Assembly: GCF_963853765.1 (NCBI RefSeq) | Contig: NC_088858.1 | Location: 6,882,001-6,946,000, forward strand | Source of the DNA: Magallana gigas | Lineage: Eukaryota | DNA length: 64,000 nucleotides | Direction of reading: 5' to 3' | In this document: positions 1-64,000 of the stretch, one piece after another | Numbering within the stretch: the first letter of the stretch is position 1 | Layout of the letters: each line of letters opens with the position of its first letter | The notes under the pieces: generated by a model | The model's input: the letters and a program-made list of their open reading frames with translations, nothing else | Databases searched by the model: none | What the model was told of the DNA's origin: nothing | Translations under genes and position numbers: made by a program

Positions 1-1409
1 AGGGCCATTTTCAATCTATTTCTATCAATCTTCAAAAAAAGAGCTCTGAATAACAGTTAAAGAAAATGTATAACTTTTAAAGCTTTTATGTATCTATATA
101 TTTTTCTTGAAAGAATATTAGTTTATGGCCATAAACATTATGTTTAAATTTTAAGGTTGGTGTAATTGGTAAATGTTTGACCATCCGGCCTCTTTCTTTG
201 AATAATTTTCAAACAAAACAACGTTACTTAAAGCTACTATGCACTTTCCCCATACAAACCAACAAAAACCGTCTAGAAAGAATTTTTGTCGGGATACTTA
301 ACGATACAAATTGTGGAACCTGTCTTTTGTTATTTGTTTCTCCACAACATCTAAATACGATGTGCTATCCACACTCTCGCCAGACCAGCTAAATAAGATG
401 TACTACTCACAGTCTCGCCAGGCAAGCTATACTCGGTTCCAAGATATCCTCGATTCATATTTTGCTTAAGGCATCCGACCCATATTAGGACATAATTTTC
501 CGAACCTTGAATATCCATCATGTATTTAATACTTCTATATTAATGTCAAGCATTTTAGAGTAGGAAATGATCTACCAAGAGAAATTTTCAAAAATATTAT
601 TAACTAAGCAGTAATTAGTTAATGAAGATTGCATTATAGTCTAAGGGGTCAGGTATATTATTCAAAATAAAAAAGTAAATACTAGGATTATCAATAAATG
701 CTTTGGTAGAAAGATGTATTTAATCATTAGGAATACAAAAACTATTGAAAATAAATTTTTTACAGTATAAATTTGTATTAAAAATTAATTTTTATAGAAT
801 AAAAGCAAAGGGGGGCAACTCTTCAAGAAAAGGAAAAGGTCATTAACTGGGACAAATTCTACTCTTAAATATTGATACTTAACATGAAAATTATGTCCAA
901 GTACATGTATACTGAGTATTAAGCCCAAACATATGCACTCATATTCATTGAATCTAGGGCTATTATGGATCGAATCCCTTAATTATTCAATATTTATAAA
1001 TACATCAGGGTTCAAACAATGTCCATAAAAAAGTATGATTTTCCAAGATTTCTCAGTTATAACGCCCCCGTTAGCTTACCAGGTTTCAATACACGGCTAA
1101 AAAATGTGATGTCAACGGGGATTTTGGATTGCAGCAAGCCTGGATTATAACGTTCAAAACTTGCACGAGGTATTCCGAGTGAGTTCCGAATGGGGAAAAG
1201 ATGTAAACATTTCACATTAAAAATCTTCGCAAGAAATCTGTTTTCGTTCCTGTGATTTTTTTTTTGTGACAAATGATAATGCATCAAAGAAGATATCTTG
1301 AAAATTTACCCTTTTATCAATTTCAATTACACTTCTCTCACAGGTATGTGTATTTTTATTAAAAATCGTACAAATGTGTGGCATAAATATCTTGGGACAG
1401 ACTCTGTAT

Positions 1410-1645
1410 ATGATGTACTACCCACACTCTCGCCTGACAACCTTAACGATGTACTACCCACACTCTCGCAAGGCTAGCTATAAATATGATGCACAACCCA
1501 AACTCTCGCAAGGCTAGCTGAATATGATGCACTACTTACACTCTTGTCAGGCTAGCTATAAATATGATGTAGTACCCACACTCTCACCAGGCTAGCTAAA
1601 TATGATGTAGTACCCACACTCTCGGCAGGCTAGCTAAATATGCCA
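1410..1645. repeat. Minisatellite, ~38-40-bp unit, about 6 copies; two further copies at about 355-430
   Basis: Unit ATGATGTACTACCCACACTCTCGCCAGGCTAGCTAA. Confidence 0.75.
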
Positions 1646-4600
1646 GTAATCTTGTCATTTCTTCAACCGAATATTTTACATCTTCAAATCTTTTATTTGA
1701 TAGCTTTAGCCAGTTTATATAAATTTTGAATTTTTATTTATCAATAGTATACTTAATAGCAGTAAGTTCAATTTTCTAACTTTCGATTGCCGCTGAAATA
1801 ACTCTGCTTATTAAAATTGATTTCCCTTTTTATTATTGGTATGAATTTTAAAGGAAAAATTACTCGTTTCCATTTATGATTTAAGTATTTCAGTAAATTA
1901 TGTTTTGTACTTAAATTTATTCATAAGAGTATTGCTGAAATGGCCGTCTGAAATGAAAAGAGTCTTTCAGAAAACATGAATATAAAGCGTGCATAAGATA
2001 AGATAATATTTATTTAAAGTCGGGTTTTACAAACAATAAACATTAGCTCTGAGGAGCTATTTTCCGACTTTATATCATATAACATCATAACAGATCCATT
2101 AAATATGCTATGAAATCGAAAATCGGGCAAAGAAGCTTCCCATATTTAAAAAGTTTTTAAAATGATCATTGAAGCAAAAATATTCATAAATTTAGTTTAC
2201 TAGTATAATTTCAATCCCTATCGATATAATCTAATTGTTTACTAGTACTGATAATATAATAACAATGCCCCAGTAAGACCACTAACAGGTTGAATATTTA
2301 CCGTTTATGACGTAAAACGCTGATAAAGGTAACTTTGGGGAAAAAGGTATTCAGTTGAGCCTTGAAGGAAAAAAAAATACCAGAGTGTTTTAATACTCAT
2401 CAGGTTTATTGTTCTAGCAAAACCAGATCTTACCACTTTTATTAATGACAAGTGCCCAAAATAAATCCCCGCAATAATCTGGACCTAAGTAAATTAATAT
2501 GATTTATTATACATGTACTTGTATATTATTTTGGGATTCGGTAAAATCTAGATTCGTGCGGAATCCAACTTAAAAAATATTTTAAAAAACCCAGATTCGA
2601 CTACTGACTTTCAACTTGGTCACAGAAGAAACTGGTCATTTTATTTGTGGAATGCACGAAGTACTGTATTGTTCAGCATAATGACTTGAACCACTAATTT
2701 TTTCAGTTAGATCTCGACGAGAACCATCATTCTGTAATTATTAATCATTGAAATATTTATGTAATTGAATTATGAAAAAAGATTGAAAACATAAAAGTAT
2801 ATGTTCCAGAAAGAAATAACCTTGTCAAAAGTTGTTTCTGTTTATTATAGTATAGATCAAAGCTACAGGTGCGACAAAATGTAAGTAATGTCAGCTTACA
2901 TATACCGGTATGATGCATGCGAAAAAGTGTCGTAAGTGAAATTATCTCCGCGATATTTCACAACTTTGCAATCAACTCATGACGTCACAAATTACCTTTA
3001 GATTTTCGAGATTCGTGTAAAGGTAAATGGTTAACCAAACATAACAAATAAATGTATTAAGAAAATCAAATCATGGTCAACTACATATTTTTAATAAGAT
3101 TTTTAAAAATTGTTATAAAAATATCACATTTTTTAGGTAAAATATAAATGTTACATAACTAACCAGCTGTATGTATAATTTGGCGAAGACAAGAGGAAAG
3201 TTCCGAATTTATTGGTATAATTTGCAACAATCAGCCCAAAACTGAACATGTCTCTAATGGTCCATGATGTTTAGCACCCAATTTTGTCAGCGGAAATCAT
3301 CATATTGGATACCATAGCAACAGCACAAACATTCTATTGCTTTTGAAATTGTTGTGATGTGCAGACATATTGAAAAGGTTAAAATAAGTCGGATTTTGGC
3401 TTTGTTGATTATGTAAGTAATTCTTGATTATTAATTATCAATTTTATTAAATTCATAATGAATCTATTAAACATAACCTTCAAAAGAAACCATGGAATAT
3501 TTTTTTTCCAAATTTCTCGTTATATTATGTTTGTTTTTAAATATAATTACCAGTACCTGGAATAAATCATTTTAAAGTTAATCGTTTTATAAACTTAAGT
3601 GTTCTGGGTTTCTTTTTCATGGATATGTTTAAAACTTATTTTCCATTATTTTTTTGTTCTTTAGTCAAAGAATTACTAGGATAATTTATTATCATTTGGA
3701 ATTTGTTTAAAAGTCCTTAAAAGAATAAACAAAGTTTCCAAATATGTAATTATGAAGAGGTTATTTAATAAAATAACTTAATAAGATCCAACTTAGAGTC
3801 TTATTCACATTTCTTCGTTTAGAAATTAAAAATCCCGACTTAGGAAAGGATTCGCGCATGATGTTAAGATAGAATCAACATCCACAACATCAAGGTATGT
3901 ATAACTTCTGGTGTTGTTCAGAAAAATACAATTTTAGTCATTTGTCGGTTTATTAAAACAATAAAATGCTTACTTTGCTGATTAATGCGGGATAAGAAGG
4001 CAGCGACATAGCAGAAAAAATACATATTACGGGTTATATATTTTTTCTGCAATAATCACTACCTTCATAAACATTTTATTGTTAATATTCACAATTTTTT
4101 AAAAACAAATTATTGAATTAATAATAAAAAAGTAGTTAAAATTAACTAAATAAACGTTAATGTACATGAGTACGTTATATTAAAGAAATAGCCAAGTCTT
4201 TGTGTATGGGAGTCTGCAATTTCGATTTTCGAGCAGTCCTTGATTTCTCCTTTAAATCCTTTCATTACTTTCCAAATGAAAGCTGATTACTAGTAAATAA
4301 AAACACACCGTGTGGAATTAGCAATGGCACTATTTGGCATATTAAATGAATGTATGACATAAAGTTGGATTATTTAAATGAAACATTTCCTAAAATTTAA
4401 ACTTTTACGCTGTATACGTGTCGTTCTAAAATGGTATACAACGCCTTTGCATTTTGCTAATAAACCGGTTCTAATAAAAAAAAACCGTGTGACACAAAGA
4501 GGTATTCGTATGAAAACTTTATATTTCCGGACAAATAATTCATTATTACTCCAAGTAGAAATTGATTTCTATCTAATTCGTCCCTCAAACGAAAGAAATC

Positions 4601-5235
4601 ATATTTCCATTAGGTTGTCGAAGAACAAACCGGTTAGAACTGGATCGTTTAGAATTCAGCCCTATTAATTTCACTTTTTGCCATGAATCACAATAAGTTT
4701 TCCTAAGCAGTAAAGAAAAAAAATACTCGATAGATGTAAATAATAATTGGTCAGTTTTCATATTATCCTACCTCTATCTTTCTAGAGGTCCGTGTTGCTC
4801 TGTTTTAAATTCGTATTTCGCTTTATGGATTTTTGAGATGGTTGACAGTTTGTTATTGTCATTTTTCATTAAGTTAGAAAGCAAAAGTTCCTAGGTATGG
4901 GACGTCATTGCAAATTACCGTTTATATGTTATTGAATTTACTTGCTTAGTTTTTGCTGAATCTCTGAAAAAATAAAACTTCTCTAATCTGAATAGATGAG
5001 TGGGAATAAACGCCCTTCTGATTCGTCGAAGACGAACATGGCGATGCCCAAGGCCCGAAACATTTACCAGGACGATGACGCAGGAAAGATGGTTTTCTTA
5101 CCGGAAATTGATAACCCAAGCAAACAAACTTCATTTAGTAGAGGTAAATAGTCGTATTACATATAATTCTCAAGAATAATGAGAGTAGGGAAAAAAAACT
5201 GAATAAGAGAAGATAGGTGCAATATTAAAAACGGG

Positions 5236-8047
5236 ATGCGATTCTTCATAGGCATCTGCTGTAACGCGCCACCCCTGACGGATTCGGACAAGAAGATCCA
5301 GCTGATTAAGATGCTGTGTCTCACGGTGTTACCAGTACTAGGAGTGTGGTCCTACAGTGTGTACATGCTCTCGGATACAATCTCACTCAAGAGCGAAAAC
5401 GAGGCGGTACGTAAATACAGATTTATTTATTTTTTGTTAGAATGACAAACGAATAAAAAATTATTTTAACCGTCAATACGGTTTTTGCAAAAATAAATAT
5501 TATATAGTTTTCTTTTTTCGTGGAAAAATTCATATTATCCATGACTTTGACAGACCAGAAAAGCTTTAGTGTACAGCGTAGAACTGGGGAAGTTGGTCCA
5601 CCACTTGCAAAAAGAGAGGGACATGAGTGTTCTGTATCTTAGTGCTCTACGTCCGGAAACCAAAACATTTCTCCTGGCAGAATACATAGCGACCGACAAA
5701 GCGATAACGAGGCTTCCGGTCTGGCCCGGAAACCTAGATAAACTTGACAGAACGGAATTCTCGACTCGCGCCAACTTAGTACAACATCTTAACCGCAGAC
5801 GACAGTCACTGACGCCATCCGAAGTGTACATTCAAGATGAGATCGACTTCTATACTCGAATTATCAAAGTCGTCATCGTATGGCTATACGATTCAATCAA
5901 TGAATCGAAATTTGCTGTCGTCTGGAAAACGCTTGTCGCCTATCAAAAGTTGACGAGTGCAAAGGAAGACGTCGGGGTAGAAAGAGCGCTTGGGACTATG
6001 TTCTATGCCAACGGTGGATTTGAGAACCATTTTTACTATCAGATGTATTATAGTCGAGTACACAACTTTCGTGCTTACTACAAGACGGCTCAGTTGTACT
6101 CGGATCGTGTTCGACTCTTATACTCGTACGTAGTGAGCGAGGCCGGAAACAATCTCACTGACATTATCGATTCTTTCCGGTCAGAAATCTTACACAACGT
6201 AAAAGATGGCAATAACACGTTTCCGGAGATGCAGAAGGCCCGTTGGTGGTTTGACAACATGACCATGTATCTAGACACTTTATTAGACGTACAACAAGAC
6301 TTAGGAGAAGAAATTCTGGCAATTTTGGATACCGTGATCGAAAAAGTCCAGACTGACTTAGCCGTGAGTGCGACCCTTCTAGTGGTGGTTATCCTTATGT
6401 GCCCATTTGTCATTTATATGACGGAATACGTCACTTCCGTTTTCCATAAATATGCACTAACTCTTATTGACAAAACGAAAGAACTAGCCCGAGAAAAGGC
6501 GCGAACCGACTGCCTCATTTACCAGATGATACCTAAACCAATCGCCGACCAGGTCAAACACAGCAAAAACATAAAGCCGGAATACTTCAAGGTGGTAACT
6601 GTCATGGCGTCCGATGTCTGCGGGTTCTACAAAATGTCTTTGGAGTGCTCTGCATTACAAATCGTCGACTTGCTAAACACCCTGTATGAAGCCATCGACA
6701 AGCTATCGGAAACCTACAACATGTACAAGCTAGAAACATTGAATGACTGTTATATGGCCGTGTCAGGTTTGTAAAGCACAAGTTCTGTCTTTCACCTCAT
6801 TTCCAATCACAGAATTATCAGAAGAGTAGATGAAAAGTATCACCTCCTTTTGCAGGTTTACCAGACAGAAATAAGTACCACGTGACGGAGGTCGCAAACT
6901 TTGCACTCCAACTGATTGACTTGATAAGCAAGCGCCAGTTCATTGTGAATGAAGATCGCATCGTTCAAGTGAGAATTGGGATCAACACAGGTATTTCATC
7001 AAGTATTTGAACAATTTTACGTCAAGATCCCTGTAAGACGGTTATTTTCGACACGTGGTCTTCGTTCAAACTTGTTTATTTTTGTTGCATAAAGCAGGGT
7101 TGATAAATCATGTTACTGATGTTTGTTAGATGGTTATTTTTTCAAACCTTTTTAAAACAAACAATTGATTGATAGATTGCATCAATTAGTTTTATTTTAG
7201 GTCATCGTGTTGCAGACATTACAATGTTCTGAAGCCTTTTTGTTACATGTACATGGTGACTAATGACGTCACATCAATGTTTATTTTTAGGTCCCTGTGT
7301 GGCGGGAATTGTCAATACTGTGATGCCTCGTTACTGCGTGGTTGGGGAAACAGTCAACAACGCAGCCAGAATGATGTTTTACAGTACAGGTATTTTTGTA
7401 AGAGACAATCTATCATACGTTTATATCCAAGTTTACATTTACCGGATACTTATCATTTTAACCTTTTTTAGCCAATAGAATCAACATTAGCCACGGGACT
7501 TATACTGCACTAGAGAAGACGGGAAACTACATCTTAAAGAAGAGAAACAAACTGGTTAGTTTTTATGTTCCATCAAATAATATAATAAGTTTCGTTATTG
7601 CATTCAGACACTGAGTTGGTTTTTTTTTTTTTATCAATTTAAAAACAATTTTAGGGCAAAAACACCATGTACTGGCTCATCAAGAAGATAGGCAATGGAA
7701 CCAACGAGAACAAGGACTCCATTATATCATCTATATCATCGGACTCGGAGTCTGATAAATCAGAACCCACTCCTGACCAGAGTAACTCCGCGGAGGAGAG
7801 TCAGCACGAGGACATTCCCTTCCCGTTCCGAGCCCGACTTCCAATGCCAAACTACAACGAAGATGATGATGTACATCTGAGTGCCAGTAAACAAGACATG
7901 TTCGCAGAAACTCAGCCAAAACCAGAAGAAGTAGTGGCGCCAACTCTCACCTTCCAGAAACCGAAGGACGAAAATCTTGCGGACCAGAACGATCTTGCAA
8001 AAGATGCGCAATACAACAATGTGAAAATAGCACTCAACCTGGTATAG
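5236..8047 (+). CDS. NIT-domain receptor-type guanylate cyclase (TM-NIT-TM-coiled coil-cyclase), 6 exons, 697 aa
   Basis: Exons 5236-5406, 5554-6766, 6856-6990, 7291-7389, 7472-7554, 7655-8047; all GT-AG and phase-consistent (2094 nt). NIT signatures [12 protein letters not shown] and [11 protein letters not shown]; hydrophobic segments [20 protein letters not shown] and [21 protein letters not shown]; signalling helix [18 protein letters not shown]; cyclase motifs [60 protein letters not shown]. Confidence 0.9.
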
Positions 8048-8418
8048 AGTAGCACTGTGAATAGAAACCGATCACATTTTGACAAGGAGTCAAAGTTAAC
8101 CAATATGTCATGCAGTAAGACCTAGTCTTTCATCTGTTTCTACATCTTGATGAAAATGGCTTACATGTTGTAATGTTGTTAATTTTATCTATAACCAGAC
8201 ACTTAGAGTTCTTTGATAGACTTCTCTACCAGTGTTAATTATTTTTGTGAAATTTAAAGATGTTTTAATATTTGTTCACTTTTTGTATTAAAACATGCAG
8301 ATATTTCCCCACTCCATGTGTCTGTATTTTAGGTGTGATAGTTGCATGGTGTCAGTGTTTTTCTTTTTCTATCATTTAATTGACAAGGTACAGTCTGTGT
8401 GCACTCTAATTTTGATAA

Positions 8419-8435
8419 TTTATTTCATGAATAAA
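8419..8435. terminator. Back-to-back poly(A) signals: AATAAA on - at 8424-8419 and AATAAA on + at 8430-8435
   Basis: Sequence TTTATT-TCATG-AATAAA between the convergent stop codons at 8047 and 8593. Confidence 0.45.
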
Positions 8436-8592
8436 TAGCTTACATTTTATATCAACAATTGTTTTTCATGACTTATTATACTTATATGTCCCCGTTTGTG
8501 TATTTGGTAAAAAATCAACGATTAGGCTTTTCTGTACAAATAACAAAAGAAACTCCTGAAAATAAACTTGGGTAATATATTTAGTATATCCA

Positions 8593-11500
8593 TCATATCA
8601 TGTTCTCTGTAGTTTCTTTGCTGATAATATCCTGTCCCAGAATCAAAGATTCCCTTACGATTCCCCTGGGAGGGGGCGCTGTGACAGGTACCTGTTTTAC
8701 GTCACTGCCATCCTTTACATCACCCCTGGCAGACGTGGTCACGCCAACATTTGCTTCATTCTTCCTTAATGAATTCTTTGTCTTCTCTAAACCTCTGCTG
8801 TCTCCTGCCGTTGGTTTGATCGGTAATTCTTCTTTCTCGTTTTCGACCTCGGGTTTCGGTCTCGGTTTTCGCCGTCTTCTGCGTCTTCGTGGTTTTCCTA
8901 TTTTCATTACCTTGCCGTGTTTAATGTTTATGGACCTTATTTCTTTCACTTCTTCCAGCAAATATACAAACTCTTGATCAACACAAACGTTCTAAAAGAA
9001 AACCGTGAAAAAGTTATATGTAGCGAGCAGATAAATCTTAAAAATCGTGAAGTTGGAGTAATACCTTTAGGTCCACATTTTCTAGTGCAGTTAATGATTT
9101 GGGATCCTCTATACTTTTCAAAATGTGCAGGGAAGATTCGTTCGTTAAAAGGTTATCGCCAATCTACAAGAAAATGAATGAGCAGCCAAAAAGTATTACA
9201 TGCTTTACACATGCATGTGTATAACAAATAATACAGATAAATAAAGCACATATCATTGAATCGTAAAATCTTTTGTTAATCAGTTTTATGTAGTATAAAG
9301 AATGGAAATGAAGATTTTTGTTATTACCACGAGCGTCTTGAGCGTATCGTTTTCCGTTAGTCCTTTGGCAATGACCCGTATGTCCTCGTCCACCATTCTG
9401 TTGTATGATAGGTCCAGTTCCCGCAGAGTCCGATTTTTCTTCAGTACTAACGCCAGGCCCTGACTCCCCTCCCGTCCAAACCCATTAAAACTGATGTTAA
9501 GACGCTTCAGACCTATATTTTTCTTTTTAAAAAAATTATAAATTAAAAAATAAAAAACAAATAAGGAATAATATAGGTTGTGAAACAAATATATTGACTT
9601 CCGGAGCTATGAATGTTAAGAGCTGGAAATGGGATTGATTGTGACCTTGACACCCTTCGTAAACGCCTCAGCTGACCGTCCATTGATGTGGTTCCAACTG
9701 ATGTCAAAGGACTCCAGTCTGTCATTGTTTTCTACAACATCAACAAACATGTACCACTTTGTAAGGCTCTTTAACATTTCAACACCTCAAAATCACATTA
9801 CTTGGTGAATGTTGATTACCTATGGCTCGGCCAAATTCAATCCCCGCTCGGTCTGCAAAGTGGTTGTTGGATAGAATTACTTCTCTTAAACTTTTGGATT
9901 TCTATGAAAAAATTGGTAAATACAGAAAATCACTTTCCACTGAAATTTTGCACCGTCTCTTATAAAATAAACAACATCAGCATATCTTACCTCAATTAGA
10001 TCGCCAAACAACACGGAATCGTCGTCTTTGAATCCGTTGTCTGTAAAATTCAACATAGGTAAGGATGACTAGAATATACAGTTATCCTTAAAACAGTACT
10101 CTGTGTGCGACTGAAAGCCGTTTACAATGCCTCCTATATACTCACTGCTCAGGTCAAGATATTCAAAGAGGGTGAGGTCCTTCACAGCTTTACACAGAAT
10201 TCTAGCTCCCTCGCTGCCCAAATTATTGTTCGAAAGATTCTGAAAGAAATTACGATAATGTTACTCAAAAAAAAAAATCAAAGATATCAATTCAACAAAA
10301 ACATGAGCATAATGAGACGGCAAGCCAACTTACGACATGGGTGATCGACATGGTCTCCAGACAGGCTTCTGTTAAGTGGTTCAAGCCAAACGGTCCAATA
10401 TCATTGCCTTTAATATCCAGATATACTAAGTTGTGATCGAGCTAAAAATACCACCAAACCAGCTGATCGGTATGTTTTCCATTACTTTGATTTGAAAATT
10501 TGACTTCTAATACAGTATGAAGTACATGTTTATGACGGAGGAGTTTTATGTTCCGTTTTAGTACAGAATTTTAAAATAGGGGGCTTCAATTTTTGTTGGA
10601 TACATGTAGTGGCGTATCTTTTAAGGTCATCATGTACATGTATGGTAATATAACCAGGAATCCAAGAGACAGATCATAGTTGTTGGTCGAAAAAAATTGA
10701 CCTTGACCAGTGAGATATGGCCTCTGATCAAGGTCGTGATCTGTTTACAAGATCATGACATGTAACAGTATATTTACATCTACCAAGTATTATTCCCTCT
10801 ATTTCTTACAGAAACTTATACTTAATTCATAGCTCTATTGAAACAGCCAGACTGAAATTGACACGCCCTGTTTATCGATTGGTCCAGACCTACAACTACC
10901 TAAAGCCCCTGTCACACTGTCACGATTTATACAACGATTGCGTACGAATTACTAAAAGTTAAAAATCGCCATTATTCGCCAGGTCAGTCTTGCGATAATT
11001 CTACAGACGGTGCTTTTTTAAATCTAGTACGACTCGACTACGAAGTCTGCTCGACAATGTACGATGTTTGTGCGATGATAGGACGAGTTGTGGCGATTCA
11101 TGTTCGAATTTCGGCGATTAAGTAATGAATGCTTTGTGATTTTCCTTCGAGCAGGTAAGATGCAAGACAATTTTTATACGATACTCTTACGAATGAGTAC
11201 GACATTGTACGATTGATACACGATATTACCACGAATAAATACGAGTTTTTACGATTATATATTTGGTGTGTTAAATAATAAAGTGATTATTAAACAAATT
11301 AATAATTACATTTTTGCATTAAAAAACTTTCGTGGAATAAATTTTCAATTTCAAGCATACATGTAAGATGAATAATGCAATCAGAGTAATATTCATATAG
11401 ATTATAAAAAATTATAAAAGAAAACACGTACAGGTAGAAGTAAATTTGTGAGTTAAGATTACCAAAAAATACATACCGTGACAATGATTGCAATTGTGAG

Positions 11501-13201
11501 TATAATTATTTTCATAATTTGCTAACGGACGTTTATTACTGTATTTATAAACGAACAAGAAGATCGTGATATTGTTTTACTTCATGAATTGTTTAAATAA
11601 TCCTGAAAGCGGCAGCAGTAATGTTTGATTTATTCCCTGAATAAAACTATCAATGAAGAACAAAATTCATATTTTTAGAATGTAGAAATTACAAGTATAT
11701 TTATAATTTCAAAAGAAAAGGTTCTGTAATAAACTTTCATAATTACTGAACGATGTACTTAGTAATAAAAAAGAAGAATACTGTTGCAAAACACTAACAA
11801 GTCTTGAATTTTCGTACTAACTCGTACTTCACTCGCAAGGTTCTCGTATTGCATTCGCCCCTAATCGCCTGTTTTCGTATCATATTCGCATCAAATCGAA
11901 CTACATTCCCATTCACTCGGGAAAGACTCGAGAAACAATCGCATGAACTCGTAGAATACTCGGGGTAGATCGTAAGATATTCGTAGCATCGTAGGTACGA
12001 ATGTAGAAGATTTATTGCGACTATGTGCACGAGTGCAGTGGGAGTGTCGTGCGAAAGTCTACGAATACTAAAAAATCGTACTGTGGGCACGATTGTTTTG
12101 AACATACTCAAAACAATCGCTGCATTTGGCGATTTGCTGAGAGAAAGGAAGAGAGTCTACGACTATCTCTACGATGAACCCCGAATAAGTGCGATTATTG
12201 AATTCGTACTCTATCGTAGCTCAAAATCGTGACAGTGTGGCAGGGGCTTAAGAAAAATCACGGACTGCGCGAAATAATCATGTCAGACTCAAAGTCTCAC
12301 AGGAGACGATCTGACTGTTTCTTTTAGCTAACGTACTTACGTACATTTAAATTTAACAGTAATAAAGGTAACGATCATTGCAGAAATTTTTTTTACATAT
12401 TTTTGTTCTGCAATGTCTGCAATGGGGTTAGCTAATGTACTTACGTACATTTAAATTTAACAGTAATAAAGGTAACGATCATTGCAGAATTTTTTTTTAC
12501 ATATTTTTGTTCTGCAATGTCGCTACCTTCATATCCCGAATGAATCACCAAAGAAAGTATTTTATTGTTTAAATATTTACAACGTAAGATTTTTTAAAAA
12601 ATACCATGAGCGGAGCAGCAAGTGCCATGGCACCCCTAGGCCCAAGTCCACAGTAGGGTACCGCCAGGCTGTTTCTGATGGGGTTTCTAAGGTAGCTACT
12701 GAGCGGAATGACATTGAGCCTCCTACACTCCCGCTTATCTATTTCCTGCCTCACTTCGTGGGGTTCCAACGCTCGTGTAGGGGCTAAATAAACGAGAAGT
12801 AATGTATAGCATTTTTGAAAAAGTTTACTACCTGTTGCATTCTATATACAACAACCTGTAGCAATTTTCAACAAGAGAACAGCTGTTAATGTGAGAGCAA
12901 ACCGTGTTTCCTTTTGTGTTAACAGTTCTCCATTTGGAAAATCCGGTTGAAGATCTCAACCACTCCGCCCAACACACGTACATGTATGTACACACAAGGA
13001 CTTACTGAGTTCCAGTCGGAAGCTGTCGAAGTCTTCCCTGACGGGTTCCTGTTGAGTTACGGGTCTTGAAATGTCGGTCAAAAAGAGCAGTTCCTCCTCC
13101 GTCTCTCTGTCGATGTCGGCCCCTCCCTGTCGCGACCTTCTCAGGGTGCTGTTGGCGCTCGTCACCGCGCGTCCAGGGGGGTCGTGTGACACCGCGGACT
13201 T
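8593..13201 (-). CDS. Leucine-rich repeat protein (RI-like LRRs, LRRC74-like), at least 10 exons and 495 aa, 5' end unresolved
   Basis: Exons 13201-13006, 12783-12605, 10441-10334, 10239-10146, 10040-9991, 9901-9820, 9731-9646, 9522-9328, 9163-9065, 8991-8593 splice in frame. Repeated LxxLDLSxNxxG units (LVYLDIKGNDIG, LRELDLSYNRM, LKRLNISFNGFG); the N-terminal GLGPRGAMALAAPL resembles LRRC74. The donor at 9645 (AAG|GTCACA) is weak. Confidence 0.8.
10904..12248. mobile_element. Non-autonomous PIF/Harbinger-like element (1345 bp) in an LRR gene intron
   Basis: 25-bp TIR AGCCCCTGTCACACTGTCACGATTT (1 mismatch), TAA target duplication on both sides, CpG-rich subterminal regions, no transposase ORF. 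Confidence 0.8.
12324..12520. repeat. Tandem duplication with 104-bp period
   Basis: TTAGCTAAYGTACTTACGTACATTTAAATTTAACAG... at 12324 and 12428. Confidence 0.8.
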
Positions 13202-13999
13202 CTAAACAGTAATCATCAGAATATAAATCGTCGTTGTCGCAAACCACGGCGGCGCGGCCAATATCTACATTCCTCTTTGTAGGAGAGAACTTTATGTGAA
13301 CTCCGGACCGGGGCTTCAGGTGGCCCTATACACCCACAGTTTATTCCAATTTTCAATAGAAGACCGCAAAACATATACTTATCAAATATTAAAATGACGA
13401 TTGGGATACTATAGGTATTTTTAAAGAATTTTTTAATGTTTTTTCGTGTTTTTGTAAAATATTTTTTAAAAAAACAACAAATTGAGAGAAATTATTTTGT
13501 CATATGATGGATATTTCCTTCGGACACATAAAAAAAAATATAACACTTCTTAACATTCAAAAATGTTATTATTGCAATTTTTTTTAGTATTTCCCCAAAA
13601 CATAATTTTTCATATTTTCTTACTCTGTTGACAAATCATCTGAAAAAGTTGCTTGATGTTATAAGAAAATGTATTTTAATAAATGTGACATAAAAAATTG
13701 AATGAAAACCATTGCAAATAAACACACACACAAAATTAAATTTAATTTGGTATGAATGTTCCTCATGTAAGGGTTATCGTTCCTAAGTCCCAAGGCCCAA
13801 ACACCTTGGGGACTTTTCATTTCTGAGTTGAAGAAAATTTCCTAAATATAATGTTGGAATGATAAATACATACATATTTCATTATAGACTTTGCCCTGTA
13901 TAAGTGAATAAATTCGCTTTAATGCAAAACTAAGTTAAATAAATAAAGGGGAACATTGACTAGGCTAATAGGATTTATGTATCCCAACCTGAGAGAAAT

Positions 14000-14320
14000 T
14001 CAAAGCCCGTTAGGTGTCGATATTAATGTGCATTAAAGTATATTATAATTGAAATATTTTCACCTGTTTAGAATTTTCTTTCACGGTATTCAACCAAAAA
14101 ATACGTTTTAGAAATTTTTGGAAAGTTAAAAAATTTATTGTTCTCAACAGGAATCGAACTCATGACCTACTGGTTTGTAGTGAACCCACTAACCCACTGC
14201 GCTACGGTGTAACATATCGATGATTTTAAAGAAACTTTTTAAAAATTTATACTTGATTTTATTGTTTATTTCGATAAATAATACCACACAACGTGAAGGT
14301 GTCACATACCACATTACTTG
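14000..14320. mobile_element. Degenerate or truncated copy of the 49652-49960 MITE, with an internal tRNA-like segment
   Basis: Colinear similarity to 49660-49960, including the right end GGTGTCACATACCAC; A/B-box-like sequence on - strand at about 14146-14206. Confidence 0.6.
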
Positions 14321-15800
14321 TAAGTAATGAATTTTCCAATTATCAAATTAAATCTATCCATTTAACAAATTTTTCAAAATAGCGGTTCCCATACAATTCA
14401 CCTCAGTTTAAATCAGCCAGTACCGGAAATGCATGTTTCCAGATTTACTTTTTTGCGTACTGCGTCATCAAAAAGTGGTGTATAGAGCCACCTTAAAACG
14501 ATGCATAACAAACCGTACACTAAACAGCATTTCAAGAGTTTACGGACTTGATCTCTATAGATGCTTACTCCTACCTTAATTTTTATCGTTGTGAATTCTT
14601 TATAATTTCCCCTAAAATTCGTTATTGCAGTTACAAAAATATAGCCCGCATTAATTAACATCGTTCTGTCTTTCTTCTTCTCTAAATTGTTATTTCACTC
14701 CATGACATCATGATACATTATCTGAATTTTCTCAATTATATTGCTAGTAAAGGAATCAAGGCAAAATTAATTCTTCACTTACCTCTTTGGTTAAAGCCGA
14801 CATTTTGTAGACTTCGATAGACTACGTTGTTTCACACAAATGAAGGAATTTGGCGGAACGTGCACAACAATGACATCTCGTTATCGACTTTTCACCATTT
14901 AAAACATTATAAAATAGTTAAAGGTTGACCTCTATTGAATTTTGTTGACATGAAAAGTTATCGTTTTGTTTTAAAGATTTTGTGCTGTCTGTGGAATGAT
15001 TTTATTTTACACGTGTACATCTAGCTGTATGACGACAGTGCTCAATATTTAGAACAGAAGAACTAAGCAACATAATTCTTCTTTTAGTTCACATTTATTT
15101 TTATTCTATTGACGATTTTTTCCCGAAAAAATAATAATTGTAATTTCAGTATACCTTGATTAAAGGAAATAAAATCGCAATTTCATCAAAGAACAAGTTT
15201 TTGGAGTATTTAACACAAGAGACAACGTAAAGATATCGCTCTTACCAGAGGGTCAATGCACCTTTTTAAAGTGAAATATATGCATGTATAAATAAAAACG
15301 CCAATTTTTTACAACTCATTTAAGACTTCAACCTTTTATATTACAAGAAATAACTTCGTCGATGATTTTTGGCGAACGTGTGAGTATAAATTTAGAATGA
15401 GGAAAAGTAAAATCTTTTCCAATTTTCAGTATTTGCGGATTTGATAAATAAAACGTAATGGATGTGTTACACCTCACAATGGTTGCGGATAAATCGGCCA
15501 TGCAGCCTGTTTTTTAAACAGGTTTAGGCTATAGATGAATGTCCAGGTAAAAAGTCAGTCTGTCCAGTTGTACATACAGCTACACCAGATAACAAATGGA
15601 ATTGTTAACCTGATAGGAAAGTGTAAATGCGAAACCTCCGACTTTTACTTTTATAGTGTTATCTGCCTAAAAGTTAAATAATAAATGTCCTTTATATCAC
15701 AATACACGACAGTCTGATTGCACATCTGGGCTAAAAAAAAAATGATAGGAAGGAAATAACATTTGATGACGAAACATTAAGCAGTGCACAGCTGGTAACT

Positions 15801-15893
15801 CAATCTGATTAAAATCAGATCTTTGATCCGCTCCGACAATTCGGGACATCGAAATTGTCGGAGCGGATCAAAGATCCGATTTTAATCAGATTG
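15801..15893. repeat. Near-perfect 93-bp inverted repeat flanked by 8-bp direct repeats
   Basis: Arms of ~43 bp (1 mismatch, 1 indel), 6-nt loop GGACAT; CTGGTAAC at 15792-15799 and 15894-15901. Confidence 0.8.
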
Positions 15894-16067
15894 CTGGTAA
15901 CACTCACTTGGTATTCTGAAAAAAATTCTGCCCCTATTTTCTTTTGATATGAACTCTTTCCATGTGTTTTGCTCAATTCATACTGACACAGTGACTATTC
16001 TCTGTTGTTTTCTTTTTAATATAAAAAAGTAGGATGAACCAAAAAAAAATGTTACTAAGAAAATGGA

Positions 16068-16073
16068 TTTATT
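16068..16073 (-). terminator. Possible neurexin poly(A) signal (3' UTR about 1.35 kb)
   Basis: AATAAA on - strand followed by a T-rich tract on the transcript strand. Confidence 0.25.
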
Positions 16074-17420
16074 TACAGACATATTTACATAGTTATTCCC
16101 ATTCTCTCACAAAAAACATATGGCACAAAATCTCTTCCATTTCTTTAACAAACACATGAGACAAAAATAGCCAACACATTGTCAAATGATATCAACATGA
16201 AGCACATATCAAGAATATTGCACAAAATGTCATGAGGCATTCAGTCTTTGCTGTAGAATGCTGCAACAATACACAAAATAAATCGATATAATCCAGTCAG
16301 TCAAAATATATTAGCTGCTACATGCACGAAATAATGTATGTATTCTGAATCAACAGGAGACAAAAATCAACTCTTACGAATAGGAAGTGACACTATTCCT
16401 CAAGAAATACAGACAAATAAATCATTTCTTTTGATACACAGTGTTCATATAAAATCATGCCAAGTTGAAAGAGAAGACTCATGGATGTACAAAGAGTATA
16501 AATACACAGGAAACATGATATTGTACATACATGTATGTATGTAGATAGAGTGCAAGCTAAAGACAGGAAGGAATGGACACAGAAATCTAAACCAATCTGA
16601 GCCATCAAAATTTGTTCAACTCTGAGTTTTGATAGTATGAAGTTGGTGGGTGAAGCTTTAATAAAAGACTCAATGTGTCTCCAAAACACGAATTACATTT
16701 ACCGGTACTATATATACATATATAACAAGCAAAATACACACATAAGTACTAATATAGCTTATCCTTTGGAAGTCCTTGCGAATTCATGCTAAATAATGAC
16801 CACAGATGTATGAATGTTTTCATAAAGACACACATAGGACAGAAATGGAATGAATTTTGATCTGTCTCTATCTAAAGCTAGGGAATGCATGTTGTACATG
16901 GTCCAAACTATTTGGCAACGAATACTGGACAATCTATATCACTACGAGTCATAAAAAAAGGTTTCCTCCATCACAACATAGCTCAGAGCCGTGCTAGACA
17001 CACTTCACAGAAAGCACCGAAGAGTTCCCCACATCTGAGCAGAGTCACTCAGCTCGTGGTGGTTTCACTAAAATCTCAAGGATTCCCTGCAATCACCAAA
17101 GCCTGGCCTGTTCCTCTCATTTAAACAATAGTATAGTTTTACATGTAGGTTCAATTGACTGGACTGCAACTTCAGATACATGTACAAAGAATATTTCATG
17201 AAGGTATTTCCTGAATCAATATATTTGTTAATTGCCTTAATGTTTTTTCAAATTCTGTTTTTTATATTTTGAATGGGAATTTGGGAACTCTGAGTTTTCA
17301 ATCATTTGTTTATTTTTCAGTGCTTTATTTGTATCTCCTTAAGTAGGTTTCTGAGACCTCATAGTGATCAGGCTTTGGTGAGTCCTTAATTTACCTATAC
17401 CACTCTTTCATGTCCTGACT

Positions 17421-20400
17421 TTACACATACCACTCCTTGACATCCTTCTTCTTTCCTGACTTTCCGCCCCCACCACTGTGGTTACCTAGCAATGCTCCAT
17501 TACCCTGCTGTTGTTTCTTTTCTAGAAAAGCAAAGTTCTGACTTTCGTCCACTTTATACGTGCCCTCGTCACGACTCCGAAATTTATACAGTGCTATTAT
17601 TAGAATGATGAGTGCTACTAAAACCCCGCCCACTATGCCTATAATAAGGGCGAGGTTTGGAGTTTGTGTCACTTCCTGTTCCCTGCTGGAGTTCGCAGGG
17701 CGTTGAGGATTATATTCAGTGGAAGGCTTAGAGCCCTCTATGTTAAGCTGTCCCGACTTTGAAGAGTTCCGGTCTGGCTTCATTAAGTTGGTGCTCTCCA
17801 CTTGATTGTCACAGTTCAGTAAATCTTTAGAATAGCAAGGTCCCGTGTCAGTGCTGAAAGTCAAGACAGATTAACCATTAATCATCAATCTACCCCAAAT
17901 ATTTTAATGGAATCTGAAATATTAGTCTTTAGATACAGAGATGATTTTTAAGCATGCTTCTGAGGAAAAAGACATAGTTTATATCAAGTATGGCATTTTG
18001 AATAATTTCTTAAACAAAAACTTTTAAATACTGTTAAGTTAATACCGGTAAGTTAATACATGTATTAATAAATGACTAACCTTTTGGGTGGAGGTTTGGT
18101 GGTTGGTTTGTAAGTGAACTTGACCGTGGTGGAGATGATGTTGTCCGAGAATTCCTCCTGGGCACAATCGTCCTCGTCATCCTCCGGACACCTGATTCCT
18201 CCCTCTCCTGATCCCGCCGGGACTATGATGTCATCCGTTACCCCGTCGTGTGGGGTGGTCTGCTGTATCAGAAAGATGCATGTAGTGCATTACAGGGATA
18301 GGTGAAAGTCTGTTTGTTAAAATTTTTATTGAAGAAGTATTTGAAAAATTATGTATTGTCTTGATATTTTCAGGGGAAAGCAATTCATTTTTTTAAAGAA
18401 TATTCAAGCATCATGCAGTTCAATGAGATAACCTCTGTTGATCTAAATACTAGTATTCCATAATTTATTATACAATCGTTCATTTTTCATAAAATTTTTG
18501 AAATAGATGTTAGTGTAAAAACAAAGCAAACCTAAAAAAAAATATGGAAATAAACTTCCAAATGTGTTTTTTTTTTTTTTAATTTCAAAGAGTTAGAAGA
18601 CAATAAAAGTGTTGGAGAAAGAAAGAGAAAGGTGGGAATAAAATGGTGAAAACAAAAACGTATGGAACATCAGGCAACTAATGTTTCTTAACAGAATACA
18701 TATCATCTAACTAAGCAATCCATTTTTTTTCTTTATCTGAAAAGATGGCATTAATTCTATTTGGGTTAAAGTTATAATTTCAAATCATCCACCAGTTTGC
18801 TACTTTCAATATCCAAGTTTCTCCTCTACACACTGTCATAACATGTTAGTAGTCACTCAGACCTTTCACTAACTGTTTCAGTTATGATGTATTAGTAGGA
18901 ATACTTTATTGCTCCAGATCTTCCACCTATGTGGTTATGATGTATTAGTAGGAATACTTCATTGCGCAAGATCTTCCATCATCTAGTTATGATGTATTAG
19001 TAGGAATACTTCATTGCGCAAGATCTTCCATCATCTAGTTATGATGTATTAGTAGGAATACTTCATTGCGCAAGATCTTCCACCTATTTAGTTATGATGT
19101 ATTAGTAGGTATACTTCATTGCTCAGATCTTCCTCCTACTTAGTTATGACGTAAAAATAGGAAACTAGGAATATTAAGAAGCTAAGATATTACATATACT
19201 TAGTTATGATGTATAAGTAGGAATAATTCATTGCTCAAGATCTTCAATCTATCTAGTTATGATGTATTAGTAGGAATTCTTTATTGCTCAAGATCTTCCA
19301 CCTATTTAGTTATGATGTATTACCGGTAGTAGGATTACTTCATTACTCAGATCTTCCTCCTACTTAGTTATGATGTATTAGTAGGAAACTAGGAATATTA
19401 CAAGGTAAGATCTTCCATCTACTTAGTTATGATGTATTAGTAGGAATACTTCATTGCTCAAGATCTTCAATCTATTTAGTTATGATGTATTAGTAGGAAT
19501 TCTTTATTGCTCAAGATCTTCCACCTATTTAGTTATGATGCATTACTGGTAGTAGGATTACTTCATTACTCAGATCTTCCTCCTACTTAGTTATGATGTA
19601 TTAGTAGGAAACTAGGAATATTACAAGGTAAGATCTTCCATCTACTTAGTTATGATGTATTAGTAGGAATACTTCATATCTCAAGATCTTCCACCTATTA
19701 AGTTATGATGTATTAGTAGTTATACTTCATTGATCATGATCTTCCAGCTATTTAGTGATCATGTATTAATAGGAATACTTCATTGCTCAGGTCTTCCACC
19801 TAATTAGTTTATGATGTATTAGTAGGATTACTTTATTGCTCAAGATCTTCCATCATCTAGTTACGATGTATTAGTAGGAATACTTCATTGCACAAGATCT
19901 TCCATCATCCAGTTATGATGTATTAGTAGGAATACTTCATTGCTCAGATCTTCCTCCTACTTAGTTATGACGTAAAAATAGGAAACTAGGAATATTAAGA
20001 AGCTAAGATCTTACATCTACTTAGTTATGATGTATTAGTAGGAATACTTCATTGCTCAGATTTTCCATCTATTTAGTTATGATGTATAAGTAGGAATACT
20101 TCATTGCTCAGATTTTCCATCTATTTAGTTATGATGTATTAGTAGGAATACTTCATTGCTCAGATTTACCATCTATTTAGTTATGATGTATTAGTAGGTA
20201 TACTTCATTGCTCAGATTTTCCATCTATTTAGTTATGATGTATTAGTAGGAATACTTCATTGCTCAGATCTTCCATCTATTTAGTTATGATGTATTAGTA
20301 GGAATACTTTATTCCCCATGATCCTTTTGCCCAGTTATCATGAGTTAGTAGGGATAATTCATTCCTCATGATGTTTTGCTCCTCCATGTACCTGTTATGA

Positions 20401-23400
20401 TGTGTTAGTTGCAATCTTCCATTCCTCATGATCCTCCACTAACAATTGCGGTTATCATGTGTTAGTAGGGATATTTCATCTCATGATCCTCCATCAACAT
20501 AGTTATCATGCATTAATAGAGATCTTCCATTCCCCATAATGCTCCACTCAGTGTTTCAGTTTTCATATGTTGGTAGTGATACTTAATCTTTCATGATCCT
20601 TCACTTACTGTCTTAGTTATTACATGTTAGTAAAGATCTTTTAATCTCATGATTTTTCACTTTCTCATTATTATGTTTTATTAGGGATCTCTCATCTCTC
20701 ATGGTCCTTCCCTGTCTCATTAATCAAGCATTAGTAGAGTTCATCCTCCACTTACTGTCTCAGTGATTGGATGATAGGTGAACTGAACCACTTCCTCTTC
20801 GCCCAGCACCACACCCCCCTCCTGGCCCCGCCCAAGCCCAATGTCAGCCCAGGGCTTCATCTGGTTCGACTCAGCAGGGTCGGTCTCTAGCTTCCTTGGA
20901 ATCACATGATGGACAGTGTCCTCGTATCGACTATTGCTCGCCTTATAATCCACATCTATGGTCCTCCAATCCTGCTCTTGGCTGGTCATATCTTGGTTCC
21001 CGCTCCCCGACCCCTGGTAGTCTGCACGGTTGTCAAAGTCTGCGTCATCGCTCATGTAATCCAACAGAATATTTTGTGGTTCTAGTCTTAAGTCATCTTC
21101 AAGTTTTAACTCCTCAGAATTCATCAAAGAAAACTTAACGACCTTGTCTTTGCCAGACACTTGTGCATTATTTGAATTGCTAGAATGCTTGCTGCTGCTA
21201 TAAGGTGAAAGTACCTCCCTAGAATTTCTTCTCTGGGTTCGCTTGATGCCTATTTTCCTAATATCAATTTTTCTGTCTATCTTAAGAGAGTGATAAACTT
21301 AATTATACAAACAACTAAAGAAAAAAAATCCACAAAAGTATCAAACTGAAGCAAAGTTTTAAATCAAAACTAAAGAATTGTCAGACTGAAAACATTTTAG
21401 TGTTCATGTATGTAAAATGGCAAGTGTAAAGAGAAGTCTAGAAATGAAAGTTTGGTAAGAATCAGAGAATGACACGTACCCTTATTCCTTCTGTTGACTG
21501 CATTTCATGTTTTCTACAATTGACATTGATTCATGTTAATAACAAAACAGCTATATTCAGGACTTAATATGGTCTTTCAATACTAAAAAAGCAAGAAAAT
21601 ACATTGAAAATAAATACTGACAAATTAAATGTAGAGATATATGAAGAAATACACGATTGCAGTTTCATACAGAGTATTGAGGACATAACGCAACCAGTCT
21701 GATATTTTTAGGTGAGGCCCAAGTTACCTGTCGTACCTGGTAGTAGTGGGGCAGAGCAAAACATTGCCCTCCTTCACAACGAACGGGTCCTGAACACAGG
21801 CCAGATCGATCACCCGTTTACCGTTGAACACCAAACCTACACCCCAACAGTGAGAATCAATGCAATAAAATGCAATTATGTTATTTATAAAATGTATGAT
21901 AGTTGCAATGTTAAAGTTAGAATATTCATGTACTAATGATTCTATGAGCAAAAGGTAAGATGGACTAACAAAACATAGCAATTAAAGTTCAAATTACTAC
22001 ACCAATGGTTTGGAGAGTAAACAAATTGAATTGACAAATTAAATTTAAAAATCTAATGACACAGTAAAATTTAATCAGATGAAGTAAATTAAAATGCTTC
22101 TCAGAAACAATACCTGAAATAGATCCCCTGAAGAATGGTTTCTTTCCATTTCCACCCACAATGATTTTGGATTGGTTGTTGAAAACACTCCATTGTTGCT
22201 CTTCTCCTATAATTAATATAATATAGTTAAACTATTAATTATCGGTAATTCACAGAATATTTCATGTAACTATTACAAAATCTTATTTGAAGCTGTCATT
22301 TTCTTTGGAGTTATCTCTCATTGCTCGTAACTCATCAATTTCATAAATTCAACAGGAACAAACTGTTCAGTCGAGAGAACTTTATATACAATGATAACCT
22401 AGAGACAAGTGCACATCCATTACCTGGAAACTCATTCACAGAGAAAAGCTTGGATAAAAAACCTGATGCATTAAAAAGGCAGAAGTAAACATCACATGTA
22501 CAATGTATTTTGCATAAATTCATGGATTGGGATCATCAGTTTTTGGGGGATCACAATTTTGTGGATTTTATGGATAAGTACCGAGTACCCCATACATACA
22601 ACATACATTTCTATTATTACTTAAGAAATTACTTTATTGAATCATTTCATCATAATTTGTTTGAGAAAATCATCAGTCCATGCAATTACATATTAATATT
22701 ATCAGCTGTTACTTTTGAAGAATCCACAATGATTTGTGTTATCCTTCCCAAAAACTTGATGTAATCCCTTCAATCTTTTGTTTAAATACCTTCACACAGG
22801 TATTACAAACATTAACATACATTGTATTACATTACATGTACAAATACATTTGTAAATAACTGCCTGAAAAACCGTGCAGGAATGGTGAAAACATAACCTT
22901 TAATAAAATGATAAATTTCACTAATTTAATCCACAAAATTGATGCCTATTAACATTAAAGAATGCACAGTAGACAGGTGTAACTTTTAAGTAGTTTACTG
23001 TAAAACTGGTAATTTACGCGTAAGGGAAAGGACTACATGGTTGTGGTATTATGCTTTTCTTGTCCCAAAATTAAAGTTCTATAGAAAGCTTTGCAAATAA
23101 GGTTAAAGATAGTTGAAATCGTATTGAATAGGTACATTAAAGGTTATCACCTCAATGTTTTTTTTTTTTACTAGGAAACATACAGTGCATATTGCTTGCT
23201 CTAGTATCTTTTTTAAGTATGATGTGTAAAATCATGTAAAAATCTTACTTCAGCAGACCTGCGCTCTATAATTTCAAAAGCAAAATATGAAGGATAATGA
23301 CAATATTTTCATTTGTTTGCGCATTTGCAGGAATGAGCCCATTTTAGTGATGTCATAGATAAACACCAACATGTATTAGACAATGAAGAACAATATCTAG

Positions 23401-26400
23401 ATATATATAATAGACATCCTTTGTATAATGTTTCATGAAGATTTGATTTTGATATGATTAAAACTGGGGGCAGATATTTGTACATATCAAGTGTAGTCCT
23501 TTGTACCAAGTTTATAGTACTAGTATAATAAATGTTACTTGTTCATATACATGTATTTAAAAAAATAGCTCACGTACTGCAGTTTTCTAGTCTGGTTTTA
23601 TGTACACACTCTGAGCTAACAACTTGAACAAATAAAAAACATTTGAATCCAAAATATACGCTGGCATTTCATGGCTAAATTATTGTCTTTAAAAAAGACA
23701 GAGACAAGGGTGTTGAAGCCCCTTAACTATTACAGTGGATGGCTCTCGGAGTTTATGGATCCCCAGAGCAACCTTGGTCTATGACTGTGGGTCCTCCCCT
23801 CATGTATATGAGTGCCAGCTATCCGCTGTTTGAACTCGCAGTGTCCACTCAAACTTTCCCCCCCAGCGTTCAGGATGTATTTGATTCCGTGCTGGCTAGT
23901 CTCACAAAAGAGTCAATGTTAATATTCTGTACACAATGACTATTCCCCTTTGAGGGCAATGGTGGGAGTGTTTTATGGTAAGTAAACAGTCCCAATATTT
24001 ACAAAACATCCGACACAAATAATCTAGCTACTCTTAAAAAAATTCAATACAAAAAATACCCCAAAAATACATCTGAATGAATACAAGCATGCATTTAAGC
24101 TTTTAAAACGTAATTGCATTCTCACACATTTCTCAATTTAAAAATATATTATTGAATCTACACAGTAATCAATGTTCAATAAACATATTCAGACATTGTA
24201 TGACCCTGAATTATTGGATGACTGTACAATGATCTATGTTTACAATGAAATCCTGAAAACCAAACAGTATTCATACACACTGTTTGACTTAACATGTGTT
24301 CTATTCTTTCCTGTGTTGATATTCAACACTACTCATGTACATAGATACATGCATATACAAATGATTTTAGTTTTTCATTCACAAGATTTTTAAATTTAGC
24401 TCATAACAAGATCCATGATACAAGCATGTGAAAAAGAAAAAAGAATGACTAGAAATCAGAGAGTACCTAACATCACAGGTTCCTACTTATAGGATCACTA
24501 ATAATTAAAGGGGCATGGTCACCATTTTGGTCAAATTTTATTTTTCTGTTTTTAATATTTACAATGCTTTATGAACGCATTTCTAATGATCACATGAAAT
24601 TTCGTTGCCAGTCGTTGAGTTTTAGGCAAGATACAGGGCTCGCAATTCTTCGTAATGTAAACAGGGCTCGTTCCCTGATTTTGTTTACATAGGTTCAATA
24701 TACCAGTAAAAATCTTTTTTAAACTGATTTGTCTATCCTCTTATTCATTTTAAGCATGAATTAACAGTTCCTAACGATTAATACATTCATTTTGTGTTCA
24801 AAACTAGAATTTTCACTTCAACATTCAAAATGTAAACAAAAGCTTTGTTTACATAGCGAAGAATCGAAAGCTCTGTAACTTGCTTATAACACAACAAATG
24901 ACACTCAAATTTTGGATGCCTTTTTAAAATGCCTTACTGAAGCATTGCAAACACTTAAATCGAAAAATAATTTTTGACCAAAATCATGACCGTGTCCCTT
25001 TAAACTGTTTTACAATTGCACTCATTTTAATTTCATATTATAAATAACTAAGTTTGCCTTGACTTTATCCATTACACATCTTTTAAACATGGTTTATTGG
25101 AAATGTACTTACATAAAAATATGTATACAACAAGAGCACTTCTTTTAGATATTAAAGCCATTGACAATATAAAATAAGTATGCATTATATCCCCAAAGTA
25201 GGTTTTATTGCACTTACTGGTGGGGTCCTTTCTGATGACATCATTGCTGTCGACCTGTAGCGTGGCTGCTGCCCCGTCCCTGGTTACCTTGACAACATGA
25301 TAGTTCCCGTCAGTTACCTTGGTGAAGTGGTCTCCAATAGGAACGGACATCTGTGACCCCATGTTGTAAGACACAAACACGGAGCCATTAATCTGAATGA
25401 AGAAAACAGATGAAAGTGATAAGACACACCTAGGACTGACCATGAAAAAGCACAACCCTGCAGATCACTTGGATTGCTTCCTCTTGCTGTATGCAATCTG
25501 TGTGCCAATTTTGACAACCCTATTTCACACAGTATTGCCTTTAACTCCACACAAAGTGCAGACAGATACACCACTGCATTCAATAAAACCTCAGTCAAAA
25601 GACAGTTATAGTGTCTTCTGATTTTTTAAAATAGCCAGCTTTCTGATCAAGCTTACGATTTCTACTTCCAGGAAGTCCGCTCCTGTCTGACTCTCCACAC
25701 GTAAAAGAGTCACTTGTTTCTCCTGACTGGAGCTCGTCCGGAACCCGAAGGCCAGTCTGTCGCTGGTCCGGCTAGGGAGGGAGTCAGGGGGGTAGTAGTA
25801 GGTAATCAGCCCCGGGGTGGGACCAAATGTGGCTGACATGCTCTCTGAAAAGACAATCACAAATCAGGCTCGAACGAGGAATAAATGATGCAATATACAT
25901 GCAAATGTTGGCGTTTCAATAGATTATTTCAACAGATTATTTCCCATGAGATGTCAAAGTAATTGCTGCACGCAAATTTTCAGCATCAGAAATTAATTCC
26001 TTTCTAGATTATGCATTGCAATAATTTGTTATTCAAATCATGTTGATAGAATTGTTCATTGCTGTTAAAATTTTGTTTTCTATTCCTAAAAAGGAATGAA
26101 TTTCACAAACAATGTAAATCTTGTGTAATGTATAACATGACAAGACACCATCCTACCTTGCATACACCTTGGTCCTGTGTAAGAGGTCATTTTACAGTCA
26201 CACTGGAAACTGTTCCACTGCTCTATACAATACCCTCCATTCATGCAGGAATCTGCACGGCAGCTATTACTGGCACCTTGATCCAGAAAAAACATCACAG
26301 AATACACATAGTTGCAATCAGTGCTTTGCAGTACATGAATAAAGACTGAACAAAAAGACTTCTATGAAGAGAATAAACTTAGCAACAACAGCTCTTTTAT

Positions 26401-29400
26401 GAACTGTTACCTTGACAACCCTCCTCTACACCATAGTAAATCTTCTCTGCTTCTCTGAATAAGTTAGGCCTCCGCCCATTAAAGTCGACAGACGCCATGC
26501 ATCCCTGGAATCCATAAGGTGATGAATACGGAATGTCATTGAACATGGACTTACTGACTCCCCCGACATAAAGGTAACCAGTCAGATCCAGATGCAGCTT
26601 GGTTGACCCCGTGAGGTCACTGATGGTTGGATGTTCATCGTCCACGCGGATCTGGATCTGCTCAAGCCCCGGTCGTTGTACGGACACCAGGTGCCACTGG
26701 TTGTCGTTGAGTCGTTGCTGGATGTTGACCACCACACGCTGTGGGCCCCCGCCCATGTTAAACAGGACGTGGAGATACCCATCCTGTAGCTCTATAGCGA
26801 TGAAATCCGGTCCCTGGCCACCGTTATACAGTAACAAACCATACAACTCAATTGTCTTAAATTGGAAGGAAATGGAAAACTGAGACCTGGCAAGCAGTTT
26901 GGGAAGAGTAACATATGCATCTTTTGACTTGAATGTCACAGTGTCCTTAAGAACTGGAGCATCCGAGTTAAACTGAGCAGTGATATTCAGATTTGGAAGT
27001 GAATTGGTCTTGGCAAGCTGGATAATCTCCTTGTTGTTAAAGTAAAACTGTTGCATAGATCCCACAAAGCTAGGAATTTGGTGGAGATATAAGTCATCCT
27101 TTGGCATGATGCTTCTACCTACCTCCATCTGTAGCAGGTTCATTGACTGGTGCACTCTGGGATATGTATCTGGAAAACAGACCCAATAAAAGTAAACATA
27201 TGAAGCAAGAAGTTTTACAACAAGATAACTTTGTGCAATCAGTTATTACTAACATTTTATTGCATTTATTGGTGAAAAAACCAGCTAGGTCAGTGGGCCA
27301 TTCATTGCTCACCTGAGTTACTGGTTACTGAAACAAAGCAGACCAAATCAATATTTGTGCAATCTGTATGCTTGGATTTGTAAAAATATTATTTTGCTTG
27401 TAATCAAGCTTGTTTTGTTTAGTGCTTTGTCTCTGTTTTATGTCCATTACTAATAAGACAGCATCACTAGTTCTTTTAAATAAAACCTGAAGAAGAGAAA
27501 AGATGGAAACAAAACATGCAGAGGACAGACATCTTTGAACAGAAAATCCCATAACTGTCTCTGACTCAGGCAAGCTCATATACGAACTTTGTCATCTCCA
27601 TCACGAATTTTTAACAACATTCCCATATAAATATGGTTTTTGCACACTCAACAATAAAACCGCCAAACACAATAGAGATAAATAATCTAAAAGTCTATAA
27701 ATAAGCAGTTCTACAATCTCCACCATGCAATAAATCAGTACATACAGAAATGCAATTACCAGAAACAAGAAAATTGCAGATGTGCAATAACAAAGCAGTC
27801 ACAAAAGACCAAATAAATGACAATTTTAATTTCAAATCACTTCTATGATATTGCAAGTCTCCAGAGACATTCAGCACAGAGGTGCACAAGGATGAAGTGA
27901 CTAATGCCAAGTGGGAGTAAGAAAAAAATAGGGATGAAATGAAAAACGCGTGAAAGCAGGGACAATGGAGGGAACCAGGCATAGTGACATTGCCAGGAAG
28001 GCCCGAGGATGAGAAACAAGTATATTTACCAGAAGGCAATGGGCCGGGGGAACCTAGCAACAAGAGTTTTATGTTCATGACCTTCACATAGGAGGAAGAG
28101 AATGCTACTGAAAAATAGAGAAGAATCAATCAATAGAGAGACTGCTGCAGGCCGCTAAGACCGGGTCTAATGTGTTGTGTTCAAATCTTTACATTATTAT
28201 ATTGCCGTTATCTGATTGCTTTACACAGATTGGGTCATACAAAGAGTTCCCTTTTGGTTTTCTGTAATTTTTACGACAAAGATTTAAAATGAGACTTGAA
28301 ATTCGAAACAACGATTTAAAGCGTCTCTATGGGATAAGAATTTTAAAATTCTTAATATCATATGTAGATTTCTAGTACGGTAGATAGAGCTAATATAAGT
28401 GCAATTAATCAAAAGACAGGTGTGATATCTTGAATGTTACCTGCACTAGGGTAATTGTCGTCTATTTTCAGGGTGAGTGTATCCCCTCGCCTTGTCATGT
28501 AAACAGTATGCCAAGCTAGGTCATTTAGTCTCTCTCGGCCAATTGTCATTTGCTGAAAAAGTAAAAGTTAAACACCTAATTTTTATACTGCAACATCAAA
28601 ACACTTAAAAATTGTATTATGTCCTATAAATTTTTGGCTCACTAGTGATACCCCCGCTCTGATGTGAATATGCAAAAAAAGCAAAGTCATCATTTAACAG
28701 GAAGTTGACATCCGATTGAAACAAAAATATATTCAACAATATGGCATGCCAAAACAAATAGTGTGTAAAACTTTCAAGCATCTGCGATAAATAGCTGCTG
28801 AGAAATCTTTGACGAAAATTTGGGCTAAAATTAAACAAAGTCGACATTTAACAGGAAGTTGACACCCGATTGGTACAGAAATATATCCAACGATATGGCA
28901 TGCCTATACAAATATTGTGTAAAAATTTCAAGCATCTGCGATAAATAGTTGCTGAGAATTCTTTGACGGAAATTTGTTTGAAAATTTTGGCAAAAAATAA
29001 ACAAAGTCGTCATTTAACAGGAAGTTGACGTCTGATTGGTACAAAAATACATCCCACGATATGGCATGCCTAAACAAATAGTGTGTTAAAATTTCAAGCA
29101 TCTACGATAAATAGCTGCTGAATAAATCTTTGACGAAAATTTGGTTGAAAATTTTGGCAAAAAATAAACAAAGTTGTCATTTAACAGGAAGTTGACGTCT
29201 GATTGGTACAAAAATATATCCCAGGATATGGCATGCCTATACAAATACTGTGTAAAAATTTCAAGCATCTGTGATAAACAGTTGCTGAGAAATCTTTGAC
29301 GAAAATTTGTTTGAAAATTTTGGTTAAAAAATAAGCAAAGTCATCATTTAACAGGAAGTTAACGTCCGATTGGTACAAAAATATATCCCACGATATGGTA

Positions 29401-32400
29401 TGCCTTAACCAACACTGTGTTAAAATTTCAAGCATCTACGATAAATAGTTGCTGAGATAAATGCGACAGAAATTTTTGTTACAGACGGACAGACAGACGG
29501 ACAGACAGACAGACACACAAGGGTAAAACAGTATTCCCCCTCTCCTTCGGAGCAGGGGTATAAAAATGGGATACAGCAAATAAAAAAACACTACACGTTT
29601 ACTTCAAATTTTGCAAAATTTACAAAAAAAAAGATTTTATACCAAATCCAACTGATCCCTTGATCCTTATATTCCCCTATCTAAGACCCCTAGCTCCTCA
29701 TTGACACTTTGATTCCCATTGACCCCTTGCTCCTCACTCACACTTTGATTCCCATTGACCCCTAGCTCCTCACTGACGCTTTGATTCCCATTGACCCCTA
29801 GCTCCTCACTGAAGCTTTGATTCCCATTGACCCCTAGCTCCTCACTGACGCTTTGATTCCCAATGACCCCTAGCTCCTCACTGACGCTTTGATTCCCAAT
29901 GACCCCTAGCTCCTCACTGACGCTTTGATTCCCATTTACCCCTAGCTCCTCACTGACGCTTTGATTCCCATTGACCCCTAGCTCCTCACTGACGCTTTGA
30001 TTCCCATTGACCCCTAGCTTCTCACTGACGCTTTGATTCCCATTGACCCCTAGCTCCTCACTGATGCTTTGATTCCCATTGACTCCTAGCTTCTCACTGA
30101 CACTTTGATTCCCATCGACCCCTAGCTCCTCACTGACGCTTTGATTCCCATTTACCCCTAGCTCCTCACTGACGCTTTGATTCCCATTGACTCCTAGCTT
30201 CTTACTGACACTTTGATTCCCATTGACCCCTAGCTCCTCACTGATGCTTTGATTCCCATTGACCCCTAGCTCCTCACTGACGTTTTGATTCCCATTGACC
30301 CCTAGCTCCTCACTGACGCTTTGATTCCCATTGACTCCTAGCTTCTTACTGACACTTTGATTCCCATTGACCCCTAGCTCCTCACTGATGCTTTGATTCC
30401 CATTGACCCCTAGCTCCTCACTGACGTTTTGATTCCCATTGACCCCTAGCTCCTCACTGACACTTTGATTCCCATTGACCCCTAGCTCCCAAACTGATCC
30501 CCTGGTTCCTACTGACCCCTAGCTCCCAACTGATCCCGTCATTTGCTCCCCAATAATTCTAAAAATCCCTATTAACTTCTATATCTCCATTGATTTTCAA
30601 ATCTCCTATGACTTCTTAAGATTCCCAGTAACTTCTAGATCCCCACTGATCCCTAGCTCCCTAGTAGTCCTAATCCTCATTAACCTCTAGATCCCGATTG
30701 CTCTTTACATCCATATTGACACTTAGATCCCCACTAAACCCTAGCTCTCCACTAACACAGTTTTCCCACTGATCCCAACTAATTAACCCCTTGCTCTCCA
30801 TTGATCCTTAGATCCCCATTAACACCTAGATCCCAATTGATCTTTAGCTCCCCACTGACTTCTACATCCCACTGCCCCTAACTCCCCGTTGACTTCTTTA
30901 TTCCCACCTCTTTTTGGTTGCTGATGCTGATCTCCAGTTTGAGCTTCCCCCTGTCTAGGTATAGCAGCAGCATGTCCGAGGACTTCTGGGAGGAGGTGAC
31001 CAGAAGAAGACCGGATTCCCGCTCTGTCCGGAACCGCAGTGAAATGTCCTCCACCTCAGTCACTGACTCCTCAGGAAATGCCACTTTCATGTACTGACCA
31101 CCATCAAAATTTAGAGTGGATGCAACTGAATCAAAAAGCCAACAAAACATTTTATAACTAATAGTATACACGGTATATAGTAATGATTTGTGGAAATCTT
31201 TTTTTGCATATTTATTTGCAAACAATTTCATCTTGATCAAAGTGATTTAAAATAGCAAGGAAAAAACAGAGGATTCCTCATATTAATGATATATGTATCT
31301 ATTATTATAAAATCAAGTTATAATTTTCAGGGAAAAGCAAGTCAAAACTGACATTCATATGTAGATAAACATTTTTATGTATGTACCCAATAAAAATGTT
31401 CATACTGACTTGAACATCAATTCACTTGTTGTTGATAAAGGCAAAAATCTTAACCAAAAAAGTATCAACAACAAAGTTCATTGTCTTTGGACATGAAACT
31501 CTGCAATATCCTAAGATTAAATAACTGTCCATGTTTGTAAGCCTTAAGTGTACATTTTACTTCCTGCAGGGAAATCAATATTTTACAGGGATGGAGATTA
31601 GCCTGTTAAACCAATTTCCATATATTTGGAGGATATAAGCAATATACTCCGAGTTTTCCAGAAATGGTGTGCTGCCATTTCTTACTGAAGTCAAATGGAC
31701 TGCATGATGAAATGGCAGCAGATTAGGAATAGACTTAATGGAAGGTATCTGGTTTTCTACAAATGCCCCGACTCATCAACATCCCACCACCATCAGATAT
31801 ACAGTACATCTATCAAATTGCTCAATTGGACAGATAGTACATCGCAGTCTTGATTAATTGCCAAATCTCAGACAAATATTCCCTGTGATGACAATTTGGC
31901 TTTGGATAAGGGGGGCCTGAAAATCCATCTAATGGCAGTGGTAAGGGCATTAAACCAAATAAGTCAGACAAACTGATGCCAGAGCCTTGATTTGATGGTA
32001 AATTCAGCTTACCAATTTGTTGCTTTGTCTTCCTAATGAACACTAAGAAGAGATATTCCTAATATGGTAAGCTCCTGTTTTACAATACATTTGTTGTGGT
32101 AACATGTATATATCATTTTCATGAACTTTGGAAATAAAATTGAGTTGTTTTAGGATACATTTGTTAAGTAACTTGTATATACTGATTACCAGTGTATTCA
32201 TGAACTTAAGCTACCGGAAACAAATTATTGAGTCAAGTGTGGCTACTCATAAAAAGATCAAATAAGTAGTTTGCTATAACTTGAGTTTGATCATTCTCCT
32301 ATGCACTTCTCACATGTTTAATATTTACAATGACAAAAAATGTGACTACTGTTCCGAGAGTAGATGAGTTTTAGTGATTCTATCAATATTTATGCCTACT

Positions 32401-35400
32401 AAGATAATGGAAACGAGCACAGATGTTGGCACAACCTTATTAATTCATGCTTACTGTCTCCAAAAACGGCAAAATGTTTGATTAAGTATTCCTCCATTAA
32501 TAACTTCAAACAGAGAAATTGATCTGCCCCATACCCTAATTAAGGGACCATTCTGGTTTCTGGGGCTGGTTTTAGCCATGGTGACTACATACTTCACAAA
32601 TAATCATCACTTGTAAATGGATGCATTTCCTGAAATTAGCCAATTGATCTAGATCACAAAATCCACAGGGGAGTTGCATATTATTTTGCATTAACTATCG
32701 TTTTGAACTACATCAACAAGATCTGTACCAGCATCAGATGCTTTTTACTGAGCTAATGGCCAGCTAGCAAGGAGAAAGAAAGCATTCACCATCCAGATCC
32801 TACTCTTTATAGCGATCACTCAGACGATGACTGCAAAACACAGCGTCTACATCTGATGATCCAGTACCAAAAACTGTTCTGATATCAATGCCTTCTGAAG
32901 TTTTTTCTTATCTGTTTTGATATTTAAGTACATGCTAATGTGTGAACCAAAAATTTCTAACATATTTACTGGCTCTGATCAACACATAGTTACGGTAAAC
33001 AAACTTGTGCTTAAAAATTTCATCCAAACAATTTTCAAGATACTCCAAGCAAAGTGTATACATGTATTACTTTATACAGTAAATGAAAAAAAAGGGCACT
33101 TTTATTGATGTAAAATAGTTACCATTATCAATGACTGACAAAACATTCATACCAACTGTCCAAATTTTTCCTAAGCTTTTTTTTTTCCCACTATGACTGC
33201 ACTCACCTGACTGATACTGTGTACGATATCCCCTATAACTTCCCACCTGTCCTATCACCTGAGCCCACTCACCTGACTGGCATTAATTGTGTGCCACTGT
33301 ATGATATCCCCTTTAACATCCCACCTGCCCTATCACCTGAGCCCACTCACCTGACTGGCATTAATTGTGTGCCACTGTATGATATCCCCTTTAACATCCC
33401 ACCTGCCCTATCACCTGAGCCCACTCACCAGACTGGCATTAATTGTGTGCCACTGTATGATATCCCCTTTAACATCCCACCTGCCCTATCACCTGAGTCC
33501 ACTCACCTGACTGGCATTAATTGTGTGCCACTGTATGATATCCCTTATAACTTCCCACCTGTCCTATCACCTGAGCCCACTCACCTGACTGGCATTAATT
33601 GTGTGCCACTGTATGATATCCCCTATAATATCCTACCTTTCCTATCACCTGAGCCCACTCACCTGACTGACACTGTGTGCCTCTGTATGAGGTCCCCCGA
33701 CAGTCACACATGTACCTGTTCCAACCCTCGGAACAGGCCCCTCCATTTAGACAGGGCCGAGTTGAACACTTGACCCAGGTCTCGACCTTGCACCGGTCAC
33801 CTATCCCTGCCCGGCTGTTCTTCCTGGCCACCATTAACAGGTCCACTTTGTTTTCGTTCAGTACGAGGTCCTGCATGCACCCAACATAGCCATATCCAAG
33901 AGTCCCTGCCCAAAGGTCTTTCGGAATACCCTCATTAGTTGTTCCAAATCCCCCAACATAGAGCTCTCCATCCAGGTTTAGGTTTGTGCTGTTGCCTGGA
34001 ACAGTGTAATCTTTGGCCTCATTATCCAGAGAAAATGACCCAGATTTCCTAGTGGCAAAGTGTTTCAAAGTCACATGATGTGGCATCTTATCGTTTATTT
34101 TTTTGGCTATTTTGTCTTTGAATGCTCCAGAACCTAAGTCAATGATGAACCACAGGTAACCGTCAAATATTTCAAAGGCGAAAAAGTCTGAATTTCCTCT
34201 TCTGCGGTTATACATGATGACCCCTTTGTCTTCACTGGTTTGGAATGTAAATGAGAGAGAGGATCCCTCCTTTCTTACCTCCCAGCGAGGGAGTGGGATG
34301 AAGGACTCAGGGGTGGTGAAAGTAATTGGGTTAGTTTCTACAATATCTTGACATTGGTTGAAGGTTATCTTGCCTTCCACTTGAACAAAACTGTTGCCCA
34401 TCGATGCCATCTTGCTCAGGTCAAGTTTTAAACTGTCAGCCATGTAAATCACCTATAAAAGAAAGAAAATCAGTAGGAAAATGTCATATCTAGAGGATTT
34501 CAGCCACATTGACTGATCTTGAATAAGATATAGATTTATTTCTGTCACATAAAGATGAATCACGATATCCTCTTGTGCTGAAAATTGCCTTGTTAGTGAT
34601 TTTATGTGACATAAAATTGATAGCGGAGGATATTACAAGACGTTTGGTAATGTACACTGCTTACTACCAGAGTCTCTGTCTGATATTATTCCAAATTATG
34701 GGGATGTTTGTACACTTTTATTACTGAGATTTCGAAGGTCTTTGACAAAAACATCAAGTAAAGTTTGACAAGGAAAAGTATTAGCCACCAAATACCACCC
34801 AGATGGCTGATCAAACATGCATCCAAATCATCCTGTAAATCTTATTTTAGTCAATTCATCAAGAGCTTGCAGATAATGATTTTATCATGTTTATTACAGA
34901 TAAAAACTGCAACATTAAACATTCCCTCAAAATTAGGTTGCATTGACATTTGCAAAAGCCATAACTTCATTTTTAATCAGAGGTTTCCCCCCACAAAACG
35001 CATAAAAGACTGCATGGTGTAAAACCCTCTCCATAAAATGTCACATCCTTGCAGAGAAGCTAGGGGACTTTGTTACAATTACTGGTAATCAAATAGAATG
35101 ACAGAAGAGGGAGTAAGTGAAAATCAATGGCCCCCACACCACTATTAAAGTTGCTGAATTGTCCAAAAGTCTACAAAAACCATCAATATGTAGGTCAACA
35201 ATTAAAATAACAAGCAGCCCACAGGCCACAATGCTCACCTGAGTGGCAATGTCAAACCTACAAAATTAGATGAATAGCTTAACTATTGAAGTGGCATATT
35301 AATTCTTAAAATACTTGCATCCAATTTTCTTTAATAATTCAAGTTATAGAACTTATTTGTTGAATAAGACTGTTTATAATAAATGTATAATACATGTATA

Positions 35401-38400
35401 TATTTTTATGTAAAATAGTTTCACAAGTTGCAACCTACATTACATCACTGTACATTCAATTTTTATTGAAAGTTATACAGATATGCTTACAAATGAAAGA
35501 AATCTTGAATGAAAAATTCCAACCGATCAAATCAGCTGACATGTTTTGATGACTGTAATTATTCTATACTCTATATATTACAGTCATCGGTTTTCCTACA
35601 GTGATTACATGTTCTGAAGAGAAATAATTGCAAAGTTATGTTTATATTCACATGATGAATTTTGACCTTCAACCATTGGGACCTATTCCTAACCCTAGTT
35701 TGAACAGCATGAAGTAAAATATCAAGGAAGCTTCTATTTTTTACTACCGTAATCCGGTGAATATAATACGCAGTAGTGTACAATACGCACCCCCACTTTG
35801 GGCCTGAAAATTGTGAAAAAAAGCTTGTTGGGATGTATAATACGCATCGAAAAAATTGACCAAACGGTAATCCTTAGTATCAACAAAGCAGTTATACTTT
35901 GTATGCACGCTCAACTTCATCGCGGGAATACGCTACCGGAAATAAGAAAAACACAATATTTTCTTAGATACGGGTTTATTGTAACTAATACATAGCGGTA
36001 ATATCTTTAATTCATAATCGATGTTTTAAATAGACACAGTATTAAATATTCTTCCGTAAATAAAATCAACTACTTTTAACAAGCGTTATATAATTGTTTA
36101 CATGGTTTAGTCATTACAATTCCTGTGAAAAGAAAAACGGACAATGTACAGGTATGGAGAAAACGGACCTAATTAAATTCTTAAATGACTCCGATCAAAG
36201 TGATCAATTAGAGGCCTGGAACATGATAAAATATATGCACAAATAGTTGTGTTGTGTATAGTACACATAGCCTAAGGGGGGTGTCTGAGATACCCAAGGT
36301 GTCAAGCGTTAGCGGTGGTGGAGCACAACTGTTTCAATGGCTTCAATTAACGGAATAGGTTATAGAACTATTTATATTCATAATTATTTGCAATAAATTA
36401 ATTAGTATTACATGAAAATGGTTAAAAATGAGCCAAATGATGTATAAGCTGGTTTCAAAGATCAGTTACAAATAGCACGTGGCCATCCAAGTCCGCATTC
36501 TATTAATAACAGCTGTAATGGCGGCGTACACGGAGATAAAGAATAGGCAGTTCAAATTAATTTTTAAAGGCCATTTTGAAACAGTTTATTTATTAACAGA
36601 CTTAAAGTGTACATTTTCTTTAATTACACGCTATAACAATGATTTCCTAAGGGTTAAATAATAATATATAGGAATGTTACGATGTATAGCGGGGTATCGG
36701 TCCTGTCTGTGAACAGCATAGGTAATTCGGCAGTATGATACCCCGTGCTTCAGTTAGGGAAAAAATATGTCCAAATCCTATAGGGATGTATAATACGCAC
36801 CCCTTTCTCACGGTAAAAAATGCTGGGAAAAAAGTGCGTATTATATTCACCGGATTACGGTATTTGCTATTTAGTTCTAAGGAAAAATATTTTTAAACCC
36901 CTCCCCTCAAACCTGCCTACCTTTTTTTCAACTTCCTAACTTTCTATTCTTGGAGGGAAACTAAGCCTCTCATTTGAATAAACTTGAAAGGCCTTTTTCC
37001 AAGTATATGTATACGTATGCTTTTTGCGTAGTTTGGATGAAATTGGCTCAGTAATTTTGTATAAAGAGTAAGAAAATGTAAAAAGTAAAAAAGTCAAAAA
37101 AATTGGATGGATAGAATTTGAATAAAGCTCACTTGACTTTTGGTTTAGATAAGCTAAAATTCAGAATCTACATGTACTATATAAGCAAATAGGACTATTT
37201 GTGCAAGAAATTTGAAGCTTTAGTGGTTATATTTAAAAATTATTTAAAAATATCTGAAGAACTCTGTAATGGAATAGTAAACACAGCTAACACCAATGTC
37301 ATTACAAACCAAAATGATATTGAGAACGGTGTAGGGTGGACACCACAGGCTCAATTTTATAAACTTATATATTGTGGTTTCACTGGTTCTATGAATTCAG
37401 ATTTTCGATATGTTTAAATGGGGACTCCAATTTACCTTCTCCTTATATAAAACTTTTTTTAAAGGGGGAAGAATAAATATTTTAGTTTTATTAATTCTTA
37501 TTTATATCCACCAATACATGTATAAAAGGTACCTTCATTTCTATCAAACAATGAAGAGGTATAAGGTAAAAGTCTTAGAACATCAGTAATTATTTTTTTC
37601 CCCATAAAAGGTAAATGCAAGCACTACTTGATGGTAGAAACTAGAAAACACTAAAATGAAATATCATTTCTGTCTAAAAGACTATCTGTTTCATGTTTGA
37701 TGGGCAAGCAATAAATTTCTACTTTAGTTCAATTAAATATTTAACCTTTTTATGCTGTTTGATATTAATAAAGAGACGGCAACCATTAATATACGATAAA
37801 TTGATGAAAAGTAATACAACACCTGAAACTTTGCCACATTCTTTACAATCATTTACAAAAGCTGAACTGACTTGATGTTTCATTTTCAATAAAACTGGTA
37901 TTAATATTGACAACACAGATGGACAGTACATCAATAAGATCTACATATGAATAAAAATTAACATTTCCAACCAGAAGCCTTATTATTTAAAACGTGAGAA
38001 AAATGATTTTTGTGTACTCCATAGATGACATGTACTCTACAGCTTTCGATAATTAAATCATGGTGATAATAAAACAGTATTGATATTTTCTAGCAGCTAG
38101 TCTGGATGACCAGTTTGTTTATTGCGTTCTGCACTAAATGCATCAACTGCAGATAAATTTGTACCCAATAGAATCCATTATCATATTCCGATCCTGTCAT
38201 CACTTTTTATCGAATTGCAGCAAATTACCTGGCTATATGGGACAAATTCAGGTATCGTAGAGGATTTTCTTGGATTGCTGCATTAGCTATAATCACTTTT
38301 ATTTTATCTAATGACATTTGCAGAACACTTCATCTAGCTTCTGCACCAATACCAGTTATTCTAAAGCAATGAGCAGAATTGGCAGGTTGTTTGTTCTGCA

Positions 38401-41400
38401 CTATGTGTCAAAATGTGCCATATATGGTACTTGTTTGATTTTTCAATCAAACCAAACAATCAAACCAACAAGTGAAAAGCTGTCAATGTGACAGCAAACG
38501 GGGTTTTCTTTTATGTGAACTGTATCCATAATCCATGTCAACCTGTATCCAGTGAAATGGAGTACCCTATATGCAAAATTTTGCCAAAAAATGACTAAAT
38601 TCAAAAGCTTGTATTTTTTTCATAAATTATCAGAAATAAAATCCTAGCAGTATGCATACCTCTGATATATGTTCAATTGATCTGCAAAAGAACAACTTCT
38701 TATCTAGAGAACTGTAGGAGGAGTTATCCGTACAATGAGGGTACCCTATTTGCAATATTTTGCCAAAAAATGACTAAGTTCAAAAGCTGGTATTTTTTTC
38801 ATAAATAATGGGAAATCAAAATCCTAGCAATATGCATACCTCTGATATATGTACAATTGATCTGCAAAAGAACTTCTTCCTACCTTGAGAACTGTAGGAG
38901 GAGTTATCCGTACAATGAGGGTACCCTATATGCAATATTTTGCCCAAAAAATGACTAAGTTCAAAAGCTGCTATTTTTTTCATAAATAATCGGAAATCAA
39001 TATCCAAGCAATATGTACACCTCTGATATATGTACAATTGATCTGCAAAAGAACAACTTCCTATCTTGAAAATTGTAGGAGGAGTTCTCCGTATAATGAG
39101 GGTACCCTTTTGGCAGCCGCCTGCCCGCCCGCCCACCCGCCCGCCATTTTCACCTGTCCATTTTAATAACTGGATTTTTCCGTTGGAAAACCCGGTTAAA
39201 AAACTTTCAACAAAAATCTATTCATTAAGTTAGAGTAAAACTTTGTTTCTAATGTTCATTGCAGCTCTGAAATACTAACTGCCAAGAATTTACTGATTTG
39301 GTTCCTAATTTTACTTCTTAATTTTCCTCATCTTTGTGACCTCTGACACAAACCTTCTTTATCCATGTGGAAGATGACCAAGTGAAACAAACTGATATCC
39401 TTTTTTTTTTTTATCTTCTAGTTCCCTCTAACAAAAACCTTTCCAATCTGCTTGGTAGATGCCCCTCTCCCACAAAACTCATCAATCTCCATTACCCTTT
39501 TCACAGAAACTTTTTCCATGCAGATGACTCCTGAAACAAAACCTATTCTACAAGACCCCTCCAACAAATACCTTTTTCATGCATCCTTTGAAGTAGTTAG
39601 TGACAATGATGCCCTGTCCCATCCGCATGGCGCGGGGGTGCCCACCCACATACAGAACTTTGCTGTCTAGCATGGTGAACGTCCCGACCATGCTCCGCTC
39701 TGTCGAGTGAATCCCGTCCACTGTCATCTTCACCTGTAAAGAACCAGAAAATCTTCATTTAACCCCCGCAAAAAATACTTTCATTAATATTGAACGAATA
39801 GATTATATATAGTTCTTACACAAAGATTGGGTTGTATACAATATTGTAACTGGCTGTTCAAGATTTTTAAATACTTTGCAATCAAAAAACATTTACGTCT
39901 ACTAATTTTAATTACTGGTATATATCTCATTATTACAGAACCTAAACAAAATATTTTAATAATTTATGTTAACTGTGAATAACTGAATTGTTTGAGTTCC
40001 TTTATTATTGATAATGTTAATATTTGATATTCTCAGATTTCACTCTGTTGGTATTAAACCTCTGGGTTTTAAGGGTTGTTGATGATCATGTGTATTCTCA
40101 TATCTAATATGATGCCATTTAATTAATTCTTTTTTGTCTATATAAATATGATTGATTTGTTCCAAAAATCAACGGGAAAACACACTGGGGGGAAACAATG
40201 CACACAGAGAAAACAAAACACAAGGAATTCCCAGAGGCCCTCAGTCAACATGGCCAACAGTGGTATCAGATCAAACCAGCATAATTACTTAACTCCATTA
40301 AAGCCCTAATTCAGACCAACCAGAAAATGAATCGAACGCTCCTCATTTTGAGTCAGTGGCCCCTGAGTAATGAAATAGCCCAAGGCTTTAGTCTTCAGGG
40401 CTTATGAAACATGTAAATATCAATTACATTTCCATCAGCTGACCAACAGTTCCAGAGTTCCAACTCTTAATACTGATGAGCAGGTTTAGAATAGATTTGA
40501 TTGGTCTCGCCAACACCACTCCCAAGCTCTTCCACAAATCTGATTTCTGAATTCACACAGGGGCTATTGGTGCCCACAAAATGCCACATCCTTCACGCTC
40601 CTGTAATAAACCTAGTCCCAATTCCACACAGGGTCTCCTAGAAAGGTTAGCTTTACACAAATTACACATTGCTCTTTACTGGATCCATTGAAGTAAGCAT
40701 TGAAGTGAACACTGGTCCTCACATTGATTCAATATAACAACAATATAACAAAGTAACAAGCTCAGACAAAGACAGTTCTACCTACATCTCTGTAACGCCA
40801 TGCTTTTCCTCAAATGTCAATGACATGATTCCACTAAATACATGTAGCTAGTTTTTTTCTCTAGTGCAGCGACTCTAAAGATCTTTGAAGATTTCCAGGT
40901 GGAAACCATCATTTAATATCATGTTATGTAACAGACTTGGATTGATATATGACATGTGTTACTATCAGAAAATACATTCCCTCACTTAACCTTGAACTCT
41001 AAGATATTTCTTCAGATCTAACATGATTTTAAAGAAGAATTACTTGCGAGTAACTTTATAAGAACAAACTACAGAATGATATTGTTGTTCGTCCCTCGGT
41101 GGCAAAATTACCCAATACAAAACATGTAATAGGTTACTCTTCACAGTCTACTGCAGCTTTAATCCAGCCAAACCATGCAATTTATTGAACATGTACCACA
41201 AAAGAGAAACAGCCTCAAATACATCATCCATTTTCTGTACAGATTTTGCAAACACTTGATCACAATCATGGTTGCCGTTGTGAACAATCAACAGACACGC
41301 AAGAGGACTGAACACTATATACAACAAATGTCTGACAGAGGGACATTCTTTTTTGGCAGATATATATATATATATATGGTACATTAGAGTCTTGTATTAC

Positions 41401-44400
41401 AAGTAGATCTATGATGACAAGCCTACAAACAACAAAAAATGAAACACAAGGTTCACTGGCCAATACATAAAATAATGTATCAGAAACAGGGAAACACAGG
41501 AAGGAATCCATGCAGTCATGCTTCCATGGTAACTCACAATCGCCATGGTTACTTACTATATACTTGGCATTTCCTACTGTCAGCTTTTCAATTAATGAAA
41601 AAAATTCAAACTCAATAGAAAATAAAACATTAGTTTCAAGTAAATTAAGGGTAAAAAGTGCAGAGTGATTAAAAGTTGTACACAGCGGTGCTGTCTATTC
41701 TAAACGTGTTCTATCTCAATTCGTGCTTAGTTTTCTAGCAGCTTCAAGACAATTTTGTTGCAATGCATGATTATCAGTCAAACGATAATGAACTGTCCTC
41801 ACTTAATGATGACTGAATCATTCTTTTATTTTATTAAAGTTATCTTGAAACAAATTGATGACGTTGAAGCTACCAGCAATCATAAAGATCAATGAACATA
41901 TTGCACCTATTGCATTCAGCTAAAACTGGTGCTAAAAAAATCATAAAACATAGATGTCTATAACTAAAGTTACAATAAAACATAGCTGCATGTCCTGCAA
42001 TAAATACATTGTAGATAGGAGGGAGGACAGACTCAGACAAAGGAGTTACCTTCCTTGAAGACCTGGTTAACAACAGGTGGTGCCACTGGTTGTCATCAAA
42101 GCGATAATCACTGGGACTGACATCCACCTTGGTCTCACCGCCACCTAAGTTAACAATGGCCATGATTGTTCCACTCCTCAAAGCAATGCTAATGTAGTCA
42201 CTTTTTTCACCTGAAATATACATTTCATTTGTCATTATCTGGAATCTATAAACAAGATATCTGTGAGCCAATGCTCACTAGTGATACCCCCGCTCTGATG
42301 TGGATATGCAAAATAAGCAAAGTCGACATTTAACAGAAAGCTGGCATCCGATTGGAACAGAAATATATCCCACAATATGGCATGCCTAAACAAATAGTGT
42401 GTTAAAATTTCAAGCATCTGCGATAAATAGCTGCTGAGAAATCTTTGAGAAAAATTGGTTTGAAAATTTTGGCTAAAATAAACAAAGTACTCATTCAACA
42501 GGAAGTTGACGTCCGATTGATACAAAAATATATCCCACAATATGGCATGCCAAAACAAATAGTGTGTTAAAATTTCAAGCATCTGCGATAAATAGCTGCT
42601 GAGAAATCTTTGACGGAAATTTGTTTGAAAATTTTGGCTAAAAATAAACAAAGTACTCATTACACAGGAAGTTGACGTCCAATTGGTACAAAAATACATC
42701 CCACGATATAACATGCTTATACAAATACTGTGTAAAAATTTCAAGCTTCTGCGAGAAACAGTTGCTGAGAATTTTTTGACAAAAATTTGTTTGAAAATTT
42801 TTGCTAAAAATAAACAAAGTCGTCATTTAACAGGAAGTTGACGTCTGATTGGTACACAAATATATCCCACGATATGGCATGCCTATACAAATATTGTGTA
42901 AAAATTTCAAGCATCTGCGATAGATAGTTGCTGAGAAATCTTTGACGAAAATTTGTTTGAAAATTTTAGTTAAAAAATAAGCAAAGTCGTCATTTAACAG
43001 GAAGTTGACGCCCGATTGGTACAAAAATATATCCCACGATATGGCATGCCTTAACAAACACTGTGTAAAAATTTCAAGCATCTGCGATAAATAGTTGCTG
43101 AGATAAATGCGACAGAAATTTTTGTTACGGACGGACAGACAGACGGACGGACAGACAGACGGACACACAAGGGTAAAACAGGATACCCCCTCTCCTTCGG
43201 AGCGGGGTATAAAAAAAAGTTTTGTTGTTACAGTCAAATGATATCTTGAATATATTTTTTTAATTGATAAGAATCTGTGACCAGTTTTTTTGGTACTATT
43301 ATTCTGACCTTATAAAGAAGGAATTTTTACCAAAATGCATGGAAACAAGTTTAATTTTCCACATTAGAATGATTCCATCGAAATAAATCAGATTTTTCAA
43401 ACCTAACCTTTTGGAAGTCACAAAAACATGTCCTTAACATGGCTCATTTGCATTTGCAAACTTTGATCACAAATGCTAATGTAATTTCCTTTGTAGCAGA
43501 AGAGCTGATACATGTATTTACAGAAATAATATCTTTTTAATGAAATATCAGTGAACAGAATGTGACTTGAACCGCATCGAAAAATTCCCAATACTCAGAT
43601 AAGAGTTTACAGTTACCGTCTCCTGCAAAGGGGTTTTATGAATAACAGCTATACTTTAATTGCATGCTTCTCCAGAACTTTACTAAAACAAGAGTACTAC
43701 CAGCCATCCCCTGCACCCCCCCCCCCCCCCCCCAAACAAATATCAAGAATAGCGGACACTGACAAAGAGCAATTGGTGAAATTGAATGATGACATTCCAT
43801 TATTCTTTTTTCACGTGCAACAAAATTCATTTTCATGTCATTATAATCTTAAGATTCACACAATTAAATTTATACAGTACTGTTTCTGAATCAAAGCGTT
43901 AAGCAATTGCACAAAACCAACCAGAGCATGCAAAAAGGATAACTGATATGTCATAAAACCCAAAGATTAATTTGTTTAATAATTTGAATGAAATACTTTT
44001 GTTGATTGAACTAACAGATGCTGAACCTTCATAATAAAGAACATTATCATCACAGCCTGTAAGATTATTCTTACTTTAAATTTTTTAATATGACTTGCTG
44101 CCATTTGTTTTTAATCTTGTATTCTATATTTTGGTGAACATTCAATTTCCACTTGTCATAAACTTGTCAAGTTCCTGATTTTCCAAAGCTACATGCAAAA
44201 CCTAATATATGTGACTCTATGTCAGTCAAAAATTAATTCAATGTGTCTCCAAATAATCTTAATTGTGATCCTTACATGTAGTACAATCTTTCAGTTTCAT
44301 TTTCATTTGAATAGTTCTAGATATCTAATAAAATCTTGAACACAAATCTGTCTATTCAAGTTGGAAAATATTTAAAAACAATATATCATAGGGTGCTCAG

Positions 44401-47400
44401 CTCTGCTTTTTATAACATTATCTACAAAGGCTTTCTATATCATTGAATTTTTTTACTTTTTTCAAGATTTTGAAAATATTCAGTAAAAATCTGACATTGA
44501 ATCTCGCAGTTTTCTCAGATTAAGAATGTTTTCGTGTCTGAATTTTATTCTTCTCTCTCGGGTGTCAAGACATTTGATTTTTAACAAAGCTCAATTGTAG
44601 TCACCGAATGTGCTTTATTTGTTTAATGCCTTGAGGGCATGATTCTAAACCTATCAATTCTCCCCCGTCAAGCATCAGACATTAGATGTCACATTCGGAT
44701 GTGCTTCATTATGCTGGGAGGGTATGAATCAGTACCTACCTGTATAGAACAGGAAGCCAGAGTGCTGCTCGGTCCGGAAATAGAACTCCACCCTGTCTGA
44801 CTGGCTGCTGATGTGGTCGGTCCGTTGCGCCATAAAGTCGTAGAAAATGTACTCTGACCCAAAGAAAGTCGCTTCTGATTTCTGGGTTTCTGTAGCAAAA
44901 CATGAGAGTATCACAAAGTTGAAAAGAATACAGTTTTTGTTCCATTGAACAATGAAATGTTAAGATGATTATTTTTAAACAAAATTCCATCCAAAGCACC
45001 AGATTAATGTAATTTGGAAGGATTTGTACAGTTTAATTTTTCACATGGACGTTAAAGTAAGGTGCTAAATTAGGGGCTATAAATTAAGGGCCATAAATAT
45101 ATATATATATATTTAATTTGTTTTGGTATGATTTATTGAAAAAGAAGTAGATTTTTTGTATCTACAAATAATTAAGACAAAAAATAGTTAACTGCATAGT
45201 GAGAGCTGCTCCTTCAGATACTTGAACATTCCACAGCTTCAATCGTTTTTTTGATGCAGCAATTAAATGCACATTTGACAATGTTATCAGGTTTTCGCAG
45301 CAAGATACTGACTGACAGAATCATTTTTGTTGCTTTCTTTCAGATAAGAAACCTTTCAATGAAGCAACTTAATTCAAGTTCCCTCTTTTCCAAAATGTAA
45401 ACACTCCAAGATAGATTGCGTGGCATATTAATATTCCAGAATCAAAAATTTCATTCTTAAAGATACAGAGCAAGTCAGAAAATGAATTTCTGGAGATAAG
45501 ACACTTCCTTTTAAACTGAGTCAACTTCTGGGAAGGCTGGAATTTTTTTATTGCAAACCATGAGCCTCTTGTATTGTTGTCAGATTGGCATCGATGAGCA
45601 TGGAAGAAAACATGAATTTTATGCTCTGATTTAATCTCTTAGTTAAAGGAAAACTTCACCCAAAAGACTTATTTTGGGAAAACCATTTCCACGATTCTGC
45701 CTGCAGTTGAATTTTCAATTAAGTATCAAAAGTTATAGCTAGGTGTTCTCAGAAATTTACATTAATCTTATCTTTTTCAATGTCTGAGAACATGTTTACA
45801 GCTTAATTAAATATTCAATATTGGTTCGCCACACACAGATGTAATTCAGTGGGGAGCAGTGGGGCATAAGTGTCAATTCTTTTTGTAATTATTACACACA
45901 TATGAATTATGTATCAAAATGAATTTTGTGAAAAAAGTTAATAGGATGTTGCATATACATTTTGATTTTCAATTATCACCATCTGCATCCAAGGAAAGAG
46001 CATTAATATTACAGAGATTCCTTCTACACCATGATATATTAAAGGAGATCAGATAAAAGCTTGTAGCATAACTATTGAAAACTTTCTTATTAATCTATTA
46101 TTTATTTTTATGTCATAGCTGTGTCAAATTTCCAAATACGTGTAATGGTTTTAAAAGATTTGGCGCCATTGAGAATTTGTCAAAAAATGTTAGAGTTTAA
46201 GAAAAGCGACTAGGAATTTTCAGTTATACTCATTTTAAATTCATCTACCATTAAGTGAGTGGGATGAAGCATAATTAAAACAGAGAAAATTTTCCTGCAT
46301 ACAGTTTTTCATTGTTCTGTTGTAGCATTTTGTTTGTTGTTTAAGAGCACATCAAGGAAGTTTCCTCTTGGGATGTCACCTATCTTTGGCAAAAGTTTTC
46401 AAATTTGATCTTCATTTGCAATTGGTGGGGTACAGCTGGTCATTGTTTGGCACATAAATGGAATACCAGTATTGATGAATAAAAAACCATTATTGTCCTT
46501 GTAAACACCCATGGCTATGTAGCTATGTAGCCTGCCAATTCTGAATGAGCTCTCCAAACTAGAGCAGCATGTGACCTTATTTTTACAAGGACTGCAACAC
46601 AGTAGCACAGCTTTTAAAGACTCACAAAATGAATGGTGAAGAAACAAAATTTCAGACAACCACATGGTCACAATTTTTACAATAATTCAATCCGTGGTTA
46701 ATTTAAGAAGTCTTGCAAACACTTTATACCTTAATGTTACATATGCATATAGATGGGTCCTCAAGTTTGACAGATTGATTTGCTTCCAGTAATGAGCGGG
46801 GAACCTTCCTGGTTGCTTGAGGATAGAGTCATCTTTTGCAGGATCACCCAAACAACAAGCATTCTGAGACCAATACATGTCCCCTTTCTACTAGCATTCC
46901 AATTTATCCCTCATCTGAGAGATGTCATAAAATGTGCTTAAAGTAACAAGGATATTGTTGATTGCAAGTGTAACCCCTGCTCACGTTGGATACCTATACA
47001 ATTCTGTCATGGAGTCATCAATTTATCTTAAAGTACAGCTATTTGCTTCAATGTCACATGAACGAGGCTTGAATTTCTAGTACACAAATATAATTGTTCA
47101 AATCAAAAATCTTTATAAATCATCATATCCTTATCAATTAATTATGATGCTAGTCAGAACTTTCTACAGTGGGTCCTCTGACTTTCATATACTGCTTTGT
47201 AAATATTATGATTTGGTCAATTGATTCTACAAAGAAAAGACTCTATCAATCTGCAGAGCTTGATTTAATTGCTTTGTTTTCCCCTGTTTTTTAACTTTGT
47301 ATCATTACAGCGTTGTGACCACTGCGAGTTTGATGACAATTATTCCCCTACCAAGATCAAAGGCCCACCACCAGAGTAAATATAATTAGTATCCCTCGTT

Positions 47401-47626
47401 TTCTATGAACTCATGCTATACATTGGTGTGGTATTGATCTCGGTACCTCTATCACACCATCAGTGGCAGACTCGGTACAATTATTATTCCAGACCATTCT
47501 TATGATGTGAACATGCAGTGAACTTGTCTGACAAAAAATACAGAGTGCAGCTCCTGAGGGACATTTTTTTTTTTACAATTTACACCAGTTAACTGGTTAG
47601 TGAAGATCTTTTTATCTTGAAATTAA

Positions 47627-47681
<55 letters not shown>

Positions 47682-50600
47682 TTATCATAAATCTCAAATT
47701 TTTCCAATATCATCACTGAATCTCTATCAAGGACATTATTAAATCTTGAGATGAAATATGAAAGGGAGAATGAAAATATATGTACCACATTCTGCTAAGT
47801 AAAGAACATGTACAAGGCCATCCTTAAAAAAATGTTTATTTGAAATTGCCACCTGGATGCTTTTAGAATCAGGAGGGAGGGACGGATTTTTTTTTCAAAC
47901 TCAAATTTAACTAAATAGAATTACTACCGGGAGACAATTCCAAACAAACAATATCATTTTGGCCCGACCAACTCAAGACTGGAGCGAGATACAACATACC
48001 ATATTTGTTTTGTTTTTGGTTGTATTATAGACTTGCAGTGAATCATAAGGCAATTTAATCAATAGAACATTTCTTACAGTAACATTTGTCATATTTTCCT
48101 GATGCCCACACATTTCGGAATCAAGAAAATAAGTTTGCCAAAAAAGTAACATATTCCACAATTCTCGAAAGTACTGTTTGTTACAAAACCCAATTACATA
48201 CATGTACTTTCCTCGACTGCCAGATTTGCTGTAACCAATCAATTTCAGGCATTGTTCCTTGGCTGAACAAACACCCTGAATGGCATTTCTATTTCATTTC
48301 CCTTCGCTGATTGTGAAACAAACCCAGCTTCCCCTCTCTCAATCACTGACAAGACTTAATACTTCATGTTTCTAAAACAAATTTTTCTACCATATCTTCA
48401 AAACTAATCTAGTTTCTATGAGGATAGTGGAAGCAATCTATGCTTTGACTTTAGTCAACAGAAGATCTACTCACAATTTACGTTATCCGGAGGTGTAAAT
48501 CCTGGTTCTCTTTGAAACGCATTAAACCTACATGTTAATCACGACATTATGCAATAAAATGGGATACAGACATTCAAATCTCCCCAAACCAATCAAGAAA
48601 CATAAAAAACTCATGAATTGAAATAGAAGCTCTTACAGAACTACAGTACCGATCAGACCCAACCTAACACCAGAGTAAACCCCAACTAAACCCCGGGTTT
48701 ACTTTTTAGGTTTACTTTGGGTTTACTCTGGGTTTACTTTTTGAAAATTTGGGTCCACTCGGGGTTTACTTTGGGTTTACTTTGGGTTTACTCTGGGTTT
48801 ACTCTGGGTTTACTTTTTGAAAATTTGGGTCCACTCGGGGTTTACTTTGGGTTTACTTGGATATTGCTTTTGAGGTCAACTGTACGCACTGAAGTGTGAA
48901 GCAGACCCGTCTTTTATCTTACCATCCTATTGCCTGCAATTTCTGCCCCTTGTATATTCCGAATACACAGTTAGCGTCTGTTTAAAGGGGTATACTTCTA
49001 ACTAGGTTTACTCTCTGTGTCCACTCTGGGTTTACTTTGGGTTTACTCTGGGTTTACTCTGGGTCCACTCTAGTAAACCCGAAGTAAACCCAGAGTAAAC
49101 CCAGAAAGTAAATCCTGGGTTTAGTTGGGGTTTACTTTCTGTTAGGTTGGGTCTGATCGGTACTGTACACGTATGTTGAGGAAACAGTTAAAGATTTGTC
49201 TAAATTTATTTAGTATTAAAAAACCCAAAATGGCATCCATGTATAAGTTCGAATACTCAAGGAAAGCTTAATTAAAGTAGCCAAAAGGCATAAATAGAAA
49301 ACAATTAAGAAGACAACACATTGCATGGTCAGTATTTATCATATTTATGGTCATAAAATTAACATTTTGGTTAGGTTAATGATGGATTATTTAGAAAACA
49401 TCAACATTTATTTTGCACATCCATTTGGTTCAGGTTGATTAAATGACATATAACAATGTAGTCAAAAGTTTTCCAAACAATTTATCCCTCCCAATGACTA
49501 ATTGATGGTGCTAGCCAACCCTGTATTATTGTGAAAAAATAATAATTTGAAATAAATTTAACTACAGCTCCAGTTATATTGCTTCTTATAATTCAAATAA
49601 AATATTTCTATATTTATGTGCCAATTGATATTTAACAAAATCTGCCCTTAAGGTGGTATATGGGACATCTGTCGCTATTATTGTTGAAGTACATTATAAT
49701 TTAAATACTAGCTTTCACTGGTTTAGAATTTTCAAATTTTACAATATCTAACCAAAAATCATGTTTTAAAAATTTTGGGAAAGGTAAAAAATTTTAAATT
49801 CCCAGCTCATGACTTACAGTTTCGTAGTGATCCCTCTAACCTAATGCGCTACACTGTTAGATGACAATTTTGGGAAAGAAATTATTCATTAAAGCATACT
49901 TGATTGTATTATTTATTTTGTTAAAAAATACGTAACAGCATGGAGGTGTCCCATACCACCTTAAGCAGCTGCATTAACAACAAGAATTCATGCTAGATTA
50001 TTAATCTCAAAGTCTTTGCTTAAAAGAAGACTTCCATACAATTCAATTCTGTTTTTGATTGGCTAAAAAATAGTTTATATCTTTAAGAACTTCTTTGTCT
50101 GCATCATATAATAAAATTTACATCAAACATTTATCAATTTGCACTTCATTTAAATTTGTGCAATTTCATTTTTATTCATGAACACAAATCATCTATTTTC
50201 AGGACACTGAATAATAAGGTTTTATAAAGAATGGACAGCCTTAAACTAGCCAGTTCTTGTAAACTTTGGTGGTAATTCAAATCATTCCTGTAGTGAACAA
50301 GCTCCAAGCAACCCGAGACAAAAGTATACTACTTTCCCATCAAATCAAAAAACACATTTAATCTAGGATATAAAATATATTCAACCCAAAGCTTTCATAA
50401 TTCTACAGGGCCAATGGAGTTATTAGAAAATAAATAGATAATCCAATAAATAAAATCAGTTAATGGCTTCGCATGAAATGCAGTACAATTATAAGTTAGA
50501 AAAGCTTGGAATGATGAGAAGAGTCGATTAACTGTTAATACGGCAAAATCACTTCTATATTGTTCTCGAACAATATTGGAGTTGGGCTGAGGACAATCAA

Positions 50601-52320
50601 TCACTTGTACTTTGATGCAAAATCAAAAAATTCTAGCCGCCCCAAAAAAACCTGGGGAGAACACGTACAATTACAAATCCATTTCATGCCATCTGATCAC
50701 AAATGCGGTCTGGGAGAGCTTTCAATAGGTTTCCCATTTTTCAGCAATGTAAAATTGATTAGATGACAAATAAGATGAATTTGACAAGGAACTGTAGTTT
50801 TGGTCTACTCCAATGCTGAAGTTTAACATAATTGAAGCTGTGTTCAATATTAAATTGTTCTTTTCTTCAGAGTCCAAATCGTCCGAAAAAAGTAAAACGG
50901 ATAAAATCGTTTATCCACTAAACAAAATTTTTCTCATCACTAAAATGTTTTTGATGCATGGGCCAAGCACATTATGACAGAAAGACATAAAAACAAAACA
51001 GATATTACAGAATATCAAACATTAAACCGCAGGAACGCAAAATTCGATATCACGACCATCAGGGTATTAGAAGGGAAATATTTCGAAATCATAATCGTAA
51101 AATGTAGTGGGCACATGCTGACATGCAACTCTGAGATAACCCTTGGGGAAGACTCTCTTAGGAAGAACAAACAAACCTATCTCTTACATCATCTTAATGA
51201 GAGTGCACCAGTGTAACTTCTTGATGGGATTAAGAGTTAATTTCATTGCATCTGTGATGATTAAGTTTAATACAGAAAAGTTAATTATTTTTCATCTGAT
51301 AAATACTTCAACTTTTAGTAGCTAGGTTTAAATTTTGGCTTAAAGATGCCATATCTCAGCCTCTTCATTTTATTTCATCCAATCCTTTTTCAATTTGTAT
51401 TTAATCTTTGTATCTGGTTTTAATTATCAATCTACCATCAAAATTAATTTTTTTTTCTTTTAATCTATAAAAAAACATTGAACAGAGGTGAAAATTCATG
51501 ATAATTAGAGAAAGAAACTTATTAATAAATAATTAAAATACTTTCCGTGTGGGTTTTAACCATTCTGATATGAAAATATTACTGCGGACTCACCTGTTTC
51601 ACAAAACTCTCCCTCATAGTCAGTTCTGCTGCAGTCACATTTGGTTTCTGTATCCATGGTAATGCAAACCCCTCCATTTTTACACAAGTCCTTTGTACAA
51701 AGACTAGTTTCGCCTACAATTCCAAAATGATCCAGCATCTCGGGTCTTATCAGCATTGCTCCACAGTTACTATACAGGACATTTCGGATATCGCCGTTAA
51801 AGAATGGCTGATATATGACGTGCTGTAAGGTCAGCTCAGATTGTCTATCTCGGTACTCAGAAGGAAGACCACCAATAAATACGGGGCTGTTCCTGCCCCG
51901 TCCAAACTCCAGGTTCTGTCCGTATAACTCCTGGGACACGGATAGCTGATCTACACTGAGGGTAACAGTTCTCCCCTGCCTACTGATGCTCACTTTATGC
52001 CACTGGCTATCATTCAGATTGTTACCTACATTTAACCTGACATGACTGCCTCCTAAGTTGACCTTCAGTTGCAGTGCCCCCACCAGGAGAGTTAATTCAA
52101 AATAGTCCCTATATACCCTGTCGTCCGTGTACATAAGGAGGGCGCTGGGAATGGAAGTTTGAAATTCAAAGGAAAGCGACCCATTTTGACACGGTTGCCA
52201 TGCCTGGAACTTTGCATAGGAGGATAGTGAGCCTTCCAGGCTAAAGCTTGAAGTCCATGGCATCAAAACCAACAACAGGAAACCACTTAGAACACAGTTG
52301 GTGGCAGTTTGTGGCATCAT
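17421..52320 (-). CDS. NRXN: Alpha-neurexin (LNS1-EGF1-LNS2-LNS3-EGF2-LNS4-LNS5-EGF3-LNS6-stalk-TM-PDZ tail), about 1467 aa core isoform
   Basis: Core exons 52320-51594, 44889-44740, 42210-42050, 39733-39572, 34452-33663, 31125-30908, 28552-28441, 27169-26411, 26276-26157, 25844-25657, 25392-25218, 22206-22114, 21836-21737, 21513-21480, 18262-18081, 17853-17421; phase-consistent (4404 nt). Signal peptide, six LamG domains (LND..WH motifs), three EGF units, TM LALIIGIVGGVLVALIILIIAL, 4.1-binding YKFRSRDEGTYKVDE, C-terminal KKKDVKEWYV. Confidence 0.95.
18870..20755. repeat. Minisatellite, ~52-bp unit, about 35 copies (about 27 well conserved)
   Basis: Unit TTAGTTATGATGTATTAGTAGGAATACTTCATTGCTCAGATCTTCCATCTA(T); degenerates toward the donor at 20755. 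Confidence 0.9.
20756..21280 (-). CDS. NRXN: Candidate large neurexin stalk cassette exon (175 aa)
   Basis: 525-nt stop-free frame, phase 0-0, acceptor TTTATCACTCTCTTAAG, donor ACA|GTAAGT. Phase-2 acceptors also exist at 21272 and 21197, so the 5' boundary is uncertain. Confidence 0.6.
22424..22462 (-). CDS. NRXN: Candidate neurexin cassette exon (SFLSKLFSVNEFP) at the SS4-equivalent position in LNS6
   Basis: 39 nt, phase 1-1, acceptor TTTACTTCTGCCTTTTTAATGCATCAG, donor CAG|GTAATG; lies in the intron after ...RKDPT. Confidence 0.55.
24509..24999. mobile_element. Kolobok-like MITE (491 bp)
   Basis: TTAA on both flanks; 27-bp TIR AGGGGCATGGTCACCATTTTGGTCAAA with 4 mismatches. Confidence 0.75.
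26411..27169 (-). CDS. NRXN: Neurexin exon encoding end of LNS4 and LNS5
   Basis: Acceptor TTTTCCAG, 759 nt, phase 1-1, motifs LNDNQWH and GFQGCMASVDFNG. Confidence 0.92.
28030..28107 (-). CDS. NRXN: Candidate alternative neurexin exon in LNS4 with two in-frame acceptors (78 nt or 24 nt)
   Basis: Acceptors TCTTCTCTATTTTTCAG (exon start 28107) and TTGTTGCTAG (start 28053), shared donor G|GTAAAT; both phase 1-1 with no stops. Confidence 0.4.
28638..29566 (+). mobile_element. Non-autonomous Helentron/pearl-type element carrying about 5 monomers of a ~167-bp satellite
   Basis: subTIR ATACCCCCGCTC, monomer spacing 154/166/167/167 bp, (GACA/GACG)n tract, 3' hairpin CCCCCTCTCCTTCGGAGCAGGGG. Monomer length matches the oyster Cg170/HindIII satellite (not verified by alignment). 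Confidence 0.75.
29650..30907. repeat. Minisatellite, 36-bp unit
   Basis: Unit GACCCCTAGCTCCTCACTGACGCTTTGATTCCCATT; homogeneous at about 29700-30490 and degenerate up to the donor at 30907. Confidence 0.9.
33195..33700. repeat. Minisatellite, 78-bp unit spanning a neurexin exon-intron boundary
   Basis: Unit repeats every 78 bp (33272, 33350, 33428, 33506, 33584, 33662), and each unit contains G|GTGAGT on - strand. Confidence 0.9.
33663..34452 (-). CDS. NRXN: Neurexin exon encoding end of LNS2, LNS3 and EGF2
   Basis: Acceptor TTTTATAG|GTG, 790 nt, EGF motif [23 protein letters not shown], donor G|GTGAGT. Confidence 0.92.
35747..36860. mobile_element. Non-autonomous Tc1/mariner-type element (1114 bp)
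   Basis: Perfect 26-bp TIR CCGTAATCCGGTGAATATAATACGCA, TA duplication, subterminal GGGATGTATAATACGCA repeats. Confidence 0.85.
38468..39200 (+). mobile_element. Helentron/pearl-type element of a second family, with ~179-bp core repeats
   Basis: 5' hairpin GCTGTCA..TGACAGC, subTIR ACGGGGTTTTC, three monomers (38584, 38763, 38943), (CCCG)n tract, 3' hairpin ending GAAAACCCGGTT. Confidence 0.65.
41557..41583 (-). CDS. NRXN: Candidate neurexin microexon (LTVGNAKYI) at the SS2-equivalent position in LNS2
   Basis: 27 nt, phase 0-0, AAAAG acceptor with upstream T-rich tract and CTAAT branch-like motif, GTAAGT donor, downstream TGCATG at 41509-41514. Confidence 0.55.
42250..43214 (+). mobile_element. 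Second copy of the ~167-bp-satellite-carrying Helentron/pearl-type element
   Basis: Same subTIR, monomers, GACG/GACA microsatellite and terminal hairpin as 28638-29566; starts AACAAGA. Confidence 0.78.
47633..47678. repeat. (AG)23 microsatellite
   Basis: Uninterrupted AG run. Confidence 0.95.
48644..49165. mobile_element. Tc1/mariner-type MITE (522 bp) with long TIRs and internal 10-bp GGGTTTACTY repeats
   Basis: TA|CAGTACCGATCAGACCCAACCTAAC ... GTTAGGTTGGGTCTGATCGGTACTG|TA. Confidence 0.85.
49652..49960. mobile_element. Kolobok-like MITE (309 bp)
   Basis: TTAA flanks; imperfect TIR GGTGGTAT(AT)GGGACA. Confidence 0.7.
51594..52320 (-). CDS. NRXN: Neurexin first coding exon (signal peptide, LNS1, EGF1)
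   Basis: ORF MMPQTATNCV...CDCSRTDYEGEFCET, ending at donor G|GTGAGT. Confidence 0.92.
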
Positions 52321-52459
52321 TGTAAAAAGTTATTAGTGCAACCTTATTGATTGAGAGTCACTTTTTGGTCTAAATGATTTTAAAACACTTTAATATGACG
52401 GGAAAAATGCTTATCTCTATTTTCTTTAAATAGATTTGATGCTGAGTAACATTTCTTAC

Positions 52460-52738
52460 TGTTTTAGAATAAGGACCATCATCTACAAAACACCTTTACA
52501 TTGCCTGGATCTTCCAGTTCTATCCATTTCAACCAGGGCTCGCTTATCTTGGAGAATCCTCTATGATCACAGAACACTGAAACTCCTGAGGTTGTTGTAT
52601 CCGGCTGGTTCCTTTAGGCTTCAACTCTCGACATGGAACATAGAGTCCGATTTCCTGTCAGTGCAGCAGCTTCATCCAGCATTTTGTCTCTTTGCAGTGC
52701 ATCAATTATTGACAGTTTCATACTACAAAGTAATGTAC
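52460..52738 (-). other. Probable non-coding 5' UTR exon of neurexin containing uORFs
   Basis: Acceptor TTTTATGTTTGCAG and donor A|GTAAGA bound a more GC-rich island upstream of the ATG exon; no long ORF. Confidence 0.45.
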
Positions 52739-53234
52739 CTGCAAACATAAAACAGAACTACAGTCGACTGCTTCTTTAATCACTGTCAGTGTCATATGCA
52801 CACACTATCTGTTACTCAATATCTCTAAAGAGTCATCGTTAGTGAATTTATATAATTAACAGGGTAGGAACACAGTAATTAAATGTTCAGTACTTAGGTA
52901 ACAGACCATACAGATCTTTAAAAATATTATAACAAGCATCTCATAATATGAAATTGCTAAAATTTATTATACCACATTTAATGGAATGTCCAAACTTTAT
53001 ACAGATACCGGAAATAATTTTTTCAGTGATACAAAATTTTATTAGTTGACATTGAAATCAAATATTAAATGGCATGACAAGATTTAAGGAATGGGCAAAG
53101 CTTAAGCAAATGATTAAAATTCCAAATCACAGTGAGTGTATGCAGGTTAAAACAAAACTGAAATGGAAAAGATATTTATATTTCTTTATTTGTAGCAAAA
53201 TAAAACACAACATTGGTCATTAAGATATATGAAG

Positions 53235-56200
53235 AACTAGACTCTTGTTGCTATAGCAACAAAAAGGTCTTCCGTTCCTCATGTATTAATCTGCACAAAA
53301 AACCAGTTATCTTGTAAACAGAAAATGGATATATAATATAAAAGTTTTGTGTCTTGATCTTTCACAGTTTCTGAGATCTTATTTATACTTTGTTTTATAA
53401 AAAAGAAGGCTATCTGAGATATATGAGATGTCTTACCGGAAGTAGAACTTTTTTGACCATGTGTAGATGACTTTTTGTATTTCTATAGCTAAAATGTTAC
53501 TTTAATGCTAAATAACCAAAATATTTTTAAAAATATCAAAATTGGGTGTACTTCCTGTGACGACCGGAAGTTACGCCGGATAAAACAAAATAGTGTTAAC
53601 ACATGTACATACATAGGTTTATCATCCCACAAAGTTTGGTTTTTCAAGTCGTTACCGTTTTTGAGATCTCGTCGATATAAGATTTTTGGTCTCGGGACAG
53701 GAAACAGGCAAACGGAAGTGTTCAATGTACATTTTATAAAAATTTTCTTGTATACTTGCCTTTTGTACATTATTTTTCATTAATCTAACTAAAAATATCA
53801 AAGGAAAACAGTTAAACTGATAAACAGCTCGATTTGTTTGAACTCTTCCGGTGTGGACCGGAAGTGATGGAAGACAAAATGAAACCGGTTAAACACATCT
53901 TTAATCAAATGTATATCATCCATGAAAGTTTCGTGTCTTGATCACTTATAGTTTCTGAGATCTCGCGGGTACAAAATATGTTTTAAAAAAGCTACCTGAG
54001 ATGATTGAGATGTCTCACCGGAAGTAGAATTTTTTTGTTGATTTAACATCGCATAGATGACATATGTAAGGATCTATACTAATATCTTTATTTTACGGAA
54101 AATAAATTCAATACTTAAAAACAAAAAAAATTGAAGTGCTTCCGGTGACGACCGGAAGTTACGCCGAACAAAACAAAAATGTTTAAACACATCTACAACT
54201 ATAGGTCTATCATCCCTCAAAGTTTGGATGTTCAAGTCTTTATCGTTTCTGACATCTCGATGTGACAAGTTTTTTGTCGCGGTACAGGAAACGGACGAAC
54301 GGAAGTGAATTTAGAAAATCTTTTTCAAAAAACCTCTAGATGTTTATATTTTCAGTCATTCCTGAAAATTTTATAAGAATTCATCAAGACATCTCTGAGA
54401 AATTCATAAGACAAAAAGGGGAAAAAAATAATAATAATAATAATAACTAGACACTTGTTGCAAAAGCAACAAAAAGGTCTTCCGTTTTGATATACATGTA
54501 TCAATTTAACTGTAAGACATTGCATCTCTTACATGCAAAAAAAAGTTGATATGATAATTATTGTGAATGATATATCCAGACGTTACTTACATGTAAAACA
54601 ACGAGAATGAAAAAGAAATCAATTTTTGAAGTACTTTCTGTGACGACCGGAAGTAACGCCGATCTAAACAAAAATGTTAACCATTTGTACAATCATAAGT
54701 CAATCTTTCCTCAAAGTTTGGTTGTTCACGGCTCTGCCAAATCTAAGATCTCTTTGAAACAATTTTTTTTGTCTCGGGACCGAAACGGACGAACGAAAGT
54801 GATTAATAAAAACAAAAGCTGGTATTTCTCGTGCATTTGCTTAATGTACATCACTGTTTATCAGGCTAGATGAAATTCCAAGAAAGTCAGCTAAACTTGT
54901 TAAAAACAGGATTTGTTTGAACCCTTCCGGTAAGAACCGGAAGTGACAGTTGACAAAATTAAACCCATTAAACACATCCCCAATCAAAATTCTATCAAAC
55001 AATCTATGAAAGATTCGTGTCTCAATCACTTACAATGACGAAAATATTGCGGACATCAAATTTGTAAAAAGAAAAGCTACATAGAGATATTTGAGATATC
55101 TCGCCGGAAGTAAAATTTATTTGCCAATTTAAAATTATATAGATGACATATGTAAGATTGTATACTGATATTTTCATTTTATGTAAAATGAATAAAACAA
55201 ATTTTTGAAGTGCTTCCGGTGACGACCGGAAGCTACGCCGAACAAAACAAAACAGTGTAAACACATGTACATACATAGGTCTATCATCCCACAAAGTTTG
55301 ATCGTTCAAGTCGTTACCGTTTTTGAGATCTCCAGGAATCAAGGTTTTTTGTCTCGGGACAGGAAAGGGACAAACGGAAGTGCTCAATGTAAATTGTAAT
55401 AAAAAAAAATTTTTGTACTTGCCCTTTCTACTTAATTGTTCATCGACTTCACTACAAATATCAAAGGAAAACAGTTAAACTGATAAACAGCTCGATTTGT
55501 TTGAACTCTTCCTGTGTGGACCGGAAGTGACGGAAGACAAAACGAAACCGGTTAAACACATCTTCAATCAAATGTCTATCATCCATAAAAGTTTTGTGCT
55601 TTGATCGCTTATAGTTTCTGAGATCTCGTTTGTACAAAATGTGTTTCAAAAAAGCTACCTGAGATAATTGAGATATCTCACCGGAAGTAGAATTTTTTTG
55701 TTGAGTTAACATCGCATAGACAATCTATGCATAGATTTATACTTATATATTTATTTTATGGAAAAAGAATTTTATGCGAAAAAGTAGTTATTTTTGAAGT
55801 GCTTCCGGTGACAACCGGAAGTTACGACGAACAAAACAAAATAGTGTGAACACATCTACAGCTATGGGTCTATCATCCCACAAAGTTTGATCGTTCAAGT
55901 CGTTACCGTTTTTGAGATCTCGTTGATACAAGCTTTTTCAACGCGGGACAGGAAACGGACAAACGGAAGTGCTCAATCTAAATTGTATTTAATATATCTT
56001 GTAAACTTGCCCTTTGTACTTCATTTCTCATCCAGCACACTACAAATATCAATGGAAATAAGTTAAACTGATAAACAGCTCGATTTGTTTGAACTCTTCC
56101 TGTGTGGACCGGAAGTGACGGAAGACAAAATGAAACCGGTTAAACATATCTTCAATCAAATGTCTATCATTCATGAAAGTTTCATGATTTGATCATTTAT

Positions 56201-58337
56201 AGTTTCTGGGATCTCGCGGGTACAAAATGTGTTTTAAAAAAGCTACCTGAGATAATTGAGATATCTCACCGGAAGTAGAATTTTTTTGTTGATATAACAT
56301 CGCATAGATAACTTATGTATAGAATTATAGTTTTAAGTTTATTCTATGGAAAAGAAATTCAATGCGTAAAAACAATAATTTTTGAAGTGCTTCCGGTGAC
56401 GACCGGAAGTTACGACGAACAAAACAAAATAGTTTAAACACATCTACAACTATAGGTCTATCATCCCACAAAGTTTGGGTGTTCAAAACTTTACTGTTTT
56501 TGAGATCTCGAGGTGACAAGCTTTTTCAATGCGGGACAGGAAACGGACGATCGGAAATAAATTTTGAAAAAATTAAAAAAACGCCTAGAGATATTATCAT
56601 TCTCTCTCATACCAGAAAATTTCAAAAAAATCTATCCTGCCATCTCCGAGAAATCTTGTGGACAAAAAAAAGGAAAAAAAAAAATAATAATAAACTAGAC
56701 TCTTGTTGCTATAGCAACAAAAAGGTCTTCCGTTCCTCATGTATAAATCTGTGCAAAAGATATATTTCTCTTGTAAACAGAAAATGGATATAATTTATAC
56801 TGTAAAGGAATTCCCAAGAAATAAACAAAACAAAAAGACAAAACGTCATTTTTTGAGTACTTTCTGTGACGACCGGAAGTTACGCCGGATCATACAAAAC
56901 ACAATAAACATTACCTTGTCTTTCCTCAAAGTTTGGATGTTCAAGTTTTTGTTAGTTATAATATCTCGCTTAGAAAAGATTTTTGTCTCGGAACCGGAAA
57001 CGATCGAACGGAAGTGATTAAGAAATTGAAAATACGTAGTTTAGTACATTTACCTATGATACGTTATTGTTCATTACATTGAGTAAAATGTTTAAAAAAT
57101 GCTTAAGAAAAAAAACCTTTTATTGCTTGAACACTTCGATTAAAACCGGAAGTGGCGAACGACCAAATGGAACCCGTTAAACACATGTTCATTCAAATGT
57201 CCATTATCCATACAAGTTTTGTGTCTGTATCTCTCACAGTTTCTGAGATCTTGAGGGTAGTTTGTTTTTTTTAAAAGAAGGCTACCTGAGATATTTGAGA
57301 TGTCTCACCGGAAGTAGAACTTATTTTTGGTTTTTTTACCATGTGTAGATGACCTCTTGTATTCTTATAACCAAAATGTTACTTCCATGCTAAATAACCA
57401 ACATATTTTTAAAAAATCAAAATTTTGTGTTCTTCCTGTGACGACCGGAAGTTACGCCGGATGAAACAAAATAGTGTTAACACATGTCCATACACAGGTC
57501 TATAATTCTACAAAGTTTGGTTGTTGAAGTCGTTACCGTTTTTGAGATCTCGTCGATATAAGGTTTTTTGTCTCGGGACAGGAAACGGACAAACGGAAGT
57601 GCTTAATGAAACTTAATTTTTTTATATCTTGTTTACTTTCCTATTTTACATTATTAGTCTTCGAAACAGCTTAAACTATAAAAAAAAAAACCAGTTTAAC
57701 GGATTAACAATTTGATTTGTTTGAACTCTTCCGCTTTGGACCGGAAGTGACGGAGGACAAAATGAAACTGTTTAAACACATCTTCAATCAACTGTCTATG
57801 AGTGGTGAAAGTTTTGTGTCTTGATCACGTACAGTACCTGAGAACTTGCGGGTACAAAATATGTTTTAAAAAAGCTACCTGAGATAATCGAGATATCTCA
57901 ACGGAAGTAGAATGTTTTTGTTTATTTAACATTGCATAGATGACATATATAAGGATCTATACTAATATCTTTATTCTATTGAAAATAAATTAAATACGTA
58001 AAAACAAAAAAAATTGAAGAGCTTCCGGTGACGACCGGAAGTTACGACGAACAAAACAAAAATGTTTAAACACATCTACGACTATAGGTCTATTATCCCT
58101 CAAAGTTTGGATGTTCAAGTCTTTCTCATTTCTGAGATCTCGATGTGACAAGCTTTTTAACGCGGGACAGGAAACGGACGACAGGAAATAAATTTTCAAA
58201 AAATGAAAAAAACGCCTAGAGATATGATCATTTTCTATCAGTCCTGAAAACTTGAAGTAAATCTATCAAGCCATCTCTGAGAAATCTTGTGGACAAAAAC
58301 TGGGAAAAAAATAATAATAAAAAACCTTACAATCTCT

Positions 58338-58370
<33 letters not shown>

Positions 58371-58386
58371 AAACCTTACAATCACT

Positions 58387-58424
<38 letters not shown>

Positions 58425-58442
58425 AGAAACATTACAATCACT

Positions 58443-58475
<33 letters not shown>
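53235..58475 (+). mobile_element. Head-to-tail concatemer of Helentron-type elements with alternating ~295-bp A/B repeats (higher-order period ~590 bp)
   Basis: Heads AACTAGAC..TTGTTGC....GCAACAAAAAGGTCTTCCGTT at 53235, 54445 and 56693; terminal hairpin AAGGTCTTCCGTTGGAAACGGAAGACCTT triplicated at 58340-58473. Confidence 0.7.
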
Positions 58476-58477
<2 letters not shown>

Positions 58478-58860
58478 CTTTGTAAAAGGCAAGTGTACAT
58501 CCTTAATTTAGGGTTCTCTCTCCTTTGACCCCCCCCCCCCCCCCCCACCACCACCATTTTTAGTTGTACGAATTGCATTCATTATTCCAGCAATAACAAT
58601 TCAAATTACATTGAACCAGAATGTAAAACAATACTTTTATTGATGCCTTAAACTCTAATAGTTAGTGAACAGGTTCTATGGAAAATAGGCCAACTTGGGA
58701 GTAAAAATATCCTCCAAAAAATATAGTAGGCTCGTGTGTTCCAATGATTAACAAATTGTGAACCATGATGGGCATTTATTACTTTTTGTAGGATTGGGGA
58801 TCCAGTCTACATCAGCCATTGTTCCCAACCTCCAGAGGGAAAACTGGGGCTTTAGCTTAC

Positions 58861-59058
58861 CCTCTGCAGCGCTCAGTCTAAAAATGTCAGATTGTCTATT
58901 GATCCTGAGATTGGACTTCTCTCAATTCTTCCTTGGTGCAAGATGTCAGATTCATCAAGAGGTTTGGGTTATTAGATTTCCCTTAGAAATTAAGGATAAA
59001 TCATTTTCACCAATGATCCTGAATGGTGTAAACAAGGCGCATCATACCATTTTGTGAT
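58861..59058 (-). other. Probable non-coding 5' UTR exon of neurexin
   Basis: Acceptor TTTCTTGATTTCTTTGCAG and donor AGG|GTAAGC; only short ORFs. Confidence 0.4.
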
Positions 59059-60198
59059 CTGCAAAGAAATCAAGAAATCTCTGTCAAAAGCACTAGTGGA
59101 GAAGGCAGTAAAACTCGGACTGGTCCGAAGCTAAAGAACTCAACTAATTCCTCTTTTAAAATATATTTGCAAATTCTAAATTTGATTAGAGAAGTCAATG
59201 AAAAGTTTTTATTCACACAGCAATATTTCTTGATGTTGCAAGTGTGAGAAGAAATGGGGAAGTTGGAATGCTAGCCCTGATGACGGCTGATGGAGTCGGA
59301 TCCATATTTTCCGCACCAGCCAATATACTGGAATGCTTAGACATATCCATAAGTGACAGTCTTATCACATCTCAAAATTTCAGCATATCAAATATCTGTG
59401 TCACTATTGATTAGCTAGATATGTACAGTGTAACCTTCAATTTTCCATGCAATAATCTAGCCGTCTTACACACTTGAATTACGTTCTTGTAATCCTCACA
59501 ATTCACTGGGTATAGCGTATAAAAATTTAGCTCTTCAAAGAAAGTGAATCACACCGCAGATCATTACTTCTGGATCAATTAAGAAAGACAATTGATCCTA
59601 GAATAAGTTTTATCACAAAAAAATCAGCAACCAAAAAATTGTGCTTTTATGAAGAACTAATTCATTGTGGCTTATATAGTTGATAATTAAAGCCAACTAA
59701 ATTTACATGCAGTGGAGAATGGGATTCCATATCAATTACAAGAGAAGTTTTATGAGATATAAACACACTAGCTGTTGTTATCTTTTTTATACAATAGTTA
59801 TAATGTAAATCACATAGCCATTATTTTTCACTGCATTAAATATATGTACCATTAGGGAATCAAACCAGGAACATGCTTTTATTTCCATTAATGGGAAACC
59901 ATGTTATTTGGTTCAAGAATATTCTGAAATTAATGTACTAGCTATAGCTAGCAACATAATCTGCTATTTAACAGAACATTAACAATGCAAATTCTGTGTA
60001 TTTGAACACTCATGCGTATGTATTATTTTCAATAACTAGCGATTATCAATGTTTATCATTTTGTCAATTTTTAATGTGGGTGTTAATAAAAAAAATAAGG
60101 TACGGAGATCACACAATACATGTGAAAAAATGATTTATAATCTAGAGTATTAATTAATTTAAAACAGATAAGATTTCGAAGACTTACAAAACCTAGTA

Positions 60199-60405
60199 CT
60201 GTGGTTTCATTAATATTCAAGGGCATCAATTTTCGTGAATAAAGTGAAAATCACAGTTTCAAGGATATGTAAATTCGTGGCTGATGATCCTATCAATACA
60301 AAATGTTAATAAAGATTGCACTTCAATGGACATTTAATTTCGTGGATCAACTAAACAACGAAATCCACAAAAATTGGTATTCAACGAATATTGATGAAAC
60401 CACAG
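60199..60405. mobile_element. Tc1/mariner-type MITE (207 bp)
   Basis: TIR CTGTGGTTTCATYAATATTC with TA duplication. Confidence 0.8.
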
Positions 60406-61960
60406 TATGTAGTATTCCCGAGAACTAACTTAAAAAATTTTCATTACATTATAAATGAAACTTAGGTAAAGATAATATACCTTTTAAGAGATCAAATAAT
60501 GCAAATTATAGAATCTCAATACAAAACATTAAAGCAGCGCAAAACTGAAACCACAGAGAAGAAGAAATGTGATGAGCCTTACCGATCAGTGAGAATTCTA
60601 ATCCTTACTCAATCAATGATACTCCAGTATAGAATCAAATACTATTTACTACCATGTAAAACAAATGTTGACAGACCCAGTCTGTGATTGGATGAATCGG
60701 AGGATGCTAGGAGTATAGGACCTCTTCTATTGACCCCTGCCGACTATACACACCAGTCAGAGTCTCGTAGCCACGATATTATAACTGAGTGACTCCTCAC
60801 CATCGTAAGCCCGTGTAGAAAGCAGACAGGTTTTTGCCAATACCATTCCCTGGTATATACAGGGAATAAATCAGTATTGGAAACTCACTTAATCTTGCAT
60901 AAACAGTCTGCAATATCAATCAGGAAATCGGGAGATGATGTATGAACCCCTTCTCCAGCTCTCTCTCACAATCTACTCTGTCTACAGCAGAGATGGTCGT
61001 AAAATACCTGCCTCTGACAATTAATTGTTAATTAAACAAACCTACAGCTCAAATCACCTGCTCCGTAAGTACATCTTCTTTCAACATCAAACAGGAATCA
61101 ATACTTATTTTTCCCTAAGTCTCCTGTATTTAACAGTCATCTTTCAGCCCCCGAGATTTCAATTGATATTTTTTCCCTGCGTTAAATCTGTACAGTTTTA
61201 GATTTAAATCATATCACGTTTCTGGCAGATGATGTCAACAGATATCATGTTATGTCACACACTTAATCAATGGTGAGGCTTAGACAATAACCAAATCCCA
61301 CGAGAATTCCGTCTGATATTCTCTACAAGTATATGGTACATAAAAATTGGGGTTTTCATCTTGTACGCACAAATCAAGAGGAATTTCCAGATTGGAAGAA
61401 CACAAAATACAAAACTTAATTCCAATCAAAGCTTTCTTATCATTTAATAAGCAGATTCATGTTGCATGCAGTTTTTGGTTAATGTCATGAACACAAAAGC
61501 TGACAGCCATTTCTATTTTTCTGGAATATCAGGGTTTTTTCTAAATATTCATGCATAATACATTATCAAAACATAATCCATGTTAATACTTAGGACCTAG
61601 GTTAAAATGTCACTTAAAGCCTGATTAAAAAAACATGAAAAGTGGTTGGATTGGTAGACCCTATTCAATATTTGATTGTGTCACACCTGTCGAAAGAGTT
61701 TAAACTTAGAGAATGACCTTTTCTGTAAAAATAAAACTAGGTTAGCTAGGAAAGTCTATGCTTATAAACAGTGTAAGACTATTTTAAAAAGTGAAAAATG
61801 TTTCAACAAGTATTATATTTGTATTAATTTGGTAACTATCTAACATGACTGTCCCTAATGTAATTCAGTTTTTCTATCAAGTACAAAAATTATAGTAGGA
61901 ATCATGCTCCTTATTATGAAATAAACAAAAATTTCATGTGGATGATATTAAAAGGCATCA

Positions 61961-62017
61961 TGACGTAAGGATGACGTCAATGTCTATGAATGTATATAAT
62001 GATTTGTTCAGCCAATC
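61961..62017. promoter_or_regulatory. Possible promoter module: two CRE-like sites and a CCAAT box
   Basis: TGACGTAA 61961-61968, TGACGTCA 61972-61979, AGCCAATC 62010-62017; upstream of the putative neurexin 5' UTR exons. Confidence 0.3.
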
Positions 62018-64000
62018 AAATGGCACTTTATGTACCGAAATTGAGTTTATAATACTTCTTAGTGTTTAATATGACACTAGAGTACTTTCATCGATTAATT
62101 GACCAAGCTTCCACTAGATCGAAACGACACTCAAACATTAACAAATGCTACATTTTGTGCAATTTTCATTGCCAGCTAGTCAATATCCATTAAAAACATT
62201 AATTTAAAGTACATGCATTTTAATGATTAATGATTGTAGGTTATTCAAAAACTTATAAGGCACTGTAAAGTGAGCATTTTTCTGATGGAAATTGAACCAT
62301 CCATACAATAAATTTCATGTTCATCACCCTGCAACCTAGCTTAAAAGCTTTAGAAATAAAAAGTCTATATAATTTTTGGATCTAATAAAATGTTGGATAA
62401 ATACCTCCAATTACTATGTCTTTCTCTGATCTTTTATAAAGTTCATTGGAAACTCGTTCAGATAAACAATTACAGAAAAGATTTTTTTAAAAATAATATA
62501 TGGTCATAACATAAATGTTTCACTGAAGGAATCGCTGAAAAGAATAGATGGTACAGCCCTATTTCCTCTCAAGTCTTTCAGTTTACAGACTAGAGAAAAC
62601 AGAAAATCTGCTGTACTATTATAATTGTAGTTCTCCCGCAGACAAACAGAGTGGGAACAATAGCGTGAAAGACCAATATTTAATAGACCGATTTCTGTAT
62701 ACCGGTATTTACTCAACATAGAAAGCAATTGTTGTATAACTATCTGACTCGGTAACTCCTAAAGATGGATTGCATTGTTCGAAAAATAAAACAGTTTAGC
62801 GGTATTGATAAGAAGAGTTTCTATAATTCAATACACTGTACCCACGCACTGACGATGGTTCAACAAAGATTATATCAAGTGCAAATTGAACTTTTTCGAA
62901 TTAGTATGAAAATACAGCATGCATTTGCACTTAAAATAAAGACAGAATGATTGTACCACCTTAATGAAAGTTTTTAGCACACTTTTCTGGTGAAAAAAAG
63001 AATTGGAGCACTTCTCTAAGGAAAAAGATTGAAAAAATTTAGATTCAATAATGAAATAAAAGTGTGAAAATAACCACTTTTAAAAGGATTGTAAGTACTT
63101 TAAACACTTTTAATTCTATCTTAAATGTTAATATCTCAATCATTATAACACATCTCAAACCTCAGGAATCTCTTTTTTTTTTATTTAAGTGTAATTTAAG
63201 AATTACTTTTAAGGAAGCAGTTAAGAATTTTCTTTAGCTTTCTTAAATGTTTGGTAGAATTGCAGGGTTTTCTTGAACTGAATGGCTTGGATGAACTAAT
63301 TGATTTTCTCGGATTGATCGTATGGTACAGCACGACAATACTAAAGGGACAAGGCATGTACAGAAATCAAATTTACTAGTGATGCCTACAGAAAACCTGT
63401 CTTGAAGTCTATTATCAGAGCCCAGAGCCAAGTTTTTTGTCATGCAACCCACGTCTTGGAATCTTTAGACCCAAACTCGACGGCAGAACGAGCTGCAAAC
63501 AAGCTCGCCAAGTCCAAATTTAAGGCTACATATTGATCAAACACAGACAAGAGGAAGAATTTACACTGCACAGTCAGGCAACATGGACCTTGGTACCAAG
63601 ACTTGGATAAAAGCTTCCTCCCAATGTAATTACTACTGTTTCATCACCAGCTATCCTTCATCAGGACAACAATACTAGATATACAGTGATAAAACATGGA
63701 ATCACTTGTAATATAGTAATGTAATATGATGGAGAGCGCTTTTATCAGAATGTTCACGTCTTTTCCAAAACCCCATAAGTTTACATAAACATTATCAGAA
63801 TCGTAACAAAATCATAAAAGTGCACTTTGGACTATAGTGTCTAAGAAATGATACATAAATATTGTTCCCTTCTTGTAGCTCCTCAATTGTTACAGTAAAG
63901 ATATAGATTTAGAGGTAAGAAAAAAGATATGTACATGTATTCTACTGTAAATATTTCTTCACTATGATATTTTATGATCATAGCGTGCAACATTTCATTT

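Follow-up and report, generated by a model that had tools for sequence, protein, structure and literature searches.

A transcript-verified Magallana gigas gene for a probable membrane receptor guanylate cyclase with a NIT sensor domain

Gene structure and transcripts

The window (the whole stretch of DNA that was analysed, 64,000 nucleotides) contains on its plus strand an eight-exon gene, with a coding sequence spanning 4996 to 8047 and a 5'UTR exon that ends at 3894 (Table 1). After revision, the coding sequence comprises 2226 nt in seven coding exons, in addition to the one 5'UTR exon, and specifies 741 amino acids. The gene is real, transcribed and very strongly conserved in bivalves. Spliced transcripts were found in at least three RNA runs, with word depth up to 198, and all seven coding variants in the RNA contigs were synonymous.

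The first-pass annotation had proposed a 697-residue model starting at 5236. Its six exons (5236–5406 and the last five coding exons of Table 1) have GT-AG borders and translate without interruption to 697 amino acids, and its stop codon was placed correctly. RNA contigs of 2251–2605 nt from runs X1, X2 and X7 reproduced all five of its introns exactly. The same contigs carried an additional GT..AG joint, for a total of six in the long contigs of three runs. Because this joint removes 5144–5251, the observed mRNA lacks the ATG at 5236, which is intronic, and a start at that position is ruled out by the contigs of all three runs. The reading frame instead extends upstream into the exon at 4996–5143, where an ATG (4996) follows immediately after the acceptor, so the earlier start and protein length were wrong. 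The 5' loose ends of the contigs (38–51 nt before 4994) could be aligned to 3863–3892 with one mismatch, a match of which 0 are expected by chance, and this segment adjoins a GT donor (atcaag followed by gtatgt across the junction).

Other observations at the locus were as follows. A repeat lies at 4744–4887, upstream of the first coding exon; 42 raw reads of run X20 were placed, mostly on this repeat, and are uninformative for expression level or strand. An AATAAA occurs at 8431–8436, 3' of the minimum end of the 3'UTR. No tandem paralogue was found in the window, where tblastn with the model matched only the gene itself. Bacterial contamination or recent transfer is ruled out by seven spliceosomal GT-AG introns, by spliced transcripts of the polyadenylated type and by relatives that are all metazoan.

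Table 1. Positions of the NIT-GC gene features in the window, with the basis of each call
Feature	Positions	Strand	Remarks and basis
Non-coding 5'UTR exon	3844..3894	+	3' end set by GT donor at 3895; 5' end is a minimum; RNA loose ends
Coding exon 1	4996..5143	+	ATG 4996; 49 codons and first base of Gly50 codon; predicted cytosolic N-terminal segment; RNA contigs (X1, X2, X7) cover 4994/5017–5141, joined to 5250; in-frame ORF, AG acceptor, GT donor
Intron containing the start proposed earlier (5236)	5144..5251	+	Joint 5141>5250, GT..AG (cut +2), one long contig per run, three runs
Coding exon 2	5252..5406	+	Conserved juxtamembrane motif G-I-C-C-x-x-P-L-T-D-x-x-K-K; predicted TM1, residues ~67–89, window 5302–5370; hydropathy, homologue alignment, RNA joints
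Coding exon 3 (large)	5554..6766	+	NIT 5590–6315; predicted TM2 6358–6420; signalling helix ~6460–6552; first third of cyclase from 6577; Pfam NIT, HNOBA tail and Guanylate_cyc 3–65, hydropathy, AF2 model
Q120-K-E-R123, first arginine motif (Q-x-x-R), putative anion site	5608..5619	+	Aligns with NasR Q-C-E-R
G242-V-E-R245, second arginine motif (G-x-x-R), putative anion site	5974..5985	+	Aligns with NasR G-Q-E-R-A-L-G
Coding exon 4	6856..6990	+	Cyclase, profile positions 68–108; Pfam, RNA joints
Coding exon 5	7291..7389	+	Cyclase catalytic loop with R564, C566, N573, R577; Pfam, alignment with GC-C 8FX4 and CYG12 3ET6, RNA joints
Coding exon 6	7472..7554	+	C-terminal strands of cyclase; RNA joints, homologue alignment
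Last coding exon	7655..8047	+	Shortened beta7-beta8 hairpin G-K-N-T-M-Y-W-L, then acidic Ser-rich tail of ~120 aa; stop 8045–8047; translation, alignment, RNA contigs
3'UTR, minimum extent	8048..8386	+	X2 contig reaches 8386, X7 contig 8314

Domain architecture and topology

The first-pass annotation had described a NIT domain joined to a class III cyclase and had staked its reading in part on a match to PF08376. In the Pfam search the NIT profile was matched over positions 1–238 of 239 (E 4.7e-29; 102.9 bits against a cut-off of 24.9), and both NIT motifs quoted by the annotation are present in the translation. Guanylate_cyc (PF00211) was matched contiguously across three exons (profile positions 3–65, 68–108 and 110–137). 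The only other Pfam match was to the C-terminal coil of HNOBA, over the last 32 profile positions (185–215 of 216); this coiled coil is common to all guanylate cyclases. A haem sensor like that of soluble guanylate cyclase is ruled out, as the Pfam search returned no HNOB (H-NOX haem domain) match and the HNOBA match is confined to the coiled coil. Neither a kinase-homology domain nor an ANF-receptor-type extracellular domain was matched by Pfam in the protein.

Two hydrophobic helices only, flanking the sensor as the earlier reading had it, were called with Kyte-Doolittle 19-residue windows above 1.5, which is a hydropathy scan and not a dedicated transmembrane predictor. They lie at residues ~65–89 and 365–398 (20–45 and 321–354 in the 697-residue model). 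TM2 is separated from the cyclase by only ~45 residues, the signalling helix, in agreement with the earlier statement that a kinase-homology domain is lacking. The predicted layout is thus a cytosolic N-terminus of ~65 residues, TM1, an extracytoplasmic NIT domain of ~270 residues, TM2, the signalling helix, the cyclase and an acidic tail. Because the cyclase that follows TM2 would be cytosolic, the NIT domain is expected to lie outside; it carries four N-x-S/T sequons, two of which are widely conserved among homologues. On balance we favour, with moderate confidence, the reading of the 741-residue protein as a type-II-like membrane receptor guanylate cyclase of the animal NIT-GC family, arranged as TM-NIT-TM-signalling helix-cyclase and presumably acting as a dimer.

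Relatives and selection

The nearest relatives of the protein were all from bivalves, as suits the annotation's description of an animal NIT-domain guanylate cyclase in a bivalve. The phylogenetic tree was built without an outgroup and without Platynereis or Trichoplax sequences, so that orthology to NIT-GC1 or NIT-GC2 is outside its scope; in it, the protein nests among mollusc, nemertean and echinoderm proteins that combine NIT and cyclase domains. Its sister is Pinctada imbricata FSP39_016564 (P0002, locus L001), with support of 100/100. Two other genomes show conserved exon borders. For the first coding exon, tblastn and blastn searches reaching 6 kb upstream gave no match in the P. imbricata locus.

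Across the animal kingdom NIT-GCs are already on record, and molluscs are among the groups richest in them (Moroz et al. 2020, PMC7400543). The presence of the family in molluscs is therefore not new, nor is this a new kind of system. That study lists molluscs as carriers only and describes no bivalve gene. What the first-pass annotation stated on placozoan and Platynereis NIT-GCs agrees with Moroz et al. 2020 and Jokura et al. Its statement that a characterised bivalve member is not known stands insofar as no paper characterising a bivalve NIT-GC was found in the literature searched, and was overstated insofar as public databases already contain automatically annotated homologues from Pinctada, Mizuhopecten, Argopecten, Pecten, Mytilus, Ruditapes, Mya and Tegillarca.

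Purifying selection on the gene is extreme. Compared with a related contig (L002), amino-acid identity was 99.3% at a nucleotide identity of 84%. Over exon 3, three differences were seen in 404 amino acids, none of them within the 268 residues of the NIT domain, with half of the four-fold sites different (dN 0.009; omega ~0.004–0.01). Against P. imbricata, amino-acid identity over the large exon was 88%, and 74% of four-fold sites differed. Because silent sites are saturated at this distance, dN/dS is not estimable and pN/pS is given instead (0.07–0.14). The sensor domain thus appears to be under near-absolute constraint, which is what a receptor would be expected to show if its ligand were fixed, small and inorganic.

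The NIT sensor and its putative ligand

An AF2 model of the NIT region (pLDDT 84.8, pTM 0.84) was all-helical, with nine helices. When the model was used as a fold query, the two NasR chains 4akk_A and 4akk_B were the sole PDB matches with E <0.001 (E 7e-6, TMq 0.78–0.79, ~270 columns). The domain is accordingly modelled as two four-helix bundles in one chain, of the NasR type. In sequence searches of the PDB, the single sequence gave no more than a marginal match to NasR (E 0.015), and the profile matched 4AKK only (E 0.002). The asymmetric nitrate site of NasR and its Q-x-x-R and G-x-x-R arginine motifs have been defined previously (PMC8199190). In a comparison of 16 homologues from molluscs, nemerteans and echinoderms, the Q, E and R of Q120-K-E-R123 and the G, E and R of G242-V-E-R245 were invariant, and the pair probably corresponds to the NasR site, forming a putative anion site. 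As NasR is matched only weakly at the sequence level (E 0.002–0.015), transfer of the binding site rests on the two short motifs together with the fold.

The ligand may be nitrate, nitrite, NO or another molecule, and the protein may sense ambient nitrogen oxides. The name of the domain is not proof of specificity, because the NIT ligand-binding domain of Pseudomonas aeruginosa PA4520 binds neither nitrate nor nitrite (PMC6381276). In the same study, NIT-containing chemoreceptors of other pseudomonads mediated no nitrate taxis, NarX and NarQ were noted to accept sulfite as well, and NIT was proposed to be a superfamily with subfamilies that differ in specificity. It is possible, if on the unlikely side, that the protein is a genuine NIT-GC that senses a ligand other than a nitrogen oxyanion, such as another small anion or a metabolite, and that the bacterial label is misleading for this clade; identity to NasR of only ~20% is consistent with such a shift. 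Set against this are the invariance of both NasR-site arginine motifs across three phyla, the NIT-dependent response of an annelid relative to an NO donor, and the near-absolute conservation of the ectodomain, which fits a chemically fixed, simple ligand.

That annelid relative, Platynereis NIT-GC1, is to our knowledge the only NIT-GC to have been tested functionally. It produces cGMP upon addition of an NO donor, and does so only when the NIT domain is present (Jokura et al., eLife RP91258; 10.1101/2023.08.02.551600). Together with NIT-GC2 it acts in ciliary photoreceptor cells, downstream of NOS-expressing interneurons (10.1101/2023.08.02.551600). The bivalve protein could by analogy be a receptor for NO itself, serving endogenous nitrergic signalling in neurons or ciliated sensory cells with no role in seawater chemistry, and its gene adjoins a neurexin gene, although adjacency is no evidence of co-expression. 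We consider this unlikely. The NIT domain contains no cysteine, which excludes S-nitrosylation within the domain, and it shows no evident haem or metal site at which NO could bind directly. Moreover, the Platynereis assay does not distinguish NO from nitrite or nitrate, and its authors cannot exclude one of these ions as the true ligand (10.1101/2023.08.02.551600). If NO were sensed through its oxidation product, this reading would overlap with the one favoured here.

A bolder proposal is that the ectodomain is devoted to sensing nitrite or nitrate dissolved in seawater or in the mantle fluid, in addition to endogenous NO. It is suggested by an ectodomain that is frozen (0 changes in 268 residues) and predicted to face outward on a filter feeder, and we regard it as decidedly doubtful. 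If true, it would link ambient nitrogen load to physiology under the control of cGMP, such as ciliary beating, valve behaviour and larval settlement.

The cyclase domain

With the family profile, the best PDB matches were GC-A (9BCV, E 6e-100) and GC-C. Residues D455, E495 and D499 align with their GC-A counterparts, and R564, C566, N573 and R577 align with the M-P-R-Y-C-L-F-G-D-T-V-N-T-A-S-R-M segment of GC-C (8FX4) and CYG12 (3ET6). The roles of these catalytic residues in class III cyclases are well established. Metal-binding, guanine-specifying and transition-state residues are all present, and by alignment the domain appears to be a class III cyclase with a complete catalytic and guanine-specifying set. 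An adenylate cyclase is ruled out by the Glu/Cys pair found in place of Lys/Asp.

Several features of the domain are unusual. The beta7-beta8 hairpin is ~5 residues shorter than the family consensus, and the surroundings of the catalytic loop read C-V-V-G-E for C-L-F-G-D and M-M-F for M-E-S. The cyclase half has a protein-level rate of evolution about double that of the NIT half (pN against P. imbricata of 0.12–0.15 and 0.065, respectively), and full catalytic competence is therefore not certain. A pectinid subclade of the family has lost the guanine-specifying Glu and Cys, which suggests non-equivalent subunits in the family, and P. imbricata has another NIT-GC paralogue (P0017). From these observations it could be argued that the cyclase is weakened, or that the protein is a regulatory partner which heterodimerises with another NIT-GC paralogue and makes little cGMP alone. 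We judge this very unlikely: all eight residues for metal binding, base recognition and transition-state stabilisation occur in one chain, and the cyclase part still has a low pN/pS (0.12–0.14). An untranslated pseudogene or annotation artefact, for which nothing speaks except the wrong start codon of the first model, is refuted by the intact 741-codon frame, the spliced RNA contigs of at least three runs, an omega of ~0.01 or lower and the exon borders kept in two other genomes.

Proposed mechanism and significance

Under the favoured reading of a membrane receptor NIT-GC, a small planar nitrogen-oxide oxyanion (nitrite or nitrate, possibly made locally from NO) would bind between R123 of the Q-x-x-R motif and R245 of the G-x-x-R motif, which as in NasR would sit at the interface of the two bundles. 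Displacement would then pass through the last NIT helix, which is predicted to run straight into TM2, and on to the signalling helix. Re-orientation of the cyclase homodimer would in turn alter cGMP synthesis, upward or downward. Because there is no kinase-homology domain, coupling is proposed to be direct and free of the control by ATP and phosphorylation that natriuretic-peptide receptors have.

NIT-GCs are recently recognised and poorly understood, and through them animals may read nitric-oxide chemistry without the haem-based soluble guanylate cyclase. The locus described here supplies a transcript-verified bivalve gene model where public ortholog annotation looks N-terminally truncated. 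It also indicates that the NasR-type arginine pair does not vary across three phyla and that the sensor domain is under near-absolute constraint. The gene is a reasonable choice for testing by ligand-binding and cGMP assays.

Comparison with known systems

Among solved structures, GC-A/NPR1 (9BCV) and GC-C (8FX4) have the closest cyclase and signalling-helix sequences and identical catalytic residues. Unlike the bivalve protein, both carry a periplasmic-binding-protein-type ligand domain, a single TM and a kinase-homology domain. For the sensor, the nearest counterpart is the NIT domain of Klebsiella oxytoca NasR (4AKK), with which it shares the predicted double four-helix-bundle fold (TMq 0.78) and the Q-x-x-R and G-x-x-R pair at an identity of ~20%. 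NasR, however, works in the cytoplasm as a soluble one-component regulator with RNA-binding output through ANTAR, whereas the bivalve domain is predicted to lie between two TM helices and to drive a cyclase.

The NIT-GCs of Trichoplax and Hoilungia (PMC7400543) likewise have NIT between two TM helices, a C-terminal ANPR-type cyclase and the two conserved bundle-interface arginines, and are placozoan paralogues. Platynereis dumerilii NIT-GC1, a member of the membrane-GC group, has in common with the bivalve protein a NIT domain, a transmembrane region and a conserved cyclase. It comes from another phylum, and the shortened beta7-beta8 hairpin and long acidic tail belong to the bivalve protein. 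P. imbricata FSP39_016564 shares with it the exon borders, the shortened hairpin and 88% identity over the large exon; its introns are not alignable, and its database entry begins at an internal Met within TM1 and lacks the N-terminus.

Gene Model and Transcripts

The region 4600–8900 was compared with contigs from three RNA-type runs and with the raw reads of one run. Contigs of 2251, 2605, and 2546 nt, carrying two organism labels and drawn from three studies, were found for the gene encoding the guanylate cyclase with a NIT domain (NIT-GC). The first-pass annotation had proposed six plus-strand exons (5236–8047), and these have GT-AG borders throughout and an open frame of 697 aa; its five introns, all GT..AG, are skipped precisely at the predicted sites within single RNA contigs. 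Its start codon, ATG at 5236, did not stand, because a sixth splice joint removes 5144–5251 and the ATG is therefore intronic. An in-frame exon lies upstream, with ATG 4996 immediately after an acceptor AG, and the revised coding sequence comprises seven exons, 2226 nt and 741 aa, the numbering used below. The contigs extend 38–51 nt beyond 4994; this extra stretch matches 3863–3892, just before a GT donor at 3895, and the gene's first exon is thus untranslated. In the RNA contigs the 3'UTR extends to 8386 at minimum, and AATAAA is found at 8431. Within intron 1, the stretch 4744–4887 showed an RNA word depth of 44–108 in all runs, with many differing loose ends on both sides, and behaves like an interspersed repeat transcribed at many other places.

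The 5143/5252 junction encodes S-R-G-I-C-C-x-x-P-L-T-D, which in alignment fits the G-[RK]-G-I-C-R-x-x-P-L-[ST] preceding the first hydrophobic helix (TM1) in other bivalve, gastropod, nemertean, and echinoderm homologues. Residues 50–66 (5252–5300), directly before TM1, carry the motif G-x-C-[RC]-x-x-P-L-[ST]-x-x-G/D-K outside every Pfam model. This predicted cytosolic motif is kept from echinoderms to molluscs (homologues P0013, P0020, P0039, P0047, and P0066–P0070) and might serve in acylation or in targeting.

Most of the remaining window is filled by a minus-strand neurexin gene (17421–52320), which runs convergently toward the NIT-GC gene; nothing seen connects the two functionally. Run X7 also has a 1033-nt RNA contig of its own (depth 8.7) over 8472–8900, shortly beyond the NIT-GC 3' end; it may represent either the distal part of the neurexin 3'UTR or a different transcript. 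No Pfam match was found for a 122-aa minus-strand ORF at 8593–8961. GC skew is strongly negative (−0.22 to −0.29) over 30001–34000, where G+C is raised relative to the rest of the window.

Features of the window and aligned residues of the 741-aa NIT-GC
Feature	Position	Strand	Basis
Coding exon 1	4996–5143	+	RNA contigs, frame
Coding exon 2	5252–5406	+	RNA contigs, frame
Coding exon 3 (large)	5554–6766	+	RNA contigs, frame
Coding exon 4	6856–6990	+	RNA contigs, frame
Coding exon 5	7291–7389	+	RNA contigs, frame
Coding exon 6	7472–7554	+	RNA contigs, frame
Coding exon 7	7655–8047	+	RNA contigs, frame
Neurexin cytoplasmic tail exon (Syndecan/neurexin-type)	17421–17864	−	
Neurexin Laminin-G exon	26397–27155	−	
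Neurexin Laminin-G + EGF exon	33595–34452	−	
Neurexin Laminin-G exon	51556–52320	−	
Metal-binding aspartates	D455, D499		Alignment
Guanine-specifying pair	E495, C566		Alignment
Phosphate or transition-state residues	R564, N573, R577		Alignment

Domain Architecture and Catalytic Residues

The architecture read by the first-pass annotation was borne out in each part. The NIT domain (PF08376) was recovered in the large exon, which holds both motifs quoted at the time, at 102.9 bits (E 4.7e-29; curated cut-off 24.9 bits) over profile positions 1–238 of 239. Guanylate_cyc (PF00211) matched in register over three exons (profile 3–65, 68–108, and 110–137). A hydropathy scan gave exactly two strong stretches, one either side of the NIT domain, and the Pfam search returned no kinase match, with only ~45 residues separating the second helix (TM2) from the cyclase. 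The sole further Pfam match was to the final 32 positions of HNOBA, whose C-terminal coiled coil precedes the catalytic domains of all animal guanylate cyclases. Chance cannot account for these resemblances or for the architecture, and membership of the NIT-GC family is virtually certain. A cyclase that follows TM2 has to be cytosolic, which predicts an extracytoplasmic NIT domain.

The cyclase was aligned residue by residue with GC-A, GC-C, and the homodimeric Chlamydomonas enzyme. A lysine, K613, also lies in the hairpin usually reading K-G-K-G. The roles given to the aligned positions are those established for class III cyclases. As the full residue set sits in one chain, a homodimer with two active sites would be expected. 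The beta7-beta8 hairpin is ~5 residues shorter than the family consensus R-G-x4-K-G-K-G-x-M-x-T-Y-W-L, and several usually conserved residues neighbouring the catalytic loop differ; both features are common to the Pinctada imbricata ortholog.

Relatives and Selection

The large exon, used as a database query, retrieved 85 proteins, nearly all with NIT and Guanylate_cyc. The best matches were bivalve, led by P. imbricata FSP39_016564 (88%), with Mizuhopecten, Argopecten, Pecten, Ylistrum, Tegillarca, Mytilus, Ruditapes, and Mya proteins at 42–59%, followed by gastropods, nemerteans, and echinoderms. In a maximum-likelihood tree the window and P. imbricata proteins are sisters (100/100) within a pteriomorph-bivalve group; a distant second P. 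imbricata paralogue falls elsewhere, and no second copy was found within the window. Against solved structures, the family profile matched GC-A (9BCV, E 6e-100) and GC-C best over cyclase and signalling helix, in agreement with the published derivation of NIT-GCs from ANPR-type membrane cyclases (PMC7400543).

Public FSP39_016564 (VSWD01000009.1, gene 6001–10350 of the extracted locus) begins at a Met within TM1. The conserved I-C-C-x-x-P-P-L-T-D segment is encoded at 5932–6000, just 5' of that start, and the annotation is probably N-terminally truncated; a search of 6 kb did not locate the first coding exon. In a scallop subclade (P0021, P0022, P0024, and P0026, from Mizuhopecten, Ylistrum, Argopecten, and Pecten), the Glu that specifies guanine is replaced by Gln, and the Cys by Ser, Leu, or Met; catalysis by these proteins may be changed, or they may serve as regulatory subunits.

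Between the window and the P. imbricata locus only exons could be aligned, with 88% protein identity in the large exon and 74% of four-fold sites differing, which is full saturation. The pN/pS ratio was 0.07 for the NIT part and 0.12–0.14 for the TM2-to-cyclase part and next exon. A 2-kb environmental-assembly contig (ERZ27292762 k141_112450, 127–1338) encodes the large exon at 99.3% amino-acid and 84% nucleotide identity, with the same splice borders and unrelated, unalignable flanks; it derives from a related species or else represents an old paralogue. Over 404 codons, 16% of nucleotides and 50% of four-fold sites differ, with three amino-acid differences, none in the NIT domain (dN 0.009; omega ~0.004 by Nei-Gojobori or ~0.01 by four-fold-site distance). 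All seven coding variants in the RNA contigs are synonymous. Judged from these sequence comparisons, the gene is functional and its sensor domain under near-absolute constraint, which would suit a receptor whose small ligand is chemically fixed better than one whose peptide ligand co-evolves.

NIT Sensor and Proposed Mechanism

A profile of 16 NIT regions matched a single PDB entry, NasR (4AKK, E 0.002). The AlphaFold2 model of residues 102–369 is confident and all-helical (pLDDT 84.8, pTM 0.84), and its significant Foldseek matches were confined to two chains, A and B of NasR (E 7e-6, TMq 0.78, ~270 columns), followed by de novo helical bundles at E >0.06. Q120-K-E-R123 aligns on NasR Q-C-E-R and G242-V-E-R245 on G-Q-E-R. 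In NarX, NarQ, and McpN nitrate is bound through a G-x-x-R motif, both arginines of which are kept in NasR, in an asymmetric site where glutamine replaces one glycine (PMC8199190); as aligned, the window motifs show exactly this Q/G-x-x-R pattern. All 16 aligned homologues keep the Q, E, R of the first motif and the G, E, R of the second without change. The NIT region has no cysteine, which excludes S-nitrosylation inside it. Two of the four N-x-S/T sequons in the region occupy positions that are widely conserved.

In the mechanism we marginally favour, the ligand would be nitrite or nitrate, a planar nitrogen oxyanion possibly derived from NO, bound between R123 and R245 at the two-bundle interface. 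The last NIT helix (model residues 226–267), continuous with TM2, would relay movement through the 45-residue signalling helix to the cyclase dimer, altering cGMP output. Functional support comes solely from a relative, Platynereis NIT-GC1, where cGMP rises when SNAP, an NO donor, is added but shows no rise once the NIT domain is deleted, in an assay that, according to its authors, does not distinguish NO from nitrite or nitrate (10.1101/2023.08.02.551600). The main counter-evidence is the NIT ligand-binding domain of Pseudomonas aeruginosa PA4520, which bound neither nitrate nor nitrite; the authors of that study accordingly regard NIT as a mixed-specificity superfamily (PMC6381276).

Comparison with Known Systems

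NIT-GCs have been described in placozoans by Moroz et al. (2020, PMC7400543), who also name molluscs as carriers, and in lophotrochozoans, with two annelid members characterised (Jokura et al., 10.1101/2023.08.02.551600), and bivalve homologues are present in NCBI and UniRef under automatic names; the window locus is therefore a further member of a known family. No paper on a bivalve NIT-GC was found in the literature library searched. What is new is a transcript-verified bivalve model with a corrected start, the invariance of the NasR-type Q/G-x-x-R pairing across phyla, and the extreme constraint on the predicted ectodomain. Whereas GC-A is controlled by ATP and phosphorylation, the window NIT-GC has no kinase-homology domain, and such control is thus not expected. 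With NasR it appears to share the fold and the Q/G-x-x-R pair, as modelled and aligned.

What the first reader, a model, noticed from the sequence alone, without database searches (positions are those of the whole stretch)
18870..20755. Intronic minisatellite is an array of about 20 bipartite STAR/QKI-type elements next to a neurexin stalk exon
Seen: on the transcribed strand, most 52-bp units read TACTAAT-ACATCA-TAAC, and several degenerate units near the exon read TACTAAC. The array starts immediately after the donor of the 525-nt cassette. Established: NACUAAY-N(1-20)-UAAY is the Quaking response element; UACUAAY is also the SF1/branch-point consensus; STAR-family proteins (SAM68, SLM1/2) control vertebrate neurexin splicing. 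Inference: a copy-number-variable splicing rheostat or protein sponge controlling inclusion of the stalk cassette. Caveat: AT-rich units can match such motifs by chance.
Basis: partly seen in the sequence, partly recalled or inferred. Interest (0 to 1): 0.75.

Follow-up and report, generated by a model that had tools for sequence, protein, structure and literature searches.

The report
Splice-junction minisatellite in oyster neurexin intron
An oyster neurexin intron begins with 36 tandem copies of its own exon end plus splice donor, and each copy carries a strong match to the Quaking/STAR protein binding site; the way the repeat arose explains that match, and any effect on splicing of the neighbouring optional exon is plausible but untested.

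Summary
On the transcribed (minus) strand, 36 tandem units tile 20755-18838. Twenty-five match NACUAAY-N1-20-UAAY and 18 read exactly TACTAATACATCATAAC. The array starts at the donor of a real neurexin-1 exon that RefSeq models annotate as both included and skipped.

The array is a splice-junction ("mirage"-type) minisatellite, a known kind. Each unit copies the last ~18 nt of the exon plus the first ~40 nt of the intron. The ACUAAY core comes from the intron. The UAAC half-site comes from the exon's Ile-Thr codons. The bipartite match was therefore made by the duplication and then spread by descent.

Several points favour a neutral array:
- Two other introns of this gene carry the same kind of array without the motif.
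- Arrays with TACTAAY units are no commoner genome-wide than a reversed control.
- The "free" spacer is as invariant as the motif in the young units.

One point favours function. In a distant species with no array, the first 40 nt of this intron are 80% conserved, with UACUAAC intact at +33. The founder element is therefore probably a splicing regulator. A QKI/HOW-type gene exists in the genome.

A rheostat or sponge role is untested. The scan has already noted such junction arrays elsewhere in this genome.

The parts
21480..21513 (-). 34-nt microexon upstream of the stalk exon. It sets the reading phase to 0 for the next exon.
   Evidence: Transcript L037 maps to it. The sequence and flanking AG/GT are shown. 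The peptide KHEMQSTEGIR appears in the RefSeq isoforms.
20756..21280 (-). Neurexin-1 stalk cassette exon, 525-nt form (175 codons). It encodes a conserved DDADFDNRADYQGSGSG block. An alternative acceptor 4 nt downstream gives a 521-nt form starting at 21276.
   Evidence: Open frame. 99% identical to XP_034326815.1 residues 1302-1476. Isoforms with and without the exon exist. Transcript L037 uses acceptor 21276 and donor 20756|20755. The exon is conserved in five other species' contigs.
20750..20755 (-). Authentic 5' splice site GTAAGT. These are the first bases of unit 1 of the array.
   Evidence: The junction is used in transcript L037.
20333..20755 (-). Eight old, diverged units (37-61 nt) next to the exon. 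Five of the eight carry ACTAAY, three of them as TACTAAC. A second perfect GTAAGT decoy lies in unit 4, at about 20602-20607.
   Evidence: The same units are present in seven other individuals' contigs. Homologous units occur in related species L028 and L027.
18880..20332 (-). Twenty-seven young units of 50-60 nt, mostly 52-53 nt. They are organised in a 223-nt higher-order repeat whose copies are 97.8% identical. Twenty of the 27 carry TACTAAT.
   Evidence: The unit 35-mer is found 21 times in the whole genome, always inside this array.
18838..18879 (-). Distal old unit, GAAACAGTTAGTGAAAGG...TACTAAC. It is probably the displaced original copy of the intron start.
18263..18837 (-). Unique remainder of the intron, running to the acceptor. 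The nearest array copy is about 580 nt from the 3' splice site.
18085..18262 (-). Next constitutive stalk exon (QTTPHDG...SGEGG...Cys loop). It starts in phase 0, so skipping the 525-nt exon keeps the reading frame.

Best explanation
The array is a splice-junction ('mirage'-type) minisatellite in the neurexin-1 gene of an oyster, most likely Magallana/Crassostrea gigas.

**Origin.** A segment made of the last ~18 nt of the stalk cassette exon (…ACAUG-AUAACUGAGACA) plus the first ~40 nt of the intron was duplicated in tandem. That intron segment runs from the donor GUAAGUGGAGGAUCAUGAGGAAUGAAAGAUCCC to UACUAAC. The array then grew and was homogenised by unequal exchange. This left old, diverged units at both edges and a young core with a 223-nt higher-order repeat.

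**The motif.** The ACUAAY core of every unit descends from an intronic UACUAAC about 33 nt downstream of the donor. The UAAC half-site descends from the exon's Ile-Thr codons. The duplication joint therefore created the bipartite Quaking-type match, which then spread by descent.

**Splicing and function.** The spliceosome uses the first (authentic) donor and removes the whole array with the intron. The founder 40-nt block is conserved well beyond normal splice-site needs. It probably is an intronic splicing regulator of the cassette exon, for which a QKI/HOW-type STAR protein or SF1 are the obvious candidate readers. The many extra copies are most likely neutral or nearly so.

**Shown:** anatomy, origin, descent, conservation of the founder block, cassette annotation, donor usage.
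**Inferred:** a regulatory role for the founder block, its reader, and neutrality of the extra copies.
For: - **Unit anatomy.** Every unit ends in …ATAACT GAGACA and the next begins GTAAGTGGAGGA or a decayed form of it. This is the exon end plus donor. The exon ends of other species read CCAATAACTGAGACA|GTAAGT.
- **Founder block.** In the distant single-copy species L034 the intron starts GTAAGTGGGGGATCCAGAGGAGTGGAAGACTGTACTAAC. That is 80% identical over 40 nt to the ancestral unit, with TACTAAC 7/7 in register and no half-site after it. The coding exon is only 68% identical, and the rest of the intron does not align.
- **Age structure.** Old units sit at the edges and the core is homogenised. 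Higher-order-repeat copies are 97.8% identical.
- **Locus-specific.** All 21 genome hits of the unit lie inside the array.
- **Sister arrays.** The same anatomy occurs at two other donors of the same gene: 78-nt units with exon end plus CAG|GTGAGTGGG, and 36-nt units. The whole rest of the gene holds only 2 bipartite matches.
- **Authentic donor used.** Transcript L037 splices at 20756|20755.
- **Cassette status.** Isoforms include the exon (XP_034326815.1, XP_052699082.1, XP_052699085.1) or skip it (XP_065945349.1 with EGIR|QTTPHDG, XP_052699090.1).
- **Known kind.** Amphioxus mirages show the same concerted evolution that spares the boundary units (PMC3087553). The first unit of the human F7 IVS7 37-bp VNTR spans the exon boundary (PMC1557585).
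Against: - The motif-bearing 3' block of the unit varies less than the rest. In young units, 3.7% of motif cells mismatch against 13.0% elsewhere, with 4 derived states in 10 columns against 56 in 43 (p=0.007). In old units the figures are 18.9% against 44.2%. In related species L028, 5 of 6 units keep ACTAAC plus TAAC. This could mean that selection acts on many copies, not only the founder.
- Length variation between individuals could not be measured, because short-read contigs break at the first young unit.
- The neutrality of the extra copies is an inference, not a result.
Confidence: 0.65

Rival explanations
1. **Functional multi-site STAR element.** The array as a whole is bound by dimers of a QKI/HOW-type protein. 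Binding downstream of the exon promotes or tunes inclusion of the stalk cassette, and the number of units sets the dose response ('rheostat') or titrates the protein ('sponge').
For: - 25 high-affinity-type bipartite matches lie directly downstream of an annotated cassette exon.
- A QKI/HOW/GLD-1-type STAR_dimer gene is present, scoring 62 bits, above the Pfam cut-off.
- The founder UACUAAC is conserved across distant species.
- Motif columns vary less than the unit average, and 5 of 6 units keep the motif in L028.
- Precedents exist. UACUAAY/ACUAAY in the downstream intron goes with QKI-dependent inclusion (PMC13004596). A 51-nt STAR-site cluster immediately downstream of Nrxn2 AS4 acts in a density-dependent way (PMC5397175). 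HOW controls Neurexin IV splicing through intronic sites (PMC3919595).
Against: - There is one founding event, with a chance probability of 0.4-2.5% per array.
- Genome-wide, arrays with TACTAAY triplets are fewer than the reversed control, 571 against 1414.
- The half-site is a copy of exon codons, and the single-copy outgroup has no half-site.
- The unconstrained spacer is as invariant as the motif in young units, 3.1% against 3.7%. Pooled over three species, motif columns are only about 0.83 conserved against about 0.72 for their neighbours.
- L027 has lost the motif in both units seen.
- Seven of the 27 young units have already lost the core, through about 4 events.
- Sister arrays arise in this gene without the motif.
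- There are no binding, expression or copy-number data.
Confidence: 0.17
2. **Decoy splice-signal platform.** The units carry a consensus branch-site sequence (UACUAAC/U), and the older ones also carry 5' splice-site-like GUAAGU/GUUAGU. The array could recruit SF1/U2 and U1 non-productively. That would help define the upstream exon, or slow removal of this intron, rather than act through a STAR dimer.
For: - UACUAAC is the optimal SF1/branch-point sequence (PMC13004596).
- Old units keep donor-like sites: GTAAGT in unit 4, GTTAGT in unit 7 and in the distal unit.
- In the F7 IVS7 VNTR the repeated pseudo-donors are functional but silent (PMC1557585).
Against: - The young units have lost the GT of the donor copy (AAATAGATGG, AGATGATGG).
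- The nearest unit is about 580 nt from the real acceptor, so it cannot serve as that intron's branch site.
- GTAAGT followed within 20-45 nt by TACTAAC is not over-represented in the genome, 615 against 1391 for the control.
- There is no evidence of cryptic splicing in the one transcript seen.
Confidence: 0.07
3. **Sam68/SLM (KHDRBS)-type response cluster.** On this reading the array works like the one downstream of vertebrate neurexin AS4, acting through U(A/U)AA repeats.
For: - The position immediately downstream of a regulated neurexin exon resembles the Nrxn2 AS4 cluster (PMC5397175).
- Young units contain one UAAA at the unit joint.
Against: - UWAA is less dense in the array (14.1/kb) than in the rest of the gene (19.6/kb).
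- No Sam68-type Qua1 match was found in the genome. That blank is weak evidence.
- The splice site is SS5-like (stalk), not SS4.
Confidence: 0.02

Closest known systems
'Mirage' minisatellites of amphioxus (Adh3 and globin genes; PMC3087553)
   Same: Both are tandem repeats whose unit spans an exon-intron boundary. The copies carry splice signals, yet normal splicing is kept. Concerted evolution homogenises the core, and the boundary units are left out of that homogenisation.
   Different: This one is in a mollusc. Its 52-57-nt units sit at a donor next to an annotated cassette exon. The duplicated intron piece contains a conserved UACUAAC, so each unit becomes a bipartite STAR-type match.
Human F7 intron 7 37-bp VNTR (PMC1557585)
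   Same: The first unit spans the exon-intron boundary. The authentic, most upstream donor is used, and the downstream copies stay silent.
   Different: Here most downstream copies have lost the GT. The array is much longer (36 units, 1.9 kb). The neighbouring exon is alternative.
Quaking response element and the QKI/SF1 positional splicing code (Galarneau & Richard 2005, as cited in PMC13004596)
   Same: The sequence matches NACUAAY plus UAAY within 1-20 nt. Its location in the downstream intron is where ACUAAY goes with exon inclusion.
   Different: Binding and effect are untested. The bipartite spacing was made by a duplication joint. There are 25 copies, where known targets have one or two.
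The 51-nt SLM2/Sam68 response cluster downstream of Neurexin2 AS4 (PMC5397175; also PMC3636136)
   Same: Both are clusters of STAR-protein sites immediately downstream of a regulated neurexin exon. In the vertebrate case site density changes the response.
   Different: The motif differs (UWAA there, ACUAAY here; UWAA is not enriched here). The splice site differs (SS4 in LNS6 there, an SS5-like stalk position here). The known effect at AS4 is repression.
HOW-dependent splicing of Drosophila Neurexin IV (as described in PMC3919595)
   Same: An invertebrate QKI-family protein acts through intronic ACUAA-type sites on a neurexin-superfamily pre-mRNA.
   Different: Neurexin IV is a Caspr-type protein, not neurexin-1. 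Its sites lie near an acceptor and are not a tandem array.
Splicing-associated tandem repeats in humans (spl-TRs; PMC10078293)
   Same: Intronic tandem-repeat length can be associated with splicing of nearby exons.
   Different: That evidence is statistical association in humans. No such data exist for this locus.

Membership tests
Splice-junction ('mirage'/F7-IVS7-type) minisatellite | A tandem array whose first unit spans the exon-intron boundary | tested here: met
   Unit 1 starts at the donor GTAAGT (20755). The exon's last bases...ATCACTGAGACA, are the counterpart of every unit's end...ATAACTGAGACA.
Splice-junction ('mirage'/F7-IVS7-type) minisatellite | Units are copies of the exon end plus the splice signal plus the adjacent intron | tested here: met
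   The ancestral unit aligns to the single-copy intron start of L034 (80% over 40 nt) and to the exon ends of L029/L033.
Splice-junction ('mirage'/F7-IVS7-type) minisatellite | The authentic outermost site is used in mRNA and the array is spliced out | tested here: met
   Transcript L037 joins 20756 to the exon at about 18262. The RefSeq peptides read ...HPITET|QTTPHDG.
Splice-junction ('mirage'/F7-IVS7-type) minisatellite | Concerted evolution of the core, with diverged boundary units | tested here: met
   There are 8 proximal and 1 distal old units, and 27 young units with a 223-nt higher-order repeat whose copies are 97.8% identical.
Splice-junction ('mirage'/F7-IVS7-type) minisatellite | Length polymorphism between haplotypes | tested here: inconclusive
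   Seven conspecific short-read contigs all break at the first young unit. Small indels of 7 and 10 nt are seen in the old units. Look-ups of the C. angulata and M. gigas gene records returned nothing.
Quaking response element (bipartite QRE) | An NACUAAY core on the transcribed strand | tested here: met
   27 ACTAAY, of which 25 read TACTAAY.
Quaking response element (bipartite QRE) | A UAAY half-site 1-20 nt from the core | tested here: met
   25 bipartite matches, 18 with the exact 6-nt spacer ACATCA. The half-site is absent in the single-copy outgroup L034.
Quaking response element (bipartite QRE) | A QUA1-containing STAR protein of the QKI/HOW/GLD-1 type is encoded by the organism | tested here: met
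   PF16544 STAR_dimer match at 62.2 bits, over the cut-off, at G000:C9:36512385-36512486.
Quaking response element (bipartite QRE) | Direct binding by the STAR dimer and a position-dependent effect on the neighbouring exon | not testable with these tools
   This needs EMSA or fluorescence polarisation, CLIP, and minigenes.
Quaking response element (bipartite QRE) | Motif positions under stronger constraint than the other positions of the unit | tested here: inconclusive
   Motif columns vary less than the unit average. But the spacer is equally invariant in young units, neighbouring columns are nearly as conserved in the three-species pool, and no SNP signal is seen in 8 haplotypes.
Sam68/SLM2 UWAA response cluster (neurexin AS4 type) | Local enrichment of U(A/U)AA motifs | tested here: not met
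   14.1/kb in the array against 19.6/kb in the rest of the gene.
Functional branch site of this intron | Lies within a few tens of nt (rarely a few hundred) upstream of the 3' splice site in use | tested here: not met
   The last TACTAAC is at 18851-18845 and the acceptor is at about 18263, roughly 580 nt apart.
Dispersed satellite-like arrays carried by mobile elements (e.g. oyster Helentron arrays, PMC7492417) | The same unit family is present at many genomic loci | tested here: not met
   The unit 35-mer with up to 3 mismatches is found 21 times, all inside this array. A 261-nt query hits only this locus.

The most novel reading that the evidence does not exclude
The junction duplication did more than copy a conserved UACUAAC intronic element. 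By joining it to an exon-derived UAAC, it converted a single STAR/SF1 core into high-affinity bipartite Quaking-type sites and then multiplied them about 25-fold. The array would now act as a natural, length-variable binding-site-density dial. Through it a QKI/HOW-type protein, for example in glia or muscle, would set inclusion of a 175-residue stalk insert that carries a second glycosaminoglycan-type SGSG site in oyster neurexin-1.
Probability: 0.12. Interest if true: 0.8.

Novelty: new member of a known kind. Interest (0 to 1): 0.4.

Why it matters
As it stands, this is another example of splice-junction minisatellites, which earlier notes of this scan report as recurrent in this oyster genome.

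Its extra value is as a natural experiment. A conserved intronic element next to an annotated neurexin cassette exon has been amplified 36-fold, and the amplification itself created textbook bipartite STAR-protein sites. If copy number varies between oysters, as such arrays usually do, then long-read genotypes plus RNA-seq could show whether binding-site number in the downstream intron tunes exon inclusion in vivo. For neurexins, that question has so far been addressed only with engineered minigenes (PMC5397175).

The locus is also a caution. A repeated motif match in a minisatellite counts as one event, and its parts can be accidents of where the duplication broke.

Tried and rejected
1. **Dispersed transposon or satellite origin.** Rejected. 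The unit is unique to this locus.
2. **Branch site of this intron.** Rejected on distance, about 580 nt from the acceptor.
3. **Sam68/SLM UWAA cluster.** Rejected. UWAA is not enriched.
4. **A general link between GTAAGT and a TACTAAC 20-45 nt downstream, or an excess of TACTAAY arrays in the genome.** Rejected. Both patterns are rarer than their reversed controls.
5. **Structured RNA.** No Rfam family matches, and three units fold with a z-score of only -2.0.
6. **Full-length proteins found from single exons.**
   - The stalk exon found only genomic ORF fragments in both protein libraries.
   - The last exon likewise found only fragments.
   - A profile search finally reached a transcript-derived ORF (P0043). 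Through its cluster I reached the RefSeq isoforms.
7. **Fetching the orthologous gene records.** Look-ups of the C. angulata and M. gigas isoforms, intended to compare array length, found nothing on record.
8. **L035.** It looked like a divergent species, but it is bisulfite-converted DNA of the same species and was ignored.
9. **Population SNP test in the old units.** Too few variants to say anything.
10. **No joined protein model.** I did not build or search a joined (spliced) protein model. Exons were searched one by one by reference, and database isoforms were used instead.

No contig looked human.

Full report
**What is there**

The window is G000:C6:6882001-6946000 of a 564-Mb bivalve genome. 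A neurexin gene runs on the minus strand. An assembled 5.9-kb transcript (Logan SRR22387569, locus L037) maps to 19 exons from 59058 down to 17287. The last exon ends in the neurexin/syndecan-type tail ...KKKDVKEWYV.

The exon next to the finding is 20756-21280 (minus strand). It is 525 nt with an open frame. It is 99% identical to residues 1302-1476 of XP_034326815.1, neurexin-1 isoform X2 of Crassostrea gigas. Its sequence sides with the M. gigas RefSeq peptides rather than the C. angulata ones, so the organism is most likely the Pacific oyster.

The exon lies just after the last LNS domain, in the stalk. It encodes a conserved block, DDADFDNRADYQGSGSG...HHVIPRKL, that is kept in five other species' contigs.

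**Cassette status**

The 90% cluster of the transcript-derived ORF holds three kinds of RefSeq isoform:
- **Exon included:** ...EGIR|IDRKIDIRK...HPITET|QTTPHDG, in XP_034326815.1, XP_052699082.1 and XP_052699085.1.
- **Exon skipped:** ...EGIR|QTTPHDG in XP_065945349.1, and ...EGIR|TTPHDG in XP_052699090.1.
- **Truncated:** ...EGIR|TEKLILGK*, in XP_052699091.1.

The transcript L037 shows the truncated form. It uses an acceptor 4 nt downstream (exon start 21276, 521 nt), which breaks the frame.

Inclusion and the donor at 20756|20755 are shown directly by a transcript. Exons were searched one at a time by reference.

**The observation**

Tandem Repeats Finder finds a 52-nt array at 18880-20313, with 26.6 copies and a 223-nt higher-order period. 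Tiling the minus strand from the donor gives 36 consecutive units, 20755 to 18838:
- 8 diverged units next to the exon
- 27 young units
- 1 diverged unit at the far end

On this strand there are 27 ACTAAY: 21 TACTAAT, 4 TACTAAC and 2 not preceded by T. Twenty-five match NACTAAY-N1-20-TAAY, and 18 read exactly TACTAATACATCATAAC. The other 33 kb of the gene hold 2 bipartite matches.

**Where the unit comes from**

Aligned units give this ancestral unit:

GTAAGTGGAGGA TCATGAGGAATGAAAGATCC CTACTAAC ACATGATAACT GAGACA

- **The 3' end is exon.** ...ATAACTGAGACA followed by GTAAGTGGAGGA is the exon end plus donor. The exon ends ...CCAATCACTGAGACA|GTAAGTGGAGGA here and ...CCAATAACTGAGACA|GTAAGTGGAG in two more distant species.
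- **The first 40 nt are the intron start.** In a distant species with no array (L034; exon 68% nt identical, the intron otherwise unalignable), the intron begins GTAAGTGGGGGATCCAGAGGAGTGGAAGACTGTACTAAC. That is 80% identical to the unit, with TACTAAC 7/7 in register at +33. It is not followed by any UAAY.

So a unit is exon(-18..-1) plus intron(+1..+40). The ACUAAY core is intronic. The UAAC half-site is a copy of the exon's Ile-Thr codons. The bipartite Quaking-type arrangement was created by the duplication joint.

**A known kind**

Tandem repeats that span an exon-intron boundary are known from two sources:
- **Amphioxus 'mirages'.** Their cores evolve in concert and their boundary units stay diverged (PMC3087553).
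- **The human F7 intron-7 VNTR.** Only the first donor is used (PMC1557585).

Both features are seen here. Higher-order-repeat copies are 97.8% identical, old units sit at the edges, and the authentic donor is used.

Two other introns of this same gene start with such arrays:
- **33220-33669:** 78-nt units, each carrying the exon end plus CAG|GTGAGTGGG.
- **29685-30533:** 36-nt units, with degenerate copies up to the donor near 30878.

The 78- and 36-nt arrays are shown.

Earlier notes of this scan (s1-382358, s1-388578, s1-381015) report the phenomenon as recurrent in this genome. I checked the literature lead and the two sister arrays myself. The unit here is locus-specific, since all 21 genome hits lie in the array. 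It is therefore not a mobile-element satellite.

**Is the motif more than chance?**

All copies descend from one founder, so there is one event.
- A 53-nt unit holds the bipartite motif on the sense strand with probability 0.4% (real 53-mers of this gene) to 2.5% (shuffles of the unit).
- Genome-wide, three TACTAAY spaced 30-60 nt apart occur 571 times, against 1414 for the reversed control.
- GTAAGT followed within 20-45 nt by TACTAAC occurs 615 times against 1391.

Arrays of this look are not favoured in the genome.

| Unit class | Motif columns mismatched | Spacer mismatched | Rest of unit mismatched |
|---|---|---|---|
| Young (27 units) | 3.7% | 3.1% | 13.0% |
| Old (9 units) | 18.9% | 31.5% | 44.2% |

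- In the young units there are 4 derived states in 10 motif columns against 56 in 43 other columns (p=0.007).
- The supposedly free 6-nt spacer is as invariant as the motif.
- Five variant units with a rearranged middle inflate the 'rest' figure.
- Pooling old units of three species, motif columns are about 0.83 conserved against about 0.72 for their neighbours. Another block, GGAGGATCATGAGGAATGAAAGATC, is about as well kept.
- In related species, L028 (80% nt identity) keeps ACTAAC plus TAAC in 5 of 6 units. L027 (84%) has lost it in both units seen.
- Eight conspecific haplotypes show about 10 SNPs and 3 indels in the old units, none in a core. That is too few to test.

Verdict on this test: not refuted, only weakly supportive, and not specific to the motif positions.

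**What does speak for function**

The founder block is conserved for 40 nt downstream of the donor, across a divergence at which the rest of the intron is saturated. In the same outgroup contig, the alignment runs only about 6 nt past the donor of exon 21838-21737 and about 20 nt past the microexon's donor.

Such flanking conservation, next to an exon annotated as included or skipped, is what regulated exons typically show. The block contains UACUAAC, the optimal sequence for SF1 and, as ACUAAY, for QKI-family proteins. In the downstream intron this motif goes with exon inclusion in QKI-expressing tissues (PMC13004596).

The genome encodes a QKI/HOW/GLD-1-type STAR protein. STAR proteins control neurexin splicing in vertebrates through a dense site cluster just downstream of AS4 (PMC5397175). 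HOW controls Neurexin IV splicing in flies (PMC3919595). By contrast, the Sam68/SLM motif UWAA is not enriched here.

**Conclusion**

- **Shown:** a mirage-type junction minisatellite at the donor of an annotated neurexin-1 stalk cassette; the motif inherited by descent; the bipartite form made by the joint; the founder block conserved.
- **Inferred:** the founder block is a splicing regulatory element (I put this at roughly 55%). A QKI/HOW-type protein reads it (roughly 30%). The amplified copies matter for splicing (roughly 15%).

The array cannot be the intron's branch site, because it lies about 580 nt from the acceptor. No Rfam family matches, and the units do not fold notably.

The 'rheostat/sponge' idea is a fair hypothesis that this locus would test well, but nothing here supports it beyond the sequence match.

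Noticed in passing
window 21273-21282 (minus strand): The stalk exon has tandem acceptors 4 nt apart: TTAAG|ATAG|ACAG. The upstream one gives the in-frame 525-nt exon found in RefSeq long isoforms. The downstream one gives a 521-nt exon starting at 21276. It is used in transcript L037 and matches XP_052699091.1. It shifts the frame and ends the protein at ...EGIRTEKLILGK*, before the transmembrane segment. That product is either a secreted form or a decay target.
   Followed up: partly
window 33220-33669 and 29685-30533 (plus 30782-30871), minus strand: Two more junction minisatellites lie in the same gene. One has 78-nt units, each carrying the exon end plus a perfect CAG|GTGAGTGGG donor. The other has 36-nt units with CAGTGAGG, and degenerate copies reach the donor near 30878. 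Neither carries the Quaking-type motif.
   Followed up: partly
G000:C1:16725215-16727769 (minus strand): A roughly 2.5-kb array of 49-nt units, each carrying both GGGTAAGT and TACTAAC about 29 nt apart. It may be another splice-junction array. I did not check whether it lies in a gene.
   Followed up: no
L035 (Logan ERR10684015), matching window 20281-21624: This contig is bisulfite-converted DNA of the same species, with nearly every C read as T. In the stretch I read, downstream of the donor, the only C left is in the CpG at window 20449-20450. That suggests this intronic CpG is methylated (gene-body methylation).
   Followed up: no
window 18257-18264 and 21728-21737 (minus strand): Two further small alternative choices appear in the RefSeq peptides. 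One is a CAG|CAG acceptor at the exon after the array (...EGIR|QTTPHDG against ...EGIR|TTPHDG). The other is a 9-nt alternative donor that adds YDR after ...CPTTTR.
   Followed up: partly
window 28814-29462, 42310-43103 and 38562-39108: Arrays of 166-167-nt units from one family occur in two different introns of the gene, and a 181-nt array occurs in a third. Unlike the 52-nt array, these look like a dispersed, probably mobile-element-borne, repeat family.
   Followed up: no
L029-L033 (distant species), exon and upstream: In two more distant species, one ORF of 207-263 codons runs from the microexon region through the short intervening intron into the stalk exon. The microexon/stalk-exon arrangement may differ there.
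   Followed up: no
G000:C9:36512385-36512486: This is the only genomic match to the QKI/GLD-1-type STAR dimerisation domain (PF16544, 62 bits). It is the candidate oyster QKI/HOW orthologue to use in any binding or minigene test.
   Followed up: partly
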